A stretch of 64,000 nt of DNA, taken from Pseudomonadota bacterium (GTDB taxonomy: Bacteria > Campylobacterota > Campylobacteria > Campylobacterales > Sulfurimonadaceae). Below the pieces are notes generated by a model. It was given only the letters and a program-made list of their open reading frames with translations. It was not told the origin of the DNA and searched no databases. The stretch spans positions 192,001 to 256,000 of the forward strand of contig JAZDQA010000013.1 in the NCBI GenBank assembly GCA_043797085.1, read 5' to 3'. Of the stretch, positions 1 through 64,000 are shown one piece after another. The position numbers were made by a program, and so were the translations under genes. Position 1 is the stretch's first letter. Every line of letters starts with the position of its first letter.

Positions 1-511
1 CCGCTTTTCCACCCATACCGTCTGCTTGTAGACCATGACATGGTGCACATTGAACGATAAATACAGATTCACCCATCGCGTTAAGCGTAGCATTATCCAT
101 ATTTGCAAATTGCGCTTCGAATTTTACGTCGTGTGCTGCAACTTCTTCATTATATTCACCGATTTGTGAATACGCGTTGACTGGGTATCCTGCAAGAAAA
201 TACCAAATCGCCCAAATAACAGAACCAAGAAAGATAACCGCCCATCCAAAAGGAAGTTCGTTTTTATACTCTCCAATTCCATCCCAATTCTCATCTGCAA
301 GCTTACCAGTCGCAGTATCATTTTGCATTTGTCGCACATATTTAGTAACTACGAATGCTGTTATGATGACGAGAACAACCGCACCTAAAACAGCGAGTTT
401 ATTAACCCAGTCACCCTCACCACCCATACCGCCGGCAGCGCCAACAGCTACGTATGTGAAACCAAGCATCGCAATTACAACTATGATAGCAGCTAAAACT
501 GTCTTATTCAT
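1..511 (-). CDS. ccoP: cbb3-type cytochrome c oxidase subunit III (partial, runs off the window start)
   Basis: Manual translation from ATG at 511 (GGAGG-like RBS): MNKTVLAAIIVVIAMLGF...WDGIGEYKNELPFGW...FIVQCAPCHG. Has the CcoP WDGI-E-N-P motif and a CxxCH heme site; follows ccoQ. Not in the ORF track. Confidence 0.93.
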   Translation of the reverse strand, partial: MNKTVLAAIIVVIAMLGFTYVAVGAAGGMGGEGDWVNKLAVLGAVVLVIITAFVVTKYVRQMQNDTATGKLADENWDGIGEYKNELPFGWAVIFLGSVIWAIWYFLAGYPVNAYSQIGEYNEEVAAHDVKFEAQFANMDNATLNAMGESVFIVQCAPCHGLQADGMGGKA

Positions 512-520
512 GTATGCCTC

Positions 521-727
521 CTACTTTTTTATCTCATCGTTTTTTGAGATCTCCTCGATCGGTTGATCGGTGATATCATCATGGAGCGCGATATTGCCAT
601 ATTTCTCATAATCGCGTGTCCCTTTTCTCTGTGAGCTGTACAAATGATAAATATACGCATACAACACTACCACCAAGAAGGCGGTAAAGAAAAAATATCC
701 ATACGCTTGAAATGTAGCAATATCCAC
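521..727 (-). CDS. ccoQ: cbb3-type oxidase subunit IV
   Basis: Small single-TM protein with RDYEKYGNIALHD, between ccoO and ccoP. Confidence 0.9.
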   Translation of the reverse strand: MDIATFQAYGYFFFTAFLVVVLYAYIYHLYSSQRKGTRDYEKYGNIALHDDITDQPIEEISKNDEIKK

Positions 728-739
728 GTCAATTTCCTT

Positions 740-1432
740 TTATTTCAAACTGTTAAGGTACGCAATAATTGCAACGATTTCAGGAATAGTACCTGCGGCA
801 ACTGCATCTTTAACATCTTGATCTTTCATATCCGCTGCAATCACTTTTGCTTCTTCAAGAGCTGATGCACGAGCACCTTCAACTGTATCGGCTAATGCAA
901 CCGTTGCTTTTGAACCGTCTGCCATTGGAATCTCTGCATTGTAAGGAACAGCAAACGCTTTCATTACTGTCAATTGCTCAGCATACGCTGTATCAACATC
1001 TGCAGTGTTTTTAAACATCCATCTATAAGCTGGCATGATAGAACCAGGAACAACTCCTGCAGGATCTTTCATGTGGTTTTCGTGCCAATCTGTTGTACGG
1101 TAGTTACCTACACGCATCAAGTCAGGACCAGTACGTTTTGAACCCCAAAGGAACGGACGATCGTATGCATATTCACCGCTCAAAGAGTAGTGACCATAAC
1201 GATCCGTTTCAGATTTAAATGGACGGATCAACTGTGAGTGACATGCATTACAACTGTTTTTGATGTAAACATGACGACCAGCAAGCTCAAGCGTCGTATA
1301 AGGCTTCGTACCGATAACCGGACGAGATGCCTGTGCAAAGTTTGGCAGGATCTCAATAAGACCTGCAAAGGCAATAACAACAAAGACAGCAACCGCAAAA
1401 AAGAACGGGTTTTTCTCTAACCAGTGAAACAT
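740..1432 (-). CDS. ccoO: cbb3-type oxidase subunit II
   Basis: CNACHSQLIRP heme motif; WGSKRTGPDL. Confidence 0.97.
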   Translation of the reverse strand: MFHWLEKNPFFFAVAVFVVIAFAGLIEILPNFAQASRPVIGTKPYTTLELAGRHVYIKNSCNACHSQLIRPFKSETDRYGHYSLSGEYAYDRPFLWGSKRTGPDLMRVGNYRTTDWHENHMKDPAGVVPGSIMPAYRWMFKNTADVDTAYAEQLTVMKAFAVPYNAEIPMADGSKATVALADTVEGARASALEEAKVIAADMKDQDVKDAVAAGTIPEIVAIIAYLNSLK

Positions 1433-1446
1433 TTTCCCCTCCTTAA

Positions 1447-2928
1447 TTATGCGCCCATTGGCGATGCGTTTTGAAGTTCACTCTCTTCTACGCGACGAGA
1501 GCTTGTCATTGTTTTGTACATATTGTACGCGAACAAGAACATACCCACTAGATATAATGTACCACCAACCGCACGGATTGTAAAATATGGATGCAATACA
1601 GCAACTGTATCGATGAATGAGTAAGCAAGGTTACCGAATTCATCATGTGCACGCCACATCATACCTTGAGTAATACCAGCAATCCACATAGATGTGAAGT
1701 ACAAGATAACCCCAAGAGTCTGAATCCAGAATTGTGTATTCATCAACGATTTAGAATAAATCTCACGTTTAAATACACGTGGAGCCATATGGAAAAGTGC
1801 TGCCATAATCATGAATGCAACCCAACCAAGAACACCATCATGAACGTGACCAACGATCCAGTCTGTAAAGTGAGCCAAAGCATTAACTGATTTGATCGCT
1901 TGAATAGGACCTTCAAGAGTAGAGAACATATAGAATGTTGATGCAAGAATCATGAATTTAATCAATGGACTTGCAGCAACTTGTTGCCATTCACCCTTCA
2001 TTGTAAGAAGCATGTTGATCGCAGAACCCCATGATGGGAGGATCAAAACAACAGAGAATACAGAACCCATTGTTTGCATCCAGTCAGGAACAGTCGAGAA
2101 CAACAAGTGGTGTCCGCCAGCCCAAAGGTATACAAACATCAAGCCCCAAAATGCAAGAAGAGACAATTTATATGAATAAACCGCTTGACCTGATTCTTTT
2201 GGAAGGAAGTAGTAGATCATCGCTACGATAGGTACTGTGAAACCAAACGCAACCGCGTTATGTCCATACCACCATTGCACCAACGCATCATTAGTACCTG
2301 AGTACATTGAAACTGAGTGATACCATGCACCAACACCGCCTGAAGCGAAATACGTTGGGATAGCCATATTGTTAAAGAGATACAACATAGCGATACCAAG
2401 GAAGGTAGCAATGTAATACCAAATAGAGATATAGAGTGATTTTTCACGGCGAATACCGATCAAACCAAAAAGACCCATACCCCAAATAACCCATACAACA
2501 ACGACAGCGATGTCAATAGGCCATTCAAATTCAGCATATTCTTTAGACGTAGTGATTCCCAATAAAAGTGAACCAACAACCGCCACAACTACTAATAAAT
2601 AAAGTGCAAAGTGCAGTTTCCCAAGGAACATCAAAAATTTTGACTCCGCCATAGAAACTTTCAATACACGCTGACCTATATAGTACCACGTAGCAAAAAT
2701 ACCACTAAGGGTAAATCCAAAAATGACTGCATCGGTGTGCAACGGACGAAGACGGCTAAAGTTTGTGTACTCTGCCAATCCTTCACCTGCAATGGTATTA
2801 ACAGCAGGGAAAGCCATTTCCCACGCCAAAATTACGCCGACAAGCATCCCGACAATACCGAGAACAACAGTTGTAAGCATAAACCACTTTGCAACCGTGT
2901 AATCATACTCCAATGGACGATTCTCCAT
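1447..2928 (-). CDS. ccoN: cbb3-type oxidase subunit I
   Basis: RLRPLHT, WWYGHNA, WAGGHH, GHVH: all canonical heme and CuB ligands present. Confidence 0.98.
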   Translation of the reverse strand: MENRPLEYDYTVAKWFMLTTVVLGIVGMLVGVILAWEMAFPAVNTIAGEGLAEYTNFSRLRPLHTDAVIFGFTLSGIFATWYYIGQRVLKVSMAESKFLMFLGKLHFALYLLVVVAVVGSLLLGITTSKEYAEFEWPIDIAVVVVWVIWGMGLFGLIGIRREKSLYISIWYYIATFLGIAMLYLFNNMAIPTYFASGGVGAWYHSVSMYSGTNDALVQWWYGHNAVAFGFTVPIVAMIYYFLPKESGQAVYSYKLSLLAFWGLMFVYLWAGGHHLLFSTVPDWMQTMGSVFSVVLILPSWGSAINMLLTMKGEWQQVAASPLIKFMILASTFYMFSTLEGPIQAIKSVNALAHFTDWIVGHVHDGVLGWVAFMIMAALFHMAPRVFKREIYSKSLMNTQFWIQTLGVILYFTSMWIAGITQGMMWRAHDEFGNLAYSFIDTVAVLHPYFTIRAVGGTLYLVGMFLFAYNMYKTMTSSRRVEESELQNASPMGA

Positions 2929-2964
2929 TTACGACCTCCTTAAAGATTCAAAGCATAAGAGCCT

Positions 2965-2986
2965 ATTTGTGTTTCTTAACACAAAT
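2965..2986. promoter_or_regulatory. Palindrome upstream of ccoN (possible operator or leader hairpin)
   Basis: ATTTGTGTT-TCTT-AACACAAAT, a perfect 9-bp inverted repeat about 40-60 nt upstream of the ccoN start. Confidence 0.4.
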
Positions 2987-3139
2987 GTAACATTTCTAGG
3001 CTATTAAACACTCTAATGATAGCCATGGGTTCTTTTAATAAATCTTAAATAATTAAATATTTTGCTTGTTTGTCGAACTTAGTGATAAATTTAAGATTTT
3101 CAAAAGAATTAAGGGAAGAAAGGTAACACTCGTAGAAGT

Positions 3140-3168
3140 CGCAAAGTGGAGATTCCTCTCCTCTTGCG
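3140..3168. terminator. Hairpin downstream of carA
   Basis: CGCAAAGTGGAGA-TTCC-TCTCCTCTTGCG imperfect stem-loop just after the carA stop. Confidence 0.45.
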
Positions 3169-3182
3169 TTTTATTCGTCGTA

Positions 3183-4310
3183 TTAACGTGCGATTAAATT
3201 TAAAAATTCGGAAAAAATATAACGACTCTCTTTTGGTCCCGGACTTGCTTCAGGGTGATGTTGAACCGAGAACACATGACCGCTGTTGTATCGTAGTCCT
3301 TCGATGGTATTGTCGAAAAGATTGATATGGGTGACGGCAGCAATCTCACGTACTGATTCAGGAACATTGTAATTATGGTTTTGAGCCGTAATCTCAACCA
3401 TTCCGGTTGTCACATTTTTGACCGGATGATTTCCGCCGTGGTGCCCGAATTTAAGCTTATGCGTATCGTATCCATGAGCGATACTCAACAGCTGATGTCC
3501 CAAACAAATACCAAACAAAGGGATACGTCGAGCAATCAGCTTTTTGATTTCGTCTTGTTCATGCGTAAGAACCAAAGGATCTCCCGGACCGTTCGAGAGG
3601 AAAACACCGTCAATTTCTTTGGCATCGTATCGTGCAATCAAATCATCTCCGCTAAAAGTATTTGGCAATACTTCAACTTCCAGTCCCGCCTGCGTCAATT
3701 CATTAAGGATATTTCGTTTAACTCCAAAATCGATTGCGGCGATACGTGCTTTTGGAGCAGGCGCATCGTTATAACGAAAACTAAACGGATCATATACTCC
3801 ATTGGTATGCTTGTAAGCTACTTTTGTGCTCACTTCTTCGATGTAATTCACCTCTTCTATGCGAGGAGCTGCTTCAAGAAGAGTTTTTAGCTCTTCTTTG
3901 TCGCTTACTTGCGTTGAAGCAATCATCATCATAGCACCCTGCGTGCGAAGCATTTTGGTTAAAAAACGAGTATCGATATCACAAATACCGATAACTCCAT
4001 GTTTTTCTAAAAAAGTATGTAATGCTTCTTGTGCACGGAATGAGGAGTATTGACTTTGATACTGACGGACAATTACCCCTTTACAATGTGCTGCACAACT
4101 TTCCATATCCTCTTCATTTACACCAACGTTTCCGATTTCCGGCATAGTGAACGTGATAAATTGCCCTGCATACGAAGGATCAGAAATAATCTCTTGATAT
4201 CCTGTCAATGAAGTGTTAAAAACGATTTCACCAACACTTGTAGTATCGGCACCAAAACTTTTTGCTTGCAAATAAGTACCATTTTCGAGATAAATCCATA
4301 CGTCACGCAT
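3183..4310 (-). CDS. carA: Carbamoyl-phosphate synthase small subunit
   Basis: GEIVFNTSLTGYQE, SNGPGDP, GICLGHQ, QHHPEASPGP. Confidence 0.98.
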   Translation of the reverse strand: MRDVWIYLENGTYLQAKSFGADTTSVGEIVFNTSLTGYQEIISDPSYAGQFITFTMPEIGNVGVNEEDMESCAAHCKGVIVRQYQSQYSSFRAQEALHTFLEKHGVIGICDIDTRFLTKMLRTQGAMMMIASTQVSDKEELKTLLEAAPRIEEVNYIEEVSTKVAYKHTNGVYDPFSFRYNDAPAPKARIAAIDFGVKRNILNELTQAGLEVEVLPNTFSGDDLIARYDAKEIDGVFLSNGPGDPLVLTHEQDEIKKLIARRIPLFGICLGHQLLSIAHGYDTHKLKFGHHGGNHPVKNVTTGMVEITAQNHNYNVPESVREIAAVTHINLFDNTIEGLRYNSGHVFSVQHHPEASPGPKESRYIFSEFLNLIAR

Positions 4311-4861
4311 CACGCCATCCCCCGTCTTGCTATTTCATCTTTGTAGAGTTTTTCGTACAGTATTTCATATTCGTCTGTTCCCGGAATCATACGGCGCTTA
4401 TATGTTTTGATTTTTTCATAGACAGCGTTTTCGATTTCACTGGTATCGGCAATAAACGTTGTTATTGCATCATAAATTATATTTTTGATGCGGTTTTCAC
4501 TGACATCGTAATGAATCAAATCTTCTTCGTACAATGCATCCAAAATTTTATGTGCAATATCTGAATAACGGTCTTCATACGACAAAATAACTCCAAACTC
4601 AGGTGCTAATTTTTTCTTAATCATAAAAAATAGTTGTCGCTCATCGGCTAAATAAAAATCAATCTGCTCCTCATTGGCATTGACGATTTCTTTAACTTTT
4701 TCTTCCAGCGCCATTTCACGCTTAACGCTCTCAATCAATATTTTTTCAGCTTCATGCGCCGTTGCTTCCAAGCCATGAGTCATCGTAACCAATCCGCTGC
4801 GGTTAAGTTCTACGGCAATGCGACTCGAAATATGAGGTAAATGTGAGAGTGAAACTTTCAT
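4310..4861 (-). CDS. DUF507-family protein
   Basis: Typical epsilonproteobacterial protein upstream of carA; C-terminal IPGTDEYEILYEKLY. Confidence 0.8.
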   Translation of the reverse strand: MKVSLSHLPHISSRIAVELNRSGLVTMTHGLEATAHEAEKILIESVKREMALEEKVKEIVNANEEQIDFYLADERQLFFMIKKKLAPEFGVILSYEDRYSDIAHKILDALYEEDLIHYDVSENRIKNIIYDAITTFIADTSEIENAVYEKIKTYKRRMIPGTDEYEILYEKLYKDEIARRGMA

Positions 4862-4916
4862 GAGTAGCCCTAGTGTACTTTTTTGTTATTGTACTTTAGA
4901 TGACCTCTAAAATGGC

Positions 4917-5597
4917 TTAGAAAGCTTTTTTGTAATGCCTTAATGTAAAAAATGCAACTGCGCCACCTAAAATCAAGCCTCCCAGTACATCCAAAAATAC
5001 ATGTTGTTTAATTGCCATTGTAGAGTACACTATTCCTAAACACCATAGAGCATTTAACCCGATAATAATTTTTGTTCCCCGCATCTGCTTTAAATGCAAA
5101 TGAAGCCAAAAAAAGGAAAAAAAAGCTGTTGCAACGTGCAAAGAAGGAAAGGCATTCCCCCCCATATCTACTGATTTTAATAATTCCATGTTAGATGATG
5201 CAGCCCAATCACTACAGTTTTGCGGAATAACGGTTGGAAAAAAAATGTAAAAAAGTATTCCTATTATCGAAACCGCTCCAACGTATACACCATATTGGAA
5301 TAGCTCTTTTTTACTCTTTATAAGTGCTGGAGGCAGTGATACATACACCCATAATGAGAGATAAAAATAGAGATAAAAATCATTAAAAGAAATCCATTTA
5401 TCAATAAATACTAATGGAATTTGTGTCACTGTATAAAAATGATGCGTTAAAAGATAAAAGTAGAGAGCAAAAAAAAGAGCAATAAAACTCATCGTTCCTA
5501 CGGCTTTTAAACACCAATGCGCCCATAATCTGCAAGCTAAATTTTTAATGAACGAAGGACCGTCTTTTTGATAATCAGCAGTACCGCAAATATTCAC
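4917..5597 (-). CDS. PAP2-superfamily membrane protein (IPC-synthase/PAP2_3-like)
   Basis: About 6 TM segments; NAFPSLHVA and STMAIKQHVFLD motifs; GTG start. Confidence 0.75.
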   Translation of the reverse strand: MNICGTADYQKDGPSFIKNLACRLWAHWCLKAVGTMSFIALFFALYFYLLTHHFYTVTQIPLVFIDKWISFNDFYLYFYLSLWVYVSLPPALIKSKKELFQYGVYVGAVSIIGILFYIFFPTVIPQNCSDWAASSNMELLKSVDMGGNAFPSLHVATAFFSFFWLHLHLKQMRGTKIIIGLNALWCLGIVYSTMAIKQHVFLDVLGGLILGGAVAFFTLRHYKKAF

Positions 5598-5610
5598 ACG
5601 AGTTCTTTGC

Positions 5611-6135
5611 TTATTTTGATGGAACAGGTGGCATACGACGTAATGCGGCAGTCACTTCTGACGCTTTTTTAGGATCCATTTTTCCTAAAATTTGCCCCAC
5701 TACTTTCGAATTCAACGTACTCATAATCTCTGCAACTTCATTTGCTCCCATTTGAGAAAGAATCCCCGATGCTGCTCCCGGCTTCATTTTTGCAAATGTT
5801 TGAGAAACTTTGTCACTTTTGAGCTGTTTCATCTCATCTAAAATCTTTTTATTCTCATCAACCATTTTTTTCATGGAAGCTTCTCGTGTTTTTATTTCAG
5901 CGAGCTTTTGATCTACCGCAGACCCTTTCCCCTGAACCATTGCCTCTTTTTTCTTTAATAAATCTTCCGTAGCACGCTTAAGTGCATCGAGCGATTGCTT
6001 TTGTTCATCAATCTTTCCAAGCTCGATTAATAATTCATTTTTTCGAGATTCAAATATTTTTGTACATTCATACGATTTATTTTGTGCTCCCAGAACGACA
6101 CCAAATGACAGAAATAATATAAGTAGTATTTTCAT
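5611..6135 (-). CDS. Periplasmic MotE/MgtE-N-like flagellum-associated protein
   Basis: Signal peptide, coiled coil, repeated M-x-P-x-x-A-x-x-IL helices; downstream of fliJ. Confidence 0.75.
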   Translation of the reverse strand: MKILLILFLSFGVVLGAQNKSYECTKIFESRKNELLIELGKIDEQKQSLDALKRATEDLLKKKEAMVQGKGSAVDQKLAEIKTREASMKKMVDENKKILDEMKQLKSDKVSQTFAKMKPGAASGILSQMGANEVAEIMSTLNSKVVGQILGKMDPKKASEVTAALRRMPPVPSK

Positions 6136-6551
6136 AAAGGCTCTCTTTTGTGGGTCATAACCCCAATTTCATCAAGCATTTTAGCCTCTTCTTTTTTAAT
6201 TTTTGCAGTGTGCGCTTGCGTCTCTTGCAATTCGAGGTATTTAAACTTTTCATACTCCATCATTGCAGCTTTAAAATGCTGTTGCATCTGATACAAATAT
6301 TGTTGCGCTTTAACTAGATTATGAGCACACTGCTCTATCTCATAATGTTGGGCTTGAATGAGTATTTGTGATTGGGTAAATTCACTAACCGTACCGCTAG
6401 TGGGAAGACCCAGAGATTGAAGAAGAACGTATGCATTATCAAGAGCAATTGAAGCAAGTGATAACAGGCTGTTTGCCCTGACAAGATCACGCTCTGCACG
6501 ATCAAGCTCTTTTTTTTTGAGCTTGACCAGAGGAGTGTATTTTGATTTCAC
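6132..6551 (-). CDS. fliJ: Flagellar export protein FliJ
   Basis: Coiled coil with EYEKFKYL...KKEEAKMLDE, typical of Campylobacterota FliJ. Confidence 0.8.
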   Translation of the reverse strand: MKSKYTPLVKLKKKELDRAERDLVRANSLLSLASIALDNAYVLLQSLGLPTSGTVSEFTQSQILIQAQHYEIEQCAHNLVKAQQYLYQMQQHFKAAMMEYEKFKYLELQETQAHTAKIKKEEAKMLDEIGVMTHKREPL

Positions 6552-7585
6552 GTCTCTTGCCCCTCTTCAATTTCACTTTCATCCCCACTCAAAACATACA
6601 AGGAATAAAGCTCATTAAGCTTTTCTTGTAAGACTTTTTTCGGTATAAGTTTTGTTTCATACTCTGCAATAACAGTTGGGCTTAGTGCTCTATTTAGAGC
6701 AAATTTTACAATTTCATCATCTTTTTTTCGACAAAGTAAAACACCGATACTTGGATTTTCGTACTCTTTTTTAACTTGCTTATCGAGCACTTCAAGATAA
6801 AATTCAAGTTGTCCTAAATAGGATGGTTTGAAATTATCAATCTTTAATTCAAATACTACCATGCACTGTAAAGAACGATGGAAAAAAAGCAAATCAATAC
6901 TAAAATCTGTATCACCTACTTGCAATTTGTACTCTTGCCCCATAAAACAAAAATCTTTACCAATTTCGAGTATAAAATCTTTTAGTGAATTAATAAGTGC
7001 TTTTTGTAAATCACGCTCACTATGGTTTTGAGAAAGTCCCAAAAACTCTAGTGCATAACTATCTCTAAAAATATTTTGTGTATCTCTTGGAAATTCTCTC
7101 ACCATTGGTGAGAGTTTTTGATTGGCGAGCTGCGTTCTCTCGTATACTCCGCTACTTATCTGCCGCTCAAGTTCTCTTTTTGAATATCTTTCTTGGATAG
7201 AGAGATTGAGATAAAATTCTCTCTCATTATCTGATTTTGAAGCTGAAATAATCAGGAGATTATTAGTCCACGATATTTGTGTCACCAGTGGTGTCAGTTT
7301 TTCATTATCCTTATACGTTTCATAAAACTGTTTCATACGCCATAAATTTCGTTCGGTAAAACCTTGTAAATTTGGCTCTTTATTTTCAATAAATTGTGCC
7401 AATTCTTTTACAATACCTTTACCCCAATTTTCTTTGAGAGTTTTAGCGCAAATATACTCCCCGATATTCCAGTAAAGTTCTATCAGTACGCTATTGACTT
7501 GATTAAAAGCTTTTTGTTTTGATAGTGTGATGAGAGACAATATTTCAGTGAAATTTGTACTATTTTCATTTTTTTGTAAGCTCAT
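6548..7585 (-). CDS. YhcG/DUF1016 PD-(D/E)xK nuclease-family protein
   Basis: LYWNIG, GFTERNLWRMKQFY, ISWT, IDLLFFHR...VFELK...GQLEFY, ENPSIGVLLC. Confidence 0.92.
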   Translation of the reverse strand: MSLQKNENSTNFTEILSLITLSKQKAFNQVNSVLIELYWNIGEYICAKTLKENWGKGIVKELAQFIENKEPNLQGFTERNLWRMKQFYETYKDNEKLTPLVTQISWTNNLLIISASKSDNEREFYLNLSIQERYSKRELERQISSGVYERTQLANQKLSPMVREFPRDTQNIFRDSYALEFLGLSQNHSERDLQKALINSLKDFILEIGKDFCFMGQEYKLQVGDTDFSIDLLFFHRSLQCMVVFELKIDNFKPSYLGQLEFYLEVLDKQVKKEYENPSIGVLLCRKKDDEIVKFALNRALSPTVIAEYETKLIPKKVLQEKLNELYSLYVLSGDESEIEEGQET

Positions 7586-7764
7586 TATTTTCCCTCCACA
7601 ATCCTTTTCTCACTCCAAAGCTCCAACTGGGGAGCATATACTGTCAATCTGCATTTCCAACGAGGAAAAAGGGTGTAAATCTTGGTTTAAATATCTTGTT
7701 CATCATCATGGTTATTTCATTCACTCTATTGATTCTTTAATCTTAGAATTTAATTATATGGATT

Positions 7765-8265
7765 TTAATCCCTTTTAGTCCCTGATTTTCCAGGAAATTC
7801 TTTAAACATATCTTGAAGCATATCATCAAAAACCTCAAAAACACTATCCTTATCACCTTCTTCGCTGACTGTTTCTGATTGATAAATCATATCCTTATTT
7901 TTGTCATACATTTTAATATTTATAGTTTTTCTTGTTATAGCATAAGTGCTAGGTGTTCCAAGAAAAAATGAACGATTTATTCCAGTTGCATCACCAAGCA
8001 GTCCATATTGTAAATGAACAAACAAATCAGGATTATTTTTATCCTCAACAAATTGCTTTGTTTCGAGCTTTTTCTTTAATTTCTCCATGAAAAATGAATA
8101 CTCTAAATCTTTTTTAGGATCAGTGCTATTATCAAAAGCAAAAGTAATTTTTTGATTGATTGGTAATTTATGAAAAACAATTGTTTCATAATCAGACGAT
8201 ACACATTCAGACACTAAAACAAAAAACAATATAAAAACAAAGTAGAGTCTTTTTTTCTTCATCAA
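7765..8265 (-). CDS. DUF4136-like exported/lipoprotein
   Basis: N-terminal signal ending VSEC; NPDLFVHLQY and TINIKMYD...IYQSET pattern; AT-rich. Confidence 0.55.
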   Translation of the reverse strand: MMKKKRLYFVFILFFVLVSECVSSDYETIVFHKLPINQKITFAFDNSTDPKKDLEYSFFMEKLKKKLETKQFVEDKNNPDLFVHLQYGLLGDATGINRSFFLGTPSTYAITRKTINIKMYDKNKDMIYQSETVSEEGDKDSVFEVFDDMLQDMFKEFPGKSGTKRD

Positions 8266-8337
8266 ATCAACCTTTATTTATCTATGTTAAAAGATGATAA
8301 TAGTTTGTTGCTTCAAAGGGAATAAAAGAGGAATAGA

Positions 8338-8366
8338 TGGATTCCGTGTCGTAGCACGGAATGATA
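8338..8366 (-). repeat. REP-like palindromic repeat (copy 1)
   Basis: Reverse complement TATCATTCCGTGCTACGACACGGAATCCA; 27/29 identical to 39343-39371. Confidence 0.8.
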
Positions 8367-8380
8367 AAAAAATGGAGCAA

Positions 8381-10485
<2,105 letters not shown>

Positions 10486-10487
10486 CG

Positions 10488-11591
10488 TTACAGCCCAAAG
10501 TAAATGGTATTAAAGATACGATTTGCTGTCCCGTCAAAGGTTCTTCGACCCATTTTATCCAGTGCCAACTCCACCGCATTTGCTGCCCAACACGCTTCAT
10601 ACGGAGAAATAAGCCCCATGTGGTTGATACGGAAAATCGAATCTTTAATGTGATCTTGCCCACCTGCGACATTCACATCAAATGCTTTGAGGGTTGAGCG
10701 AATTTTCTTCGCTTCCGCATCCCCTACCGTCGTCATCGAGTCTGCCGGATTAGTCGGATAAATAGAAAGACCGATTGCCTTCATCGCTTCGCGAGTGGCT
10801 CGTGCACGCAATGCCGTATCCGCGTACAACTTATCGAATCCACCCTCAGCTTTGATACGATTCAAAACAGACTCTAGCCCGATCGTGATCGTCGTTGCCG
10901 CCGTCCATGCTGTCGTATTTTTGCGCTGATTTTTGATCTCGGTTGCAAGGTTAAAATAATACCCTTTGCCACTTCCGATTTTTTCAATCGCTGCATTGGA
11001 AAGACCCATAATAGCAAGCCCAGGAGGGAGCATCAATGCTTTTTGGCTTCCTGAAATCAAACAGTCGATATTCGTTACGTCGATTTTCTCAACGCCCACT
11101 GCCGTAATACCGTCAGCAATGACCATCATAGCAGAATTGTGCGCTTTTACTGCACGTGCAATGGCTTCAACGCTGTGACGAAGTCCGCCTGCGGATTCAC
11201 AAATTTGAATCGCGATTGCATCAATATCAGGATTTTCATTAAGTGCGGTCATTACCTCTTCTACGGTTGCAGGAGTGTCCCATTCGTGTTTAATCTCGAC
11301 ATTTGCAATACCATGAGCCTGTGCAATTTTACCAAAACGCTCACCGAATTTTCCCGAATTAATAGAGAGGAGTTTGGAATGAGCAAGATTAATAACCGCC
11401 CCCTCCATCGCACCTGTACCGGAAGAGGCAAGCATCAACACTTCGTCCATTCCAAGTAATTCAAACAACAATGTGCGCGTTCGCTCAAAAATCGCTTCAA
11501 ACTCCGGCGTACGGTGATGAATAGTTTCACCTGCCATCGCGACACGGACAGATTCGGGTACTGGGGTAGGTCCTGGAGTAAAGAGGAGCAT
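10488..11591 (-). CDS. Class V PLP-dependent aminotransferase (serine-pyruvate/alanine-glyoxylate family)
   Basis: MLLFTPGPTP, SGTGAME, GSQKALMLPPG; start reassigned to ATG at 11591 (AAGGA RBS). Confidence 0.92.
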   Translation of the reverse strand: MLLFTPGPTPVPESVRVAMAGETIHHRTPEFEAIFERTRTLLFELLGMDEVLMLASSGTGAMEGAVINLAHSKLLSINSGKFGERFGKIAQAHGIANVEIKHEWDTPATVEEVMTALNENPDIDAIAIQICESAGGLRHSVEAIARAVKAHNSAMMVIADGITAVGVEKIDVTNIDCLISGSQKALMLPPGLAIMGLSNAAIEKIGSGKGYYFNLATEIKNQRKNTTAWTAATTITIGLESVLNRIKAEGGFDKLYADTALRARATREAMKAIGLSIYPTNPADSMTTVGDAEAKKIRSTLKAFDVNVAGGQDHIKDSIFRINHMGLISPYEACWAANAVELALDKMGRRTFDGTANRIFNTIYFGL

Positions 11592-11640
11592 GTTTTTCCT
11601 TGAATGTTTATAGAGTATATTATTAATACCAAATGTGCGA

Positions 11641-11681
11641 ATTATAGCCAAGAGGAAGTTAGGGGAGGTTTAAGCTATAAT
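11641..11681. promoter_or_regulatory. Divergent sigma70 -10 boxes (aminotransferase / uppP)
   Basis: Minus-strand TATAAT at 11641-11646; plus-strand TTTAAGCTATAAT ending at 11681. Confidence 0.55.
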
Positions 11682-11706
11682 AACGTTAAAAAAAAAAGGG
11701 TCTTGT

Positions 11707-12486
11707 ATGACTTTATTTGATGCCTTGTTTTTAGGTGCCCTTGAGGGGGTAACCGAATTTCTTCCTGTCTCCTCCACGGGTCACCTAATTTTAGCTTCTC
11801 AGCTTTTAGGACTGGAACAAACCAATGCACACAAAGCATTTGAAGTAGCTATCCAACTGGGAAGCATCCTTGCGGTCTTATTTTTATACGCCAAAGATCT
11901 TATTAAAGATAAAACGCTTTGGATCAAACTTGCCGTTGCCTTTATACCCACAGGTGTACTTGGATTTCTTTTTTACAAGCAAATCAAATCGCTTTTTGGT
12001 GTTGAAACCGTCAGTATTATGCTTATCGCAGGGGGAATTATTTTCTTAATCGTTGAATATTTTCGTCGTGATAAAGCCATCGACTCAGGAAAAGATCTCA
12101 GCGAGCTCACCTACAAAGAAGCTTTCTTCATCGGTGTTTTTCAAAGTCTCTCTATGATTCCTGGGACAAGCCGCTCAGGAGCAACGATCATCGGCGGATT
12201 ATTCCTCGGTTTAAAACGTAAAAGTGCGGCAGAGTTTTCGTTTCTCTTGGCAATTCCTACCATGATGATTGCCACCGCTTACGATTTGATCAAACATCGT
12301 TATGAGATGATCGTCGATGATTACTCAATGCTCGCAGTTGCCTTTGTCACCGCATTTGTTTTTGCATTCTTTACCGTCAAACTCTTTGTAGGATTTGTGA
12401 GCCGTCACACGTTTGTTCCGTTTGCTATTTATCGGATTATCGTGGGGCTCATTTTCTTTTATTTTGTGGCAAGCATGCCAGTTTAA
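11707..12486 (+). CDS. uppP: Undecaprenyl-diphosphatase
   Basis: EGVTEFLPVSSTGH, PGTSRSG. Confidence 0.97.
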   Translation: MTLFDALFLGALEGVTEFLPVSSTGHLILASQLLGLEQTNAHKAFEVAIQLGSILAVLFLYAKDLIKDKTLWIKLAVAFIPTGVLGFLFYKQIKSLFGVETVSIMLIAGGIIFLIVEYFRRDKAIDSGKDLSELTYKEAFFIGVFQSLSMIPGTSRSGATIIGGLFLGLKRKSAAEFSFLLAIPTMMIATAYDLIKHRYEMIVDDYSMLAVAFVTAFVFAFFTVKLFVGFVSRHTFVPFAIYRIIVGLIFFYFVASMPV

Positions 12487-13085
12487 GAGCGCTGCCTTCT
12501 AATTTGATCAATCAAAATTCTCGCCAAATTCAATCCTTTGGAGCGGTGGGATAACCCTTTTTTCACATCATTCGGCAATTCACCCAATGTTTGTACAAAT
12601 CCATCGGGTACAAAAATCGGATCATATCCAAAACCGTTCTCACCTCGCAACTCCGTAATCACATCCCCGTGCATCCATCCATGAACACAGCTCTCCCCTT
12701 CACGAGATACGATAGCAATCGCCGCCGTATAGTGAGCAGGAGAAGTCTCAAGAGCTTTTTCTTTTAACGATTCCACGAGTTTAAGGAGATTATCCCGATC
12801 ACTCGCACCCTCTCCCCCATATCGGGCGCTGTAAATCCCCGGAGCACCCTCTAGTGCATCCACACTGATACCGCTGTCATCCGCGATAACAATAGCATCA
12901 ATGTCTCCTAGTGCATGATACACCGCGCGGGCTTTTATGAGAGCATTTTCTTTGAACGTCTCCCCATCTTCAATAATCTCAAATCCCTCGATCAAATCGG
13001 TATACGGGTACACCTCGCGATCATGAAGCAGTTCGATAATCTCACGTACTTTTCCTTTGTTCGATGTAGCTAAAACAATTCTCAT
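12483..13085 (-). CDS. rdgB: dITP/XTP pyrophosphatase (HAM1 family)
   Basis: ATSNKGK, ADDSG, GFGYDPIF, SHR. Confidence 0.96.
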   Translation of the reverse strand: MRIVLATSNKGKVREIIELLHDREVYPYTDLIEGFEIIEDGETFKENALIKARAVYHALGDIDAIVIADDSGISVDALEGAPGIYSARYGGEGASDRDNLLKLVESLKEKALETSPAHYTAAIAIVSREGESCVHGWMHGDVITELRGENGFGYDPIFVPDGFVQTLGELPNDVKKGLSHRSKGLNLARILIDQIRRQRS

Positions 13086-13188
13086 AGATTCATATCCTTA
13101 GACTAGACTTAGTAATTTTTTCTTCCAATAATCGTATGTTACGAATGTACTATAATAGCAAATATTTTATCTCATCTAAGGCGTCAGT

Positions 13189-14517
13189 GTGTTTAAAACA
13201 GTTCTCCCTCTTTCAGCGATTTTATCGCTTCGCTTTTTCGGTCTTTTTTTGGTTTTACCCGTTCTTTCCGTCTATGGACTTACCCTTCAAGGGGCAACAC
13301 CCCTTCTTATCGGGGTCATTGTCGGCGGATATGCACTTACACAAGCGATTTTTCAACTCCCTTTTGGAATTATGAGTGACAAAATAGGTCGTAAACCAAC
13401 GCTTCTTATCGGATTGATTATTTTTCTCGTAGGGTCTATTATTTGTGCGGTGAGCAATGATATTTATACCCTTATGTTCGGACGATTTCTACAAGGTGCC
13501 GGTGCGATTGGTGCGGTTATTCCTGCGATGATCAGCGATTTGGTCAACGAAGAGTCTCGCGGTAAAGCAATGGCGATTATGGGTGGAACGATTGCTATTA
13601 GCTTTGCAGCTGCTATGGGTCTTGGACCTGTGATTGCTGCACAGTATGGGCTCTCTTCATTGTTTTGGATTACTGCGGTATTGTCTGTCCTCTCTATGAT
13701 TATTCTCTTTACGAAAGTCCCAACTCCTCCGCGTATCCGTCACATTTATCACTCTTCCACTAATACTCGTGATATTCTAAGCGATCCTAATCTTCTTAAT
13801 ATGGTAATTATCAACGGAATGCAAAAAGGGCTTATGACGGTTGCGTTTGTCCTCATCCCTGTATTACTAATCGGTACGGACACAATACAAGGATTTGATT
13901 GGGTAGCCGCTGATTTGTGGAAAGTCTATGTTCCGGCACTATTAGCCGGACTTGTGGCTATGGGACCTGCTGCGGTATTTGGTGAAAAGTATAATAAGCC
14001 AAAACAAATATTTCTCATCTCTATCGTCTTGTTTATTATAGCCTTTACTCTCATGGGATTTGCGACGCAAAGTTGGCAGTTTGTTTTGGGTGTTGTGAGC
14101 TTTTTTATCGCCTTTAACATGATGGAGCCTTTGGTGCAATCGATGATTAGTAAATTTGCAAAAGTTCACCAAAAAGGGGCTGCACTGGGTATTGCTAACG
14201 GCTTTGCGTATCTCATGACGTTTATCGGAGGGATAGTTGCTGGTCTTGCATTGCAGTATTCGAACAAAGAGACGTTAGCCTTAGCACTGGTCGTCGTCAC
14301 AACGCTGTGGCTTTTATGGACAATGAAACTGACTAATCCACTGCGTTTTTCACATCTTTATATCTCTATAGATCATGTCGATATGGAAAAACTAAATGGC
14401 TTAGAGCATGAGCATATTGCAGAATGGTTTATCAATGAGACCGAAAATCTTGTTGTAGTTAAATATCGAAAAGATATGATCGAAGAAGAGACGATTAAAG
14501 CGAAGATTGTTAAATAA
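13189..14517 (+). CDS. MFS transporter (YajR-like, with soluble C-terminal extension)
   Basis: 12 TM; GIMSDKIGRK motif A; GRFLQG. Confidence 0.9.
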   Translation: MFKTVLPLSAILSLRFFGLFLVLPVLSVYGLTLQGATPLLIGVIVGGYALTQAIFQLPFGIMSDKIGRKPTLLIGLIIFLVGSIICAVSNDIYTLMFGRFLQGAGAIGAVIPAMISDLVNEESRGKAMAIMGGTIAISFAAAMGLGPVIAAQYGLSSLFWITAVLSVLSMIILFTKVPTPPRIRHIYHSSTNTRDILSDPNLLNMVIINGMQKGLMTVAFVLIPVLLIGTDTIQGFDWVAADLWKVYVPALLAGLVAMGPAAVFGEKYNKPKQIFLISIVLFIIAFTLMGFATQSWQFVLGVVSFFIAFNMMEPLVQSMISKFAKVHQKGAALGIANGFAYLMTFIGGIVAGLALQYSNKETLALALVVVTTLWLLWTMKLTNPLRFSHLYISIDHVDMEKLNGLEHEHIAEWFINETENLVVVKYRKDMIEEETIKAKIVK

Positions 14518-14535
14518 TTCCCGTTTTTACGGGAA
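14518..14535. terminator. Hairpin between convergent MFS and moeA
   Basis: TTCCCGT-TTTT-ACGGGAA. Confidence 0.6.
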
Positions 14536-15735
14536 CTATAACTTAATTACTCTAACCAAAGTTCCTTCTTCCAAATCCCCATCATCTTCGCCACAGATCA
14601 TTAATGCACAACTTCCTAGAAGATTGGTCAAAATAGCCGAACTTCCTGTTTTTTTGCCTTCAAAATCAACCCAATAACGACCGTCTTCAAAATAGAGATT
14701 GCACGCGGTGAATTCACTTTTATTCGAGCGTTTGGCAAACGGCACTTTGAGTGTTGCTTCAATGGGCTCATAGGGATTTGCGGTTCCCAACATCCGAGAA
14801 ATAAGCGGTGCTACATAGAGGATAAACGTTACCGTTGAAGAGTATGCAAATCCGGGGAGGGAGACAATAAACTTCTCTCCTCGCTGCGCTACCATAACGT
14901 GCTGACCCGGTTTGATATTGACTCCTTTGAAAATCACCTCTGCCCCAAGTTTAGGGACGATGTGCTTGACAAAATCGTAATCGCCTACGCTGACACCACC
15001 CGTACTTACGACGATATCACTACAGCGGAGAGCTTCCTCAAATCGTGACATTATGGCATTTTTATCATCACCGACGATTCCCATTTGAATACTTTGACCA
15101 CCAAGTTCATCGACCAATGCTTGAAGGGTATAGCTGTTGGAACTACGAATCTGACCTGCATGACGTTGCGTTTCGCCAATATCTAAAATTTCGCTCCCTG
15201 TTGCCACAATACTCACACGAGGAGCTTGTACAACGTTTACCATCACATGATTAATTCCAGCCATGACGCCTATCTCTGCAAATTTGACCTTAGCCCCCTT
15301 TGGGATTAAAACCTCATCTTTTCGATAACTCTCTCCTATGGGACGGACGGCAAAACCGTATGGAACTGGTTTTTCGATAATAATTTGTCCCTCGTGCACC
15401 GAAACATTTTCGATGGGAATCAACGTATCAGAACCTTTTGGCATCAATGAACCCGTAAATGTTTTAATACAAATACCATTCTCTACGGTATCAATTTCAT
15501 CTGCACCGGCAGGGTTATCTCCTAAAATTGCCAATGCTTTATAGTCTGAAAAATCAGCATGAAGCATCGCATATCCATCCATAGCGGAAGTGGGATGAGT
15601 TGGATAATCTTCAGAAGCTGTGATATCTTCTGCCAAAATTCGTCCCAGTGCATTGCTCAAAAAAACACGCTCGCTTCGAAGTGCTGCAATGGGCAAAAGG
15701 CTCATCATGTTTTGAGAGGTTTCATACGAAATCAT
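14536..15735 (-). CDS. moeA: Molybdopterin molybdotransferase
   Basis: SAMDGYA, TGSE, STGGVSVGDYD, KPG. Confidence 0.96.
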   Translation of the reverse strand: MISYETSQNMMSLLPIAALRSERVFLSNALGRILAEDITASEDYPTHPTSAMDGYAMLHADFSDYKALAILGDNPAGADEIDTVENGICIKTFTGSLMPKGSDTLIPIENVSVHEGQIIIEKPVPYGFAVRPIGESYRKDEVLIPKGAKVKFAEIGVMAGINHVMVNVVQAPRVSIVATGSEILDIGETQRHAGQIRSSNSYTLQALVDELGGQSIQMGIVGDDKNAIMSRFEEALRCSDIVVSTGGVSVGDYDFVKHIVPKLGAEVIFKGVNIKPGQHVMVAQRGEKFIVSLPGFAYSSTVTFILYVAPLISRMLGTANPYEPIEATLKVPFAKRSNKSEFTACNLYFEDGRYWVDFEGKKTGSSAILTNLLGSCALMICGEDDGDLEEGTLVRVIKL

Positions 15736-16178
15736 TGACCGCTCCCTAATAATCCTGCCCCCGCAATAGCCGTTGAGCGTTCACGTGCATAGAGTCGTTC
15801 GCCGCCACGAAGATCGTATTTCCAAATGGGGGCTGAAGCTTTGAAGTCTTCAACAAATTGCTCAATCGTCTCTAATGCCACACGACGTTTTGGAGAAAAC
15901 ACCGCTGCAATATAAGAAGATTCATGCACCAAAACATCTCCGCGAGAGTGTGCCATTTTCAATGTTGCCCCCAATGGCGCTACTTTCGCACTCCACGCAT
16001 CAAACCATGAGGTAAGAATGGGCTCATACACATCAAAGCTCAGTCCCTCGATCCCATCTTCATCCCGTACAGTCCCGACAAAAGGGATATACGCACCATA
16101 ATTGCTAGCACTTTCACTCGCATACCAACGGGTCAAAATCTCAGGCACATTCAATGCCCCATCGTGCAGTTCCAACAT
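15732..16178 (-). CDS. moaE: Molybdopterin synthase catalytic subunit
   Basis: FVGTVRD, L-F-D-V-Y, KASAPIWK; start at ATG 16178. Confidence 0.93.
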   Translation of the reverse strand: MLELHDGALNVPEILTRWYASESASNYGAYIPFVGTVRDEDGIEGLSFDVYEPILTSWFDAWSAKVAPLGATLKMAHSRGDVLVHESSYIAAVFSPKRRVALETIEQFVEDFKASAPIWKYDLRGGERLYARERSTAIAGAGLLGSGQ

Positions 16179-16180
16179 CC

Positions 16181-16402
16181 TCAGCCTCCACACACAGGGG
16201 GAAGAAGGGAAATTTTATCGCCATCGCTTAAGAGCGTATCCAAAGAAGCGACCAAGGTATCATTGACTGCCACCGCACAACTGTCAATCCATTGCGCCAT
16301 CTCACTATCTTGTTTTAATACTTCAGCCACATCACGCAGCGTTGACGCTTCCATAGTCAGGCTAGGACGACCAATCGGCCCTAAAAATTCGATTGTCACC
16401 AT
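16181..16402 (-). CDS. moaD: Molybdopterin synthase sulfur carrier
   Basis: AVAVN...LLPPVCGG with C-terminal GG. Confidence 0.93.
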   Translation of the reverse strand: MVTIEFLGPIGRPSLTMEASTLRDVAEVLKQDSEMAQWIDSCAVAVNDTLVASLDTLLSDGDKISLLPPVCGG

Positions 16403-16462
16403 TGACACACCCTTACGTTAGTGAAGTTTTTAGTATAATAGCACCTCTTATATGAAAAGGTC

Positions 16463-17155
16463 TTGATTGTGATATTCGGAAAAATAGATTTTATTAATCT
16501 CTTACCCTTTCACGTTTTTATGAAACGTTATGCTCGAACCTCGCAAGCACAGCAAAGTCTTCATTATCATAAAGGTGTCCCCTCAACACTTAACCGTGCA
16601 TTTGCTACACGACGCATTGATGCTGCTTTTATTTCGAGCATTACGGCTCGTAACTGCACTCATTTTAATGTCGGAATCGTGGCAAAAAAAGAGGTTCTAA
16701 GCGTTTTATCTCTTCCCTGCAATGAGAATAAAAAAGATACCGATTCCGCAACCTCAAACCTCCTCGCCCAACTGTTAAATATTCAAGGAGAGGTTCTCAT
16801 CGGCGATAAAGCCTTGTGCTATTATTACCGCGGTGGGGAACATACCGATTTGGGAAAAGTCTGGAATGAGCGTACTGGATTACCCTTTGTCTTTGCCCTT
16901 TTATGCACCCATAATCATACAAATGAACTCAAACGTCTTAGTCGTGCCTTTGTCCGAAAACCAATCAAAATTCCCTACTATATTCTGATGGAAAATGCCC
17001 GAAAATCTGATTTAACGGCCGCACAAATCACCCATTATTTGAAATATATCAGTTATAAAATCGGTGAAAAAGAGAAACAGGGATACAAACGGTTCTTAAA
17101 AGAGGCAAAAGAGAGAGGATTGACCCCCTCGATAAGAGAAATACGCTATCGCTGA
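16463..17155 (+). CDS. mqnA: Chorismate dehydratase (futalosine menaquinone pathway)
   Basis: GKIDFINLLPF, SATS, LIGDKAL, TGLPFVFA. Confidence 0.88.
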   Translation: MIVIFGKIDFINLLPFHVFMKRYARTSQAQQSLHYHKGVPSTLNRAFATRRIDAAFISSITARNCTHFNVGIVAKKEVLSVLSLPCNENKKDTDSATSNLLAQLLNIQGEVLIGDKALCYYYRGGEHTDLGKVWNERTGLPFVFALLCTHNHTNELKRLSRAFVRKPIKIPYYILMENARKSDLTAAQITHYLKYISYKIGEKEKQGYKRFLKEAKERGLTPSIREIRYR

Positions 17156-18531
17156 ATCAGCGTGTTGATTCGAGCCAATGTCTCCTCAACTCCGATAATT
17201 GCCATAACACTGTCCAATCCTGGACCTGAAAGTTTCCCTAACAACGCAACGCGTAACGGCTGACCGATTTTACCAAATCCGATTTCAAGCTGCGCTACAA
17301 CGCTCTCCATAACATGGTGATAATCACTTGGCAAATGAAGTTCTGACGCATTTTTCAAGGCAAGCGCAAACGCTTCTAAAATAGCCTTGCTCTCCTCTTT
17401 ATACCCTTTTTTAAGCGCTACTTCATCAAAATCTAATGGTCGAACTAAAACCTCATTAATCAGGGTAGCCATCTCTACCAACGTTTTCGCACGCTCTTTG
17501 ACCGCATCCAAAAGAATCTCTTTCTTATCGTGACTCACGAGCATCACTCCATGAAATTCAAGGAGTTCGCACAGTTTTTCATTGGACATATTTTTAAGAT
17601 AATGGCTATTAAGCCAATCGAGCTTTTCGGTGTTATAAACAGAGGCTGAACGGTTAATATCTTTTGGATCGAACAGTTCTAGCATCTCTTCCATTGAAAA
17701 AATCTCTTGATCTCCGTGACTCCATCCTAGACGTACTAAAAAGTTGAGTAACGCTTCAGGGGTATACCCCATCGTTTTATACATCATCACATCGGTTGCA
17801 CCATCACGTTTTGAGAGTTTTTTACCCTCGCTGTTATGGATCATCGGAACATGGAAAAATTTAGGTAAAGGGAAGCCTAATGCTTCATAAACAACGATTT
17901 GTTTAGGAGTATTGGAGAGATGATCATCACCTCGAATGACATCCGTTACTCCCATCAAAGCATCATCGACCGCCACAACGAAATTGTACGTCGGAGTACC
18001 ATCCGCACGGGCGATGATGAAATCATCCAAAATATCGGCAACATTGAAAACAACATCCCCTTTAACCCCATCATGAACCGTAATCGACCCCTCAAGCGGT
18101 GCTTTAATACGGATAACCGCTTCACACCCCTCTGGAGGTGTACCAGTAAAATCGCGGTAACGGTTGTCATATTTAGCCCGTTCTTTGCGAGCCGTTTGCT
18201 CTTCACGTAATGTATCTAGTTCTACTTTTGACATATAACATTTGTATGCTTTACCCTCATCGAGCAGTTTTTGGGCATATTCTTGGTAAATAGCTAAACG
18301 GCTTGATTGGTACTCGATCACGCCGTCATGCTCCAAGCCAACCCATTTAAACGCTTCAACGATAGCAAGCGCTGCCGCTTCATCATTACGGCTAAAATCG
18401 GTATCTTCAATACGGAGTATAAATTTCCCGCCATTACGACGAGCCCACAGATAACTCAGTAGTGCGGTGCGCAGACCGCCAATGTGTAAATATCCTGTCG
18501 GGCTTGGGGCAAAGCGTGTTACTATCATCAA
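17146..18531 (-). CDS. gltX: Glutamate--tRNA ligase
   Basis: RFAPSPTGYLHIGG, RGDDHLSNT, KLSKR. Confidence 0.97.
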   Translation of the reverse strand: MMIVTRFAPSPTGYLHIGGLRTALLSYLWARRNGGKFILRIEDTDFSRNDEAAALAIVEAFKWVGLEHDGVIEYQSSRLAIYQEYAQKLLDEGKAYKCYMSKVELDTLREEQTARKERAKYDNRYRDFTGTPPEGCEAVIRIKAPLEGSITVHDGVKGDVVFNVADILDDFIIARADGTPTYNFVVAVDDALMGVTDVIRGDDHLSNTPKQIVVYEALGFPLPKFFHVPMIHNSEGKKLSKRDGATDVMMYKTMGYTPEALLNFLVRLGWSHGDQEIFSMEEMLELFDPKDINRSASVYNTEKLDWLNSHYLKNMSNEKLCELLEFHGVMLVSHDKKEILLDAVKERAKTLVEMATLINEVLVRPLDFDEVALKKGYKEESKAILEAFALALKNASELHLPSDYHHVMESVVAQLEIGFGKIGQPLRVALLGKLSGPGLDSVMAIIGVEETLARINTLIQR

Positions 18532-18613
18532 TAATCCTTTTTTGGTTGCCTAATTTTAGTTAAGACTAGGTTAAAAGCGGGTAAAATAGAGAACTTTACC
18601 TCAGGAGCAACAA

Positions 18614-19447
18614 TTGCGTTCACTGCTACTCTCATCCCTACTCCTTGCATCACTTTGGAGTGCACCTATCGGCGGAGTTGCCATCATGGTCAAAAATAGC
18701 CCCATAACTCTCTACGAAGTACAACAAGAGATGAAACAAAGCAAGACATCAGCACAACAAAGTGCCGATACCCTTATTCGTAAAAAACTTGAACAACTCG
18801 AAGCCAGTGAAAAAAAGATTACCGTCACTGCTGCCGAAGTCCAAGAAGAACTAGAAAGAATGGCGAAACAAAATAACCTCTCACTGGAAAAATTTCTGGA
18901 TGCCATGCAAACCGCACGAGGAATTAGCCAAAGTGAGTTAAAAGAGAAAGTGGAAGAGAATATTAAAGGACAAAAGCTTTACAACACTATTGCATTCTCT
19001 AAAATGGCACAACCTACTGCAAGCGAGGAAGCGGAATATTATCAGCTTCATCTCGATGAATTTTCTCAACCTGAACAATACATTGTAACAACCTATTTTG
19101 CTGCCTCTGCCGAAGCACTGCAAACCAAAATCGATGACCCGATGCGCAATGTCGAAAGCGTAGCTTCCAAGGATGAAAGTATCCCCTCAAAAGCGATAAA
19201 TCCTCAACTCGTACAGATTCTCAATAAAATTGAAGTAGGCAAATTCGGTCCTATCCTTCCCAATGGCAAAAATAGCTTTATGAGCTTTTACATGAAAGAT
19301 AAACCCAATATTATTACTGAAAATCTTGACTCTGTACGCCCGCAAATTAGCAATGCTATTATGGGAGAAAAACGAAATCAAGTGTTAAACGATTATTTTA
19401 CGCGGTTGCGCTTGAGTGCAGATATTAAAGTGGTACGGCTGCCGTAA
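18614..19447 (+). CDS. SurA-like periplasmic chaperone/PPIase
   Basis: Signal peptide; PITLYEV, SurA N-domain pattern, C-terminal LRLSADIK. Confidence 0.8.
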   Translation: MRSLLLSSLLLASLWSAPIGGVAIMVKNSPITLYEVQQEMKQSKTSAQQSADTLIRKKLEQLEASEKKITVTAAEVQEELERMAKQNNLSLEKFLDAMQTARGISQSELKEKVEENIKGQKLYNTIAFSKMAQPTASEEAEYYQLHLDEFSQPEQYIVTTYFAASAEALQTKIDDPMRNVESVASKDESIPSKAINPQLVQILNKIEVGKFGPILPNGKNSFMSFYMKDKPNIITENLDSVRPQISNAIMGEKRNQVLNDYFTRLRLSADIKVVRLP

Positions 19448-19456
19448 AGGCATTCC

Positions 19457-20797
19457 TTACCCTTTATAATTTTCTAGGTATTTAGTATCGAAGTTGTTGT
19501 TGATAAAATCAGGATTTTTCATCATCTTTTGATGAAATGGAATCGTTGTTTTGATTCCTGAAACAGTAAATTCACTCAATGCACGGTGCATACGGGCAAT
19601 TGCGTCGTTGCGATCTCTTCCGTATACGATGAGTTTTCCAATCATCGAGTCATACGTCGGAGGAACCATATATCCTGCATGTACATGCGTATCGATACGG
19701 ACATTGCGTCCACCTGGTGCTATCCACTCGGTAATTCTACCCGGACATGGTAAAAATCGGATAGGATCTTCCGCTGTGATACGACACTCAATTGAGTGAC
19801 CGCTAAGAACCACAGTATCTTGGGATGGCAAAGCTTCACCCTCGGCTACACGAATCATCATCTCGATAAGATCTAATCCGCTTACCATTTCAGACACCGT
19901 ATGTTCTACTTGAAGACGAGTATTCATTTCCATAAAATAGAAATTTTTATCCGCATCAAGAAGGTATTCAAACGTTCCTGCACCCTCATATTTAATAAAC
20001 TTCGTTGCACGAACAGCAGAAGCATGAAGCTCTGCACGAATTTCAGGAGTCAACGCAACCGCAGGAGACTCTTCGATGAGCTTTTGATGACGACGCTGCA
20101 TAGAACAATCACGCTCACCAATGTGCAATACATTACCATGACTATCCGCAATGATTTGAACTTCGATGTGGCGCGGATTTTTGATGAATTTTTCCATATA
20201 GATGGTTCCATCACCAAATGCTGTAATCGCTTCTGCTTCTGCTGCTAAAAAAGCGTTTTCAATACCGCCTTCTTCTTCAACAACACGCATTCCGCGTCCG
20301 CCGCCGCCTGCTGCCGCTTTAAGGATGATAGGAAAACCAACCTCTTTGGCACGAACACGAGCTTCGGCAATATCTTTGATTGCGCCATCAGAGCCCGGAA
20401 CAACGGGGACACCGGCTGCAATCATGACATCCTTAGCTTTAGATTTATCGGACATCATCACCATAACTTCAGGAGTGGGACCGATAAATTTAATCCCGTG
20501 ATGGGTACAAATCTCTACGAAATGTTGATTTTCACTCAAAAATCCATATCCTGGAAAAATGGCGTCACAATTGCTAATTTCAGCCGCAGCAATAATAGAA
20601 GGGATATTTAGGTAACTGCTTGAACTTGGTGCAGCACCGATACAAATAGCAGCATCCGCGAGCTTAAGATACGAAGCATCTTTATCCGCAGTCGAATAAA
20701 CGGCAACAGCCTCTTTACCCATCTCTTGGATCGTACGAATAGCACGAAGAGCAATTTCGCCGCGATTTGCGACTAAAATTCGTTTAATTTCCGCCAT
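19457..20797 (-). CDS. accC: Acetyl-CoA carboxylase biotin carboxylase
   Basis: ANRGEIA, GGGGRGMR, ERDCSMQRRHQK, EMNTRLQVEH. Confidence 0.98.
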   Translation of the reverse strand: MAEIKRILVANRGEIALRAIRTIQEMGKEAVAVYSTADKDASYLKLADAAICIGAAPSSSSYLNIPSIIAAAEISNCDAIFPGYGFLSENQHFVEICTHHGIKFIGPTPEVMVMMSDKSKAKDVMIAAGVPVVPGSDGAIKDIAEARVRAKEVGFPIILKAAAGGGGRGMRVVEEEGGIENAFLAAEAEAITAFGDGTIYMEKFIKNPRHIEVQIIADSHGNVLHIGERDCSMQRRHQKLIEESPAVALTPEIRAELHASAVRATKFIKYEGAGTFEYLLDADKNFYFMEMNTRLQVEHTVSEMVSGLDLIEMMIRVAEGEALPSQDTVVLSGHSIECRITAEDPIRFLPCPGRITEWIAPGGRNVRIDTHVHAGYMVPPTYDSMIGKLIVYGRDRNDAIARMHRALSEFTVSGIKTTIPFHQKMMKNPDFINNNFDTKYLENYKG

Positions 20798-20799
20798 GA

Positions 20800-21252
20800 T
20801 TAAAGCTTCTTAACAGCGTACAACGGCATATCGTATTCAACTGCTTGCCCATCCGACTTTAATACTTCAAGGATTTCACAGTCGAATTCAGCTTCAAGCT
20901 CATTCATAATTTTCATTGCTTCTAAAATTGCAACAACTTGACCTTTTTTAACACGATCACCGACTTTAACAAAAGCAGGAGAATCAGGAGACGGGGAAGA
21001 ATAAAACGTCCCAACCATCGGTGATAAAATTGCATCACCACTCATCGGGGCAGATACAGACTCTGCACTAACTGCTGCTGCGGCAACAGGTGCGCTTACT
21101 GCTGTTACAGGCGCGGTCATCATTACAGGCGCTTGAACTACGCCAACATTTTTTTCTAACTCAATCGAAAAAGCATCTAAAGTGATTTTTAATTTTGAAA
21201 GAGTGCTTGCGTCAAACTCTTGTACTAATGTCTTAATTTGTTTCATATCCAT
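20800..21252 (-). CDS. accB: Biotin carboxyl carrier protein
   Basis: SPMVGTFY, EAMK biotinylation motif. Confidence 0.98.
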   Translation of the reverse strand: MDMKQIKTLVQEFDASTLSKLKITLDAFSIELEKNVGVVQAPVMMTAPVTAVSAPVAAAAVSAESVSAPMSGDAILSPMVGTFYSSPSPDSPAFVKVGDRVKKGQVVAILEAMKIMNELEAEFDCEILEVLKSDGQAVEYDMPLYAVKKL

Positions 21253-21325
21253 GGGTGAATCGCTCCTAAAAGTAGGGTAATAGATATGCTATACTACCAT
21301 AAATTAAATTAACATTGGATAGTAC

Positions 21326-21886
21326 ATGGGTCTCAAAAGTGATGGATGGATTCGAAAAATGGCACTCGAAGAGGGGATGATTTCCCCATTTTGCGAGGAT
21401 CAAGTGGGGGTTGGCGTGGTTAGTTACGGGCTTAGTTCGTATGGTTATGATATTCGTGTAACAAATGAATTTAAAATTTTTACCAACCTAAATTCGACGG
21501 TTGTTGACCCAAAACTCTTCGATGATGCCAATGTTGTAGATTTTGTGGGGGATGTATGTATCGTTCCTCCTAACTCATTTGCACTGGCAAGAACCGTAGA
21601 ATATTTCAAAATTCCACGCGATGTTTTAGCCATTTGTTTAGGAAAATCTACCTATGCCCGTTGTGGGATCATTGTTAATGTCACCCCGTTTGAACCTGAA
21701 TTTGAAGGGCACATTACCATCGAGATTTCCAATACAACTCCTCTTCCGGCTAAAATTTATGCCAACGAAGGGATCGCACAAGTTCTCTTTTTACAAGGTG
21801 ACGAAGTGTGTGAAAAGAGTTATAAAGACAAAAGCGGAAAGTATCAGGGACAAGAGGGAATCACGCTTCCACGTATTTTAAAATAA
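21326..21886 (+). CDS. dcd: dCTP deaminase
   Basis: [19 protein letters not shown]. Confidence 0.97.
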
Positions 21887-21933
21887 AAAGTGCTAAAATT
21901 CCAAAAGTTTATCAAATATTACAAGGAGCCCCC

Positions 21934-22170
21934 ATGTTACATGAATACCGTGACGTTATTACCCATATGAAAGAAAATAATGCGGCAAATGCCCATTTTT
22001 TGAAAATTTTCGACCGTCACAACAGTTTAGACGATCAAATTACTGAAGCTGAAAAAGGAAATCTTCCTTTAACTGATTTGGAGCTTGAAAAACTCAAAAA
22101 AGAGAAATTATTGCTTAAAGACGAAGCATACGCAATGATTATCGACTACAAAAAAGAGCACTCTCTCTAA
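21934..22170 (+). CDS. YdcH/DUF465 family protein
   Basis: HF-KIFDRHN-LD...LKKEKLLLKDE. Confidence 0.88.
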   Translation: MLHEYRDVITHMKENNAANAHFLKIFDRHNSLDDQITEAEKGNLPLTDLELEKLKKEKLLLKDEAYAMIIDYKKEHSL

Positions 22171-22308
22171 AAGTCGCCTCTAACGAGGCACCTTCTTTTC
22201 CCCCTCCTCTCTCTTAATATTGTTTTTTGATACATTTTTGAGTGTACTTTCAGCTTGACAGTGATAGCATTACTTTTTATTGTGCAAAATTATTAATGAG
22301 GAGAATTT

Positions 22309-22836
22309 ATGGATGCAAATCTTACATTTAGCAAATTAGCCGATTTCGGACGCGCTCTTTTAACAAAACCTACTTTAAATGAGGGGCTCCCCCTCATTTC
22401 TGAGTATGCCAAGGGTGTCAGTGGTGCTCAGCGATGCTCTATTTTTATTCGTAATTTTACGAACAAAACACTTTGGACAACACTTGCCGATGGTACCGAC
22501 ACCATTACCCTTCATGAAAATGACGGTATTGCAGGGCACACCATCAAAGAAGGCAAACCACTTCTCATTAACGACCCTTACAACGATGATCATTTTTTAT
22601 CCTCTATTGATGACAAAACTGGATTTGTAACCAAAAACATTGCTTCCATCCCCATTTTTGATTCCAATCGAAGGATTATTGGAGTCTTTCAACTGCTTAA
22701 TAAGCCCGATGGATTCAGTGCCAAAGATGCAAAATCAATGATTTTCTTTGCACATTACATTAGTACCTACTTAGAACTTGCCCTATCATTCGACAATCAA
22801 GGAACATTACTAAAAAAGGGAACCTATGGGAATTGA
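22309..22836 (+). CDS. Stand-alone GAF domain protein 1
   Basis: AQRCSIF, GIAG, DPYND-HF, D-KTGF-TKNI, GVFQLLNK. Confidence 0.9.
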   Translation: MDANLTFSKLADFGRALLTKPTLNEGLPLISEYAKGVSGAQRCSIFIRNFTNKTLWTTLADGTDTITLHENDGIAGHTIKEGKPLLINDPYNDDHFLSSIDDKTGFVTKNIASIPIFDSNRRIIGVFQLLNKPDGFSAKDAKSMIFFAHYISTYLELALSFDNQGTLLKKGTYGN

Positions 22837-23326
22837 AATCTACCAACGAATTGCACAATTTGGAAAAAAACTGGCTCAATTGGATACTATTGATACGACG
22901 CTGCCCTCCATTGCCGAAGAGGCAAAAGCTATTATTAATGCACAGCGTTGCTCAATTTTTATCGTCGATCACTCTACTGATATGCTCTGGACAAAACTCA
23001 GTGATGGGATTGGGCGTATTGCCATTGCTCTTGATTCGGGAATCGTTGGACTTTGTGTTTCCACTGAGCAGTCCGTTATTGTTAATAATCCCTATGAAGA
23101 CAGCCGTTTTTTATCCAAGATTGATGAAAAAAGCGGTTTTGTTACCCAAAATATCCTTGCCATACCTATTTTCAATTCCAAACAAAATGTTGTGGGAGTT
23201 ATTCAGCTGTTAAACAAATACAACGGTGATTTCAATGAAAGTGACGAGGGGATTATGGGCTTTTTTGCGAACTATGTCAGCGGAACATTGGAACTGGCAT
23301 TGTTGATGGAAGAGAATAAGAAGTAA
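22826..23326 (+). CDS. Stand-alone GAF domain protein 2
   Basis: AQRCSIF, GIVG, NPYED-RF, GVIQLLNK...F...DE. Confidence 0.9.
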   Translation: MGIEIYQRIAQFGKKLAQLDTIDTTLPSIAEEAKAIINAQRCSIFIVDHSTDMLWTKLSDGIGRIAIALDSGIVGLCVSTEQSVIVNNPYEDSRFLSKIDEKSGFVTQNILAIPIFNSKQNVVGVIQLLNKYNGDFNESDEGIMGFFANYVSGTLELALLMEENKK

Positions 23327-23329
23327 AAT

Positions 23330-25114
23330 TTACAACAACTCCCTCTTCATCCAATGACTTAAACAGTACAATCCCCATGTGTGCTGTTTAAATTTTCCTC
23401 GATGCGCCATTTCAATGTATTTTTCCAGCTCACTTGAATGAAATAATCCCGTCTGTACATTTACCTCGCGTATCAGATCAATACGCTTGGATGCAATAAG
23501 CCACTCCATATAAGGGTTTGCAAACCCTTTTTTCTTCCGATTTAAAATCTCATCACTCAAATATTTTTTTCCCATCTGTTTGAGAAGGTATTTTGTTCCT
23601 CCCTCTCCTATACGGGTTTGAGAATCAAGAGAAAAAACTGCCTTTGCAAAACTGTGATCCAAAAATGGAGCTCGCGCTTCAAGCGTATGTGCCATCGACA
23701 TCCGATCAAGTTTAGCCAAAAAATGTTCTCCCACAAAAAGCTTCAAATCAATAGCGCTATACCAATGTGAGGGATGAGTGTAATTACTGTTTTCAAATTG
23801 TTGTCGATAGGTTTCTAAAAATCGTAACGATTCGTTATCCCGCACATTTTGTCGTAACAATAAATTTTGCTGTAAATCGGTGAATTTTTCTCCCGAGGTA
23901 CGGAAGAGCAATGAGTCATCAAATATTCGCTTGTACCATTCCCACTCACGATTCATCGAAAAGTTACTGTGAAAATATTTCTTGAGCCAGTTTTTATGGT
24001 GAAGAGTAGCCGCTTTTTCAATGTCAAGGTACTCAAAATACTGTCGATACCCCAAAAAGAGTTCATCTGCACCCTCCCCGCTGAGGACGACTTTGTACCC
24101 TTCTCTTGCAATACGCTTCATCAACAAATACAATGGCAACGCAGCAGGATCATTAAGCGGTTCGTCCATCTGATCTAAAACTGTGTCCAAGTTTTCATCA
24201 AAATCATAGCGCGAAATCACCACCTCAGTATTTTCTAAACCCAACTCATTTGCAGTCACTTTTGCATTAGCACGTTCATCATATCCCGTATATTCATCAT
24301 AGCCGAGCGTAAAAGTGGGTAATTTTTTTCCTTGGGCTTTAGCGATGGCGCAAATCATTGCACTGTCAATTCCTCCAGAGAGCAAAGCACACATAGGGAC
24401 ATCGGAATCCAATCTTTTTTGGATACTGTGATGGAGCAGTTCTTCGATATTTTTCGTGGAATTTTGCGGAGTATCTAAAAGAGTGTAATAGCTCTGCTTA
24501 CTTATCTTCCCTTTCTCAAAACAGAGATACTCTCCAGATTCGAGCTTTTCAATCCCTTCATAAAACGTGTGCGGCGGTGCAGGGGCTAAAAACGAGAGAT
24601 ACGAGCGCATCGCATCTTCGTTCATTTTGACTGAGGATAAAAATGGTTTTATCGCTTTGATCTCCGAAGCAAAGACAAACGCATCCGCTCCTTGATAATA
24701 AAACATCGGCTTTTTACCAAATCGATCACGTACTAAATAAAGCTTCTCGCTATCGATCAGGGCAAACGCAAACATCCCATCAAAGTGCCTGATACACTCA
24801 ATTCCCCACCGTTGATACGCCGCTAAAACAACTTCGGCATCACTGTGTGTCTGCCATTGAAACTCTTCCAGCTCAAGACGCAATGCTTTATGATTATAAA
24901 TCTCTCCATTAAAACTCAAAAGAAGATTTTTATGGCGTAATGGCTGATGAGATCGGTGATGATTATCCGTAATAGAGAGCCGCTGATGCGCTAAAAAAAG
25001 CCCTTTTTGCTCAATGATTCCGCAATGATCCCGTCCGCGATGACGTAGAGTTGCCAAAGCTATGCGAGCCTTTGTGGGAGTATAATCCCCAATAATTCCA
25101 AATACTCCGCACAC
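23330..25114 (-). CDS. asnB: Asparagine synthase (glutamine-hydrolysing)-family amidotransferase
   Basis: N-terminal MCG nucleophile, RLSI-D, FNGEIYN, LSGGIDS, SGEGADELF. Confidence 0.92.
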   Translation of the reverse strand: MCGVFGIIGDYTPTKARIALATLRHRGRDHCGIIEQKGLFLAHQRLSITDNHHRSHQPLRHKNLLLSFNGEIYNHKALRLELEEFQWQTHSDAEVVLAAYQRWGIECIRHFDGMFAFALIDSEKLYLVRDRFGKKPMFYYQGADAFVFASEIKAIKPFLSSVKMNEDAMRSYLSFLAPAPPHTFYEGIEKLESGEYLCFEKGKISKQSYYTLLDTPQNSTKNIEELLHHSIQKRLDSDVPMCALLSGGIDSAMICAIAKAQGKKLPTFTLGYDEYTGYDERANAKVTANELGLENTEVVISRYDFDENLDTVLDQMDEPLNDPAALPLYLLMKRIAREGYKVVLSGEGADELFLGYRQYFEYLDIEKAATLHHKNWLKKYFHSNFSMNREWEWYKRIFDDSLLFRTSGEKFTDLQQNLLLRQNVRDNESLRFLETYRQQFENSNYTHPSHWYSAIDLKLFVGEHFLAKLDRMSMAHTLEARAPFLDHSFAKAVFSLDSQTRIGEGGTKYLLKQMGKKYLSDEILNRKKKGFANPYMEWLIASKRIDLIREVNVQTGLFHSSELEKYIEMAHRGKFKQHTWGLYCLSHWMKRELL

Positions 25115-25196
25115 CAGAGGACCCCTTAATATTAAAGTTTTCAGTATTATACGCTATCATAAGAAAATCATATTTTTATTCAAAGAACGCAATACA

Positions 25197-26060
25197 ATGA
25201 TACCTGTCTCTATCTCTCAAAAACAAATTGTCCTTGATTTCTTTGCCAATGATATTAAAGTAGTCAAAAAATATTTCAATGCCATCGGTTTTGATTTCGA
25301 TGAACGTTTTCGTTTTGATGTTTTTAAAGAGTTCATCTATTCCGCCGCTGGAATGTTTAAAGACATTGATCCGACCATTTACAATCAAGAACTTGTCAGC
25401 CAATTCAATACCATTCGTTATTTAAACGAGAGATATAGTGACTTTGAACAGCGTAGCCAGCACGTTCAAAAAGTATATACCAAAGATTTTCTCTGTGCCC
25501 AAGAATCGTATATGCATGAAAAAAAAGAGTTTGACTCCCTAAAAGGCGAGTTGCAAATGCTCATTGCCAAAGAACAAGTCGTAACTGCCAAACGAGATGT
25601 TATGGAAAAACAACTGGGAAATATTCCTCCGGAAGCTCATAATGAATTCGAACATGGACTCAAAAAAATCCGCCGAGAACAAGTAGACACCATCCATTTT
25701 ATCGGAACACACCGTAAAGAGCTCGAAGAACACCAAAGCAATCTAAAAGCGTTTGAAGATCTGCACCGCGAAGAGTTTCTCAAGTATTTCTATGAAATTA
25801 AAGAAAAACTAACCCATCAATACACCGAGTCACTCAACTATTTTGGATTTGCTTTCAACGAAGCTCTTTTTCGCGATTCTGAACGCTCGCGTGCCATTCA
25901 AAAATTTAAAACGGAAGCAGGAATACAAGGAGACATCAATCTATGCAAATACGTCGAATATTATTTGCGAAATGTTGTCCCTGAAGCGTTAGCAGATACG
26001 GGACATAAAGAACGGCTTCTTATCGCAAAAAATTATTGCAACAGTCTAGGGAAAAAATGA
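25197..26060 (+). CDS. Hypothetical coiled-coil protein
   Basis: 287-aa ORF, charged helical central region; stop overlaps the pglK start (ATGA). Confidence 0.75.
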   Translation: MIPVSISQKQIVLDFFANDIKVVKKYFNAIGFDFDERFRFDVFKEFIYSAAGMFKDIDPTIYNQELVSQFNTIRYLNERYSDFEQRSQHVQKVYTKDFLCAQESYMHEKKEFDSLKGELQMLIAKEQVVTAKRDVMEKQLGNIPPEAHNEFEHGLKKIRREQVDTIHFIGTHRKELEEHQSNLKAFEDLHREEFLKYFYEIKEKLTHQYTESLNYFGFAFNEALFRDSERSRAIQKFKTEAGIQGDINLCKYVEYYLRNVVPEALADTGHKERLLIAKNYCNSLGKK

Positions 26061-27754
26061 GGCTTTTTTTTACTAAGCTTTTCTCTATTTTAACCGAACA
26101 TGATAAAAAATTTCTTTTTATTTTGATTTTTATCTCCATCATTGTCTCGCTCATAGAGATGATTGGAGTAGGAGCCATTCTCCCGTTTATCAATATAGCC
26201 AGTAACTTTACCAACATTCATACTAATACTTATACGGAGGGAATTTATACTTTTTTTCATTTTAATAGCGATATTGATTTTGTCATAGCTATTGGAATTG
26301 TCCTTTTAATCTTTTATTTTTTACGCTCTATCCTCAATCTCGGATACTTTTATCTGTTAGCCAAATTTTCTAAAGGGCGCTATCACCTCATCGCCTACCG
26401 ACTTTTTGAAAATTATCTTGGGATGAGCTACCGATCCTTCATCGATAAAAATAGTTCAGATCTCAGCAAAGCTATTATTAATGAAGCGCAGAATATGACG
26501 AATCTAATTTCCGGTCTTTTACTGATGCTTAGTGAAGTCTTTGTGGTCATTTTTATCTATTCTATCATGCTTTACATCAACTGGAAAATTACGCTACTTA
26601 TTAGTACAATCTTGCTCGTCAACGCCTTGTTTCTTATCACGACCGTATCTCGCTCTATTAAAAAAGCAGGAGTCTCACGAGAAGAACATCAAAAGAAATT
26701 TTTTGAGATCATCCAAAGCTCTCTGGGTAACTTTAAAATGATGAAACTCACATCAAATACCGAACAAATTCTTAAAAAATTTGATCATGCCAGCAGCGGT
26801 TATGCTCAAGCCAATATACGAAACGAAACACTTATCCATTTGCCTAGACTTTTTTTGGAAGCACTGGGGTTTGGAATTATTATTTTTATGATAATTTACC
26901 TTATCTATAAATACCAAAGCGATATTTCCGGTGCATTAGCTCTTATCTCGATGTTTGTATTAGGGCTCTATCGACTCATGCCCTCAGCTAACCGTATCTT
27001 ATCGGGCTATAATCAAATCCTTTTTTATAAAAGCTCTCTCGATATTATTCATAATGATCTAATGTACGATGCAGAAAAACTACAAGACGACCCTATCAGA
27101 TTCGAGAAAACGCTTAAACTCGATCAGGTCTATTTTGAATATGATGAAAATAAACCTATTTTGAAAGACATCTCTCTCATAATTCATAAGGGAGACAAAG
27201 TAGCATTCATCGGAGAAAGCGGCAGTGGAAAATCGACACTGGTCGATATTATTATCGGACTTTATCGACCAAAAAGTGGCACAATTACAATAGATTCTAT
27301 ACCATTAGATGAAAGCAATATCAAAGCATGGCGAAGCAAAGTAGGCTATATCCCTCAAAGTATCTACCTCTTTGACGGCACCGTAGCTCAAAATGTCGCC
27401 TTCGGAAAACCTATTGATAACGATAACATCAAAGAATCTCTCGCTCAAGCTTCTCTTTTGGAGTTTTTGGAATCAACCCATGAGGGAATAAATACCATGG
27501 TAGGTGACGGAGGTATCAAACTCAGCGGCGGTCAGCGTCAGAGAATCGCCATCGCTCGAGCCCTCTATACAAATCCCGAAGTTTTAGTTCTTGATGAAGC
27601 TACCAGTGCTCTCGATAGTGATACCGAAACGAAAATTATGGAAGAAATCTTTAGAATATGTGAAGATAAGACATTAATTGTGATTGCCCATCGGTTGAGT
27701 ACGATTGAGGGGTGTGGGAAAACTTATAGGATTGAGAATACTAAAATAAAATGA
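26057..27754 (+). CDS. pglK: PglK/WlaB-like ABC flippase
   Basis: TMD+NBD fusion; LYRLMPSANR, GESGSGKST, LSGGQRQR; located in a PglB locus; start at ATG 26057. Confidence 0.85.
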   Translation: MRLFFTKLFSILTEHDKKFLFILIFISIIVSLIEMIGVGAILPFINIASNFTNIHTNTYTEGIYTFFHFNSDIDFVIAIGIVLLIFYFLRSILNLGYFYLLAKFSKGRYHLIAYRLFENYLGMSYRSFIDKNSSDLSKAIINEAQNMTNLISGLLLMLSEVFVVIFIYSIMLYINWKITLLISTILLVNALFLITTVSRSIKKAGVSREEHQKKFFEIIQSSLGNFKMMKLTSNTEQILKKFDHASSGYAQANIRNETLIHLPRLFLEALGFGIIIFMIIYLIYKYQSDISGALALISMFVLGLYRLMPSANRILSGYNQILFYKSSLDIIHNDLMYDAEKLQDDPIRFEKTLKLDQVYFEYDENKPILKDISLIIHKGDKVAFIGESGSGKSTLVDIIIGLYRPKSGTITIDSIPLDESNIKAWRSKVGYIPQSIYLFDGTVAQNVAFGKPIDNDNIKESLAQASLLEFLESTHEGINTMVGDGGIKLSGGQRQRIAIARALYTNPEVLVLDEATSALDSDTETKIMEEIFRICEDKTLIVIAHRLSTIEGCGKTYRIENTKIK

Positions 27755-28758
27755 TTCCAAATACCCTCTTATCTATCACAATCCCTACCTATAATCGCGC
27801 TGATTTTTTAGACTATTCTCTTGAAATTCATATTCCTTTAGCAAGAGCTTATAATGTGCAGATTTATATTTCTGATAATGCCTCTACCGATTCTACTAAA
27901 GAAGTTGTTGAGAAATGGCAACAAGAATATTCATTAATTCATTATTTTTGTAATGAGCGTAATATTGGTGAAATAAATTTTGAAATTGCTCTAAAACTTC
28001 CGCAGACAGAGTACGTTTGGCTTTTGGGAGACACCTATCAAATCCCATCGAATGGAATTCAATACCTTTTAACTGTTATTTCGAAAGAAGATCAAAATTA
28101 TGACGCATTTATTTTTAATTTAGCTAATAGAATAACAGATATTATTCAACAAGACTATCAAGATCATAATGCATTGCTGCATGATATTGGTGCACTTATG
28201 ACCTGTTTGAGTTGCTTGGTTTATCATAAATCTCTCATTAATAATGGTAGCTTTAGACGATATTATGATACCTATTTTATTCAAACAGGGGTTATTTTAG
28301 AAGATATTGCATATCGTCCCTTTTGTATTCAATGGGTTCAGACTCTATCTGTGCAAAGTCTTATTCACCCATCTCTTCAAAAAATAAATTGGAGTCTTAC
28401 TTCCAAAGCATTTGAGATAGGTTGCGAAAAATGGACAAATTTTATATTTTCTCTGCCACCGACTTATAGTATTGAAAATAAGATGAAATGTATTATGGAT
28501 TTTGGAGAAGTTTCTACTTTATTTACGATAAAGAGTCTAATTCTTCTCCGATTACACGAAATATTAACCTATACAACATTTAAAAAGTACAGATACCTAT
28601 TTAAGTTAACCATAGATATTCCCATAGTGTTTATTTTTATACTCTCAATAACACCTAAACTCTTTTTACAAATTGCAGGAATTATGATAATTACTTTTTT
28701 TGGGAATAACAAGAGAAAAAAAATTAAATTGCTAATAGCAAAAGGGGCTAATTCATGA
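27751..28758 (+). CDS. Family 2 glycosyltransferase
   Basis: LSITIPTYNR, ISDNASTD. Confidence 0.88.
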   Translation: MIPNTLLSITIPTYNRADFLDYSLEIHIPLARAYNVQIYISDNASTDSTKEVVEKWQQEYSLIHYFCNERNIGEINFEIALKLPQTEYVWLLGDTYQIPSNGIQYLLTVISKEDQNYDAFIFNLANRITDIIQQDYQDHNALLHDIGALMTCLSCLVYHKSLINNGSFRRYYDTYFIQTGVILEDIAYRPFCIQWVQTLSVQSLIHPSLQKINWSLTSKAFEIGCEKWTNFIFSLPPTYSIENKMKCIMDFGEVSTLFTIKSLILLRLHEILTYTTFKKYRYLFKLTIDIPIVFIFILSITPKLFLQIAGIMIITFFGNNKRKKIKLLIAKGANS

Positions 28759-29387
28759 AAAAAAATATTCGATATATTTTAAATATATCAGTGCTTTTTC
28801 TTTCATGGCTCTATCCGTATCGAGTACTTCAATATGCTAAAACACTCTTCTTTTACAAAATATACACATTTGCCATACAGAGACAATTTAAAAGTGCAGG
28901 AATCAATTTATCTGTCAATCCTTATCTTATTCTCCATGGTGCAGAGCACATCGTCATTGGAAATAATGTATCTATTCAAAGCCGTTGCTGGATTGGAGCG
29001 CACGATGAATATTTTGGTTATCGATATTCCCCCATACTTATAATTGGAAATAATGTGACTATAAATTTCAATTGTCATATAGCATGCATAAATTCTATTA
29101 CAATTGGCAATGACACGCTTATATCAAGTAATGTTTTAATCAGCGATCATACTCATGGGGAAACAAACTGCAATGCTTTTCATGGAATTCGTCGCACGCA
29201 ACCGCTCGTGTCTAAGGGAGCAATTGTGATTGGAAATAATGTTTGGATTGGTGAAAAAGCCTCTATTCTACCTGGAGTCTGTATTGGCGATAATACTATC
29301 ATCGGAGCTAACGCTGTTGTCACAAAAAATATACCGGCAAACTGTATTGCAGCTGGGAATCCAGCTAAAATCATTAGAACATTATAA
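28755..29387 (+). CDS. Hexapeptide-repeat acyl/acetyltransferase
   Basis: IGNNV repeats, ISDH, IGANAVVTK, AGNPAK. Confidence 0.9.
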   Translation: MKKNIRYILNISVLFLSWLYPYRVLQYAKTLFFYKIYTFAIQRQFKSAGINLSVNPYLILHGAEHIVIGNNVSIQSRCWIGAHDEYFGYRYSPILIIGNNVTINFNCHIACINSITIGNDTLISSNVLISDHTHGETNCNAFHGIRRTQPLVSKGAIVIGNNVWIGEKASILPGVCIGDNTIIGANAVVTKNIPANCIAAGNPAKIIRTL

Positions 29388-30232
29388 TGAAAATTGCTGG
29401 AATTATTGTTCTGTACAATCCCGACCAAACAGTGGGCAAGAATATCGAATCCTATATCGATGATCTTGATATACTGTATGCAATTGATAATTCAGACCAA
29501 AAACAATCCAATATTATTGATACTCTTTTTAATAACCCAAAAATACATTACATAAACAACAATGGGAATCAAGGAATCGCCCATGCCCTTAATATCGGTG
29601 CGAATAAAGCTATCGAAATGGGCTACGGATGGCTCTTAACAATGGATCAAGACAGTAGTTTTAATTCCGTTGTCTTTAAAAAATATTTAGAGTGTATTCA
29701 GAAAATTTCTCAATCTAACCAAATTGCTATTTTTTCTCCAAACTATCTACATTGCAATAATATTGAAACTTCTTGTTCATTTACTGAAAAACTCACTACT
29801 ATTACTTCTGGAAGCCTCCTAAATCTTCATTTATACCCTACAATTGGTAGATTCGATGAAACACTATTTATTGATGAAGTTGATCATGAATACTGTTTAA
29901 GGGCAAATCTTCATAATTATAAAGTTGTCCAATTTGACACAATTTTTTTAAACCATCAAATAGGTAGTCAAATAAAAATAAACTTGCTTGGAAAAGCTAA
30001 ATTTAAAAATATACATTCACCGCTTCGACATTACTACATAACAAGAAATAGTTTATATATACTGCTCAAATATCACAATAAATTCCCAGAATATACTCGT
30101 CATCATATTTGGAAAGTTTCTAAAACACTCATATTTGCCCTCATCTATGGAGAGAATAAACTGATAAGATTCAAATATATTTTAGAAGCAATTAAAGATT
30201 TTTTATCCGGTAAAATGGGTAAATATGAATAA
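29387..30232 (+). CDS. GT2 glycosyltransferase, rhamnosyltransferase-like
   Basis: N-GIAHALNIG, TMDQDS, ITSGS, FIDEVDHEYCLR, RHYYITRN. Confidence 0.85.
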   Translation: MKIAGIIVLYNPDQTVGKNIESYIDDLDILYAIDNSDQKQSNIIDTLFNNPKIHYINNNGNQGIAHALNIGANKAIEMGYGWLLTMDQDSSFNSVVFKKYLECIQKISQSNQIAIFSPNYLHCNNIETSCSFTEKLTTITSGSLLNLHLYPTIGRFDETLFIDEVDHEYCLRANLHNYKVVQFDTIFLNHQIGSQIKINLLGKAKFKNIHSPLRHYYITRNSLYILLKYHNKFPEYTRHHIWKVSKTLIFALIYGENKLIRFKYILEAIKDFLSGKMGKYE

Positions 30233-30950
30233 TAATCTTTTATCAATAGCAATGACCACATATAACGGTGAAAATTTTTTACGTCAGCAAATGGATTCAA
30301 TTATATTGCAAACCTATCCCCATTTTGAAGTAATCATCTGTGATGACCAATCAACCGACTCAACCTATAAAATTCTTCAAGAATATGCGGCACGGGATGC
30401 TAGAATCAAACCTTTTATAAATGATATAAACCTTGGAGTAATCAAAAATTTTGAAAAAGCTCTGTCATTATGTTCTGGTAAATATATTGCATTAGCTGAC
30501 CAAGATGACATTTGGATGCCCGATAAAATTGCAATAATACTATCGTATTTAGAAAATGCCGATATTGTCATTCACGATTGTCAGATTATTGATGAAAACA
30601 GTACACTTCTTTTTAATTCTTTTTTTGAGCAGAATAGGGCTAAGTCAGGTTTGATGAATAATTTATTAAAAAATAGCTATGTTGGTTGTTCTATGGCGTT
30701 CAATCGAAAAATTATTGATAAAGCATTACCTTTTCCCTCTGATATTCCAATGCACGATTGGTGGATAGGTCTCATAGGTGAAATCTATGGCAATACTGTT
30801 TTTTGTACAGAAAAATTAATCGCATATCGTCGGCATGAGAACAACGCCTCTGCTTCTACTGGTATCAGCCAATATAGCTTACTTAAAAAAATACACTTTC
30901 GTATTATTATGCTCAGAAATCTTTTAAAAAGATACTTTTTACATGTATAG
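30225..30950 (+). CDS. GT2 glycosyltransferase
   Basis: TYNGE-FL-QQ, ADQDDIW, MHDWW, YRRH. Confidence 0.88.
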   Translation: MNNNLLSIAMTTYNGENFLRQQMDSIILQTYPHFEVIICDDQSTDSTYKILQEYAARDARIKPFINDINLGVIKNFEKALSLCSGKYIALADQDDIWMPDKIAIILSYLENADIVIHDCQIIDENSTLLFNSFFEQNRAKSGLMNNLLKNSYVGCSMAFNRKIIDKALPFPSDIPMHDWWIGLIGEIYGNTVFCTEKLIAYRRHENNASASTGISQYSLLKKIHFRIIMLRNLLKRYFLHV

Positions 30951-31770
30951 TCTTTCCGCTTCAATCGTCCTCTACAACAATCCGCTGGCAATGCTCAAAA
31001 AAGTAATAAAAAGTGTTTTAGATACCTCTCTCAATATCACGCTCTATCTCATTGATAACTCACCAATTGATACCTTCAAAACCTTAGCTGCTTTAGACAC
31101 TCGAATCACCTATATCCATAATCCTTCTAATCTAGGATATGGTGCTGCACATAATATTGCTATAGCCAAATCCATAGAGTCCGGCATCAATTACCATCTT
31201 GTTCTCAATCCGGATGTCTATTTTGAGAATGGTGTATTAGAAAAGGTTATGACATATATGGATGCCAATTTGGATGTAGGATTATTAATGCCAAAAGTGC
31301 TCTATCCCAATGGCGATATACAATATATTGCAAAGCTTTTACCAACACCTTGGGATTTATTTGCAAGACGCTTTATTCCAATCAAAAGTTATCTCGAAAA
31401 AATAAATCGTCGATACAGTCTCATTTTTTTTGACTATTCATCTACGGTACAAATTCCTTTTGTATCCGGCTGTTTTATGTTTTTAAGAACCGATACACTT
31501 AAACAGGTTGGTATTTTTGATGAAAACTACTTTATGTATCTTGAAGATGCTGATCTCAGTAGACGAATCGGAACTGTTTCAAAAACCATTCTTTATCCTC
31601 ATGTTCATATCTATCATGAATACGAAAGAGGGGCACATAAGAACTTCCGTCTCTTGTGGATATTTATCTGTTCTACCTTTACCTATTTCAACAAGTATGG
31701 CTGGTTTTTTGACTCGTACAGAAAAAAAATAAATCGACAAGCCCTCGAACAATTAAGCTGGAACGAATAA
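30943..31770 (+). CDS. GT2 glycosyltransferase (WbbL-like)
   Basis: NLGYGAAHN, LNPD, SGCFM, FDENYFMYLEDADL. Confidence 0.85.
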   Translation: MYSLSASIVLYNNPLAMLKKVIKSVLDTSLNITLYLIDNSPIDTFKTLAALDTRITYIHNPSNLGYGAAHNIAIAKSIESGINYHLVLNPDVYFENGVLEKVMTYMDANLDVGLLMPKVLYPNGDIQYIAKLLPTPWDLFARRFIPIKSYLEKINRRYSLIFFDYSSTVQIPFVSGCFMFLRTDTLKQVGIFDENYFMYLEDADLSRRIGTVSKTILYPHVHIYHEYERGAHKNFRLLWIFICSTFTYFNKYGWFFDSYRKKINRQALEQLSWNE

Positions 31771-32624
31771 TGAAAATCCTCCTTACAGGTGCGACCGGAT
31801 TTATCGGAAGTTATTTTAGGAATAACAATCAATCCGATGAAATTTTCCCTTTTTCATTTCAGCATGACAACATAAGCATCTCGGATTTTTCGAAATTCGA
31901 TTTGATTCTTCATCTTGCAGCTCTTGTACATCAAATGAAAACAGCTGATCTCGCAGATTATGAAGCAATTAATGTAAAAAAAACCCTTGAGCTTGCGGTA
32001 AAAGCAAAAAGCGATGGAGCAAAGCACTTTATTTTCATGAGTACTGTAAAAGTCTATGGAGAGGAAAGCTCTACTGTCTATACCGAAAACACACCTTGTC
32101 ATCCAAAAGATAATTACGGAAGGAGCAAATTTCATGCTGAGCAAGAACTTCTAATGCTAACCGATGTAAATTTTACCGTATCGATCATCCGCACGCCAAT
32201 CGTCTATGGGGCAGGTGTAAAAGCCAATATTAAAAACCTTATCGATTTGGTTAAAAAAACAACTGTATTACCGTTTAAAAATACTCACAATATTCGTAGT
32301 ATGGTCTATGTAGGAAATTTATATGCTTTACTGACATGCGTAATCGAGCAGCGCATCGGAGGGGTATTTTTGGCATGCGATGACGAGTCTATTTCAACAA
32401 CAGAATTTATCCAAAAAATTGCTGCTTCTTTTGGGAAGAAACTCTTTTTAATCTACATCCCCTTATTCGAAGCTGCTCTAAAATTTCTAAAACCCTCATT
32501 GCATAAGAGACTCTTTGGTAATCTAATAGTTGATAATACACTAACCAAAGCACGCCTTGGATATCATCCGCCCTACACAATCGATGAGGGAATTAAGATT
32601 ATGCTTCATGGGGAAAAAGAATGA
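31770..32624 (+). CDS. NAD-dependent epimerase/4-reductase (WbpV/WreQ-like SDR)
   Basis: TGATGFIG, HLAALVHQM, STVKVYGE, YGRSK, VYG-GVKAN. Confidence 0.85.
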   Translation: MKILLTGATGFIGSYFRNNNQSDEIFPFSFQHDNISISDFSKFDLILHLAALVHQMKTADLADYEAINVKKTLELAVKAKSDGAKHFIFMSTVKVYGEESSTVYTENTPCHPKDNYGRSKFHAEQELLMLTDVNFTVSIIRTPIVYGAGVKANIKNLIDLVKKTTVLPFKNTHNIRSMVYVGNLYALLTCVIEQRIGGVFLACDDESISTTEFIQKIAASFGKKLFLIYIPLFEAALKFLKPSLHKRLFGNLIVDNTLTKARLGYHPPYTIDEGIKIMLHGEKE

Positions 32625-33187
32625 CATCTAAACGCTGTTTCGATCTGATCCTGGCATCCATTGCCACCACCCTCCTTCTTGTGCCATTTTTGATTGTGGC
32701 ATTGCTAGTACAAGTCACCTCTAAAGGTCCCATCTTCTACTGGTCTCAACGTGTTGGGAAAAACAATACTCTTTTCTTAATGCCAAAATTTCGCACTATG
32801 TGGATTGACACGCCGGCGATAGCTACTCATTTGCTGAATAATCCTGAAGCACTGCTAACTCCTATTGGCTCCTTTTTACGTAAAAGTAGCTTGGATGAGC
32901 TACCACAGCTTTGGAGTATCCTTAATGGAGATATGAGCTTTGTGGGTCCGCGCCCTGCTTTGTTTAACCAAGATGATTTAATAGCTCAACGTACAGAAGC
33001 AGGAATACAAACACTGACACCAGGGCTGACGGGATGGGCACAGATCAATGGTCGGGATGAACTACCAATTCCAAAAAAAGTAGCCCTTGATACAGAGTAT
33101 TTACACCAACAATCTTTCTGGTTTGATTTAAAAATACTTGCTTTGACTTTTACCAAAGTAGTTAAAAAAGAGGGTGTTATTCATTAA
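32621..33187 (+). CDS. Monotopic undecaprenyl-phosphate sugar-1-phosphate transferase (PglC superfamily)
   Basis: KRCFD, KFRTM, SLDELPQL, GDMSFVGPRP, PGLTGWAQINGR. Confidence 0.92.
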   Translation: MTSKRCFDLILASIATTLLLVPFLIVALLVQVTSKGPIFYWSQRVGKNNTLFLMPKFRTMWIDTPAIATHLLNNPEALLTPIGSFLRKSSLDELPQLWSILNGDMSFVGPRPALFNQDDLIAQRTEAGIQTLTPGLTGWAQINGRDELPIPKKVALDTEYLHQQSFWFDLKILALTFTKVVKKEGVIH

Positions 33188-33258
33188 AAAATGATCACAT
33201 TGATAAACTCAAGCCATTTAGTTAAAATACCCCCATTAAAACAGAGGACACCTATATC

Positions 33259-35370
33259 ATGCTAAAACTACAAGATGATCGTACTTCCTTAAAAATGCTC
33301 TTTGTTTTTATTCTAATTGCGTATATTTTTTCAGTTCTAATGCGCTTTATTTGGGTCAATGAAATCAGTAGTATTCCTCAATTTCATTGGAATAATGAAC
33401 TAATGATTAACACCAATGATGGCTATGCCTTTGCAGAGGGAGCTCGTGATATTCTTCAAGGTCATCATGAAGAGAACGATTTATCATGGTCGGATTCGGC
33501 TATCTCTCAATTGACTGCCTTTCTGGCTAAAATTATTCCCGTTAGTTTTGAGACTCTTATCCTTTATATGCCCACCTTTATAGGTTCACTCATTGTCATA
33601 CCTCTTATCCTTATTGGACGAGCTCTCAATCAAACCACAATGGGATTTATTGCTGCGCTCATGGGTTCGATCGCTCACAGCTACTACAATCGTACTATGA
33701 CAGGTTACTATGATACCGATATGCTCAATATCGTATTTCCTGTATTGGAGATGTATTCACTGATTCTCGCCCTCACGTACCAGCGAAACCGTATCCTCAT
33801 TCCTATTACCATTTCTATTGCCTTATATCAATGGTGGTATCCTGGAGCATATGCCTTCGATAGTGCTCTTTTTCTCATGCTAATCGGATATGCTCTTATC
33901 TTTGAGCGCAAGAATGTGTATCTTTATAAAATCGCTTTATTTATTCTTATTGGTATTTTAGCTATTCCTCTTGTCAGTAAAATCAGCCTAGCCCTTATTC
34001 TTTTTGCTTTCTTTCACTTCCAAAAAGAGCTTTCTGTAAAACTTTTTTGGCCTCTTTTTACTGCAATCGCAGGAATTTACTTTTTTACCGGTGGAATCGA
34101 TCCTATTTGGACTCTTCTAAAGGTATACATTGTCCATAGTGCCTCAGAAAATACAGTTACTACATCCCTAAATTATTATAATGTTATAAACACTGTACGG
34201 GAAGCTGGACATATTCCTTTCACTGTTTTTGCAGAACGTATTAGTGGGCATACAATTACTTTTATACTAGCATGTATCGGTTATATTATGGCTCTCATAG
34301 CATATCGTCCTCTTCTAATTACTCTTCCGTTGGTTGGGCTTGGATTTATTGCCACATTTGCAGGATTACGTTTTACTATTTATGCTGTTCCCGTCATGGC
34401 CATTGGGTTTGCCTATTTACTTATATTTCTCACTCAACGCATTGAAAAATCATGGCTTAAATATGCCACTCTTTTTGTTTTTATCGGAGCAGGAATTTAT
34501 CCTAATTATCTTCATATCAAAGAATACATGACTCCAACGGTTTTTACAACTCAAGAAGTAACCTCTCTTGATCAATTTCGAAAAATTGCAAGCAGAGATG
34601 ATTATGTTGTTACATGGTGGGATTATGGTTATCCAATCCGTTATTACAGTGATGTCAAAACATGGATTGATGGAGGAAAGCATTCCGGAGATGTAAATTA
34701 TCCAGCATCCTTTGTCCTCACGACACAAGATCAAAATTCTGCTGCGCATATGATGCGTTTATTCACGGAATACACAGAGAAAGGCTATAAAGACAGTAAC
34801 AAAACTCAAAATGATTTTGAATATATGATGACCAAAGAAGGATTTAAAGATCCTGAAGAATTTTTAACCGCATTAGCTTTACCCGAATATAAGCTACCAA
34901 AAAAGAGTAGAGATATTTATCTCTACCTGCCATTGCGAATGATGGAAATTTTACCTACTATTACCCTCTTCAGTAATTTGGATCTTAAAAATCCGGATAA
35001 TCGAGACCAGCCTTTTTTCTATGCAACTCAAACAATGCAAGATACAGGTAAAACTCTCGAACTAGGAAATGGCATCTCTGTTATTAAAGATAAAAATATT
35101 GTCAAAATCGGGAATCAAGAAGTTCCGATTAAAGCTTTTTACCAAGTTGGCTATGACAAAACCAATACGCTTCAAATTAACGAGCAGCACTTTACTTCCG
35201 ATGGTTTAAATCTCATTTATATGGCAAGCTATGGACGATTTTTAGTTTTGGATGATTTTTATTTCAACTCTACTTATATTCAAATGTTTATCCTAGATCG
35301 ATACGACCGCAATCTTTTTGTCCCTATTTTAAGTGACCCTATGACTAAAATTTATAAACTAAAAATATAA
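33259..35370 (+). CDS. pglB: STT3-family oligosaccharyltransferase
   Basis: NTNDGY, YYDTDM, TVRE, WWDYG, DGGKH, MMEI. Confidence 0.95.
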   Translation: MLKLQDDRTSLKMLFVFILIAYIFSVLMRFIWVNEISSIPQFHWNNELMINTNDGYAFAEGARDILQGHHEENDLSWSDSAISQLTAFLAKIIPVSFETLILYMPTFIGSLIVIPLILIGRALNQTTMGFIAALMGSIAHSYYNRTMTGYYDTDMLNIVFPVLEMYSLILALTYQRNRILIPITISIALYQWWYPGAYAFDSALFLMLIGYALIFERKNVYLYKIALFILIGILAIPLVSKISLALILFAFFHFQKELSVKLFWPLFTAIAGIYFFTGGIDPIWTLLKVYIVHSASENTVTTSLNYYNVINTVREAGHIPFTVFAERISGHTITFILACIGYIMALIAYRPLLITLPLVGLGFIATFAGLRFTIYAVPVMAIGFAYLLIFLTQRIEKSWLKYATLFVFIGAGIYPNYLHIKEYMTPTVFTTQEVTSLDQFRKIASRDDYVVTWWDYGYPIRYYSDVKTWIDGGKHSGDVNYPASFVLTTQDQNSAAHMMRLFTEYTEKGYKDSNKTQNDFEYMMTKEGFKDPEEFLTALALPEYKLPKKSRDIYLYLPLRMMEILPTITLFSNLDLKNPDNRDQPFFYATQTMQDTGKTLELGNGISVIKDKNIVKIGNQEVPIKAFYQVGYDKTNTLQINEQHFTSDGLNLIYMASYGRFLVLDDFYFNSTYIQMFILDRYDRNLFVPILSDPMTKIYKLKI

Positions 35371-35373
35371 ACA

Positions 35374-37167
35374 ATGCAACAAGAAAAGCCAAGCGCACAG
35401 ATGCTGACACCAAGCAGTACAAAACGGCTGATGTTTTTCGTCCTTGCGGATATCTTTCTTTCGGTTTTTACTCTTTATAGTGCATATCTGCTTCGTTTTA
35501 ATTTTGCAATCCCAGAAAATTTTCTCCTCCCCTTTTGGCATGTTGTATTTTTGATTATTGTACTAAAAATATCTACGATTGCTCTCTTTAGTGGCTACCG
35601 TTTCATTTGGCGTTTTTTTGCCCTTAATGATGCTAAAAAACTTTTTTTTGCCCATCTTTTAGCGTACACTCTGTTTTCTTTACTCTTTTTATTTTTCCCC
35701 GAACCCTTTAATCCTTTCCCTAGAAGCGTTATTATTATTGATCTGTTTCTCTCCTTTATTTTCTTGGGAGCATTGCGGTTTTCCAAGCGGCTTTTAATTG
35801 AGTCAAGCGGTAACATCAGTAAACTCAAACCAGCCATTATCATAGGGATATCCTCTAACACCGACACTCTTATTAAAAGTTTGTTAAAAGGAGATTACTA
35901 TCCTCTTGCCATTATCGCGGTACTGGACAAAAATCAAAACATGGTCGGCTCAACAATTCACGATATCAAAGTATATAATTTTCATCAACTTTCCGAAATT
36001 GTTCAAAAACACCCTATAACTGCTGCTGTCATCGATGGGACTTTGCCACAAAAAACATTGCAACAAATTTACGCCAACCTCAAAGAAACTTCCATACAGG
36101 AAATCAAACGCTCCATCAACTTAAGCGACACAATCAGCTCAATTGAACCTCTTCGCATCGAAGATCTTCTCGCCCGTCACCCCAAAGACCTCGATACCCA
36201 AACCATCGAGAACTTTATACAGGGTAAAACGATTATGATTACCGGTGCAGGAGGAAGTATCGGGAGTGAAATTGCGTTGCAATGTCATCTGTTTGGAGCA
36301 TTAGAACTTATCCTAATCGATCACAGTGAATACAATCTTTATCAAATCGGCGAAAAACTTCCAAAAGCCCAAATGCGACTGTGCAATATACTCGATCGCA
36401 CTATGCTCGATTCTATTATCCGTACCAGTAAGCCTGATATCCTTATTCACGCTGCCGCCTACAAGCACGTTCCTCTGTGTGAAGCCAACATCCATGCGGC
36501 GATTACCAACAACGTCATTGGAAGCTGCAACGTCATTGACAGTGCCATCGATCATAACGTTTCAAAGGTTGTCATCATATCCACTGACAAAGCGGTACGC
36601 CCTACGAACATCATGGGAACGACCAAGCGGATCGTTGAACTCTATGCCCAAAACGTTGATTCACGAAACAGCGAGATTGTGGCGGTTCGTTTTGGGAATG
36701 TTTTGGGTTCCAGCGGAAGTGTTATTCCAAAATTCAAAGAGCAAATCGAAGCAGGTGGACCCATCACCCTGACACATCCTGATATAACCCGCTATTTTAT
36801 GCTCATTAGCGAAGCGTGCCAGCTCGTTCTTCAAGCAGCTGCTATTGCCCGTGGCGGTGAACTTTTTATTCTTGACATGGGAGAACCTATTCGGATTATT
36901 GATTTAGCGCGCACGATGATTCGACTTTATGCGCATAATGATATTGAGATAGTGACCACGGGATTACGTCCGGGGGAAAAACTGTATGAGGAACTTTTGA
37001 TTGATGAGAGCGAACAAAAAACCGCTTTTGATTCGATTATGATCGCAGGGTCAACAGTTTATCCTATCGAGCAATTGCGTAATGATATTCAAACGCTTCT
37101 GCTCTCAGATGAACCCATTAATGCTCTTCGTCAAATCGTCCCCGAATTTACAAACCCTGCGGTGTAA
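35374..37167 (+). CDS. pglF: UDP-GlcNAc 4,6-dehydratase, membrane-bound (PglF/CapD/WbpM family)
   Basis: About 4 TM; TGAGGSIGSE, HAAAYKHVP, STDKAVRP, RFGNVLGSSGSV, GLRPGEKLYEEL. Confidence 0.92.
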   Translation: MQQEKPSAQMLTPSSTKRLMFFVLADIFLSVFTLYSAYLLRFNFAIPENFLLPFWHVVFLIIVLKISTIALFSGYRFIWRFFALNDAKKLFFAHLLAYTLFSLLFLFFPEPFNPFPRSVIIIDLFLSFIFLGALRFSKRLLIESSGNISKLKPAIIIGISSNTDTLIKSLLKGDYYPLAIIAVLDKNQNMVGSTIHDIKVYNFHQLSEIVQKHPITAAVIDGTLPQKTLQQIYANLKETSIQEIKRSINLSDTISSIEPLRIEDLLARHPKDLDTQTIENFIQGKTIMITGAGGSIGSEIALQCHLFGALELILIDHSEYNLYQIGEKLPKAQMRLCNILDRTMLDSIIRTSKPDILIHAAAYKHVPLCEANIHAAITNNVIGSCNVIDSAIDHNVSKVVIISTDKAVRPTNIMGTTKRIVELYAQNVDSRNSEIVAVRFGNVLGSSGSVIPKFKEQIEAGGPITLTHPDITRYFMLISEACQLVLQAAAIARGGELFILDMGEPIRIIDLARTMIRLYAHNDIEIVTTGLRPGEKLYEELLIDESEQKTAFDSIMIAGSTVYPIEQLRNDIQTLLLSDEPINALRQIVPEFTNPAV

Positions 37168-39265
37168 ATAATATTTCGATCGGAAACGGACGATCGATGT
37201 GGTACCCTTGCGCAAAGTCCACATTAAGCTCATTAAGCACATGCAACACTGCAGCTGTCTCAACATACTCACAAATGGTTGCGATGCCCATAACGTGCCC
37301 TATTTGATTGATGGCATCTACCATTGCGCGGTTAATCGGATTAAGATGAATATCGTGAACGAAAGAGCCGTCTATTTTTAAATAATCGATCGGCATATTC
37401 TGCAAATACGAAAACGATGAGAGCCCGCATCCAAAATCATCCAATGCAAAACGGCATCCCAATGCTCGAAATTCATTAATAAATTCCAAAGCATTCGTCA
37501 TATTCCCTACAGCTTCGGTCTCTGTGATTTCAAACGTTATCGTGTGATAGGGGACACCATAATTTCCGAACAATCCCCGTATAAAATCTTTTGTCCTCGC
37601 ATCACCCAAAGACGCGCCTGAAATATTGATACTAAAATACGTCTCTTCATTCACTTCATGCCAAATCTTTGTAAAGCTTTTAAAGGTATTTTCCATCACC
37701 CATCGATCGAGTTTGGGCATAAAACCATAGCGCTCTGCTGCGGGTATAAATGCCATAGGAGGGATAATCTCCCCACTTTCTTCACGAAGCCGCACTAAAA
37801 CTTCATAATGCCGACGTTGAAGCGGATCTAAAACGGGAACAATCGGCTGAACGTACAAAACAAATGAATTAGTAATTAATGCCTCTTCAAGCCGTCCAAT
37901 CCACTGCATTTGGTTGCGGCGTTCTTGAATCGTTGCGTCTTTTGGATGTGCCACGTGAATACGGTTTCGACCGCCGTCTTTTGCCGCATAACACGCAGCG
38001 TCCGCTTGAGACAAGAGATTGGTCAAAGTGCAACACTCTTTCATAATCCCTACCATCCCTATACTGGCCCCTATTCGGAAGGTATTGCCTTGATAATTAA
38101 ATCGATATTCGCCTATCGCATTAAGCAACCGCTGACCTTGTAATTGAGCATCTTCAATGGTCGAATCAATATAAATAATTCCAAACTCATCACCGCCTAA
38201 TCGCGCAACCACGTCACACTCTCGGGCAGAACGCTTTAAAACAAGAGCGATCTGGCGCAAGAGCTCATCTCCCGCAATGTGTCCGCACTTGTCATTAATG
38301 ATTTTAAATTGATCCAAATCGATATAGCACATCACATGAGTCGCTTCACCTTTCTTCGTACTCTCTATTGCAGCTTTGAGGCGCTGCTCAAACTCATAAC
38401 GATTCACCAATCCGGTAATCGAGTCCAGCTTAACCATTTTTTCCAGCTCTTGCGTACGGCGAGAGACTTCGGCTTCAAGCGATTCATTGTAGTTTTTAAG
38501 CTGTACATTCAATTCATGGTTCTCAAAATCAGCACGGGCAAGTTGATCGGTATTGATCGTCACTTTATATGTCAGCCAAAATAAAAGAGAAATAATGACA
38601 ACAATATTAAGATCGCGCCAAAATGTATCCGTAATAAACATAAAAAGTGCTGCCAAAAATCCGATAGCAAATACAAATCCATTAAACTGCATTCCCGTAC
38701 AATCAGGGGCAGCAAGGGTACAATAATCACACCTTGCATACGGTTTAAACCCATTCCGAGCGAGAATACAATTTTTATTCGTAGTCAATTCCGGCAAGTC
38801 ACTAGAGCACGATGAAGATTTTTGCAAACTTTTAAGCCCTATGTAGCCTAACGCTGAAAGACAAAAGCCAAAAAAGGTGCTTATCATCATAAACACCCCC
38901 ATAAATGTCCCTATCAACCATGTAATCAAAGGATAATAGAAGAATAATCCAATAGCAACAGAGGAGACCAGCAACCGTAAGAACAACTCAAACCATTCAC
39001 TCTCTCGATTCATAAAATAGGATCGTTCATACGCAGGAGAAATGGTACAGATGGATCGTTTGAGGATTAATTCAATGAGGTGTAAAAGCCAACTGGTCGG
39101 GGAATAATGGAGGGTAGTGATAAGCGTAATTAAATTGACAGCAAAATAGAGATAAAAAAGTCCGATATTTTGAAAAAATACCCCAAAAATTATAATAAAA
39201 CCTAAAACCAAGCGATTAAATTTAACTTCACCTGGTGTCGGTGATTGATACGCGAACCACAACAT
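37148..39265 (-). CDS. Membrane GGDEF-EAL diguanylate cyclase/phosphodiesterase with DUF4395-like N-terminus
   Basis: RECD...GGDEF, EVLVRL, EITET, DDFGCG; N-terminal TM bundle with FGFC. Confidence 0.92.
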   Translation of the reverse strand: MLWFAYQSPTPGEVKFNRLVLGFIIIFGVFFQNIGLFYLYFAVNLITLITTLHYSPTSWLLHLIELILKRSICTISPAYERSYFMNRESEWFELFLRLLVSSVAIGLFFYYPLITWLIGTFMGVFMMISTFFGFCLSALGYIGLKSLQKSSSCSSDLPELTTNKNCILARNGFKPYARCDYCTLAAPDCTGMQFNGFVFAIGFLAALFMFITDTFWRDLNIVVIISLLFWLTYKVTINTDQLARADFENHELNVQLKNYNESLEAEVSRRTQELEKMVKLDSITGLVNRYEFEQRLKAAIESTKKGEATHVMCYIDLDQFKIINDKCGHIAGDELLRQIALVLKRSARECDVVARLGGDEFGIIYIDSTIEDAQLQGQRLLNAIGEYRFNYQGNTFRIGASIGMVGIMKECCTLTNLLSQADAACYAAKDGGRNRIHVAHPKDATIQERRNQMQWIGRLEEALITNSFVLYVQPIVPVLDPLQRRHYEVLVRLREESGEIIPPMAFIPAAERYGFMPKLDRWVMENTFKSFTKIWHEVNEETYFSINISGASLGDARTKDFIRGLFGNYGVPYHTITFEITETEAVGNMTNALEFINEFRALGCRFALDDFGCGLSSFSYLQNMPIDYLKIDGSFVHDIHLNPINRAMVDAINQIGHVMGIATICEYVETAAVLHVLNELNVDFAQGYHIDRPFPIEILFTPQGL

Positions 39266-39342
39266 ACTTTATCATCCTATTGTCACAAAAATATCACATT
39301 TGTTTATCATACTCAGAAAAGTAAAAAAAGGAGCTTAACTCT

Positions 39343-39371
39343 TGTCATTCCGTGCCACGACACGGAATCCA
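39343..39371 (+). repeat. REP-like palindromic repeat (copy 2)
   Basis: TGTCATTCCGTGCCACGACACGGAATCCA; stem ATTCCGTG/CACGGAAT. Confidence 0.8.
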
Positions 39372-39386
39372 TTCACTATTTATGAA

Positions 39387-39436
39387 TACCGTATCTATCC
39401 CTAAATGGCACATGAAGTACGGTACCTCAAAGAGGT
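39387..39436. other. Additional hairpins downstream of ilvD
   Basis: TACCGTA...TACGGTA and ACCTC-AAA-GAGGT inverted repeats. Confidence 0.35.
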
Positions 39437-39446
39437 TCTGACAGTA

Positions 39447-41135
39447 TTATAACTCTGTTTTTAACGCAGCCCCATTCGAAGCATTGGAGACAAGAAGGCT
39501 GTAACGCTTAAGCCACTTGGAGGTAATCTCTTTTTTGTGAGGTTTCCACGCCGAACGACGCATAGAAAGTACCTCTTCATCGACATTCAGCTGCAATAAA
39601 TGGGTATCGACATCCAGTTGAATCTCATCCCCATCCTCGATAAGAGCAATAAGTCCACCCTCAGCAGCCTCAGGGCTTACGTGCCCGATGGATGCACCGC
39701 GTGTTGCTCCGCTAAAACGTCCGTCTGTGATCAGCGCTACGCTCTCACCCAGTCCCATCCCCATAATCAATGCCGTAGGAGCTAGCATCTCTTGCATCCC
39801 AGGACCCCCTTTTGGTCCTTCGTAGCGGATAACGACGACATCTCCGGCTTTTACTTTGTGACCCATAATTCCGGCAATGGCTTCATTTTGGGAGTTAAAA
39901 CAAATCGCTTTTCCTGTAAATTGACGCATATTAGAGGTAATTCCGGCTGTTTTAACAACCGCTCCCTCTAATGCCAAATTTCCAAAAAGAATCGATAACC
40001 CACCGACAGGAGAAAAAGCGTTTTCATTCGTGTGGATAATGCCTGTATCTTTAATAACCGCATCTTTAATTCGCTCACCCAGTGTTTCACCCGTAACCAT
40101 CATGGCATCCAAATGTAGAACACCGCCTCTACGGCTTACCTCTTTCATAACGGCATTGACTCCGCCTGCACGGTTGATATCGTCCATATGAACGGTCGAA
40201 AGTGACGGAGAAATTTTTGCGATATGGGCAACTTTCTCCGAAATTTCATTGATTTTGTGAATGCTGAAATCAACTTCTGCCTCTTTGGCAATGCTCAACA
40301 AATGTAAAACGGTATTAGACGAGCCGCCCATCGCCATATCAATAACAAATGCATTGTGAATTGCTTTGTCATTTAGAATGTTGCGCATATTCCACTTCTC
40401 ACTGTTTTTATCCAGTGTCATCTCGACAATACGCTTCGCAGCAACTTTGACCATAGCAATACGCTCAGGCGTCATTGCCAAAACTGTACCATTACCCGGC
40501 AATGCAACGCCCATCGCTTCACAAAGGGTATTCATAGAGTTTGCCGTAAACATGCCCGAACATGACCCGCCGCTTGGGCAGGCTTCACATTCGATCTCAT
40601 AGAGTTCTTCATCACTCATCTTACCATTGGCATGTTGACCCACCGCTTCAAATGCGGTTGCAAGGTCGATAGGGGTTCCGTCTTTTTTATGCCCAGCCTT
40701 CATAGGCCCGCCCGACACAAAAATCGTCGGAACATTGACACGTAATGCACCCATTAACATTCCCGGTACGATCTTGTCACAGTTAGGGATACAAATCAAT
40801 CCGTCAAGCTTGTGCGCATTCATTACCGTTTCGATACTGTCGGCTATCAACTCACGACTTGGCAAGCTGTACAACATCCCATCATGGCCCATCGCAATAC
40901 CATCATCCACACCGATAGTATTAAACTCAAACGGCACACCACCTGCTTCTCGAATCGCTTCTTTTACGATGCGACCGTACTCTTGAAGAAAAAAGTGCCC
41001 CGGAATAATGTCAATATGTGAGTTTGCCACTCCAATAAACGGCTTATTAAAATCTTCATCTTTTAATCCCGTTGCTCGTAACAAACTTCGGTGAGGAGTT
41101 CTGTCAAATCCTTTTTTAATCGTATCACTGCGCAT
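39447..41135 (-). CDS. ilvD: Dihydroxy-acid dehydratase
   Basis: [45 protein letters not shown]. Confidence 0.98.
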
Positions 41136-41158
41136 TATTCATCCTTTTGCTTAGCTTT

Positions 41159-41185
41159 CGTCATTCTCGCGAAGGCGGGAATCCA
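41159..41185 (+). repeat. REP/dRS3-like palindromic repeat
   Basis: CGTCATTCTCGCGAAGGCGGGAATCCA, one mismatch from ATTCCC-N8-GGGAAT. Confidence 0.7.
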
Positions 41186-41235
41186 GCTTTTTTATTAATT
41201 ATTTCTCATTATAGCTAATTTTTTATTCCTGCCTC

Positions 41236-41264
41236 TTTACATACATTATTTTTTTTGCTATACT
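41236..41264 (+). promoter_or_regulatory. sigma70 promoter of the tRNA cluster
   Basis: TTTACA-N17-TATACT with an extended TG, 17 nt before tRNA-Gly. Confidence 0.65.
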
Positions 41265-41281
41265 TCCAGTCCACAAAAAAT

Positions 41282-41356
<75 letters not shown>

Positions 41357-41357
41357 T

Positions 41358-41409
41358 ATACCTCAGTTAAAATATCGAAATCCGATGTCTTAGTTGAGGT
41401 ATTTTTTTT
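41358..41409 (+). terminator. Long stem-loop plus T-tract between tRNA-Gly and tRNA-Leu
   Basis: ATACCTCAGTTAA...TTAGTTGAGGTAT followed by a T run. Confidence 0.55.
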
Positions 41410-41418
41410 GTTATCGTT

Positions 41419-41505
41419 GCCCGGATGGCGAAATCGGTAGACGCAAGGGACTTAAAATCCCTCGGTGGTAACACTGTGCCGGTTCAAGTCCGGCTCCGGG
41501 CACCA
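41419..41505 (+). tRNA. tRNA-Leu(TAA)
   Basis: AGGGA-CTTAAAA-TCCCT anticodon arm; long variable arm; CCA. Confidence 0.97.
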
Positions 41506-41518
41506 CAATTACATGGAT

Positions 41519-41592
41519 GGTGGCATGGCCAAGTGGTAAGGCGCTGGTTTGCAAAACCTTGACCCCCAGTTCGAATCTGGGTGCCACCTCCA
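41519..41592 (+). tRNA. tRNA-Cys(GCA)
   Basis: GGTGGCA/TGCCACC acceptor stem, U discriminator, GCA anticodon, CCA. Confidence 0.93.
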
Positions 41593-41621
41593 AGATGTAA
41601 GAAATACGCTCCTTTTTATGC

Positions 41622-41709
41622 GGGTCACTGGCAGAGTGGTCGATTGCACCGGTCTTGAAAACCGGCGAGGGTTAAACCTCCTAAGGTTCAAATCCTTAGT
41701 GGCCCGCCA
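41622..41709 (+). tRNA. tRNA-Ser(TGA)
   Basis: CCGGT-CTTGAAA-ACCGG anticodon arm; long variable arm; G discriminator; CCA. Confidence 0.95.
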
Positions 41710-41728
41710 TCACAACACAAAAATTCTT

Positions 41729-42619
41729 CTAAATCAACTTTTCCATCACATACATTATCAACGGCAATGTTACTAACGATACAATAATCCCATACCCAAC
41801 CAATGCAGCACTCAAAGCAGGAGCAAATCCTGAAGCAATTGCAAGCGCTCCTGCCGTAATCATCGAAGGCATCCCCGATTCTAACACTGCCGTCTTCAAA
41901 GCCAATGGCTCTACTCCCATCGCAAATAAAAGTCCAAATGCAAAAAATGGCATCACCACAAGCTTTAGAACCAAAGCTTTGGATAAAAGCGGATAATCAA
42001 GCTCTCCTCCTAATTGCATCGAATACCCTACGGATACCAAAGCAAGAGGGACGAGTGTCGAAGAGAGCAGTTGAATATAAGGCTGTATCGAATCAGGAAT
42101 TGATCCAAAAACCAAAGCAAATAGGAGAAAAATAAATGGTGGAAATAAGAGAAGTTTTTTGATAATTAGTCGTTTATGAAAAGACCCAGTCTCATAACGG
42201 GCAATCACCGCCGCTCCATACAAAGAGAGAATTAAAAACGTCCCAAACTGGTCATACATCAAAACATAAGGGATTGCCTGTTCGCCCAAAAGCGTGTGAA
42301 TGATCGGTATCCCAACAAACGAGGTATTTCCCAAAGGGATAACCAAGAGGAGTGCTGCACGAACATGGGGTGGGTGATTTCTCGTCAGAGCAAGAACAAT
42401 GGCAATTACAATCGGAAGCAGTAACCAAGGGATAAGAATCACGCTTAATGCCGAAAAGTCCAAATGAATTTTAGGCACTTGTATTAAAACCGTCGCTGGG
42501 AGCGAAACATAAATAACAAAAAAATTAAGACTTTTAGAAAAATCGGTCGGGGCATCGGTTTTTTGGAGCACTATCCCGATCATTAATAATGCAATAATAA
42601 ATATAAATTGTTCCATCAT
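41729..42619 (-). CDS. AEC (auxin efflux carrier)-family transporter
   Basis: FVIYVSLPA, GNTSFVGIP, LESGMPS; about 10 TM. Confidence 0.9.
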   Translation of the reverse strand: MMEQFIFIIALLMIGIVLQKTDAPTDFSKSLNFFVIYVSLPATVLIQVPKIHLDFSALSVILIPWLLLPIVIAIVLALTRNHPPHVRAALLLVIPLGNTSFVGIPIIHTLLGEQAIPYVLMYDQFGTFLILSLYGAAVIARYETGSFHKRLIIKKLLLFPPFIFLLFALVFGSIPDSIQPYIQLLSSTLVPLALVSVGYSMQLGGELDYPLLSKALVLKLVVMPFFAFGLLFAMGVEPLALKTAVLESGMPSMITAGALAIASGFAPALSAALVGYGIIVSLVTLPLIMYVMEKLI

Positions 42620-42639
42620 CTCTCCTAAAAAATACTATA

Positions 42640-43050
42640 TCAACGATCCAGTATCTCTTCGGTCTCAATTCGAATATAAGGGTTTTTTCGGGTTTCTGTA
42701 AGAATCATTCTCAATCGATTTAATACACTTTGAGGGGATTTAGCGGAATCAAATGTATCCAGTGCAATACAAGAGGTATGATTCTTAAAATATTCATCCA
42801 ACCGATACATGATATTTTGTGACGCCTTATACGCATTATCTTGCTTGGTAAATGAAAAAATGACAAAGTAATGGTTATCATCAAGCTGTATAAGCTGATC
42901 AGAAATCCTAACATGCTGTGACAATTCGACAACACTTAAGGGCTGTTCGTGATACAGCAAAGCAAAAGTTGCATTCACTTGAAACCGCTCAGAAGTATAA
43001 TACGCTTTTTTTACGAGAACATTGACCCTGTTTACATTATTAAAATTCAT
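42640..43050 (-). CDS. Degenerate GGDEF-like protein
   Basis: RISD-QLIQL-DDNHY-FVIF-T pattern mirrors RxxD-x5-GGDEF-F. Confidence 0.55.
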   Translation of the reverse strand: MNFNNVNRVNVLVKKAYYTSERFQVNATFALLYHEQPLSVVELSQHVRISDQLIQLDDNHYFVIFSFTKQDNAYKASQNIMYRLDEYFKNHTSCIALDTFDSAKSPQSVLNRLRMILTETRKNPYIRIETEEILDR

Positions 43051-43101
43051 CTTATTCCAATAAATGATTTAATTTACAGGAGTATACCATTAATGCCACA
43101 A

Positions 43102-43130
43102 TTTATAAAAATCTCATTTTGTCCGATATA
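43102..43130 (+). promoter_or_regulatory. Putative sigma28 (FliA) promoter
   Basis: CCGATAT -10-like element upstream of the YjfB-family gene; -35 element uncertain. Confidence 0.45.
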
Positions 43131-43157
43131 GATATAACTCCAAATAAAGGAGAAAAA

Positions 43158-43337
43158 ATGGATCCTATTAATTCGAATACGATGACCGCTTCTAGTGTAT
43201 CTGCTTTGAAAAAAGCAATAGATTTAGAGGGTCAAGGGGTGATGAAGGTATTGGAAAGTGCGCAAGTACTTCCTAGCCAACAAAACTCAGGTTCGTCAAT
43301 TACCGGCATTGGTCAAACACTAGACCTTCGCGCGTAA
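43158..43337 (+). CDS. YjfB-family putative motility protein
   Basis: ATG after AAGGAG; LKKAID...VMKVLES...GIGQTLDLRA. Confidence 0.8.
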   Translation: MDPINSNTMTASSVSALKKAIDLEGQGVMKVLESAQVLPSQQNSGSSITGIGQTLDLRA

Positions 43338-43372
43338 TCTTCTCACCATCTTTATGGTGAGTTGTTACTATA

Positions 43373-44305
43373 ATGTCACACTTTCTACCCATTGAGAACT
43401 TTATGAATCTAACGTATACCTCTTCTAAAACTTCATTTATGACCATTTTAAAATGGCAGCTTTCCAAGCGTTTCAGCGCAAAGGACAAATCAATCAGCTC
43501 AATGCCCATCCAACACCGCGACAAGCTCCCTGATGGTGATTATGCGCTTTGGATGGGGCATGCAACGCTTTGGATTGGATTGAACAACAAACACATTGCT
43601 ATCGACCCTGTGTTGAAATCCATACCATTATATACACGTTGCACACCCTTGCCTATACCGCAAGAGCAACTTCACGCCGATGTGATCCTCCTCACCCATG
43701 CTCACTACGACCATTTTGACAAACCATCAGTTTTGAGCCTGCTGAAAAAAAATCCTGAGTGTATCATCGTAGCACCCGCAGGATTCTGGCGCTATTTAAA
43801 AGGGTATATTGCCATAGAAAGATGTTTTGAACTGGAGTGGTGGGAGTCGGTGATGATTGGGGGGCTATTTATCACCCTCACCCCAAGCAAGCACTGGAGC
43901 AAACGAACTCCTTTTGATACCAATAAGGCACTGTGGGGCGGATACGTCATTCAAAACAAAGAGCAGTGCATTTATCACAGTGGAGATACGGCTATGGGAG
44001 ATCATTTCAAAGAGATAGGGGAAAGATTCGAAATTAACGAAGCGTTTTTACCCATCGGAGCCTATCGCCCCGAGGCTATCATGAAGCACAACCACATGAA
44101 CCCTCCTGAAGCGCTGAGCGCATGTGAACTCTTGGGAGCTAAAATCCTCATCCCCATCCATTATGGAACGTTCAGGCTCTCCGATGAGCCGCTGGATGAA
44201 CCATTGGAGTGGTTTAACGCTTTGACAAGTGCGAATACCTATCCCTTTGAGACTAAAGCTCTAGGGATTGGGGAGGTTTATAGAGGAGCAGAATTACTAA
44301 TATAA
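43373..44305 (+). CDS. MBL-fold metallo-hydrolase (RomA/NAPE-PLD-like)
   Basis: WMGHAT, THAHYDHFD, HWSKR, SGDT, PIGAY, PIHYGTF. Confidence 0.92.
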   Translation: MSHFLPIENFMNLTYTSSKTSFMTILKWQLSKRFSAKDKSISSMPIQHRDKLPDGDYALWMGHATLWIGLNNKHIAIDPVLKSIPLYTRCTPLPIPQEQLHADVILLTHAHYDHFDKPSVLSLLKKNPECIIVAPAGFWRYLKGYIAIERCFELEWWESVMIGGLFITLTPSKHWSKRTPFDTNKALWGGYVIQNKEQCIYHSGDTAMGDHFKEIGERFEINEAFLPIGAYRPEAIMKHNHMNPPEALSACELLGAKILIPIHYGTFRLSDEPLDEPLEWFNALTSANTYPFETKALGIGEVYRGAELLI

Positions 44306-47300
44306 AGCTGTGCGACTTGAGTGTTATCTGTATAGATACTGTACATAATACCACTAATGTTTACGTCTTGAGTAGTATCTGTCCATCCTGTCAACGTGAC
44401 GCTATCATTATCACCTTTGTTAATTCCGATGCCGTAATGACCTAGACCATCCGAAACACCTTGCGCTAATACATCAGCAGGAGTAATCGTGATGGCATTA
44501 ACACCTGTGTCTTGCGCGGAGTCGATGCCGTAAAGAGTATGATTATAGTTCAAATCTCCAACATTAAGCGCCATTGCGTCGTGTAATCCAACACCCACAG
44601 TTCCATTGCCCATGTTCATTTCGTAGGCGTAGGTATAGCTAAACGGATTGGTTTCTGTAAAGGAGAACACGTCTGTCCCTGCTTGCGTTACATTCATTTC
44701 GTTATTTGCAATGGAATACGTATTGGTTCGATCTCCTTCGTTAATTACCAAATTACCATTGCTGAGTGTTGCCGAAACGGAACTCCAGTTCTCAGTAGAA
44801 TCTGAATGGTTTGCTAGATTGCTGTTGTAATCTGTCGTTCCAGTAACGGTTCCATTGGTTCGTGTCACCATACCGTAATCATACATTGTGCCATTATTGT
44901 TGTTGTCATAGCCATTTTCACTCCAAAGAATGTCAGAATGAGCCACCAAATACGCACTCATATCGGCTGAACCGCCTGCTGAGTTTTGTCCCCATGTGTA
45001 GGACTCGGTATAATGACTTTCAAAGGCGTAAAAACCGTTAAACCCTCCCATTAACTGTATATCGGAAGTACGACCATTACTTGCGGTTGCGGCAATGTGC
45101 ATAGTATTGGTTGTTGTGTCTACTGTGAATGTTTGAACCGTATCTGCTGTCCCGTTAATAAAATAATCCTGTGCGGTATTGTTGGTAAAATCAAAGACTG
45201 TTTTTGCCCATGTCGTACCGTATTGATCCCCAAAATTATCGGTACTGGTTTCCCAAAGCGTCATTATGCCGCTGGATGGGAACGGATCAACGGTTGCAGT
45301 CGTGCTAATGAGAGTCCAAATCGCAGGAGGTCCTTGAGTTTCGCCGTTCATCTCGACTGTGAGATCGGTATCGGTTTGTCCCAAGATGATCATATCACCG
45401 CTGCCTGAGAGCATTTTATAGCTGTAGGTTATCCCCTCAACGCTAGCTGAAGCGATACCATTTGCAAGAGTAAGATTATGGACAAGACCATTTGGTTCGG
45501 TGATCGTTCCTGCTGTTGCTGAGCTAAATACCATTGTCACATAGCCATCGGTAAAGGTTGTTCCCACTGGGAATGCCGTAATAGCCGTTTCGGTTGCTGC
45601 GAGAGTAGAGCTGATGATGACAGCGTCAAATGGAGTACCTATGATGATCGGCGCATTAGCCGCAATTACATCAATAACAACACCTTGAAATGTTACTAGA
45701 CTTGGACCATAAAACATTGTTTCAGAATAACTCGTACCCGCTGCTGCTATCTCAGTTGACAAAAGCACACCATTCTCTACTTTAAAAGCATGAATTCCTT
45801 GGTTGGGGACGGTGACGGTAAGATACTCTACACCACTGATGGTTTCAATAGCCCATGTTCCGCCTGAAATAGCAGCTCCATCTACTGTATGCTTATCAAT
45901 CTGCTGAAGACCATTTTGATCCGTATAAGTATTGTAGGTTCCATCCCATACCTGCGAAATCAACGTTCCCGATGTTGCACCTGTTGTACCCACTAAATTA
46001 ACTCTGGTATTTTCATTGATATAGACATCACCGCCCCAATTTGGACTCACAAATGCATCACGAAGACCTGTCAATGTTGTGATAGGAGCTTGTCCGCCTT
46101 GACCATTATTTAAACTTTGATCCCAATAGGTATAGTTCTCTGTCCACCAGTCGGTCGCTGTGGCTACTGTATTTGTTTGTGCGGTTACCGTCCATGTTGC
46201 TGTTACACTATTAAGACCCGTTGTGACTACTCCATCGACAGAAGTGACAGCTTTTGCATCTGAAAATACTACCGTTTCAGTTGTTCCGCTGTGCGTCAGT
46301 GTTACACCCGTAGCGGTGGTACTAACAACATCAAAGTTTCCTGCATCATTAGTATCCGCGACATACGCTCCATTAGCGTAGTTGTAGCTTGCAAATGAAC
46401 CCTCAGTTGTCGAGCCACTAACCACATCACCGATGGAGAGACTCCAAATTCCCAGATCATAACTATCGACACCAAAAAAGTTTGTTGTAGAATCTATTGT
46501 TGCAGCAGCTCCATAGACATACGCCATTGAGCTTGGCATATCGATAGCAGCGAGATTAATCGTTTGGGTTGATATTCCGCCATGTCCATCGTCTAGTGTT
46601 ACATTCAATGAACCGCTTGTTGCTGTGGTTGATCCGGTGATGATTCCGTTGCTGATCGATAAACCCGTCGGAAGAGTAGAAGAGTTTACTGTAATCGTGA
46701 CAGTATCTCCGTCTGGATCACTGACATAATTTTGGAGGTCAATATTGAGTGCTTGACCTTTGGCAATAAGAAGAGTATTGTTATTTATCATGGTGTATGG
46801 AGTATAGTTTGGTGGCGGATTTCCACCATCAGCCGATACCCCGTTGGAAATAGTGGAGACGTTACCCGCACTATCGGTTTGACGAATGCTAAAAGTGTGT
46901 GAGCCTACCGTACTAATAGCAAAGGTATTTCCAGTACCAGCGAAGAAAGAGCCGCCATCGATTTGATATTCCCACGTAGCACCAACTTCGAGATTACTCA
47001 CTGTAGCTGTGCCACTAGAGAGAGTATAGCCTAGTGCCGATACCACCGTATCTGCCGTAAATGTTTTACTCACAATCCCAACGTTTCCAGCAAGATCCGT
47101 AATCTCAGCCGAGCGGGTATGGGTTCCGTCACTTAATACACCTGTTGTTGTATAGGTCAGGCTCCATGCTCCACCAGTAACCGTAGTCGTTCCTTTTATA
47201 TTTCCGTCAATTTTTACAACAACGGTTGAGCCGTTTTCAGCATCACTGGTTCCAGTAATGGTTTTGCTGCCTGCAACGTTTTCAGTGGCATTAAGAATGT

Positions 47301-50300
47301 TGTCAAATGATGCGTTACTGATCGTACCTGTTGGAGCTACAGAGTCAACACTAAAGGAATGCGTTGCTTGAACAGCAGGGTTTCCTGCGGTATCTGAGAC
47401 ATCCGCTGTAATAGAGTAAGAGCCTTGAGTAAGCGTTCCTAAATCTGAAGCGCTCACCGGAAAACTCCATGCTCCGCTTGATACCGTTGCCGTACCAAGA
47501 TCAAATCCATTAATTTTTACCGTAACAATGCGTCCATCTTCAGCGGTTGTTGTTCCGCTGATCGCTCCACCTGCAGCGACTTCAGCAGTATTAAGAATAT
47601 CATCCGCGGTAATAGCACTTATAGTGATTGTCGGTGCTGCTGCATCTACGGTAAAGTCACTGCTGACAATTGCAATATTTCCAGCAGTATCCGATACTTC
47701 TGCACTGCGAATATGCGCTCCATCACTCAAAAAAGGAGCAATAGCTGCAAAGGTAACACTCCATGCTCCGCCGCTAACAATGCCTGTCCCTTTTGCAATC
47801 CCATCTACTTTGTAGGTAACGACTTGACCGTCTTGGGCTGTTGTTGTTCCTGTAATCGTTTTAATTGGATTTGAATTTTCCAGTGCATTAAGAATATTAT
47901 CTGCCGTTGCAGGGTTCATCGTGATAATAGGCGCAACGGTATCAACCGTAATATCTTTGGTAATCGTTGTTCCACCCGAAACGATCGTGAGAATTTCAGA
48001 TCCTTCTCCCATCGCGGTGATCGCTGCAGTATCGAGAGCGTAACTCCATGAAGTTCCATTTACAGTAGCATTTTGTCCATTTACAGTTACAACACTAATG
48101 CCCGGTTCATTGTTTCCGGTGAGGGTTACACCTGTTGCTTTTTCGGCTGCGCTGATAATATTATCTGTTGCTACATTGTTAACGGTAACATCAACATTTT
48201 GAACCGTGATGGCTACGGCTTGATTGCTGGTGTTGCCTGCGGTATCGGTTGCGGTGACTGTAATATCGTAGGTATTATTCGTTCCTGCATCGGTAGGATT
48301 TTCATAGTCAGGTGCAACTTTAAAGGTTACTGCACCACTGACACTGTCTACATTAAAGAGCGCTGCATCCGTACCGCCGAGGCTGTAAGTAGCATCTCCT
48401 GTTGCAACTGCTGTATAGACTGCGGTTGTTGTGTTTTCTGAAACAGTTGTGGTTGTACCGCTGGTAAAGGTCGGTGCGATTGTATCAATCATTAATGTTT
48501 TTGTGAGCGTTGCGGTATTGCCTGCTGTATCGGTATCGGTTACCACAACCGTATGCGACCCTTCGGTAGTTGGTGCGACATATATTGCGCTTGCTGATCC
48601 GCCATCTACAACAAATGAGCGAGTAACGTCAACAGCTGCTGTATTAAAAGTCAATGCTGCGCTGTTGGTGATGTCATCCGTCGCACTGGTACCGCTATCG
48701 GTTGTCAAAACAGCTGTTGGTGTGGCAATAGTAGTATCAAGAGTAAAGGTTTTTGCTACTGTCGCGGTGTTACCTGCTGTGTCAGTATCGGTTACTGTAA
48801 CGGTATGTGATCCATCAGCAGTTGGTGCCACGTATGTTGCACTGGCTGATCCTGCGTCTACCGTAAAGGTACGCGTAACATCGGCAGCTTTAGAACTAAA
48901 GGTTAATGCCGCACTGTTAGTGATGTCATCCGTCGCACTCGTACCGCTATCGGTTGTCAAAACAGCTGTTGGTGTGGCAATAGTAGTATCAATATTGATG
49001 GTTTTTGTTCTCGTCGTTGCATTTCCGGCAGCATCGGTTGTTACGATCGTGAGCGTTTCAGATCCCTCACCCATAGCAGTGTAATCACCAGATGTAAGTG
49101 TATAACTCCATGTAGTTCCTGTAACGGTTGCAGATGCTCCGTTTACCGTGACGGTTGCTCCTGCTTCGTTGACGCCGGTTACGGTAACGGTTGCTGCTTT
49201 TTCAGCACTGTTTATGATGTTATCTGTTGCTATAGAATTGACCGTCAAAAGTGGTGCGCCAGTATCTACAGTGATAGCTTGTGATACCAAAGCACTAACA
49301 TTTCCGGCAGCATCTTTGGCAGTAGCGGTAATAGTTGTCCCAGAACCAATGCTCGTATAGTCTGCTTCCGTGAGAGTGTATGTCCATGCACCAGAACCAT
49401 TTGTAGTAACGGCATGAATATTTCCAGCACCCAAAGTAAGTGTGATAAGAGCATTAGCCTCGGCGGTTCCGCTGATGGTGACCGTGCCATTTTTTTCGGC
49501 TGTGTTAATAGCACTATCTGTCGAAACAGCATTGATAGTTGGTGCTGTTGGAGTGATGGTATCAATAGTAATATTACGAGTAGAGTCGGCGAATGTAGCA
49601 TTGGCTGCTGTAACTCTAACGTCGATGGTTTCAGTACCTTCACCCATAGCAGTATAATCACCGGCAGTAAGCGTATAACTCCATGAAGTCCCCGTTACCG
49701 TAGCGGCATTTCCTTCTACGGTTACCGTTGAACCTGATGCGATGGTTCCGCTCAAGACGACACCCGCTGTTTTTTCTACGAGATTGATGATGTCATCTGT
49801 GGCTATACGATTAATCGTTGATGGTGTAGTAGGCGTGGTATCTACGGTCACATTTACCGATGGGTAAGGTGCGCTAATATTACCTGCTTGGTCAACGATA
49901 ACAGCACTGATAGCATGAACCCCCTCAGAAAGAACGGGAGAGTTTAGGGTGATATATCCCCGTGCAATATCAAGCTCTGAGAGTGTTGAAGAAGCTATTT
50001 GAACGCCATCGGCCTTTAGAAGAACGGTATCACCTGAAATTGCTGCTGTTCCGTCAGTTGAAGTGGTAGTTAGGTTGATTTTGATTGCCGGAGTGGTATC
50101 TGCGGTAATAGCGGTAGCAGTAATCGTTGAAGCGCTCACAGCAACAGTATCCAATGCAACGGATTGCGCTGTTGTGATTTCGCTCAAAACTGTTGCTGCT
50201 TGTATAGCCGTTGAAGCATCGGCAATGGCACTTTGCACTTCATCACTCAGGGTGACACCTGCTGTCATGTTTGAAATGGTAGTGGAATCGCCTAAATCAA

Positions 50301-51819
50301 GAACAACTGTGGATGTTTCGGATGCTTGGATTTGAGTGACGATGTTGCTGATGATGGTATTGGTAGCCGTAGTTGCGGCAGTTGAGTCAGCTGCACTTTC
50401 AGCGGCGAGGGTGATGATGGTTGCTACGGTTGCGGCGGCTTGTTGAGCGACAAGAGCATTTGCTGCAACGGTTGGATCAGAGCTTTGAGCCGCTTCAATC
50501 GGATCATAGGTTGTCAGATTGGTACCTGCGGTCAGTCCTAACGCGGTTACAACGCTGGTTGAGGCATCTGCTATGGAAGTTGATGGGTTTGCTTGAATAA
50601 TCGCTTGAACCAATGTCGTCAATGGATTGATAACGGTTGACCCCTCGGGCGCACGTAATGGCATAGTATTTTCAACGCCCGTATCGATGTTCACCCCGCC
50701 GATTGCAACAATCGAGCCTGAGGGTGTTCCAGGAGGGAGGAAAAAGTTACCACTTTCATCGGTAGTGAGACCTGTATTGTAGTCTTGAACTCCATCATGA
50801 TTGGTATCGATCCAGATTTGCGCTCCGCGAACGTATCCGTCGGCTACGGCTCCCGATGAGAGAGAAGCAATAGCGACGGCATCATTTCCTGAGGCATCTT
50901 GGATGGCATTTACACCACTTCCGTTGTAGCTAATAACCACTGCATCACCAGCGCTAAACGCAGATGTAAGAGTGAGAGTAACCGTAGATCCCGAGACCGC
51001 AACAGCAGTTACAACATTGGCGACACCACCTGTTGTAATGGTGAAACTAGTAGAAAGTGGAGGATGAGATGCATCAAGAGTTTCTCCGTAGGTCAATACA
51101 ACGGTTTTGCTCACACCGTGCGCTAAAACACCCGTTAGTACTGGAGCTGTCGTATCAGCAGGAGCGGAAGGAGCACTGCTCCCACCTCCGCCGCCACCTG
51201 CTGCAACGGCAACTACGCCTACGCCAAGAGCACCCAATCCGACCATGGCACCCGTAGACATCCCAGCAAAGAGTCCGCCTGCTGTTTCTACTGTTGCAGC
51301 TGTACCTGCGCCAGCACCTCCTGCAACTGCGTCTGTAGCTACTCCTGTAGCCACCTGGGCATAACGGTCCAAATGCGCAAGCGATGTGTTGTTGGCAAGA
51401 GCCGTTTGAAGTGTTTCGTTTTGGGACACCATGCCCATCAATGTCGTGGTATTACCATGAGAATAGACCAAACTGCTTCCATTAGAAAGAGTTGTTCCTG
51501 TATCGGTGGATGCAATAGTATGGCTTGCCCCATTATCTAAAGACAGTTCGATTTCAGCTCCCGGGGAGGTATAAAACCCTTCCAAAGAAATTTGAGTTCC
51601 ATCTGCGTACTGAAGCGAAAGGGTATCCCCCTCTTTTAGTGCGATAACATCGTCCGCAATCGAGTCTGCTCCCGCTTTTTTGAGGCGAAATTTCTCGCCT
51701 GCTTTCACACTTATTTTCGTGTGCGACCCGGTAGCTCCTTCACCAAAAGAACCTTTATTTCCCACTACTTGCACTGCTTCGATCACATTTGCCGATGGCA
51801 TCTCAACTGCTGGTTTCAT
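44278..51819 (-). CDS. Giant T1SS-secreted Ig-repeat adhesin (BapA/Bap-like), 2513 aa
   Basis: Prefix domain, Gly-rich hydrophobic segment, SwmB-like repeat, many D-x-AGN Ig repeats, cadherin-like PDYENPTD, C-terminal GD-x-D-x-V-x-L-x-GW secretion-signal-like tail. Confidence 0.9.
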   Translation of the reverse strand: MKPAVEMPSANVIEAVQVVGNKGSFGEGATGSHTKISVKAGEKFRLKKAGADSIADDVIALKEGDTLSLQYADGTQISLEGFYTSPGAEIELSLDNGASHTIASTDTGTTLSNGSSLVYSHGNTTTLMGMVSQNETLQTALANNTSLAHLDRYAQVATGVATDAVAGGAGAGTAATVETAGGLFAGMSTGAMVGLGALGVGVVAVAAGGGGGGSSAPSAPADTTAPVLTGVLAHGVSKTVVLTYGETLDASHPPLSTSFTITTGGVANVVTAVAVSGSTVTLTLTSAFSAGDAVVISYNGSGVNAIQDASGNDAVAIASLSSGAVADGYVRGAQIWIDTNHDGVQDYNTGLTTDESGNFFLPPGTPSGSIVAIGGVNIDTGVENTMPLRAPEGSTVINPLTTLVQAIIQANPSTSIADASTSVVTALGLTAGTNLTTYDPIEAAQSSDPTVAANALVAQQAAATVATIITLAAESAADSTAATTATNTIISNIVTQIQASETSTVVLDLGDSTTISNMTAGVTLSDEVQSAIADASTAIQAATVLSEITTAQSVALDTVAVSASTITATAITADTTPAIKINLTTTSTDGTAAISGDTVLLKADGVQIASSTLSELDIARGYITLNSPVLSEGVHAISAVIVDQAGNISAPYPSVNVTVDTTPTTPSTINRIATDDIINLVEKTAGVVLSGTIASGSTVTVEGNAATVTGTSWSYTLTAGDYTAMGEGTETIDVRVTAANATFADSTRNITIDTITPTAPTINAVSTDSAINTAEKNGTVTISGTAEANALITLTLGAGNIHAVTTNGSGAWTYTLTEADYTSIGSGTTITATAKDAAGNVSALVSQAITVDTGAPLLTVNSIATDNIINSAEKAATVTVTGVNEAGATVTVNGASATVTGTTWSYTLTSGDYTAMGEGSETLTIVTTDAAGNATTRTKTINIDTTIATPTAVLTTDSGTSATDDITNSAALTFSSKAADVTRTFTVDAGSASATYVAPTADGSHTVTVTDTDTAGNTATVAKTFTLDTTIATPTAVLTTDSGTSATDDITNSAALTFNTAAVDVTRSFVVDGGSASAIYVAPTTEGSHTVVVTDTDTAGNTATLTKTLMIDTIAPTFTSGTTTTVSENTTTAVYTAVATGDATYSLGGTDAALFNVDSVSGAVTFKVAPDYENPTDAGTNNTYDITVTATDTAGNTSNQAVAITVQNVDVTVNNVATDNIISAAEKATGVTLTGNNEPGISVVTVNGQNATVNGTSWSYALDTAAITAMGEGSEILTIVSGGTTITKDITVDTVAPIITMNPATADNILNALENSNPIKTITGTTTAQDGQVVTYKVDGIAKGTGIVSGGAWSVTFAAIAPFLSDGAHIRSAEVSDTAGNIAIVSSDFTVDAAAPTITISAITADDILNTAEVAAGGAISGTTTAEDGRIVTVKINGFDLGTATVSSGAWSFPVSASDLGTLTQGSYSITADVSDTAGNPAVQATHSFSVDSVAPTGTISNASFDNILNATENVAGSKTITGTSDAENGSTVVVKIDGNIKGTTTVTGGAWSLTYTTTGVLSDGTHTRSAEITDLAGNVGIVSKTFTADTVVSALGYTLSSGTATVSNLEVGATWEYQIDGGSFFAGTGNTFAISTVGSHTFSIRQTDSAGNVSTISNGVSADGGNPPPNYTPYTMINNNTLLIAKGQALNIDLQNYVSDPDGDTVTITVNSSTLPTGLSISNGIITGSTTATSGSLNVTLDDGHGGISTQTINLAAIDMPSSMAYVYGAAATIDSTTNFFGVDSYDLGIWSLSIGDVVSGSTTEGSFASYNYANGAYVADTNDAGNFDVVSTTATGVTLTHSGTTETVVFSDAKAVTSVDGVVTTGLNSVTATWTVTAQTNTVATATDWWTENYTYWDQSLNNGQGGQAPITTLTGLRDAFVSPNWGGDVYINENTRVNLVGTTGATSGTLISQVWDGTYNTYTDQNGLQQIDKHTVDGAAISGGTWAIETISGVEYLTVTVPNQGIHAFKVENGVLLSTEIAAAGTSYSETMFYGPSLVTFQGVVIDVIAANAPIIIGTPFDAVIISSTLAATETAITAFPVGTTFTDGYVTMVFSSATAGTITEPNGLVHNLTLANGIASASVEGITYSYKMLSGSGDMIILGQTDTDLTVEMNGETQGPPAIWTLISTTATVDPFPSSGIMTLWETSTDNFGDQYGTTWAKTVFDFTNNTAQDYFINGTADTVQTFTVDTTTNTMHIAATASNGRTSDIQLMGGFNGFYAFESHYTESYTWGQNSAGGSADMSAYLVAHSDILWSENGYDNNNNGTMYDYGMVTRTNGTVTGTTDYNSNLANHSDSTENWSSVSATLSNGNLVINEGDRTNTYSIANNEMNVTQAGTDVFSFTETNPFSYTYAYEMNMGNGTVGVGLHDAMALNVGDLNYNHTLYGIDSAQDTGVNAITITPADVLAQGVSDGLGHYGIGINKGDNDSVTLTGWTDTTQDVNISGIMYSIYTDNTQVAQLYISNSAPL
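48489..48992 (-). repeat. Tandem 252-bp (84-aa) Ig-domain duplication inside the adhesin
   Basis: DTTIATPTAVLTTDSGTSATDDITNSAALTF occurs twice with near-identical DNA at 48661-48740 and 48913-48992. Confidence 0.9.
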
Positions 51820-51914
51820 CTCGCTTGCCTTTAACGTCAGAATTATTATCCGTTATTTATAACACAACGAATCTTAATATATCTTCAAAAAGCTTTTAAA
51901 ATCAACAAAATATA

Positions 51915-53084
51915 TCAACGCTCATGCAGTGATTCAGAGAACGTTTTCGTAACGGGTTTTGACAAATAGGTCAGGACACTGCGGTTGCCGGTGATAATAT
52001 CGACTTGGGCGCTCATTCCGGGGGCTATGTCTATTTTTTTACCGGATTTAGAGATGAGCTGTGTTTGATCCAGCGCGATTTGCACTCTAAAGTACTGCTT
52101 GTCTCCCTGTTGTGTTTTTTCGGTCAAAGTATCGGGGCTGATGTATTTTACTTTTCCGTGAAAAATTCCATAAATACTGTAATCGTACGCATCGAGTTTA
52201 ACGGCTGCTTTTTGCCCTTGTTTGATAAACGAGATATCCGACGGACTGAGTTTCGCTTCGATGATGAGCTCATCACCGGAAGGGACAAGCTCTAAGATCA
52301 CATCACCCGGTCGTACTCTTGCCCCTTGTGTCGTTAAAATAATATTTTTGACGATAGCATCCATTTGTGAAATAATCGTTGTTCGCTCCAAAGTAATAGA
52401 GCGGTCGGTTAGCTCTTGCTCTTTGGTGGAGAGCTCTTCTTCGGCTTTGGTCATTTCGGCTTGAGAGTCTTGGAAGTATTTATTTCTTTTGTTCGATATT
52501 TGCCCTTTTAAATCGGCGATTTGACGTTTTATACGGATAATCTCCGTCGCACCAATATCGCCGTTTTTTAGCAAAGGAAGATTGAGATCCAGCTCATCCT
52601 GCGCCAGTTTTAACGATTCTTCCAAAGCGGATATTTCATCATTGAGCGCTTGCTGGCGGCGATGAAATAAAGCGGTTTGATTATCAACAAACTCTGTATA
52701 GTTCTTTACCTGTTGGGAAAAAACCAGCGGCTTGCCGTACACTTCCGCTCTGAGACGAACCAAGGCTGCTTGAAGTGCGGCCACTTTAGCACGGCTGTCA
52801 TCATACGACGCTTGCGCTTGGGATTTTTCCAGAACGATGAGACGATCCCCTTTTTTAACATGCTGCCCTTCGTGAACGTAAATCTCTTCAACCACTCCGT
52901 CATTAGCCGATTGGATCTCTTGGGTTTTTGCTGTCGTTATGACTTGCCCTTGGGCGTGTGAAATTTGGTCGATTTGTGCATACGATGCCCATGCGAAAAA
53001 AGGGACTATCACTAGGAATAATGAGCCGAATACAACCACGAGAGGGTTTAGGCGTGTTATGTAGGGAAGAGTGTGTGATTTCAT
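51915..53084 (-). CDS. HlyD-family T1SS periplasmic adaptor
   Basis: N-terminal TM, V-EGQ-VKKGD, DAYDYSIYG, PGMSAQVDIITG-RSVL-YL. Confidence 0.95.
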   Translation of the reverse strand: MKSHTLPYITRLNPLVVVFGSLFLVIVPFFAWASYAQIDQISHAQGQVITTAKTQEIQSANDGVVEEIYVHEGQHVKKGDRLIVLEKSQAQASYDDSRAKVAALQAALVRLRAEVYGKPLVFSQQVKNYTEFVDNQTALFHRRQQALNDEISALEESLKLAQDELDLNLPLLKNGDIGATEIIRIKRQIADLKGQISNKRNKYFQDSQAEMTKAEEELSTKEQELTDRSITLERTTIISQMDAIVKNIILTTQGARVRPGDVILELVPSGDELIIEAKLSPSDISFIKQGQKAAVKLDAYDYSIYGIFHGKVKYISPDTLTEKTQQGDKQYFRVQIALDQTQLISKSGKKIDIAPGMSAQVDIITGNRSVLTYLSKPVTKTFSESLHER

Positions 53085-55186
53085 TGTTTGCCCTGTGCGG
53101 TAGGTTTGAGTTGTTGCAACACTGCGTCGCGTGGTCCGTCCATCACGATTCCCTGCGGCGTCATGACGATAATACGGTTTACCAGTCCCAGCAATGCAGG
53201 TTTATGGGTCACTAAAATAAGGGTTTTATCCGCAGTGATTTGTTGATGCAGTGCCGTTAAAATATTTCGCTCTGTCCCCTCATCCATGTTGGCAGTGGGT
53301 TCATCCAATAGCCAAACATTGGGAGACGCTAATATCATTCTCGTGATCGCAATCATCTGTTTTTGACCGCCTGAAACACTTTCTCCCCCTTCGGGAACAG
53401 GAGTGTCTAACCCTTGGGGGAGTGAATTGATAAGATGGATTAATCCGGTTTTTCCGGCAGCTTCGATAATCTTATCATCATTGATCCCGACCAATCCCAG
53501 CAAAAGGTTATCGCGAAGGGTTCCTGAAAGGAGTTTGATGTTTTGAGGAAGATACCCGATGGTTTCATTGAGTCGATTGCGTGAGATATGCTGGATGTCG
53601 ATTCCGTTGATCAGTACGCTCCCCTCTTGAGGCATATAAAGCCCTGAGAGGATTTTTAACAGCGTTGATTTTCCTGAGCCAATGACTCCCAATATTGCGA
53701 CTCGCTCACCCTCTTTGATCGTCAAGTTGGCAACTTTTATGTTTGCCATATCTTTGCCATAGCCGAATTGAATGTTTTGGCACGAAAAGCTGGGGTTCAT
53801 ATTGACGGGACTCAAAGGGCGCTCAATCCCTTCGTTGTCGCTTTTGAGGGCATAGACGTTATCCAAATCTTTGACGGCAATTTTGGTTCGTCCCCACTGA
53901 ACGAGGAGGTTTGGCAACATCGCGATAGGGGATAACACACGTCCGGAGAGAATCGTAACGGCAATCAATCCCCCCATCGTCAGGGTATCGGTGGTACTTA
54001 CCAAATACGCCCCCGTACCCACCAATGCCATATAGCTGATTTGCTGTAAAAATGCCGCCATATAGTTGGAGAGTTCGCTGTAATGACGTATGGCTATATC
54101 ATCATGGATTGCATCTTCTGTGAGGGCATTCCATCGGCTTAAAATGCTCCATCCTGCACCGGTTGCTTTTATGTTTTCCGCATTTTCGACAGTTTCAACG
54201 AGCAATCCCAGTTTTTTATGGGACGCCATCGACGAGGTTTGAGAAAGTTTTTCGATTTTTTTACGAAAAAGAGTACCGGTAATGATCGAAACCACTAAAA
54301 AGATCAAGGCAATCAAGCCCATAGACCAGCCGGAAATCATCACAATAACCGCTAAAAAGATCATCGAAAAAGGAAAGTCGATAATCAAATATAAAGCAGC
54401 CGAGGAGATAAAACTGCGAACGGTACTGTAGCTTTGAAGCTGACCCGATAAGGTTCCGATACTTTTAGGAAGGGCATCGGAACGGATTTTTAAAAAGCGA
54501 TTAAAGATATCATGTGAATAGGCTACGTCCATATTTTTCGAAGCATGATCGAGAATCGTTGCACGGGAAAGTTTGAGTACCATTTCTAAAAAGATGGCAA
54601 TAAAGACTCCGATGCTCAAAGCAATCAACGTCGAAATTCCCTGTGTAGGAATAACGCGGTCGTACACTTGCATACTGTAAAAAGAGGTACCGAGTGCCAA
54701 GATGTTGATGCTCAAAGAGGCGATGGCGGCATGAATGAGTATCGGTTTTTGAGCGCGTGCCACTTCCATGAACATTTGGGTTGCCGATATTTTTTCAAGG
54801 CTGGAACGTTGCGATTTGATGGAGGTAAACAGTGTTTTTGCCGGAAAGTTTCTCTCGCGGCGAATTCCATTTACCCCGTCACTTTTCCATGACCCGTCGG
54901 CTTCGTGTTCGATGATGACCCGCATCCCCTCACCCGGTATTAATGCCAATATCGGCAATGCCTCATGGGACAATGTTTTTGTCCAAAAAGGTTTTTTGAG
55001 ATTAAACGTCTCAAAAAGCGTTTCGAAGAAAGCAAGAATCGATTTATCGTCGATGGTCACCAATCGCTTTTCTAACGTCACAACCTCATACGAGGATAGT
55101 CTCGATGATGCGAAATGGGGAAGCGAGCAGTGCCCAGTAAGCCATTGCATATCTTCTCTAGCTTTATCCAGATGGGTATAGATCAT
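53081..55186 (-). CDS. T1SS ABC transporter (LapB/HlyB-like)
   Basis: SMQVYDRVIP, GVIGSGKST, VSGGQKQ, LLDEPT. Confidence 0.95.
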   Translation of the reverse strand: MIYTHLDKAREDMQWLTGHCSLPHFASSRLSSYEVVTLEKRLVTIDDKSILAFFETLFETFNLKKPFWTKTLSHEALPILALIPGEGMRVIIEHEADGSWKSDGVNGIRRERNFPAKTLFTSIKSQRSSLEKISATQMFMEVARAQKPILIHAAIASLSINILALGTSFYSMQVYDRVIPTQGISTLIALSIGVFIAIFLEMVLKLSRATILDHASKNMDVAYSHDIFNRFLKIRSDALPKSIGTLSGQLQSYSTVRSFISSAALYLIIDFPFSMIFLAVIVMISGWSMGLIALIFLVVSIITGTLFRKKIEKLSQTSSMASHKKLGLLVETVENAENIKATGAGWSILSRWNALTEDAIHDDIAIRHYSELSNYMAAFLQQISYMALVGTGAYLVSTTDTLTMGGLIAVTILSGRVLSPIAMLPNLLVQWGRTKIAVKDLDNVYALKSDNEGIERPLSPVNMNPSFSCQNIQFGYGKDMANIKVANLTIKEGERVAILGVIGSGKSTLLKILSGLYMPQEGSVLINGIDIQHISRNRLNETIGYLPQNIKLLSGTLRDNLLLGLVGINDDKIIEAAGKTGLIHLINSLPQGLDTPVPEGGESVSGGQKQMIAITRMILASPNVWLLDEPTANMDEGTERNILTALHQQITADKTLILVTHKPALLGLVNRIIVMTPQGIVMDGPRDAVLQQLKPTAQGKQ

Positions 55187-56448
55187 TTCATTTCTCCGGA
55201 TTCAAGTTTTATTTCTCCATTTTTTAACGCCAAGCGATAGGCAGATGCCACCAGTGTCGCTTTAATATCTGCCAGAGTATTTTTGTTTTGTGTGAGTTCT
55301 CGTGATGAGTTTACCAGATCAAGCCATTGACGTTTACCCGCAATAAAAAGACGGGTATAGGAGTCCAATACGTTTTGAGAGGCTTCTATGGTCTTGTTCA
55401 TCCCATCGATACGATCCATCGAGGCATGATAATTATCGAAATCGAGCATCAAGGCATCGCTGAGCTCCCGTTCTTTGGTCAGCTTATCCGATTGGACTTG
55501 CAAAACCTTGGACTCGGCACTTTGGATACTCGACAATGCGGACAACCCTGCTCCCGGTGACATAGAGACAGCAACATAAAGTACATTATCGGTCGTAGCT
55601 TGATCGCTGTACATCGAGCCTCGCAGATGCTCTGCACGCAAAGAGACGTTGGGCCATATAACGGCTTCTGCTCTGGCTTTTTCTGCTTGGGCCGTTTTAA
55701 TTTGCTCACTGATTTTTTTGAGGGAGGGATGGGTTTTTATCATTTGATCCATCATTTGGTTAATAGAGGCTGTTTGTTTGATAATCTTAGTATTGCTAAA
55801 CTCAACGGCACACTCCATCTTGGAACCTATGAGCAGTTCCAGTTGAGAGCGTGCGGTATTACGTTTTGATCTGGCAACGGTCAAATCTGCACTGATTTGA
55901 GAGAGACGGGATTTGATAAGCTCACTGTCTGCAACCGATGAGACACCTGCTTCAATACGACGGTTTAACATTTGATCAAACACTTCAAGCTGTTTTTTTC
56001 CATCTTCCAGTGCAGCTATGCTTCCATCCGCTTGGACATAGTTTTGCAAAACACGCAAGAGGTTTTCCATCAACACATACGCACTTTCATCCAAAGCATA
56101 TTGGGATTCATTTTTACGAGATTGGGCAATATCAACCATAGCATCGAGCTTGCCTCCCGTCCACAATGGCTGATCGAGACGTATCGTCGTCCCTGTCCGT
56201 CCAGAACCTTGGGATACATCCACCGAAGGGGTAGGATAATAGTTCCACTTCGCCCCCTCTAACTGAGCATCGGCACCTTGGATGATGTAGCGTGAGGATT
56301 GGATACTGGGATAGGTTTTAAAACTGGCATTCATAAGTGTCTCGACACTGCTTATGCAGATATCGCTATTTCCGACACGGAGGGGAGTTTCTTGGGCATC
56401 ACAGAGCGTTGAAAAAAAGATTAGAAAAATTCCAATAGCATAATGCAT
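55183..56448 (-). CDS. TolC-family outer membrane channel
   Basis: Signal peptide; QPLWTGG, F-AGKRQWLDLVN. Confidence 0.92.
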   Translation of the reverse strand: MHYAIGIFLIFFSTLCDAQETPLRVGNSDICISSVETLMNASFKTYPSIQSSRYIIQGADAQLEGAKWNYYPTPSVDVSQGSGRTGTTIRLDQPLWTGGKLDAMVDIAQSRKNESQYALDESAYVLMENLLRVLQNYVQADGSIAALEDGKKQLEVFDQMLNRRIEAGVSSVADSELIKSRLSQISADLTVARSKRNTARSQLELLIGSKMECAVEFSNTKIIKQTASINQMMDQMIKTHPSLKKISEQIKTAQAEKARAEAVIWPNVSLRAEHLRGSMYSDQATTDNVLYVAVSMSPGAGLSALSSIQSAESKVLQVQSDKLTKERELSDALMLDFDNYHASMDRIDGMNKTIEASQNVLDSYTRLFIAGKRQWLDLVNSSRELTQNKNTLADIKATLVASAYRLALKNGEIKLESGEMK

Positions 56449-56492
56449 ACATATAACCCTTTAAAAAAGCATATTGTACCGTAATGAGTAGA

Positions 56493-56511
56493 CTCTTCCG
56501 AAAAGGAAGAG
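56493..56511. terminator. Hairpin after the 1271-aa adhesin
   Basis: CTCTTCC-GAAAA-GGAAGAG. Confidence 0.5.
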
Positions 56512-56532
56512 CTGTTAAAAAGAGAGGAGTAT

Positions 56533-59500
56533 TTAGATTACGGTATTAATACTATGCGTAAATGAGCTTACATCGCTACCATAGATACTTTGCAATGCTT
56601 GCGCATCATTACCTGGATTGTCGGTATAGGTGACAATCCAAGTTGCGCTAGGGGTATCAGTGATTGATGGATCGATACTAAGTGTTACATTATTGCCTAA
56701 TACCGAAACTGCTGTAGCTACAAATTTCAGCAAAGCTGCTCCGTCAGTAAGATCAGGAGTAAGCGTTCCATCGGTTACATAAAACATACTATTTGGGGCA
56801 TACATACCTTCATCTAATAATGAATTAAAAGTAATGTCAATCGTACCCGTACTGGTGTGACCTACCACATCTGCAACAGGAGCGGTAATCAATGGTGCTT
56901 TCGTTTCTACTATGTAGTTACCGGTACTACCGCCAACACCTGTATTCCCTGCCACATCGGTATACACACCTGCGAGCGTGATTGTATTTAACACATCTGC
57001 TGCTATTCCTGCAGTTGGGGCGAATGTTCCTGTATAGGTCACTCCGCCATCACCGCTAAAGAGGTTGTTAATTGTTCCGTTTGCACTAGATAAATTTAAA
57101 TCACTTCCATCAAACCCTAGAACCGCTTCGCTAAATGTGAAAGTAACGATGGGAGCGTCTCCCGCAGTGACTACTGCATCGTTCATTGAGATAACAACCG
57201 TAGGTGCTTTCATATCTACGGCTTGTATCGACTGAAGGGCTACGGTGCTTGGATTACCATAGAAATCTGTGACTGCACCCGCAGCGACATCGACCGTTAC
57301 ATTCCCTTTAACACCCGCAGTAGGAGTTATATCCAACGTGTAGACGGAAGTGCTGACTGTAGTCAGTGCACCTGCCGGAGTCCCCCCTACAATTGTAATA
57401 TCTTGGAGGGTAAAGTCTGTAACGGGTTCACTAAAAGTAAATGTATACGTCAAATTACCTCCGACGATGTTAGCAACAGCCGCCGCTTCATCGTCAGATA
57501 TAGCTATAGTCGGAGCACGAGTATCGACATAATACGTATAGGGAGTAGTTGTCGTACCGGCAAGACCATTGAGGTCATGATAATCACCAGCACCAACACT
57601 AAACACATTAGAGGTAAACTCTACGTTTGCACTTGCGGTAAAAGTTGCAGTCCAAACACGTGCATCAGCCGTAGATGCTAAAGCGCTTAGTGTTCCATTA
57701 TTGAAATGAACAAGAAGATCTCTAACCTCCTCAGAAAAAGTAATAGTCACTAAAGAGCTTTGACCAATGCTTAAGTTTGGATTGTTAAAAAATATTTGTG
57801 TTACAGTAGGAGGAGTAACATCAGGCTTGATATAGGTGAAAGACGTAGCATCATTCCCTGCTAAATCTTGAATAGCTGGTGTTAAATCTGTGGTTACGTC
57901 TTTGTACACAACCCGAACACTCTCAAGATTTGTAAAATCATCCGCTATAGCTTTTGGCATAATTAGCGTAACGGTATCACCTAACATGGAAACAGCTTGA
58001 ACAGGGATAAGATGTGTATTGATATAAACATCAAAGCCTCCCGGATCCGACATATTTACCGCTTCCAGCGATGAATTAAGCGTAAAGGAGATAGTTTTAT
58101 TAACGTAATCGTATATCCAATCATTGACCCCGTCAAATGTTGTATCCATGAGTAGCGGAGCTAACATATCTACTACCTGTACGGATGATGTGTCCGAAGC
58201 AATATTTCCAACATTACCCGCCACATCATGGTATACAGACGATAGTACGCCTATTGTCATATTTCCTTCGTAACCAACTTCTGGCGTTACGCCAAGTGTG
58301 TAAGTCATACCATCCGGACTAGCCGTAAATGTTTTAGCGGTTCCGTGCGTTACGACAATATCTCCTGCCGTAAAGTCTTTGACCACTTCATCAAATTTAA
58401 ACGTATAGAGGATATCGGCTCCATCCGCTTTTGACGTGGCATCACCATTGCTCCCATCCATGTTAGCGGTGACGTCTCCTTGATTGTTTGTAATCGTGAG
58501 TTTTGGTCCTGTAGTGTCAGTGGTAATTGCTTCGGTGTTGCTCGTTGCAATACTGACATTTCCTGCTGCATCACTCTGGCGCACTTGAATCGCACCAATC
58601 GAATACGCTGTATTATTGGAAAGGTTAAAAGTTGTTGCACTTCCACTTGTCCACGTACCCCCATCTAAACTGTATTCCCACGTAGCTCCCGCTTCTATTC
58701 CTGACACTGTCATAGCTGAGCTACTTGTAATGTTATCGGTATTGTCTAGGCCTGTATCGTTAGCAGGTAAAAGATCAAGCGTTAATGCAGTTGGGGCTAA
58801 CATATCGACAAGTTGTGATGAATTTGCGGCAAGGGATTGTGCGCTTCCTGTGCCAAGAGCTGCGCCTGCAGCCACACTCACGGCAACATTCCCTTCATAC
58901 CCGGCAGTTGGGGTTACCACCAACGCATAAGTAATACCGCTACCGCTAAATGCTCCTTTGCCTCCACCGGTTACGGTAATGTCATCTGCGGTAAATCCTG
59001 TAACGGTATCGCCAAACGTAAAGGTATATGCAATAGACCCTCCTGCAATATTTGCCGTAGTTGAGGGTTCATCATCGCTAATAGTTAGAGTGGGCGCTGG
59101 CGGTGGGGTAGTGGCAGTGTTAACCGTATAGTTTGCACTTTGAGCTGACGTGCCTGCATTTCCTGCGCCATCGATATAGGTGCTCGCTAAGTTAATAACA
59201 TTGGAAACATCTAATGAAATACCAGCCGTTGGCGTAAAGACAGCCGTCCACGTAATGCCGCCATCAGCACTGACAAAAGTACTAACCGTCCCATTTTGGA
59301 CCGTAATATCCGCATTACTAAATCCTGCTACCGCTTCAGAAAAAGTGATCGTGACGGTAGCCGTTTCTCCACTATTAAGTAAACTGTCTGAAAGCGCAAT
59401 TGTTGCAGTAGGTGAAGTGGTGTCAGCCACAACTGCATTTAAATGCGCTGTTGCCGCTACCTCTGTAACCAATGTAACACCTGTAGGTGTTAATGCCGTT

Positions 59501-60348
59501 TGTAATGCAGGATCAAGCGCTGTTTGAACATCAATAACGGTAGTAATCAATGCAGCAGTAGCTGGAGCGATAGTGATCCCATTAGCTGCATTGCCATCAC
59601 TATCAAGAGATTGCAAAAACTGGGCGATATTAACAACTTTTGTATCAGTAGTATTGGTTCGAAGTACACCCGCAATTTCCTGAATAGTGACAATATGATC
59701 CGCATTAATGTTAGCAGTATTAAACGTCCCGATCGTTGCCTGTCCTACTTTAAATGTTACTGTATCCCCTGCTTTATATGCGAACGATCCTAATGATCCA
59801 TCAGCGAGCGTAATACCTGTAACACCCGTAAGTCCACTGCTCGTCGTATACGATACCCCCTGAACCAAGCTGTCAACTAAATTTGCGGTTAATGTTGTGG
59901 CTGCTGGAACTGTTGTCGTGCTTCCGCCGCCACCTCCACCGCCAGCTGCAGCGGCAACTCCGCCCGCAACTGCGAGAATCCCTACACCCCACCATGCACT
60001 CGTCGACATAACAGGAGTAGGAGCTGCAACTGGGGCTACGCTCACTGCGCCAAGCTCCATTGCGCCTGCTTGAGTAGTACTGTAGTTGGCGAAGGCGCCG
60101 CTTGAGTCAATGCCTGAGATTTGAACGGTTTGGTCATACGAAGCATACTCATTCAAAATCACAGAAGGATCTGTTGCGCCGTCTGCAAAAATATGGAGAT
60201 CTTTATTGACCATTTTTGTTGTTATCTTTTTTGGTGGTTGTCCTGTTGAGGCATCGACCAAAACAATTCTATCGCCGCTCATAACCATTTGTTGCGTAAG
60301 CTGTGTCACGCCATCTATTTTTTTGCCAACCACCATTGTTTTCATCAT
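56533..60348 (-). CDS. Large Ig-repeat surface protein (probable second T1SS substrate), 1271 aa
   Basis: Bap-like prefix, WWGVGILAVAGG...GGGGGGG, repeated TFSE-x-V-x-GF Ig domains, SwmB-like repeats. Confidence 0.85.
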   Translation of the reverse strand: MMKTMVVGKKIDGVTQLTQQMVMSGDRIVLVDASTGQPPKKITTKMVNKDLHIFADGATDPSVILNEYASYDQTVQISGIDSSGAFANYSTTQAGAMELGAVSVAPVAAPTPVMSTSAWWGVGILAVAGGVAAAAGGGGGGGSTTTVPAATTLTANLVDSLVQGVSYTTSSGLTGVTGITLADGSLGSFAYKAGDTVTFKVGQATIGTFNTANINADHIVTIQEIAGVLRTNTTDTKVVNIAQFLQSLDSDGNAANGITIAPATAALITTVIDVQTALDPALQTALTPTGVTLVTEVAATAHLNAVVADTTSPTATIALSDSLLNSGETATVTITFSEAVAGFSNADITVQNGTVSTFVSADGGITWTAVFTPTAGISLDVSNVINLASTYIDGAGNAGTSAQSANYTVNTATTPPPAPTLTISDDEPSTTANIAGGSIAYTFTFGDTVTGFTADDITVTGGGKGAFSGSGITYALVVTPTAGYEGNVAVSVAAGAALGTGSAQSLAANSSQLVDMLAPTALTLDLLPANDTGLDNTDNITSSSAMTVSGIEAGATWEYSLDGGTWTSGSATTFNLSNNTAYSIGAIQVRQSDAAGNVSIATSNTEAITTDTTGPKLTITNNQGDVTANMDGSNGDATSKADGADILYTFKFDEVVKDFTAGDIVVTHGTAKTFTASPDGMTYTLGVTPEVGYEGNMTIGVLSSVYHDVAGNVGNIASDTSSVQVVDMLAPLLMDTTFDGVNDWIYDYVNKTISFTLNSSLEAVNMSDPGGFDVYINTHLIPVQAVSMLGDTVTLIMPKAIADDFTNLESVRVVYKDVTTDLTPAIQDLAGNDATSFTYIKPDVTPPTVTQIFFNNPNLSIGQSSLVTITFSEEVRDLLVHFNNGTLSALASTADARVWTATFTASANVEFTSNVFSVGAGDYHDLNGLAGTTTTPYTYYVDTRAPTIAISDDEAAAVANIVGGNLTYTFTFSEPVTDFTLQDITIVGGTPAGALTTVSTSVYTLDITPTAGVKGNVTVDVAAGAVTDFYGNPSTVALQSIQAVDMKAPTVVISMNDAVVTAGDAPIVTFTFSEAVLGFDGSDLNLSSANGTINNLFSGDGGVTYTGTFAPTAGIAADVLNTITLAGVYTDVAGNTGVGGSTGNYIVETKAPLITAPVADVVGHTSTGTIDITFNSLLDEGMYAPNSMFYVTDGTLTPDLTDGAALLKFVATAVSVLGNNVTLSIDPSITDTPSATWIVTYTDNPGNDAQALQSIYGSDVSSFTHSINTVI

Positions 60349-60497
60349 TTTAAAAACCTTTATAATACGAAATAATTATTTACTCTAGGATAAATCGAAA
60401 GAAAATCAAAACAGCATATCAATATTAGTATTATAATAATATTAAAACACTATTTAATATTTAAAATAGTTACAAATAGGAACAAGAAAAGGTTACT

Positions 60498-61025
60498 TTA
60501 CCGTTTGAGCAAAATATCTACACTCAAATCAACTTGATCGCGTACCGTTAGAAACATCATTGTGATCGGTTTGATTCCAAAATCGGTCATTTTTAGTGTA
60601 CTTGCGGTTTTAATGTGTACTTTCGAGCCTTCTTCGATAATTGTTCCATCAAAACTCAGCGGTTTAGTGACACCGTGCAAACTCATCGTCCCCTTGAGAG
60701 TATAAGCATTTCCCCCTTTGGCAATAACCTCTTTAACTGCAAAGACCGCTTTGGGAAAACTATCGGATTCGAGGGATTGCTGCATGTGTTCATCGCGCTT
60801 TTTATTATCACTGACAAGATCCCCCATCGAAACTTCAATCGTCCCTTTTAAGCTGGACGGATTTGTGTCCATGACTAAATGCGACGTTGCCCGCTTGGCG
60901 ATTGGGTCAATCGTGCTGTCTCCAAATACTTCCGTATGCGCTTTAATCACGCCGGAATCAAAACTCAAATTTCCTGCGAACATTGACGTCGCCAATATCA
61001 TGGCGAGTGAACTAACTTTTTTCAT
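60498..61025 (-). CDS. YceI-family periplasmic polyisoprenoid-binding protein
   Basis: Signal peptide; NKKRDEHM, FP-A-F, LHGVTKP, DFGI. Confidence 0.9.
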   Translation of the reverse strand: MKKVSSLAMILATSMFAGNLSFDSGVIKAHTEVFGDSTIDPIAKRATSHLVMDTNPSSLKGTIEVSMGDLVSDNKKRDEHMQQSLESDSFPKAVFAVKEVIAKGGNAYTLKGTMSLHGVTKPLSFDGTIIEEGSKVHIKTASTLKMTDFGIKPITMMFLTVRDQVDLSVDILLKR

Positions 61026-61975
61026 ACAGTTCTCCTAAAATAAAATGGATAGATAAGGACAAAAATGCCCAAAAGAATGACAACAATCCAAAGTTCATGC
61101 GTCAAAGCGACTAAATTGGCTATCGACGATGCACCCCAGCCTACCCCTACCATAGTAATTCCAATCACTCGAACATCGCCCATCTGAGTCAACTCGCGGA
61201 ACAATAAAACATTATAATATGAAATAACAATCGGATAAATAATAGCGAGCAATACCGGCTGATGAGAGTAATAAGCAGCATAACTTAGGGCAAAAAGTCC
61301 CAATATTATCCCATTGCTTCGCATCAATGTTTTGCCATAACGAAACGCCAAATAAACTCCCAAGAGATGCGATATAACAATCAGTGCCATATAGTGCCGC
61401 CAAACATCCATCTCATCTGAGCGGTTCAAGGTTTCAAACAAAGCGGAATCTGCAAAAATCCACACCATCATCACTGCTATCACTTTAAAATTGAGGGGAG
61501 TATGGTGGCGATGTGAGCGCATAGGCAGGCTTGAAAAATACAGTGCTGCCATTGAAATACTGGGTAACATAATTGCTATGATTCCTCGCTGTTGGAACGG
61601 ATACGTATAGAGGGCTGTTCCTACCGCGTACGAGAGAGCAAGTCCCAGTGCCAGATTTTTTCGGCTTTGTTCACGAAAGACATAGAGCATCAAAGGGGTT
61701 GTGTAGCCCACGATAAAGCCCAATACCAATAAAAGTCCCAGTGAATAATCGGGATAAAACCACGAAAGAATAATCTGTGCGATAAACATAAAAAAAAGCT
61801 CTTGCTTAATCCCATGATGCTTCCAATACGCACTCACAATACTCCCAATCACCCCTCCAATAGGAAGCGTATAAAGATCGTGTATGTGAGAGTCAAACGC
61901 TCCCACGACTCCCGTTTGTGCAATCAGGAGATAATAAAGCAACTGAGAACTAAGAACAATGACGAGCATATTCAT
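61022..61975 (-). CDS. Polytopic membrane protein of unknown function (distantly MFS-like)
   Basis: About 11-12 hydrophobic segments; ATGA overlaps on both sides. Confidence 0.75.
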   Translation of the reverse strand: MNMLVIVLSSQLLYYLLIAQTGVVGAFDSHIHDLYTLPIGGVIGSIVSAYWKHHGIKQELFFMFIAQIILSWFYPDYSLGLLLVLGFIVGYTTPLMLYVFREQSRKNLALGLALSYAVGTALYTYPFQQRGIIAIMLPSISMAALYFSSLPMRSHRHHTPLNFKVIAVMMVWIFADSALFETLNRSDEMDVWRHYMALIVISHLLGVYLAFRYGKTLMRSNGIILGLFALSYAAYYSHQPVLLAIIYPIVISYYNVLLFRELTQMGDVRVIGITMVGVGWGASSIANLVALTHELWIVVILLGIFVLIYPFYFRRTV

Positions 61976-63516
61976 TTACGCAAGCCTAAGAAATAAATCA
62001 TGGCATACAGACCATCATAAAAAGCAATCAACAATGCCAACTCATCCAAAATTCCTGCCATATACAAAGCGGCGAACGTCGAAGAGATGAGGAATCGGAT
62101 GATGGCACTGAGGCTTGCGAGACGATCTTCATCCCCATGCAATCCAAACCAGTGAATCATCCCCGTCCCCATGACAAAGGCAAACACGATATACTCATAC
62201 GTTGCGGTAAACGTAAACCCAAGCAAGCCAAAAAGCCAGCCCCCTGCGATCACAAGAATCAGCCCGCCAAAAGCGTCCCCTAAAAATCCCATCAAATGAT
62301 AAATTTTTAACGGAGTATTGATAGGGATAATCAATCGGTCATAGAGTATTTTTGCGACTAAAACAACAATCATGACCCCGAAAATAGCCCTCATCATCAA
62401 AAATGGCTCAATACTTCCGCCAATCAATCCCGCTTCTATAAGACCGGCGAGAGAAAGAGAGAGTGCCATTAAACTAATTAACAGAGCCCAGAGTGTCGCA
62501 TACAATCGTTTAAACAGCGCCGGTAAAAGATGGTAGGCGATAGAGAGAGCCATAAAAGCAACCCCTAATCCCATGGCGATATGGGCATGTCCCACGACCA
62601 AATCGTTGCGATGTATCAGCGCTCGAAGTTCAGGGATAAAAAGGATATTTCCCTCAATATCGACAAAGATAAACGCCGCAATCGATAGGATGAGATAGGG
62701 ATTTGTTTTAAACTGTACCCCAGCATCCCGAAGCCAAATCCACAGCAGCGGCAGATACAACAACGTCAAATACTGAAAAAACCACTCTTCGTTGTAACTC
62801 AATGGGTGGAAAAAATTACGTATTATCAGTGAAGTGACATATCCCGCCAACGGAATCATCCACAGCCAGTGAAAGCGTGGTGCGAACGCTTTAGGTGCGG
62901 AAAGCTTGATGAGCAAATAATAAATCGGGAGAAGAGCGAAACTCATCCCCAGCGTATTGTCCCCATGAGGGCCTACGAGAGTTTTTTCCACCTGACCGTA
63001 TTGGGGATTCATCAAAACTACCAAAGCGATGGGGGCGGCGATAACCGCTAAAAGCGATACATTCACCCACAGCGGACGTTTTTCATAACGCTTCAGTGCG
63101 TCCAAAAGTGCCAAAAGATAAAACAGCCCGCTAAAGGCGAGGAGAAAGTTCAACTGATAGGGAAAATCGTAAAATGGTAATCCCCGAATATTTCCAAAAA
63201 GAAGCGCCATACTCATAAAGAGTAAAAATACGTTCCAAACGACGAAGTATCGCGCCAAATGTTTCAAACCGTTTTGACTCAAAACACCCTCTTTTTCAAA
63301 CAGCGCAAAAGGCAACAATGAGAGAATAAGCGGGAAAAAACCATACAACATTTGCGAAATATGGAGAGACCTGGCACGCTCAGGGGAAAGCAGGGTCATG
63401 GAAGCATCTAATCCTAACATCTCAACTGCGTACACTAATCCCGTAAAGAGTCCTAAAAAGAGCCAAAACAAAAGAAGAGGGAGATTATCGTTTAAGAATT
63501 TTGACAATTTTTCCAT
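61972..63516 (-). CDS. Divergent heme-copper oxidase subunit I-like (CcoN-like) membrane protein
   Basis: RARSLH matches CcoN RLRPLH; IEGNILFIPELRALIHRNDLVVGHAH matches CcoN [26 protein letters not shown]; start at ATG 63516 after GGAGG. Confidence 0.8.
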   Translation of the reverse strand: MEKLSKFLNDNLPLLLFWLFLGLFTGLVYAVEMLGLDASMTLLSPERARSLHISQMLYGFFPLILSLLPFALFEKEGVLSQNGLKHLARYFVVWNVFLLFMSMALLFGNIRGLPFYDFPYQLNFLLAFSGLFYLLALLDALKRYEKRPLWVNVSLLAVIAAPIALVVLMNPQYGQVEKTLVGPHGDNTLGMSFALLPIYYLLIKLSAPKAFAPRFHWLWMIPLAGYVTSLIIRNFFHPLSYNEEWFFQYLTLLYLPLLWIWLRDAGVQFKTNPYLILSIAAFIFVDIEGNILFIPELRALIHRNDLVVGHAHIAMGLGVAFMALSIAYHLLPALFKRLYATLWALLISLMALSLSLAGLIEAGLIGGSIEPFLMMRAIFGVMIVVLVAKILYDRLIIPINTPLKIYHLMGFLGDAFGGLILVIAGGWLFGLLGFTFTATYEYIVFAFVMGTGMIHWFGLHGDEDRLASLSAIIRFLISSTFAALYMAGILDELALLIAFYDGLYAMIYFLGLRK

Positions 63517-64000
63517 CCTCCATTTCAATGATTGTATCGGCATACTCGGCTATTTTTTTATCATGGGAAGCGACCACAAATCCTGTCCCCTCGTGCGAAA
63601 AACGCTTGAACAATTCATACACACCCAACGCATTTTTCGTATCCAGGTTACCCGTTGGTTCATCGGCAAATACCACGGCGGGGCGATTTACCAAGGCTCG
63701 TGCGATGGCAGCGCGCTGACGCTCACCCCCTGAGACCTCATCACTGTAACGAGCGGCTAAGCGCCCAATCCCCAAACTCTCCATCAGTGGCTCAACGCTG
63801 TCTTCATCCAAAGCAGAAAGGGCAATATTTTCCCGCAAGGTCAAATAGGAGATAAGATAATGAAACTGAAACACAAATCCGATGTTGTGCCGTCTAAACA
63901 CATCAATATTTCCTAGCTCGCTGATGCCTTTTTCATCAAAGGTCACTGCACCGCTTGTGGGATTAAGGAGAGTTGATAGGATTGATAACAAGGTTGTTTT
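63485..64000 (-). CDS. LolD/MacB-type ABC transporter ATP-binding protein (partial, starts beyond the window)
   Basis: Walker A tail KTTLL at the window edge; IGFVFQFHYL, VSGGERQR, ADEPTGNLD. Confidence 0.92.
   Translation of the reverse strand, partial: KTTLLSILSTLLNPTSGAVTFDEKGISELGNIDVFRRHNIGFVFQFHYLISYLTLRENIALSALDEDSVEPLMESLGIGRLAARYSDEVSGGERQRAAIARALVNRPAVVFADEPTGNLDTKNALGVYELFKRFSHEGTGFVVASHDKKIAEYADTIIEMEDGKIVKILKR

What the first reader, a model, noticed from the sequence alone, without database searches (positions are those of the whole stretch)
61972..63516. CcoN paralog with heme ligands intact but a rewired CuB/FeB site
Seen: by-eye alignment to the true CcoN in this window shows the helix II His (RARSLH) and both helix X His (GHAH) are kept, along with the helix IX EG. 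The helix VI CuB motif WWYGHNA reads GPHGDNT, so His becomes Asp and a new His sits two residues earlier. The helix VII GGHH reads FFHP, with only one His. There is also an extra C-terminal block of about 4 TM helices. Known: three His ligate CuB/FeB in O2 and NO reductases, and a His->Asp ligand change is described for putative NO dismutases and the gNOR family. Inference: this is a di-heme membrane protein that is not a normal O2 reductase. It could be a new NO/N-oxide enzyme, a heme or metal trafficking factor, or a sensor.
Basis: partly seen in the sequence, partly recalled or inferred. Interest (0 to 1): 0.82.

Follow-up and report, generated by a model that had tools for sequence, protein, structure and literature searches.

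The report
Copper-less oxidase relative in lipid-export operon
This gene encodes a conserved relative of the cbb3 respiratory oxidase that keeps both haem sites but cannot build the copper site, and it travels with genes for flipping, extracting and carrying lipids, so it probably does redox chemistry on an envelope lipid rather than respiring oxygen or nitric oxide.

Summary
The motifs are real. The 514-aa protein has the cbb3/cNOR fold plus four extra helices. Across 108 Campylobacterota homologues the three haem His and GPHGDNTLGMS are almost invariant, and dN/dS is about 0.06, so it is not decaying. But the helix VII His is absent from all 32 distant members, so at most one classical CuB-position ligand (Asp186) remains. 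gNOR has the same His-to-Asp yet keeps both helix VII His; a joint clade with it is rejected. The gene sits in an overlapping six-gene operon (type VII ABC extractor, MFS-fold protein, YceI carrier); the MFS partner occurs in exactly the same 37 of 401 genomes. A Verrucomicrobiota-type sister family lacks Asp and His there but shares the operon, plus a prenyl synthase and an MFS-CcoO-cytochrome c fusion. Distribution does not follow denitrification. Best reading (0.5): a di-haem redox enzyme acting on an isoprenoid/lipid cargo; a peroxidase-like Asp/Arg pocket is an untested possibility. An NO enzyme is unlikely (0.12). No paper found describes it; this scan noted the operon three times before on other DNA.

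The parts
61972..63516 (-). CcoN-like gene, 514 aa, 16 predicted TM helices
   Evidence: COX1 E 5e-8, below cut-off; pLDDT 88.9
62326..63516 (-). 12-helix haem-copper-oxidase core (residues 1-397)
   Evidence: Foldseek top hits cbb3 CcoN; VIA Z 27.6 to cNOR 4xyd, 26.4 to cbb3 3mk7
61975..62325 (-). Extra 4-TM domain with invariant D414, H455, R474, D501; a separate gene in most sister loci, where D/R/D are kept
   Evidence: hhalign E 0.003, weak
63361..63363 (-). H52, low-spin haem ligand position (helix II)
   Evidence: 107 of 108, one gap; 71 of 71 in sister family
62941..62973 (-). GPHGDNTLGMS (182-192): D186 in the helix VI CuB-His column; Gly-Pro replaces the first turns of helix VI
   Evidence: mean conservation 0.997 vs 0.68 overall; alignment; helix starts at 185, pLDDT under 50 at 180-185
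62806..62841 (-). Helix VII stripe Y226 (108/108), R233 (107/108), H237 (76/108; 0/32 distant)
62581..62613 (-). H302 to GHAH (H310, H312): high-spin and low-spin haem ligand positions, helix X
   Evidence: each 108 of 108
61022..61975 (-). 317-aa 10-TM MFS-fold protein; fused to CcoO plus a cytochrome c domain in most sister loci
   Evidence: (Z 24.7)
60498..61025 (-). YceI-family lipid/isoprenoid carrier, 175 aa, signal-peptide-like N terminus
   Evidence: Pfam YceI E 3e-20; PDB hits
63485..64000 (-). LolD/MacB-type ABC ATPase (runs to 64120). Upstream, outside the window: FtsX/MacB permease (64117-65196) and a 152-aa exported protein (65193-65651)
   Evidence: overlaps of 4, 4, 32, 4, 4 nt
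43373..44305 (+). MBL-fold hydrolase that directly follows YceI in most relatives; separated here by a T1SS/adhesin block

Best explanation
A C-family (cbb3)-related, copper-less di-haem membrane oxidoreductase that is the redox unit of an envelope lipid/isoprenoid handling module. Shown: fold, three conserved haem-ligand His, loss of the His triad, strong selection, fixed operon. Inferred: it binds two b haems; the unwound start of helix VI opens the high-spin haem to a bulky substrate; electrons come from cytochrome c (CcoO fusion in the sister family) or from quinol or a borrowed cytochrome c (Campylobacterota, no CcoO in the operon). The cargo (prenyl compound, quinone or oxidised lipid) is made or trimmed by the prenyl synthase or phosphoesterase, flipped by the MFS protein, oxidised or reduced at the haem, extracted from the outer leaflet by the type VII ABC transporter and handed to YceI. 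This works like the YceI plus cytochrome b561 (BcnA/LcoA) envelope-protection pair, with an HCO scaffold in place of b561.
For: Permease, MFS protein and YceI flank the gene in 58 of 58 Campylobacterota loci of 13 kb or more. The MFS family is in exactly the same 37 of 401 genomes and none of the other 364. The sister family (hhalign 97.4%) keeps permease 18/18, YceI 15/18, short-chain prenyl synthase 15/18, CcoO 16/18. One of two unrelated phosphoesterase folds lies beside 56 of 58 loci, never both (38 MBL, 18 metallophosphoesterase). YceI structures hold isoprenoids or Q8, and YceI is commonly paired with a di-haem b561 against lipid peroxidation (PMC9113575, passages). Type VII ABC transporters extract cargo laterally from the outer leaflet (PMC9271180, passages). 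The sister family keeps all three haem His (71/71) but has no conserved ligand at the helix VI column (Ala 56, Ser 8, Thr 5, His 2), so a second metal is not needed for the shared function.
Against: No substrate, haem binding or activity is shown. The prenyl synthase and CcoO are not part of the Campylobacterota operon (the few hits are a housekeeping-type synthase and the canonical ccoO). Three of 18 long sister loci lack YceI and the synthase, so the irreducible core is ABC plus haem protein plus 4-TM domain, which also fits haem handling. H184, D186, E244 and H302 are near-invariant in this family and could still bind a non-haem metal. Kin share operons, so counts overstate independence.
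Confidence: 0.5

Rival explanations
1. Haem (or prenylated haem) trafficking, detoxification or sensing: the protein is a non-catalytic haem buffer or sensor serving an HrtBA-like exporter.
For: The ABC pair is the only partner present in all 76 long loci. HrtBA is a type VII haem extractor of similar size. An OmpR-type regulator lies beside 17 of 58 and 13 of 18 loci. The MFS protein has a His (H203) conserved in both families.
Against: The permease consensus shows no conserved Glu/His at the start of TM2 (YNQFKII / Y.sF.IL; HrtB itself was not among the PDB hits, so the site was not aligned directly). A CtaB-like haem prenyltransferase is seen in only 5 of 37 carriers, none over the cut-off. 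A CcoO-cytochrome c partner and an invariant polar pocket suggest electron transfer.
Confidence: 0.17
2. A new NO/N-oxide enzyme with a rebuilt non-haem metal site (H184, D186, E244 or H302), convergent with gNOR.
For: D186 is in the same column as the Asp of gNOR-type proteins. H184, D186, E244 and H302 are 107-108 of 108. In four genomes of one genus the operon lies about 10 kb from nirS-norCB. A sister relation to NorB is not rejected (p 0.09 and 0.34).
Against: gNOR keeps both helix VII His and has a subunit II gene; a clade with it is rejected (AU p 0.0006). 22 of 37 carriers have no NirS and no cNOR, the 15 with NirS all have cNOR, 41 cNOR genomes lack the family, and none of 37 has NirK over the cut-off. 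This genome has its own norCB-norD. The sister family lacks these residues. The operon has no N-cycle gene.
Confidence: 0.12
3. A copper-free O2/peroxide scavenger, or an assembly/regulatory pseudo-subunit of the canonical cbb3 oxidase.
For: Best profile and fold matches are CcoN/C-family. The sister operon keeps a CcoO domain. In 2 of 80 near-identical loci the operon follows the ccoNOP cluster. Y226 is invariant on helix VII.
Against: The three-His CuB site and its His-Tyr partner, required for O2 reduction (PMC11214002), are missing. The canonical CcoN is nearly universal in the phylum while this family is in 37 of 401 genomes. Linkage to ccoN is not conserved (60 kb apart here).
Confidence: 0.1
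4. Decaying ccoN paralogue.
For: Scores below the COX1 and ccoN cut-offs; long branch.
Against: dN/dS 0.056-0.072 against six close loci; intact frames in all 38 full matches; the altered motif is the most conserved stretch of the protein.
Confidence: 0.01

Closest known systems
cbb3-type cytochrome c oxidase CcoN (C-family HCO; PDB 3MK7, 8SMR)
   Same: 12-helix fold, three haem His, helix IX EG in most members, H302 column; CcoO partner in the sister family
   Different: Helix VI His is Asp, helix VII His pair not conserved, start of helix VI replaced by a Gly/Pro loop, the EYAE loop reads PFYD, four extra helices, lipid-transport operon, own long-branched clade
gNOR (B-family-derived putative NO reductase)
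   Same: Asp in the helix VI CuB-His column
   Different: gNOR keeps both helix VII His, has a cupredoxin-fold subunit II and groups with A/B; joint clade rejected (p 0.0006)
cNOR NorB / putative N2O reductase / NOD
   Same: Fold (best VIA Z 27.6); no ordinary His-Tyr site
   Different: No HLWVE motif, no three-His plus Glu FeB site, no NorC/Q/D; qNOR, NOD and N2O-reductase sequences were not in my trees
BcnA/LcoA (YceI lipocalin plus cytochrome b561) envelope peroxidation defence
   Same: YceI carrier encoded next to a di-haem membrane protein
   Different: Haem protein is HCO-fold (by homology both haems near the periplasmic side), with an added ABC extractor and MFS protein; functional likeness is inferred only
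Type VII ABC extractors LolCDE/LolF, MacB, HrtBA
   Same: FtsX plus MacB-PCD permease and LolD-like ATPase
   Different: No LolA/MacA/TolC in the operon; cargo unknown
DyP-type haem peroxidases
   Same: Invariant Asp and Arg predicted near the distal side of a His-ligated haem
   Different: Unrelated fold; geometry untested; pair absent from the sister family

Membership tests
HCO superfamily (fold) | 12-TM subunit I fold | tested here: met
HCO superfamily (fold) | Three haem-ligand His (helix II, two on helix X) | tested here: met
C-family O2 reductase (CcoN) | Three His for CuB | tested here: not met
   D186; H237 in 0 of 32 distant members
C-family O2 reductase (CcoN) | Helix VII Tyr cross-linked to the helix VI His | tested here: not met
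   Partner His is Asp; Y226 invariant but register uncertain
C-family O2 reductase (CcoN) | TIGR00780 score over cut-off and adjacent ccoO | tested here: not met
   28 bits vs 583; no ccoO in the operon
gNOR | Asp for one active-site His | tested here: met
   same column
gNOR | Other two His kept, subunit II gene, B-family ancestry | tested here: not met
   reference taken as gNOR from its motif and PMC11214002, not from a curated accession
cNOR/qNOR | FeB site of three His plus Glu; NorC or fused N-terminal domain | tested here: not met
cNOR/qNOR | Phylogenetic placement | tested here: inconclusive
   Not nested in NorB; sister relation not rejected
NOD / N2O-reductase HCO families | Nested in qNOR or close to cNOR with their specific substitutions | not tested
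   No reference sequences in session; at 514 aa it has no qNOR-type N-terminal domain
Haem peroxidase-like chemistry (DyP analogy) | Distal Asp and Arg within reach of the iron; peroxide turnover | not testable with these tools
   Model coordinates not available; loop pLDDT under 50
YceI/di-haem envelope redox module | YceI linked to a di-haem membrane protein | tested here: met
   58 of 58 and 15 of 18 long loci; linkage only
YceI/di-haem envelope redox module | Protects against lipid peroxidation; quinone ligand | not testable with these tools
   needs knock-out and ligand analysis

The most novel reading that the evidence does not exclude
The haem-copper oxidase scaffold has been repurposed into a non-respiratory, membrane-embedded lipid peroxidase or oxygenase. 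The copper site was replaced by a DyP-like distal Asp186/Arg233 pair, with Tyr226 nearby and the cbb3 His-Glu 'push' below, and the helix VI roof was opened for a prenyl or hydroperoxy-lipid substrate that a dedicated ABC extractor and YceI then move across the periplasm.
Probability: 0.2. Interest if true: 0.88.

Novelty: new variant of a known kind. Interest (0 to 1): 0.64.

Why it matters
The HCO families described in the 2024 survey (PMC11214002) reduce, or are proposed to act on, O2, NO or N2O at a haem/metal pair. A conserved branch with no binuclear site, tied to lipid transport genes in two distant lineages, would be a non-respiratory use of this scaffold. [quoted passage not shown] Cultured carriers exist (Sulfurospirillum diekertiae, Nibricoccus aquaticus, Arcobacteraceae), so the question is directly testable.

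Tried and rejected
Sequence and profile searches of PDB found nothing real (SznF hits are chance). Complex prediction of this protein with two haems and the MFS protein gave no answer (score 0.00); it is no evidence either way. The plasmid collection holds no family member. A homologue search with P0187, a lone CcoN-like/CcoO fusion with Gln at the helix VI column, returned only itself. The 4-TM domain gives only weak DUF4345 hits (best E 0.01) and helical-bundle-level Z scores. Promoter and terminator scans were at chance level. One groundwater metatranscriptome holds identical contigs over parts of the operon (depth about 4), but contigs cannot show transcription or level. Deep placement is unresolved: family plus sister is 94/95 or 95 with a long-branch warning; family plus CcoN alone was rejected when the sister was included (p 0.012); without the sister, family plus CcoN plus divergent C-types formed one side at 84/82. 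The mixture-model tree finished only in quick mode. Literature searches found no description of the family or operon. PMC11406935 (passages) added nothing.

Full report
Observation. The ORF at 63516-61972 (minus strand) encodes 514 aa. It scores weakly on COX1 (E 5e-8) and ccoN (28 bits against a cut-off of 583); the true CcoN at 1447-2928 scores 678. The nearest named relatives are Sulfuricurvum records at up to 95% identity. A profile alignment to 11 CcoN sequences (99.3%) places D186 in the helix VI CuB-His column, against 39% for NorB. The AlphaFold model (108 rows, pLDDT 88.9) has 12 core helices matching cbb3 and cNOR (Foldseek best E 4e-8 to CcoN; Z 27.6 over 377 residues, rmsd 3.6, to 4xyd and Z 26.4 over 382, rmsd 4.3, to 3mk7) and four more helices.

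Conservation. The first search gave 540 hits among 8000 candidates; the genome scan confirmed 211 of 244 stretches and kept 80. I reduced 193 candidates to 105 at under 88% identity and added three by hand. In these 108 rows H52, H310, H312, D186, Y226, E244, Q248, H302, D414, H455, R474 and D501 are invariant (H52 has one gap); H184 and R233 are 107; H237 is 76 and E288 is 90. Among the 32 rows under 55% identity H237 never occurs. Residues 182-192 are the most conserved stretch (0.997 against 0.68), and dN/dS to six close loci is 0.056-0.072. So this is a selected protein with haem ligands kept and the His triad gone. The helix VII register is not settled; by helical periodicity Y226, R233 and H237 lie on one face either way (inference).

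Family membership. PMC11214002 (passages, section 5, supplement rows) defines O2 reductases by three His plus a cross-linked Tyr, NORs by three His plus Glu, and gNOR as B-related with one His replaced by Asp and a cupredoxin subunit II. Three of 14 carrier genomes searched also hold a 551-aa protein with WWGLDLVADG, an intact helix VII HH and an adjacent small-subunit gene, which I take as gNOR. It shares the Asp column, but a clade with this family is rejected (AU p 0.0006). The family is its own fully supported long branch, not nested in CcoN, NorB or A/B; its deep position is unresolved. Its profile scores best on divergent C-type and CcoN proteins. In that paper's table the 14 Sulfurospirillum and 9 Sulfuricurvum rows each list one C-family enzyme, with A, cNOR or gNOR as the only other entries (file cut when stored, genomes not matched to mine), so this family seems not to be counted there.

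Operon. Six genes overlap by 4, 4, 32, 4 and 4 nt: a 152-aa exported protein, an FtsX/MacB permease (LolF/MacB-like), a LolD-like ATPase, this gene, a 317-aa protein with a 10-helix MFS fold and YceI. Of 80 loci, 58 are 13 kb or longer (22 shorter ones dropped): permease, MFS and YceI are in 58 of 58, the small protein in 44. In 401 genomes of the phylum, 37 have full-length matches and 45 only weak hits to other oxidases; the MFS family is in the same 37 and in none of the other 364. An MBL hydrolase (38) or a YaeI-like metallophosphoesterase (18) lies beside 56 of 58 loci, never both, which suggests one required phosphoesterase step filled by two folds (inference).

Sister family. The full-library profile search gave 72 hits; beyond the family, the best long ones (E 5e-8 to 9e-5) led to 592 proteins, whose named members are Verrucomicrobiota. 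Profile match 97.4%. In 71 rows all three haem His are invariant, but helix VI reads GGATGxSLLG, with Ala 56, Ser 8, Thr 5 and His 2 at the D186 column, and the helix IX Glu is not kept; an SHH motif (62-63 of 71) sits where this family has E243/E244. Of 80 metagenome loci, 18 are 13 kb or longer (62 dropped): permease 18, YceI 15, prenyl synthase 15, CcoO 16. The usual order is YceI, prenyl synthase, permease, ATPase, CcoN-like, 4-TM protein, MFS-CcoO-cytochrome c fusion, two-component system. Profiles of the Campylobacterota permease, MFS, YceI and small protein find their counterparts there. The synthase has intact DDLPxxDD and DDxxD motifs and is closest to FPP/GGPP synthases. The 4-TM domain keeps Asp, Arg and Asp in both families (weak pairwise score).

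NO hypothesis. cNOR-like genes are in 56 of 401 genomes and 15 of the 37 carriers. Strong NirS hits are in exactly those 15, and no carrier has NirK over the cut-off. This genome has its own norCB-norD. In favour: four genomes of one genus have the operon about 10 kb from the nir-nor cluster (two read in full), with unrelated genes between; one inherited event could explain this.

Mechanism. Shown: fold, haem-ligand residues, loss of the triad, selection, module. From the literature: YceI proteins hold octaprenyl compounds or Q8, and YceI with a di-haem b561 lowers lipid peroxidation (PMC9113575, passages); type VII ABC transporters extract cargo from the outer leaflet (PMC9271180, passages). 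Inferred: the protein is the redox step for a lipid or isoprenoid cargo. In both families a Gly/Pro loop replaces the first turns of helix VI, which would open the high-spin haem to something larger than a gas. A distal Asp/Arg pair is what DyP peroxidases use (PMC6153280, abstract only), which makes D186/R233 a testable lead; the role of the cbb3 helix IX Glu as H-bond partner of the proximal His is recalled, not from a call. The sister family lacks the pair, so it cannot be the universal mechanism.

Novelty and verdict. Searches found no paper on this family or operon; the library omits most subscription journals, and one supplement of PMC11214002 was an unreadable image. This scan reached a similar reading three times on other DNA; these are unchecked notes, seen after I had recorded my reading, and are not counted as support. 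Verdict: real, conserved, undescribed branch of the HCO superfamily; most likely an envelope lipid-redox component (0.5), less likely haem trafficking or sensing (0.17), an NO enzyme (0.12) or a cbb3 accessory or scavenger (0.10). Interest 0.64.

Noticed in passing
window 44278-60348: A roughly 16-kb T1SS block (2513-aa and 1271-aa repetitive adhesins, TolC-like, ABC and adaptor genes) sits between YceI and the MBL hydrolase, which are adjacent in most relatives; L004, L005 and L030 also have an adhesin-like gene after YceI.
   Followed up: partly
L252-L254 (G373, G191, G303): gNOR-type HCO (helix VI WWGLDLVADG, HH kept) with a small subunit and an Rrf2-like regulator, in genomes that also carry this family.
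   Followed up: partly
P0187, P0178: Two further lone CcoN-like proteins without the helix VII His pair; P0187 has Gln at the helix VI column and is fused to CcoO and a cytochrome c. No relatives found for P0187.
   Followed up: partly
L158, L171, L190: Sister loci reduced to ABC plus CcoN-like plus 4-TM gene, preceded by a cNMP-binding/4Fe-4S protein and without YceI or prenyl synthase.
   Followed up: no
G070:C1:1010056-1011931: The MFS partner gene appears split into two pieces about 900 nt apart; possible insertion.
   Followed up: no
G304:C34 and C47: Two copies of the CcoN-like gene in one genome (one at a contig end); duplication or assembly artefact.
   Followed up: no
L016 and L023, 818-5684: The operon starts about 160 nt after the canonical ccoNOP cluster on the same strand.
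   Followed up: partly
G000:C12:7274-7804: A second close YceI paralogue elsewhere in the genome.
   Followed up: no
L002:2297-8617 (G000:C13, beyond the window): TonB receptor, 4Fe-4S protein, 2-hydroxyacyl-CoA dehydratase-like subunit and its activator ATPase in one operon; an unusual combination.
   Followed up: no
L064, L067, L079, L173, L222: Envelope-modification genes (EptA-like by eye, ArnT-like, LTA-synthase-like sulfatase) and cytochrome b561 genes recur near the module in a few loci.
   Followed up: partly
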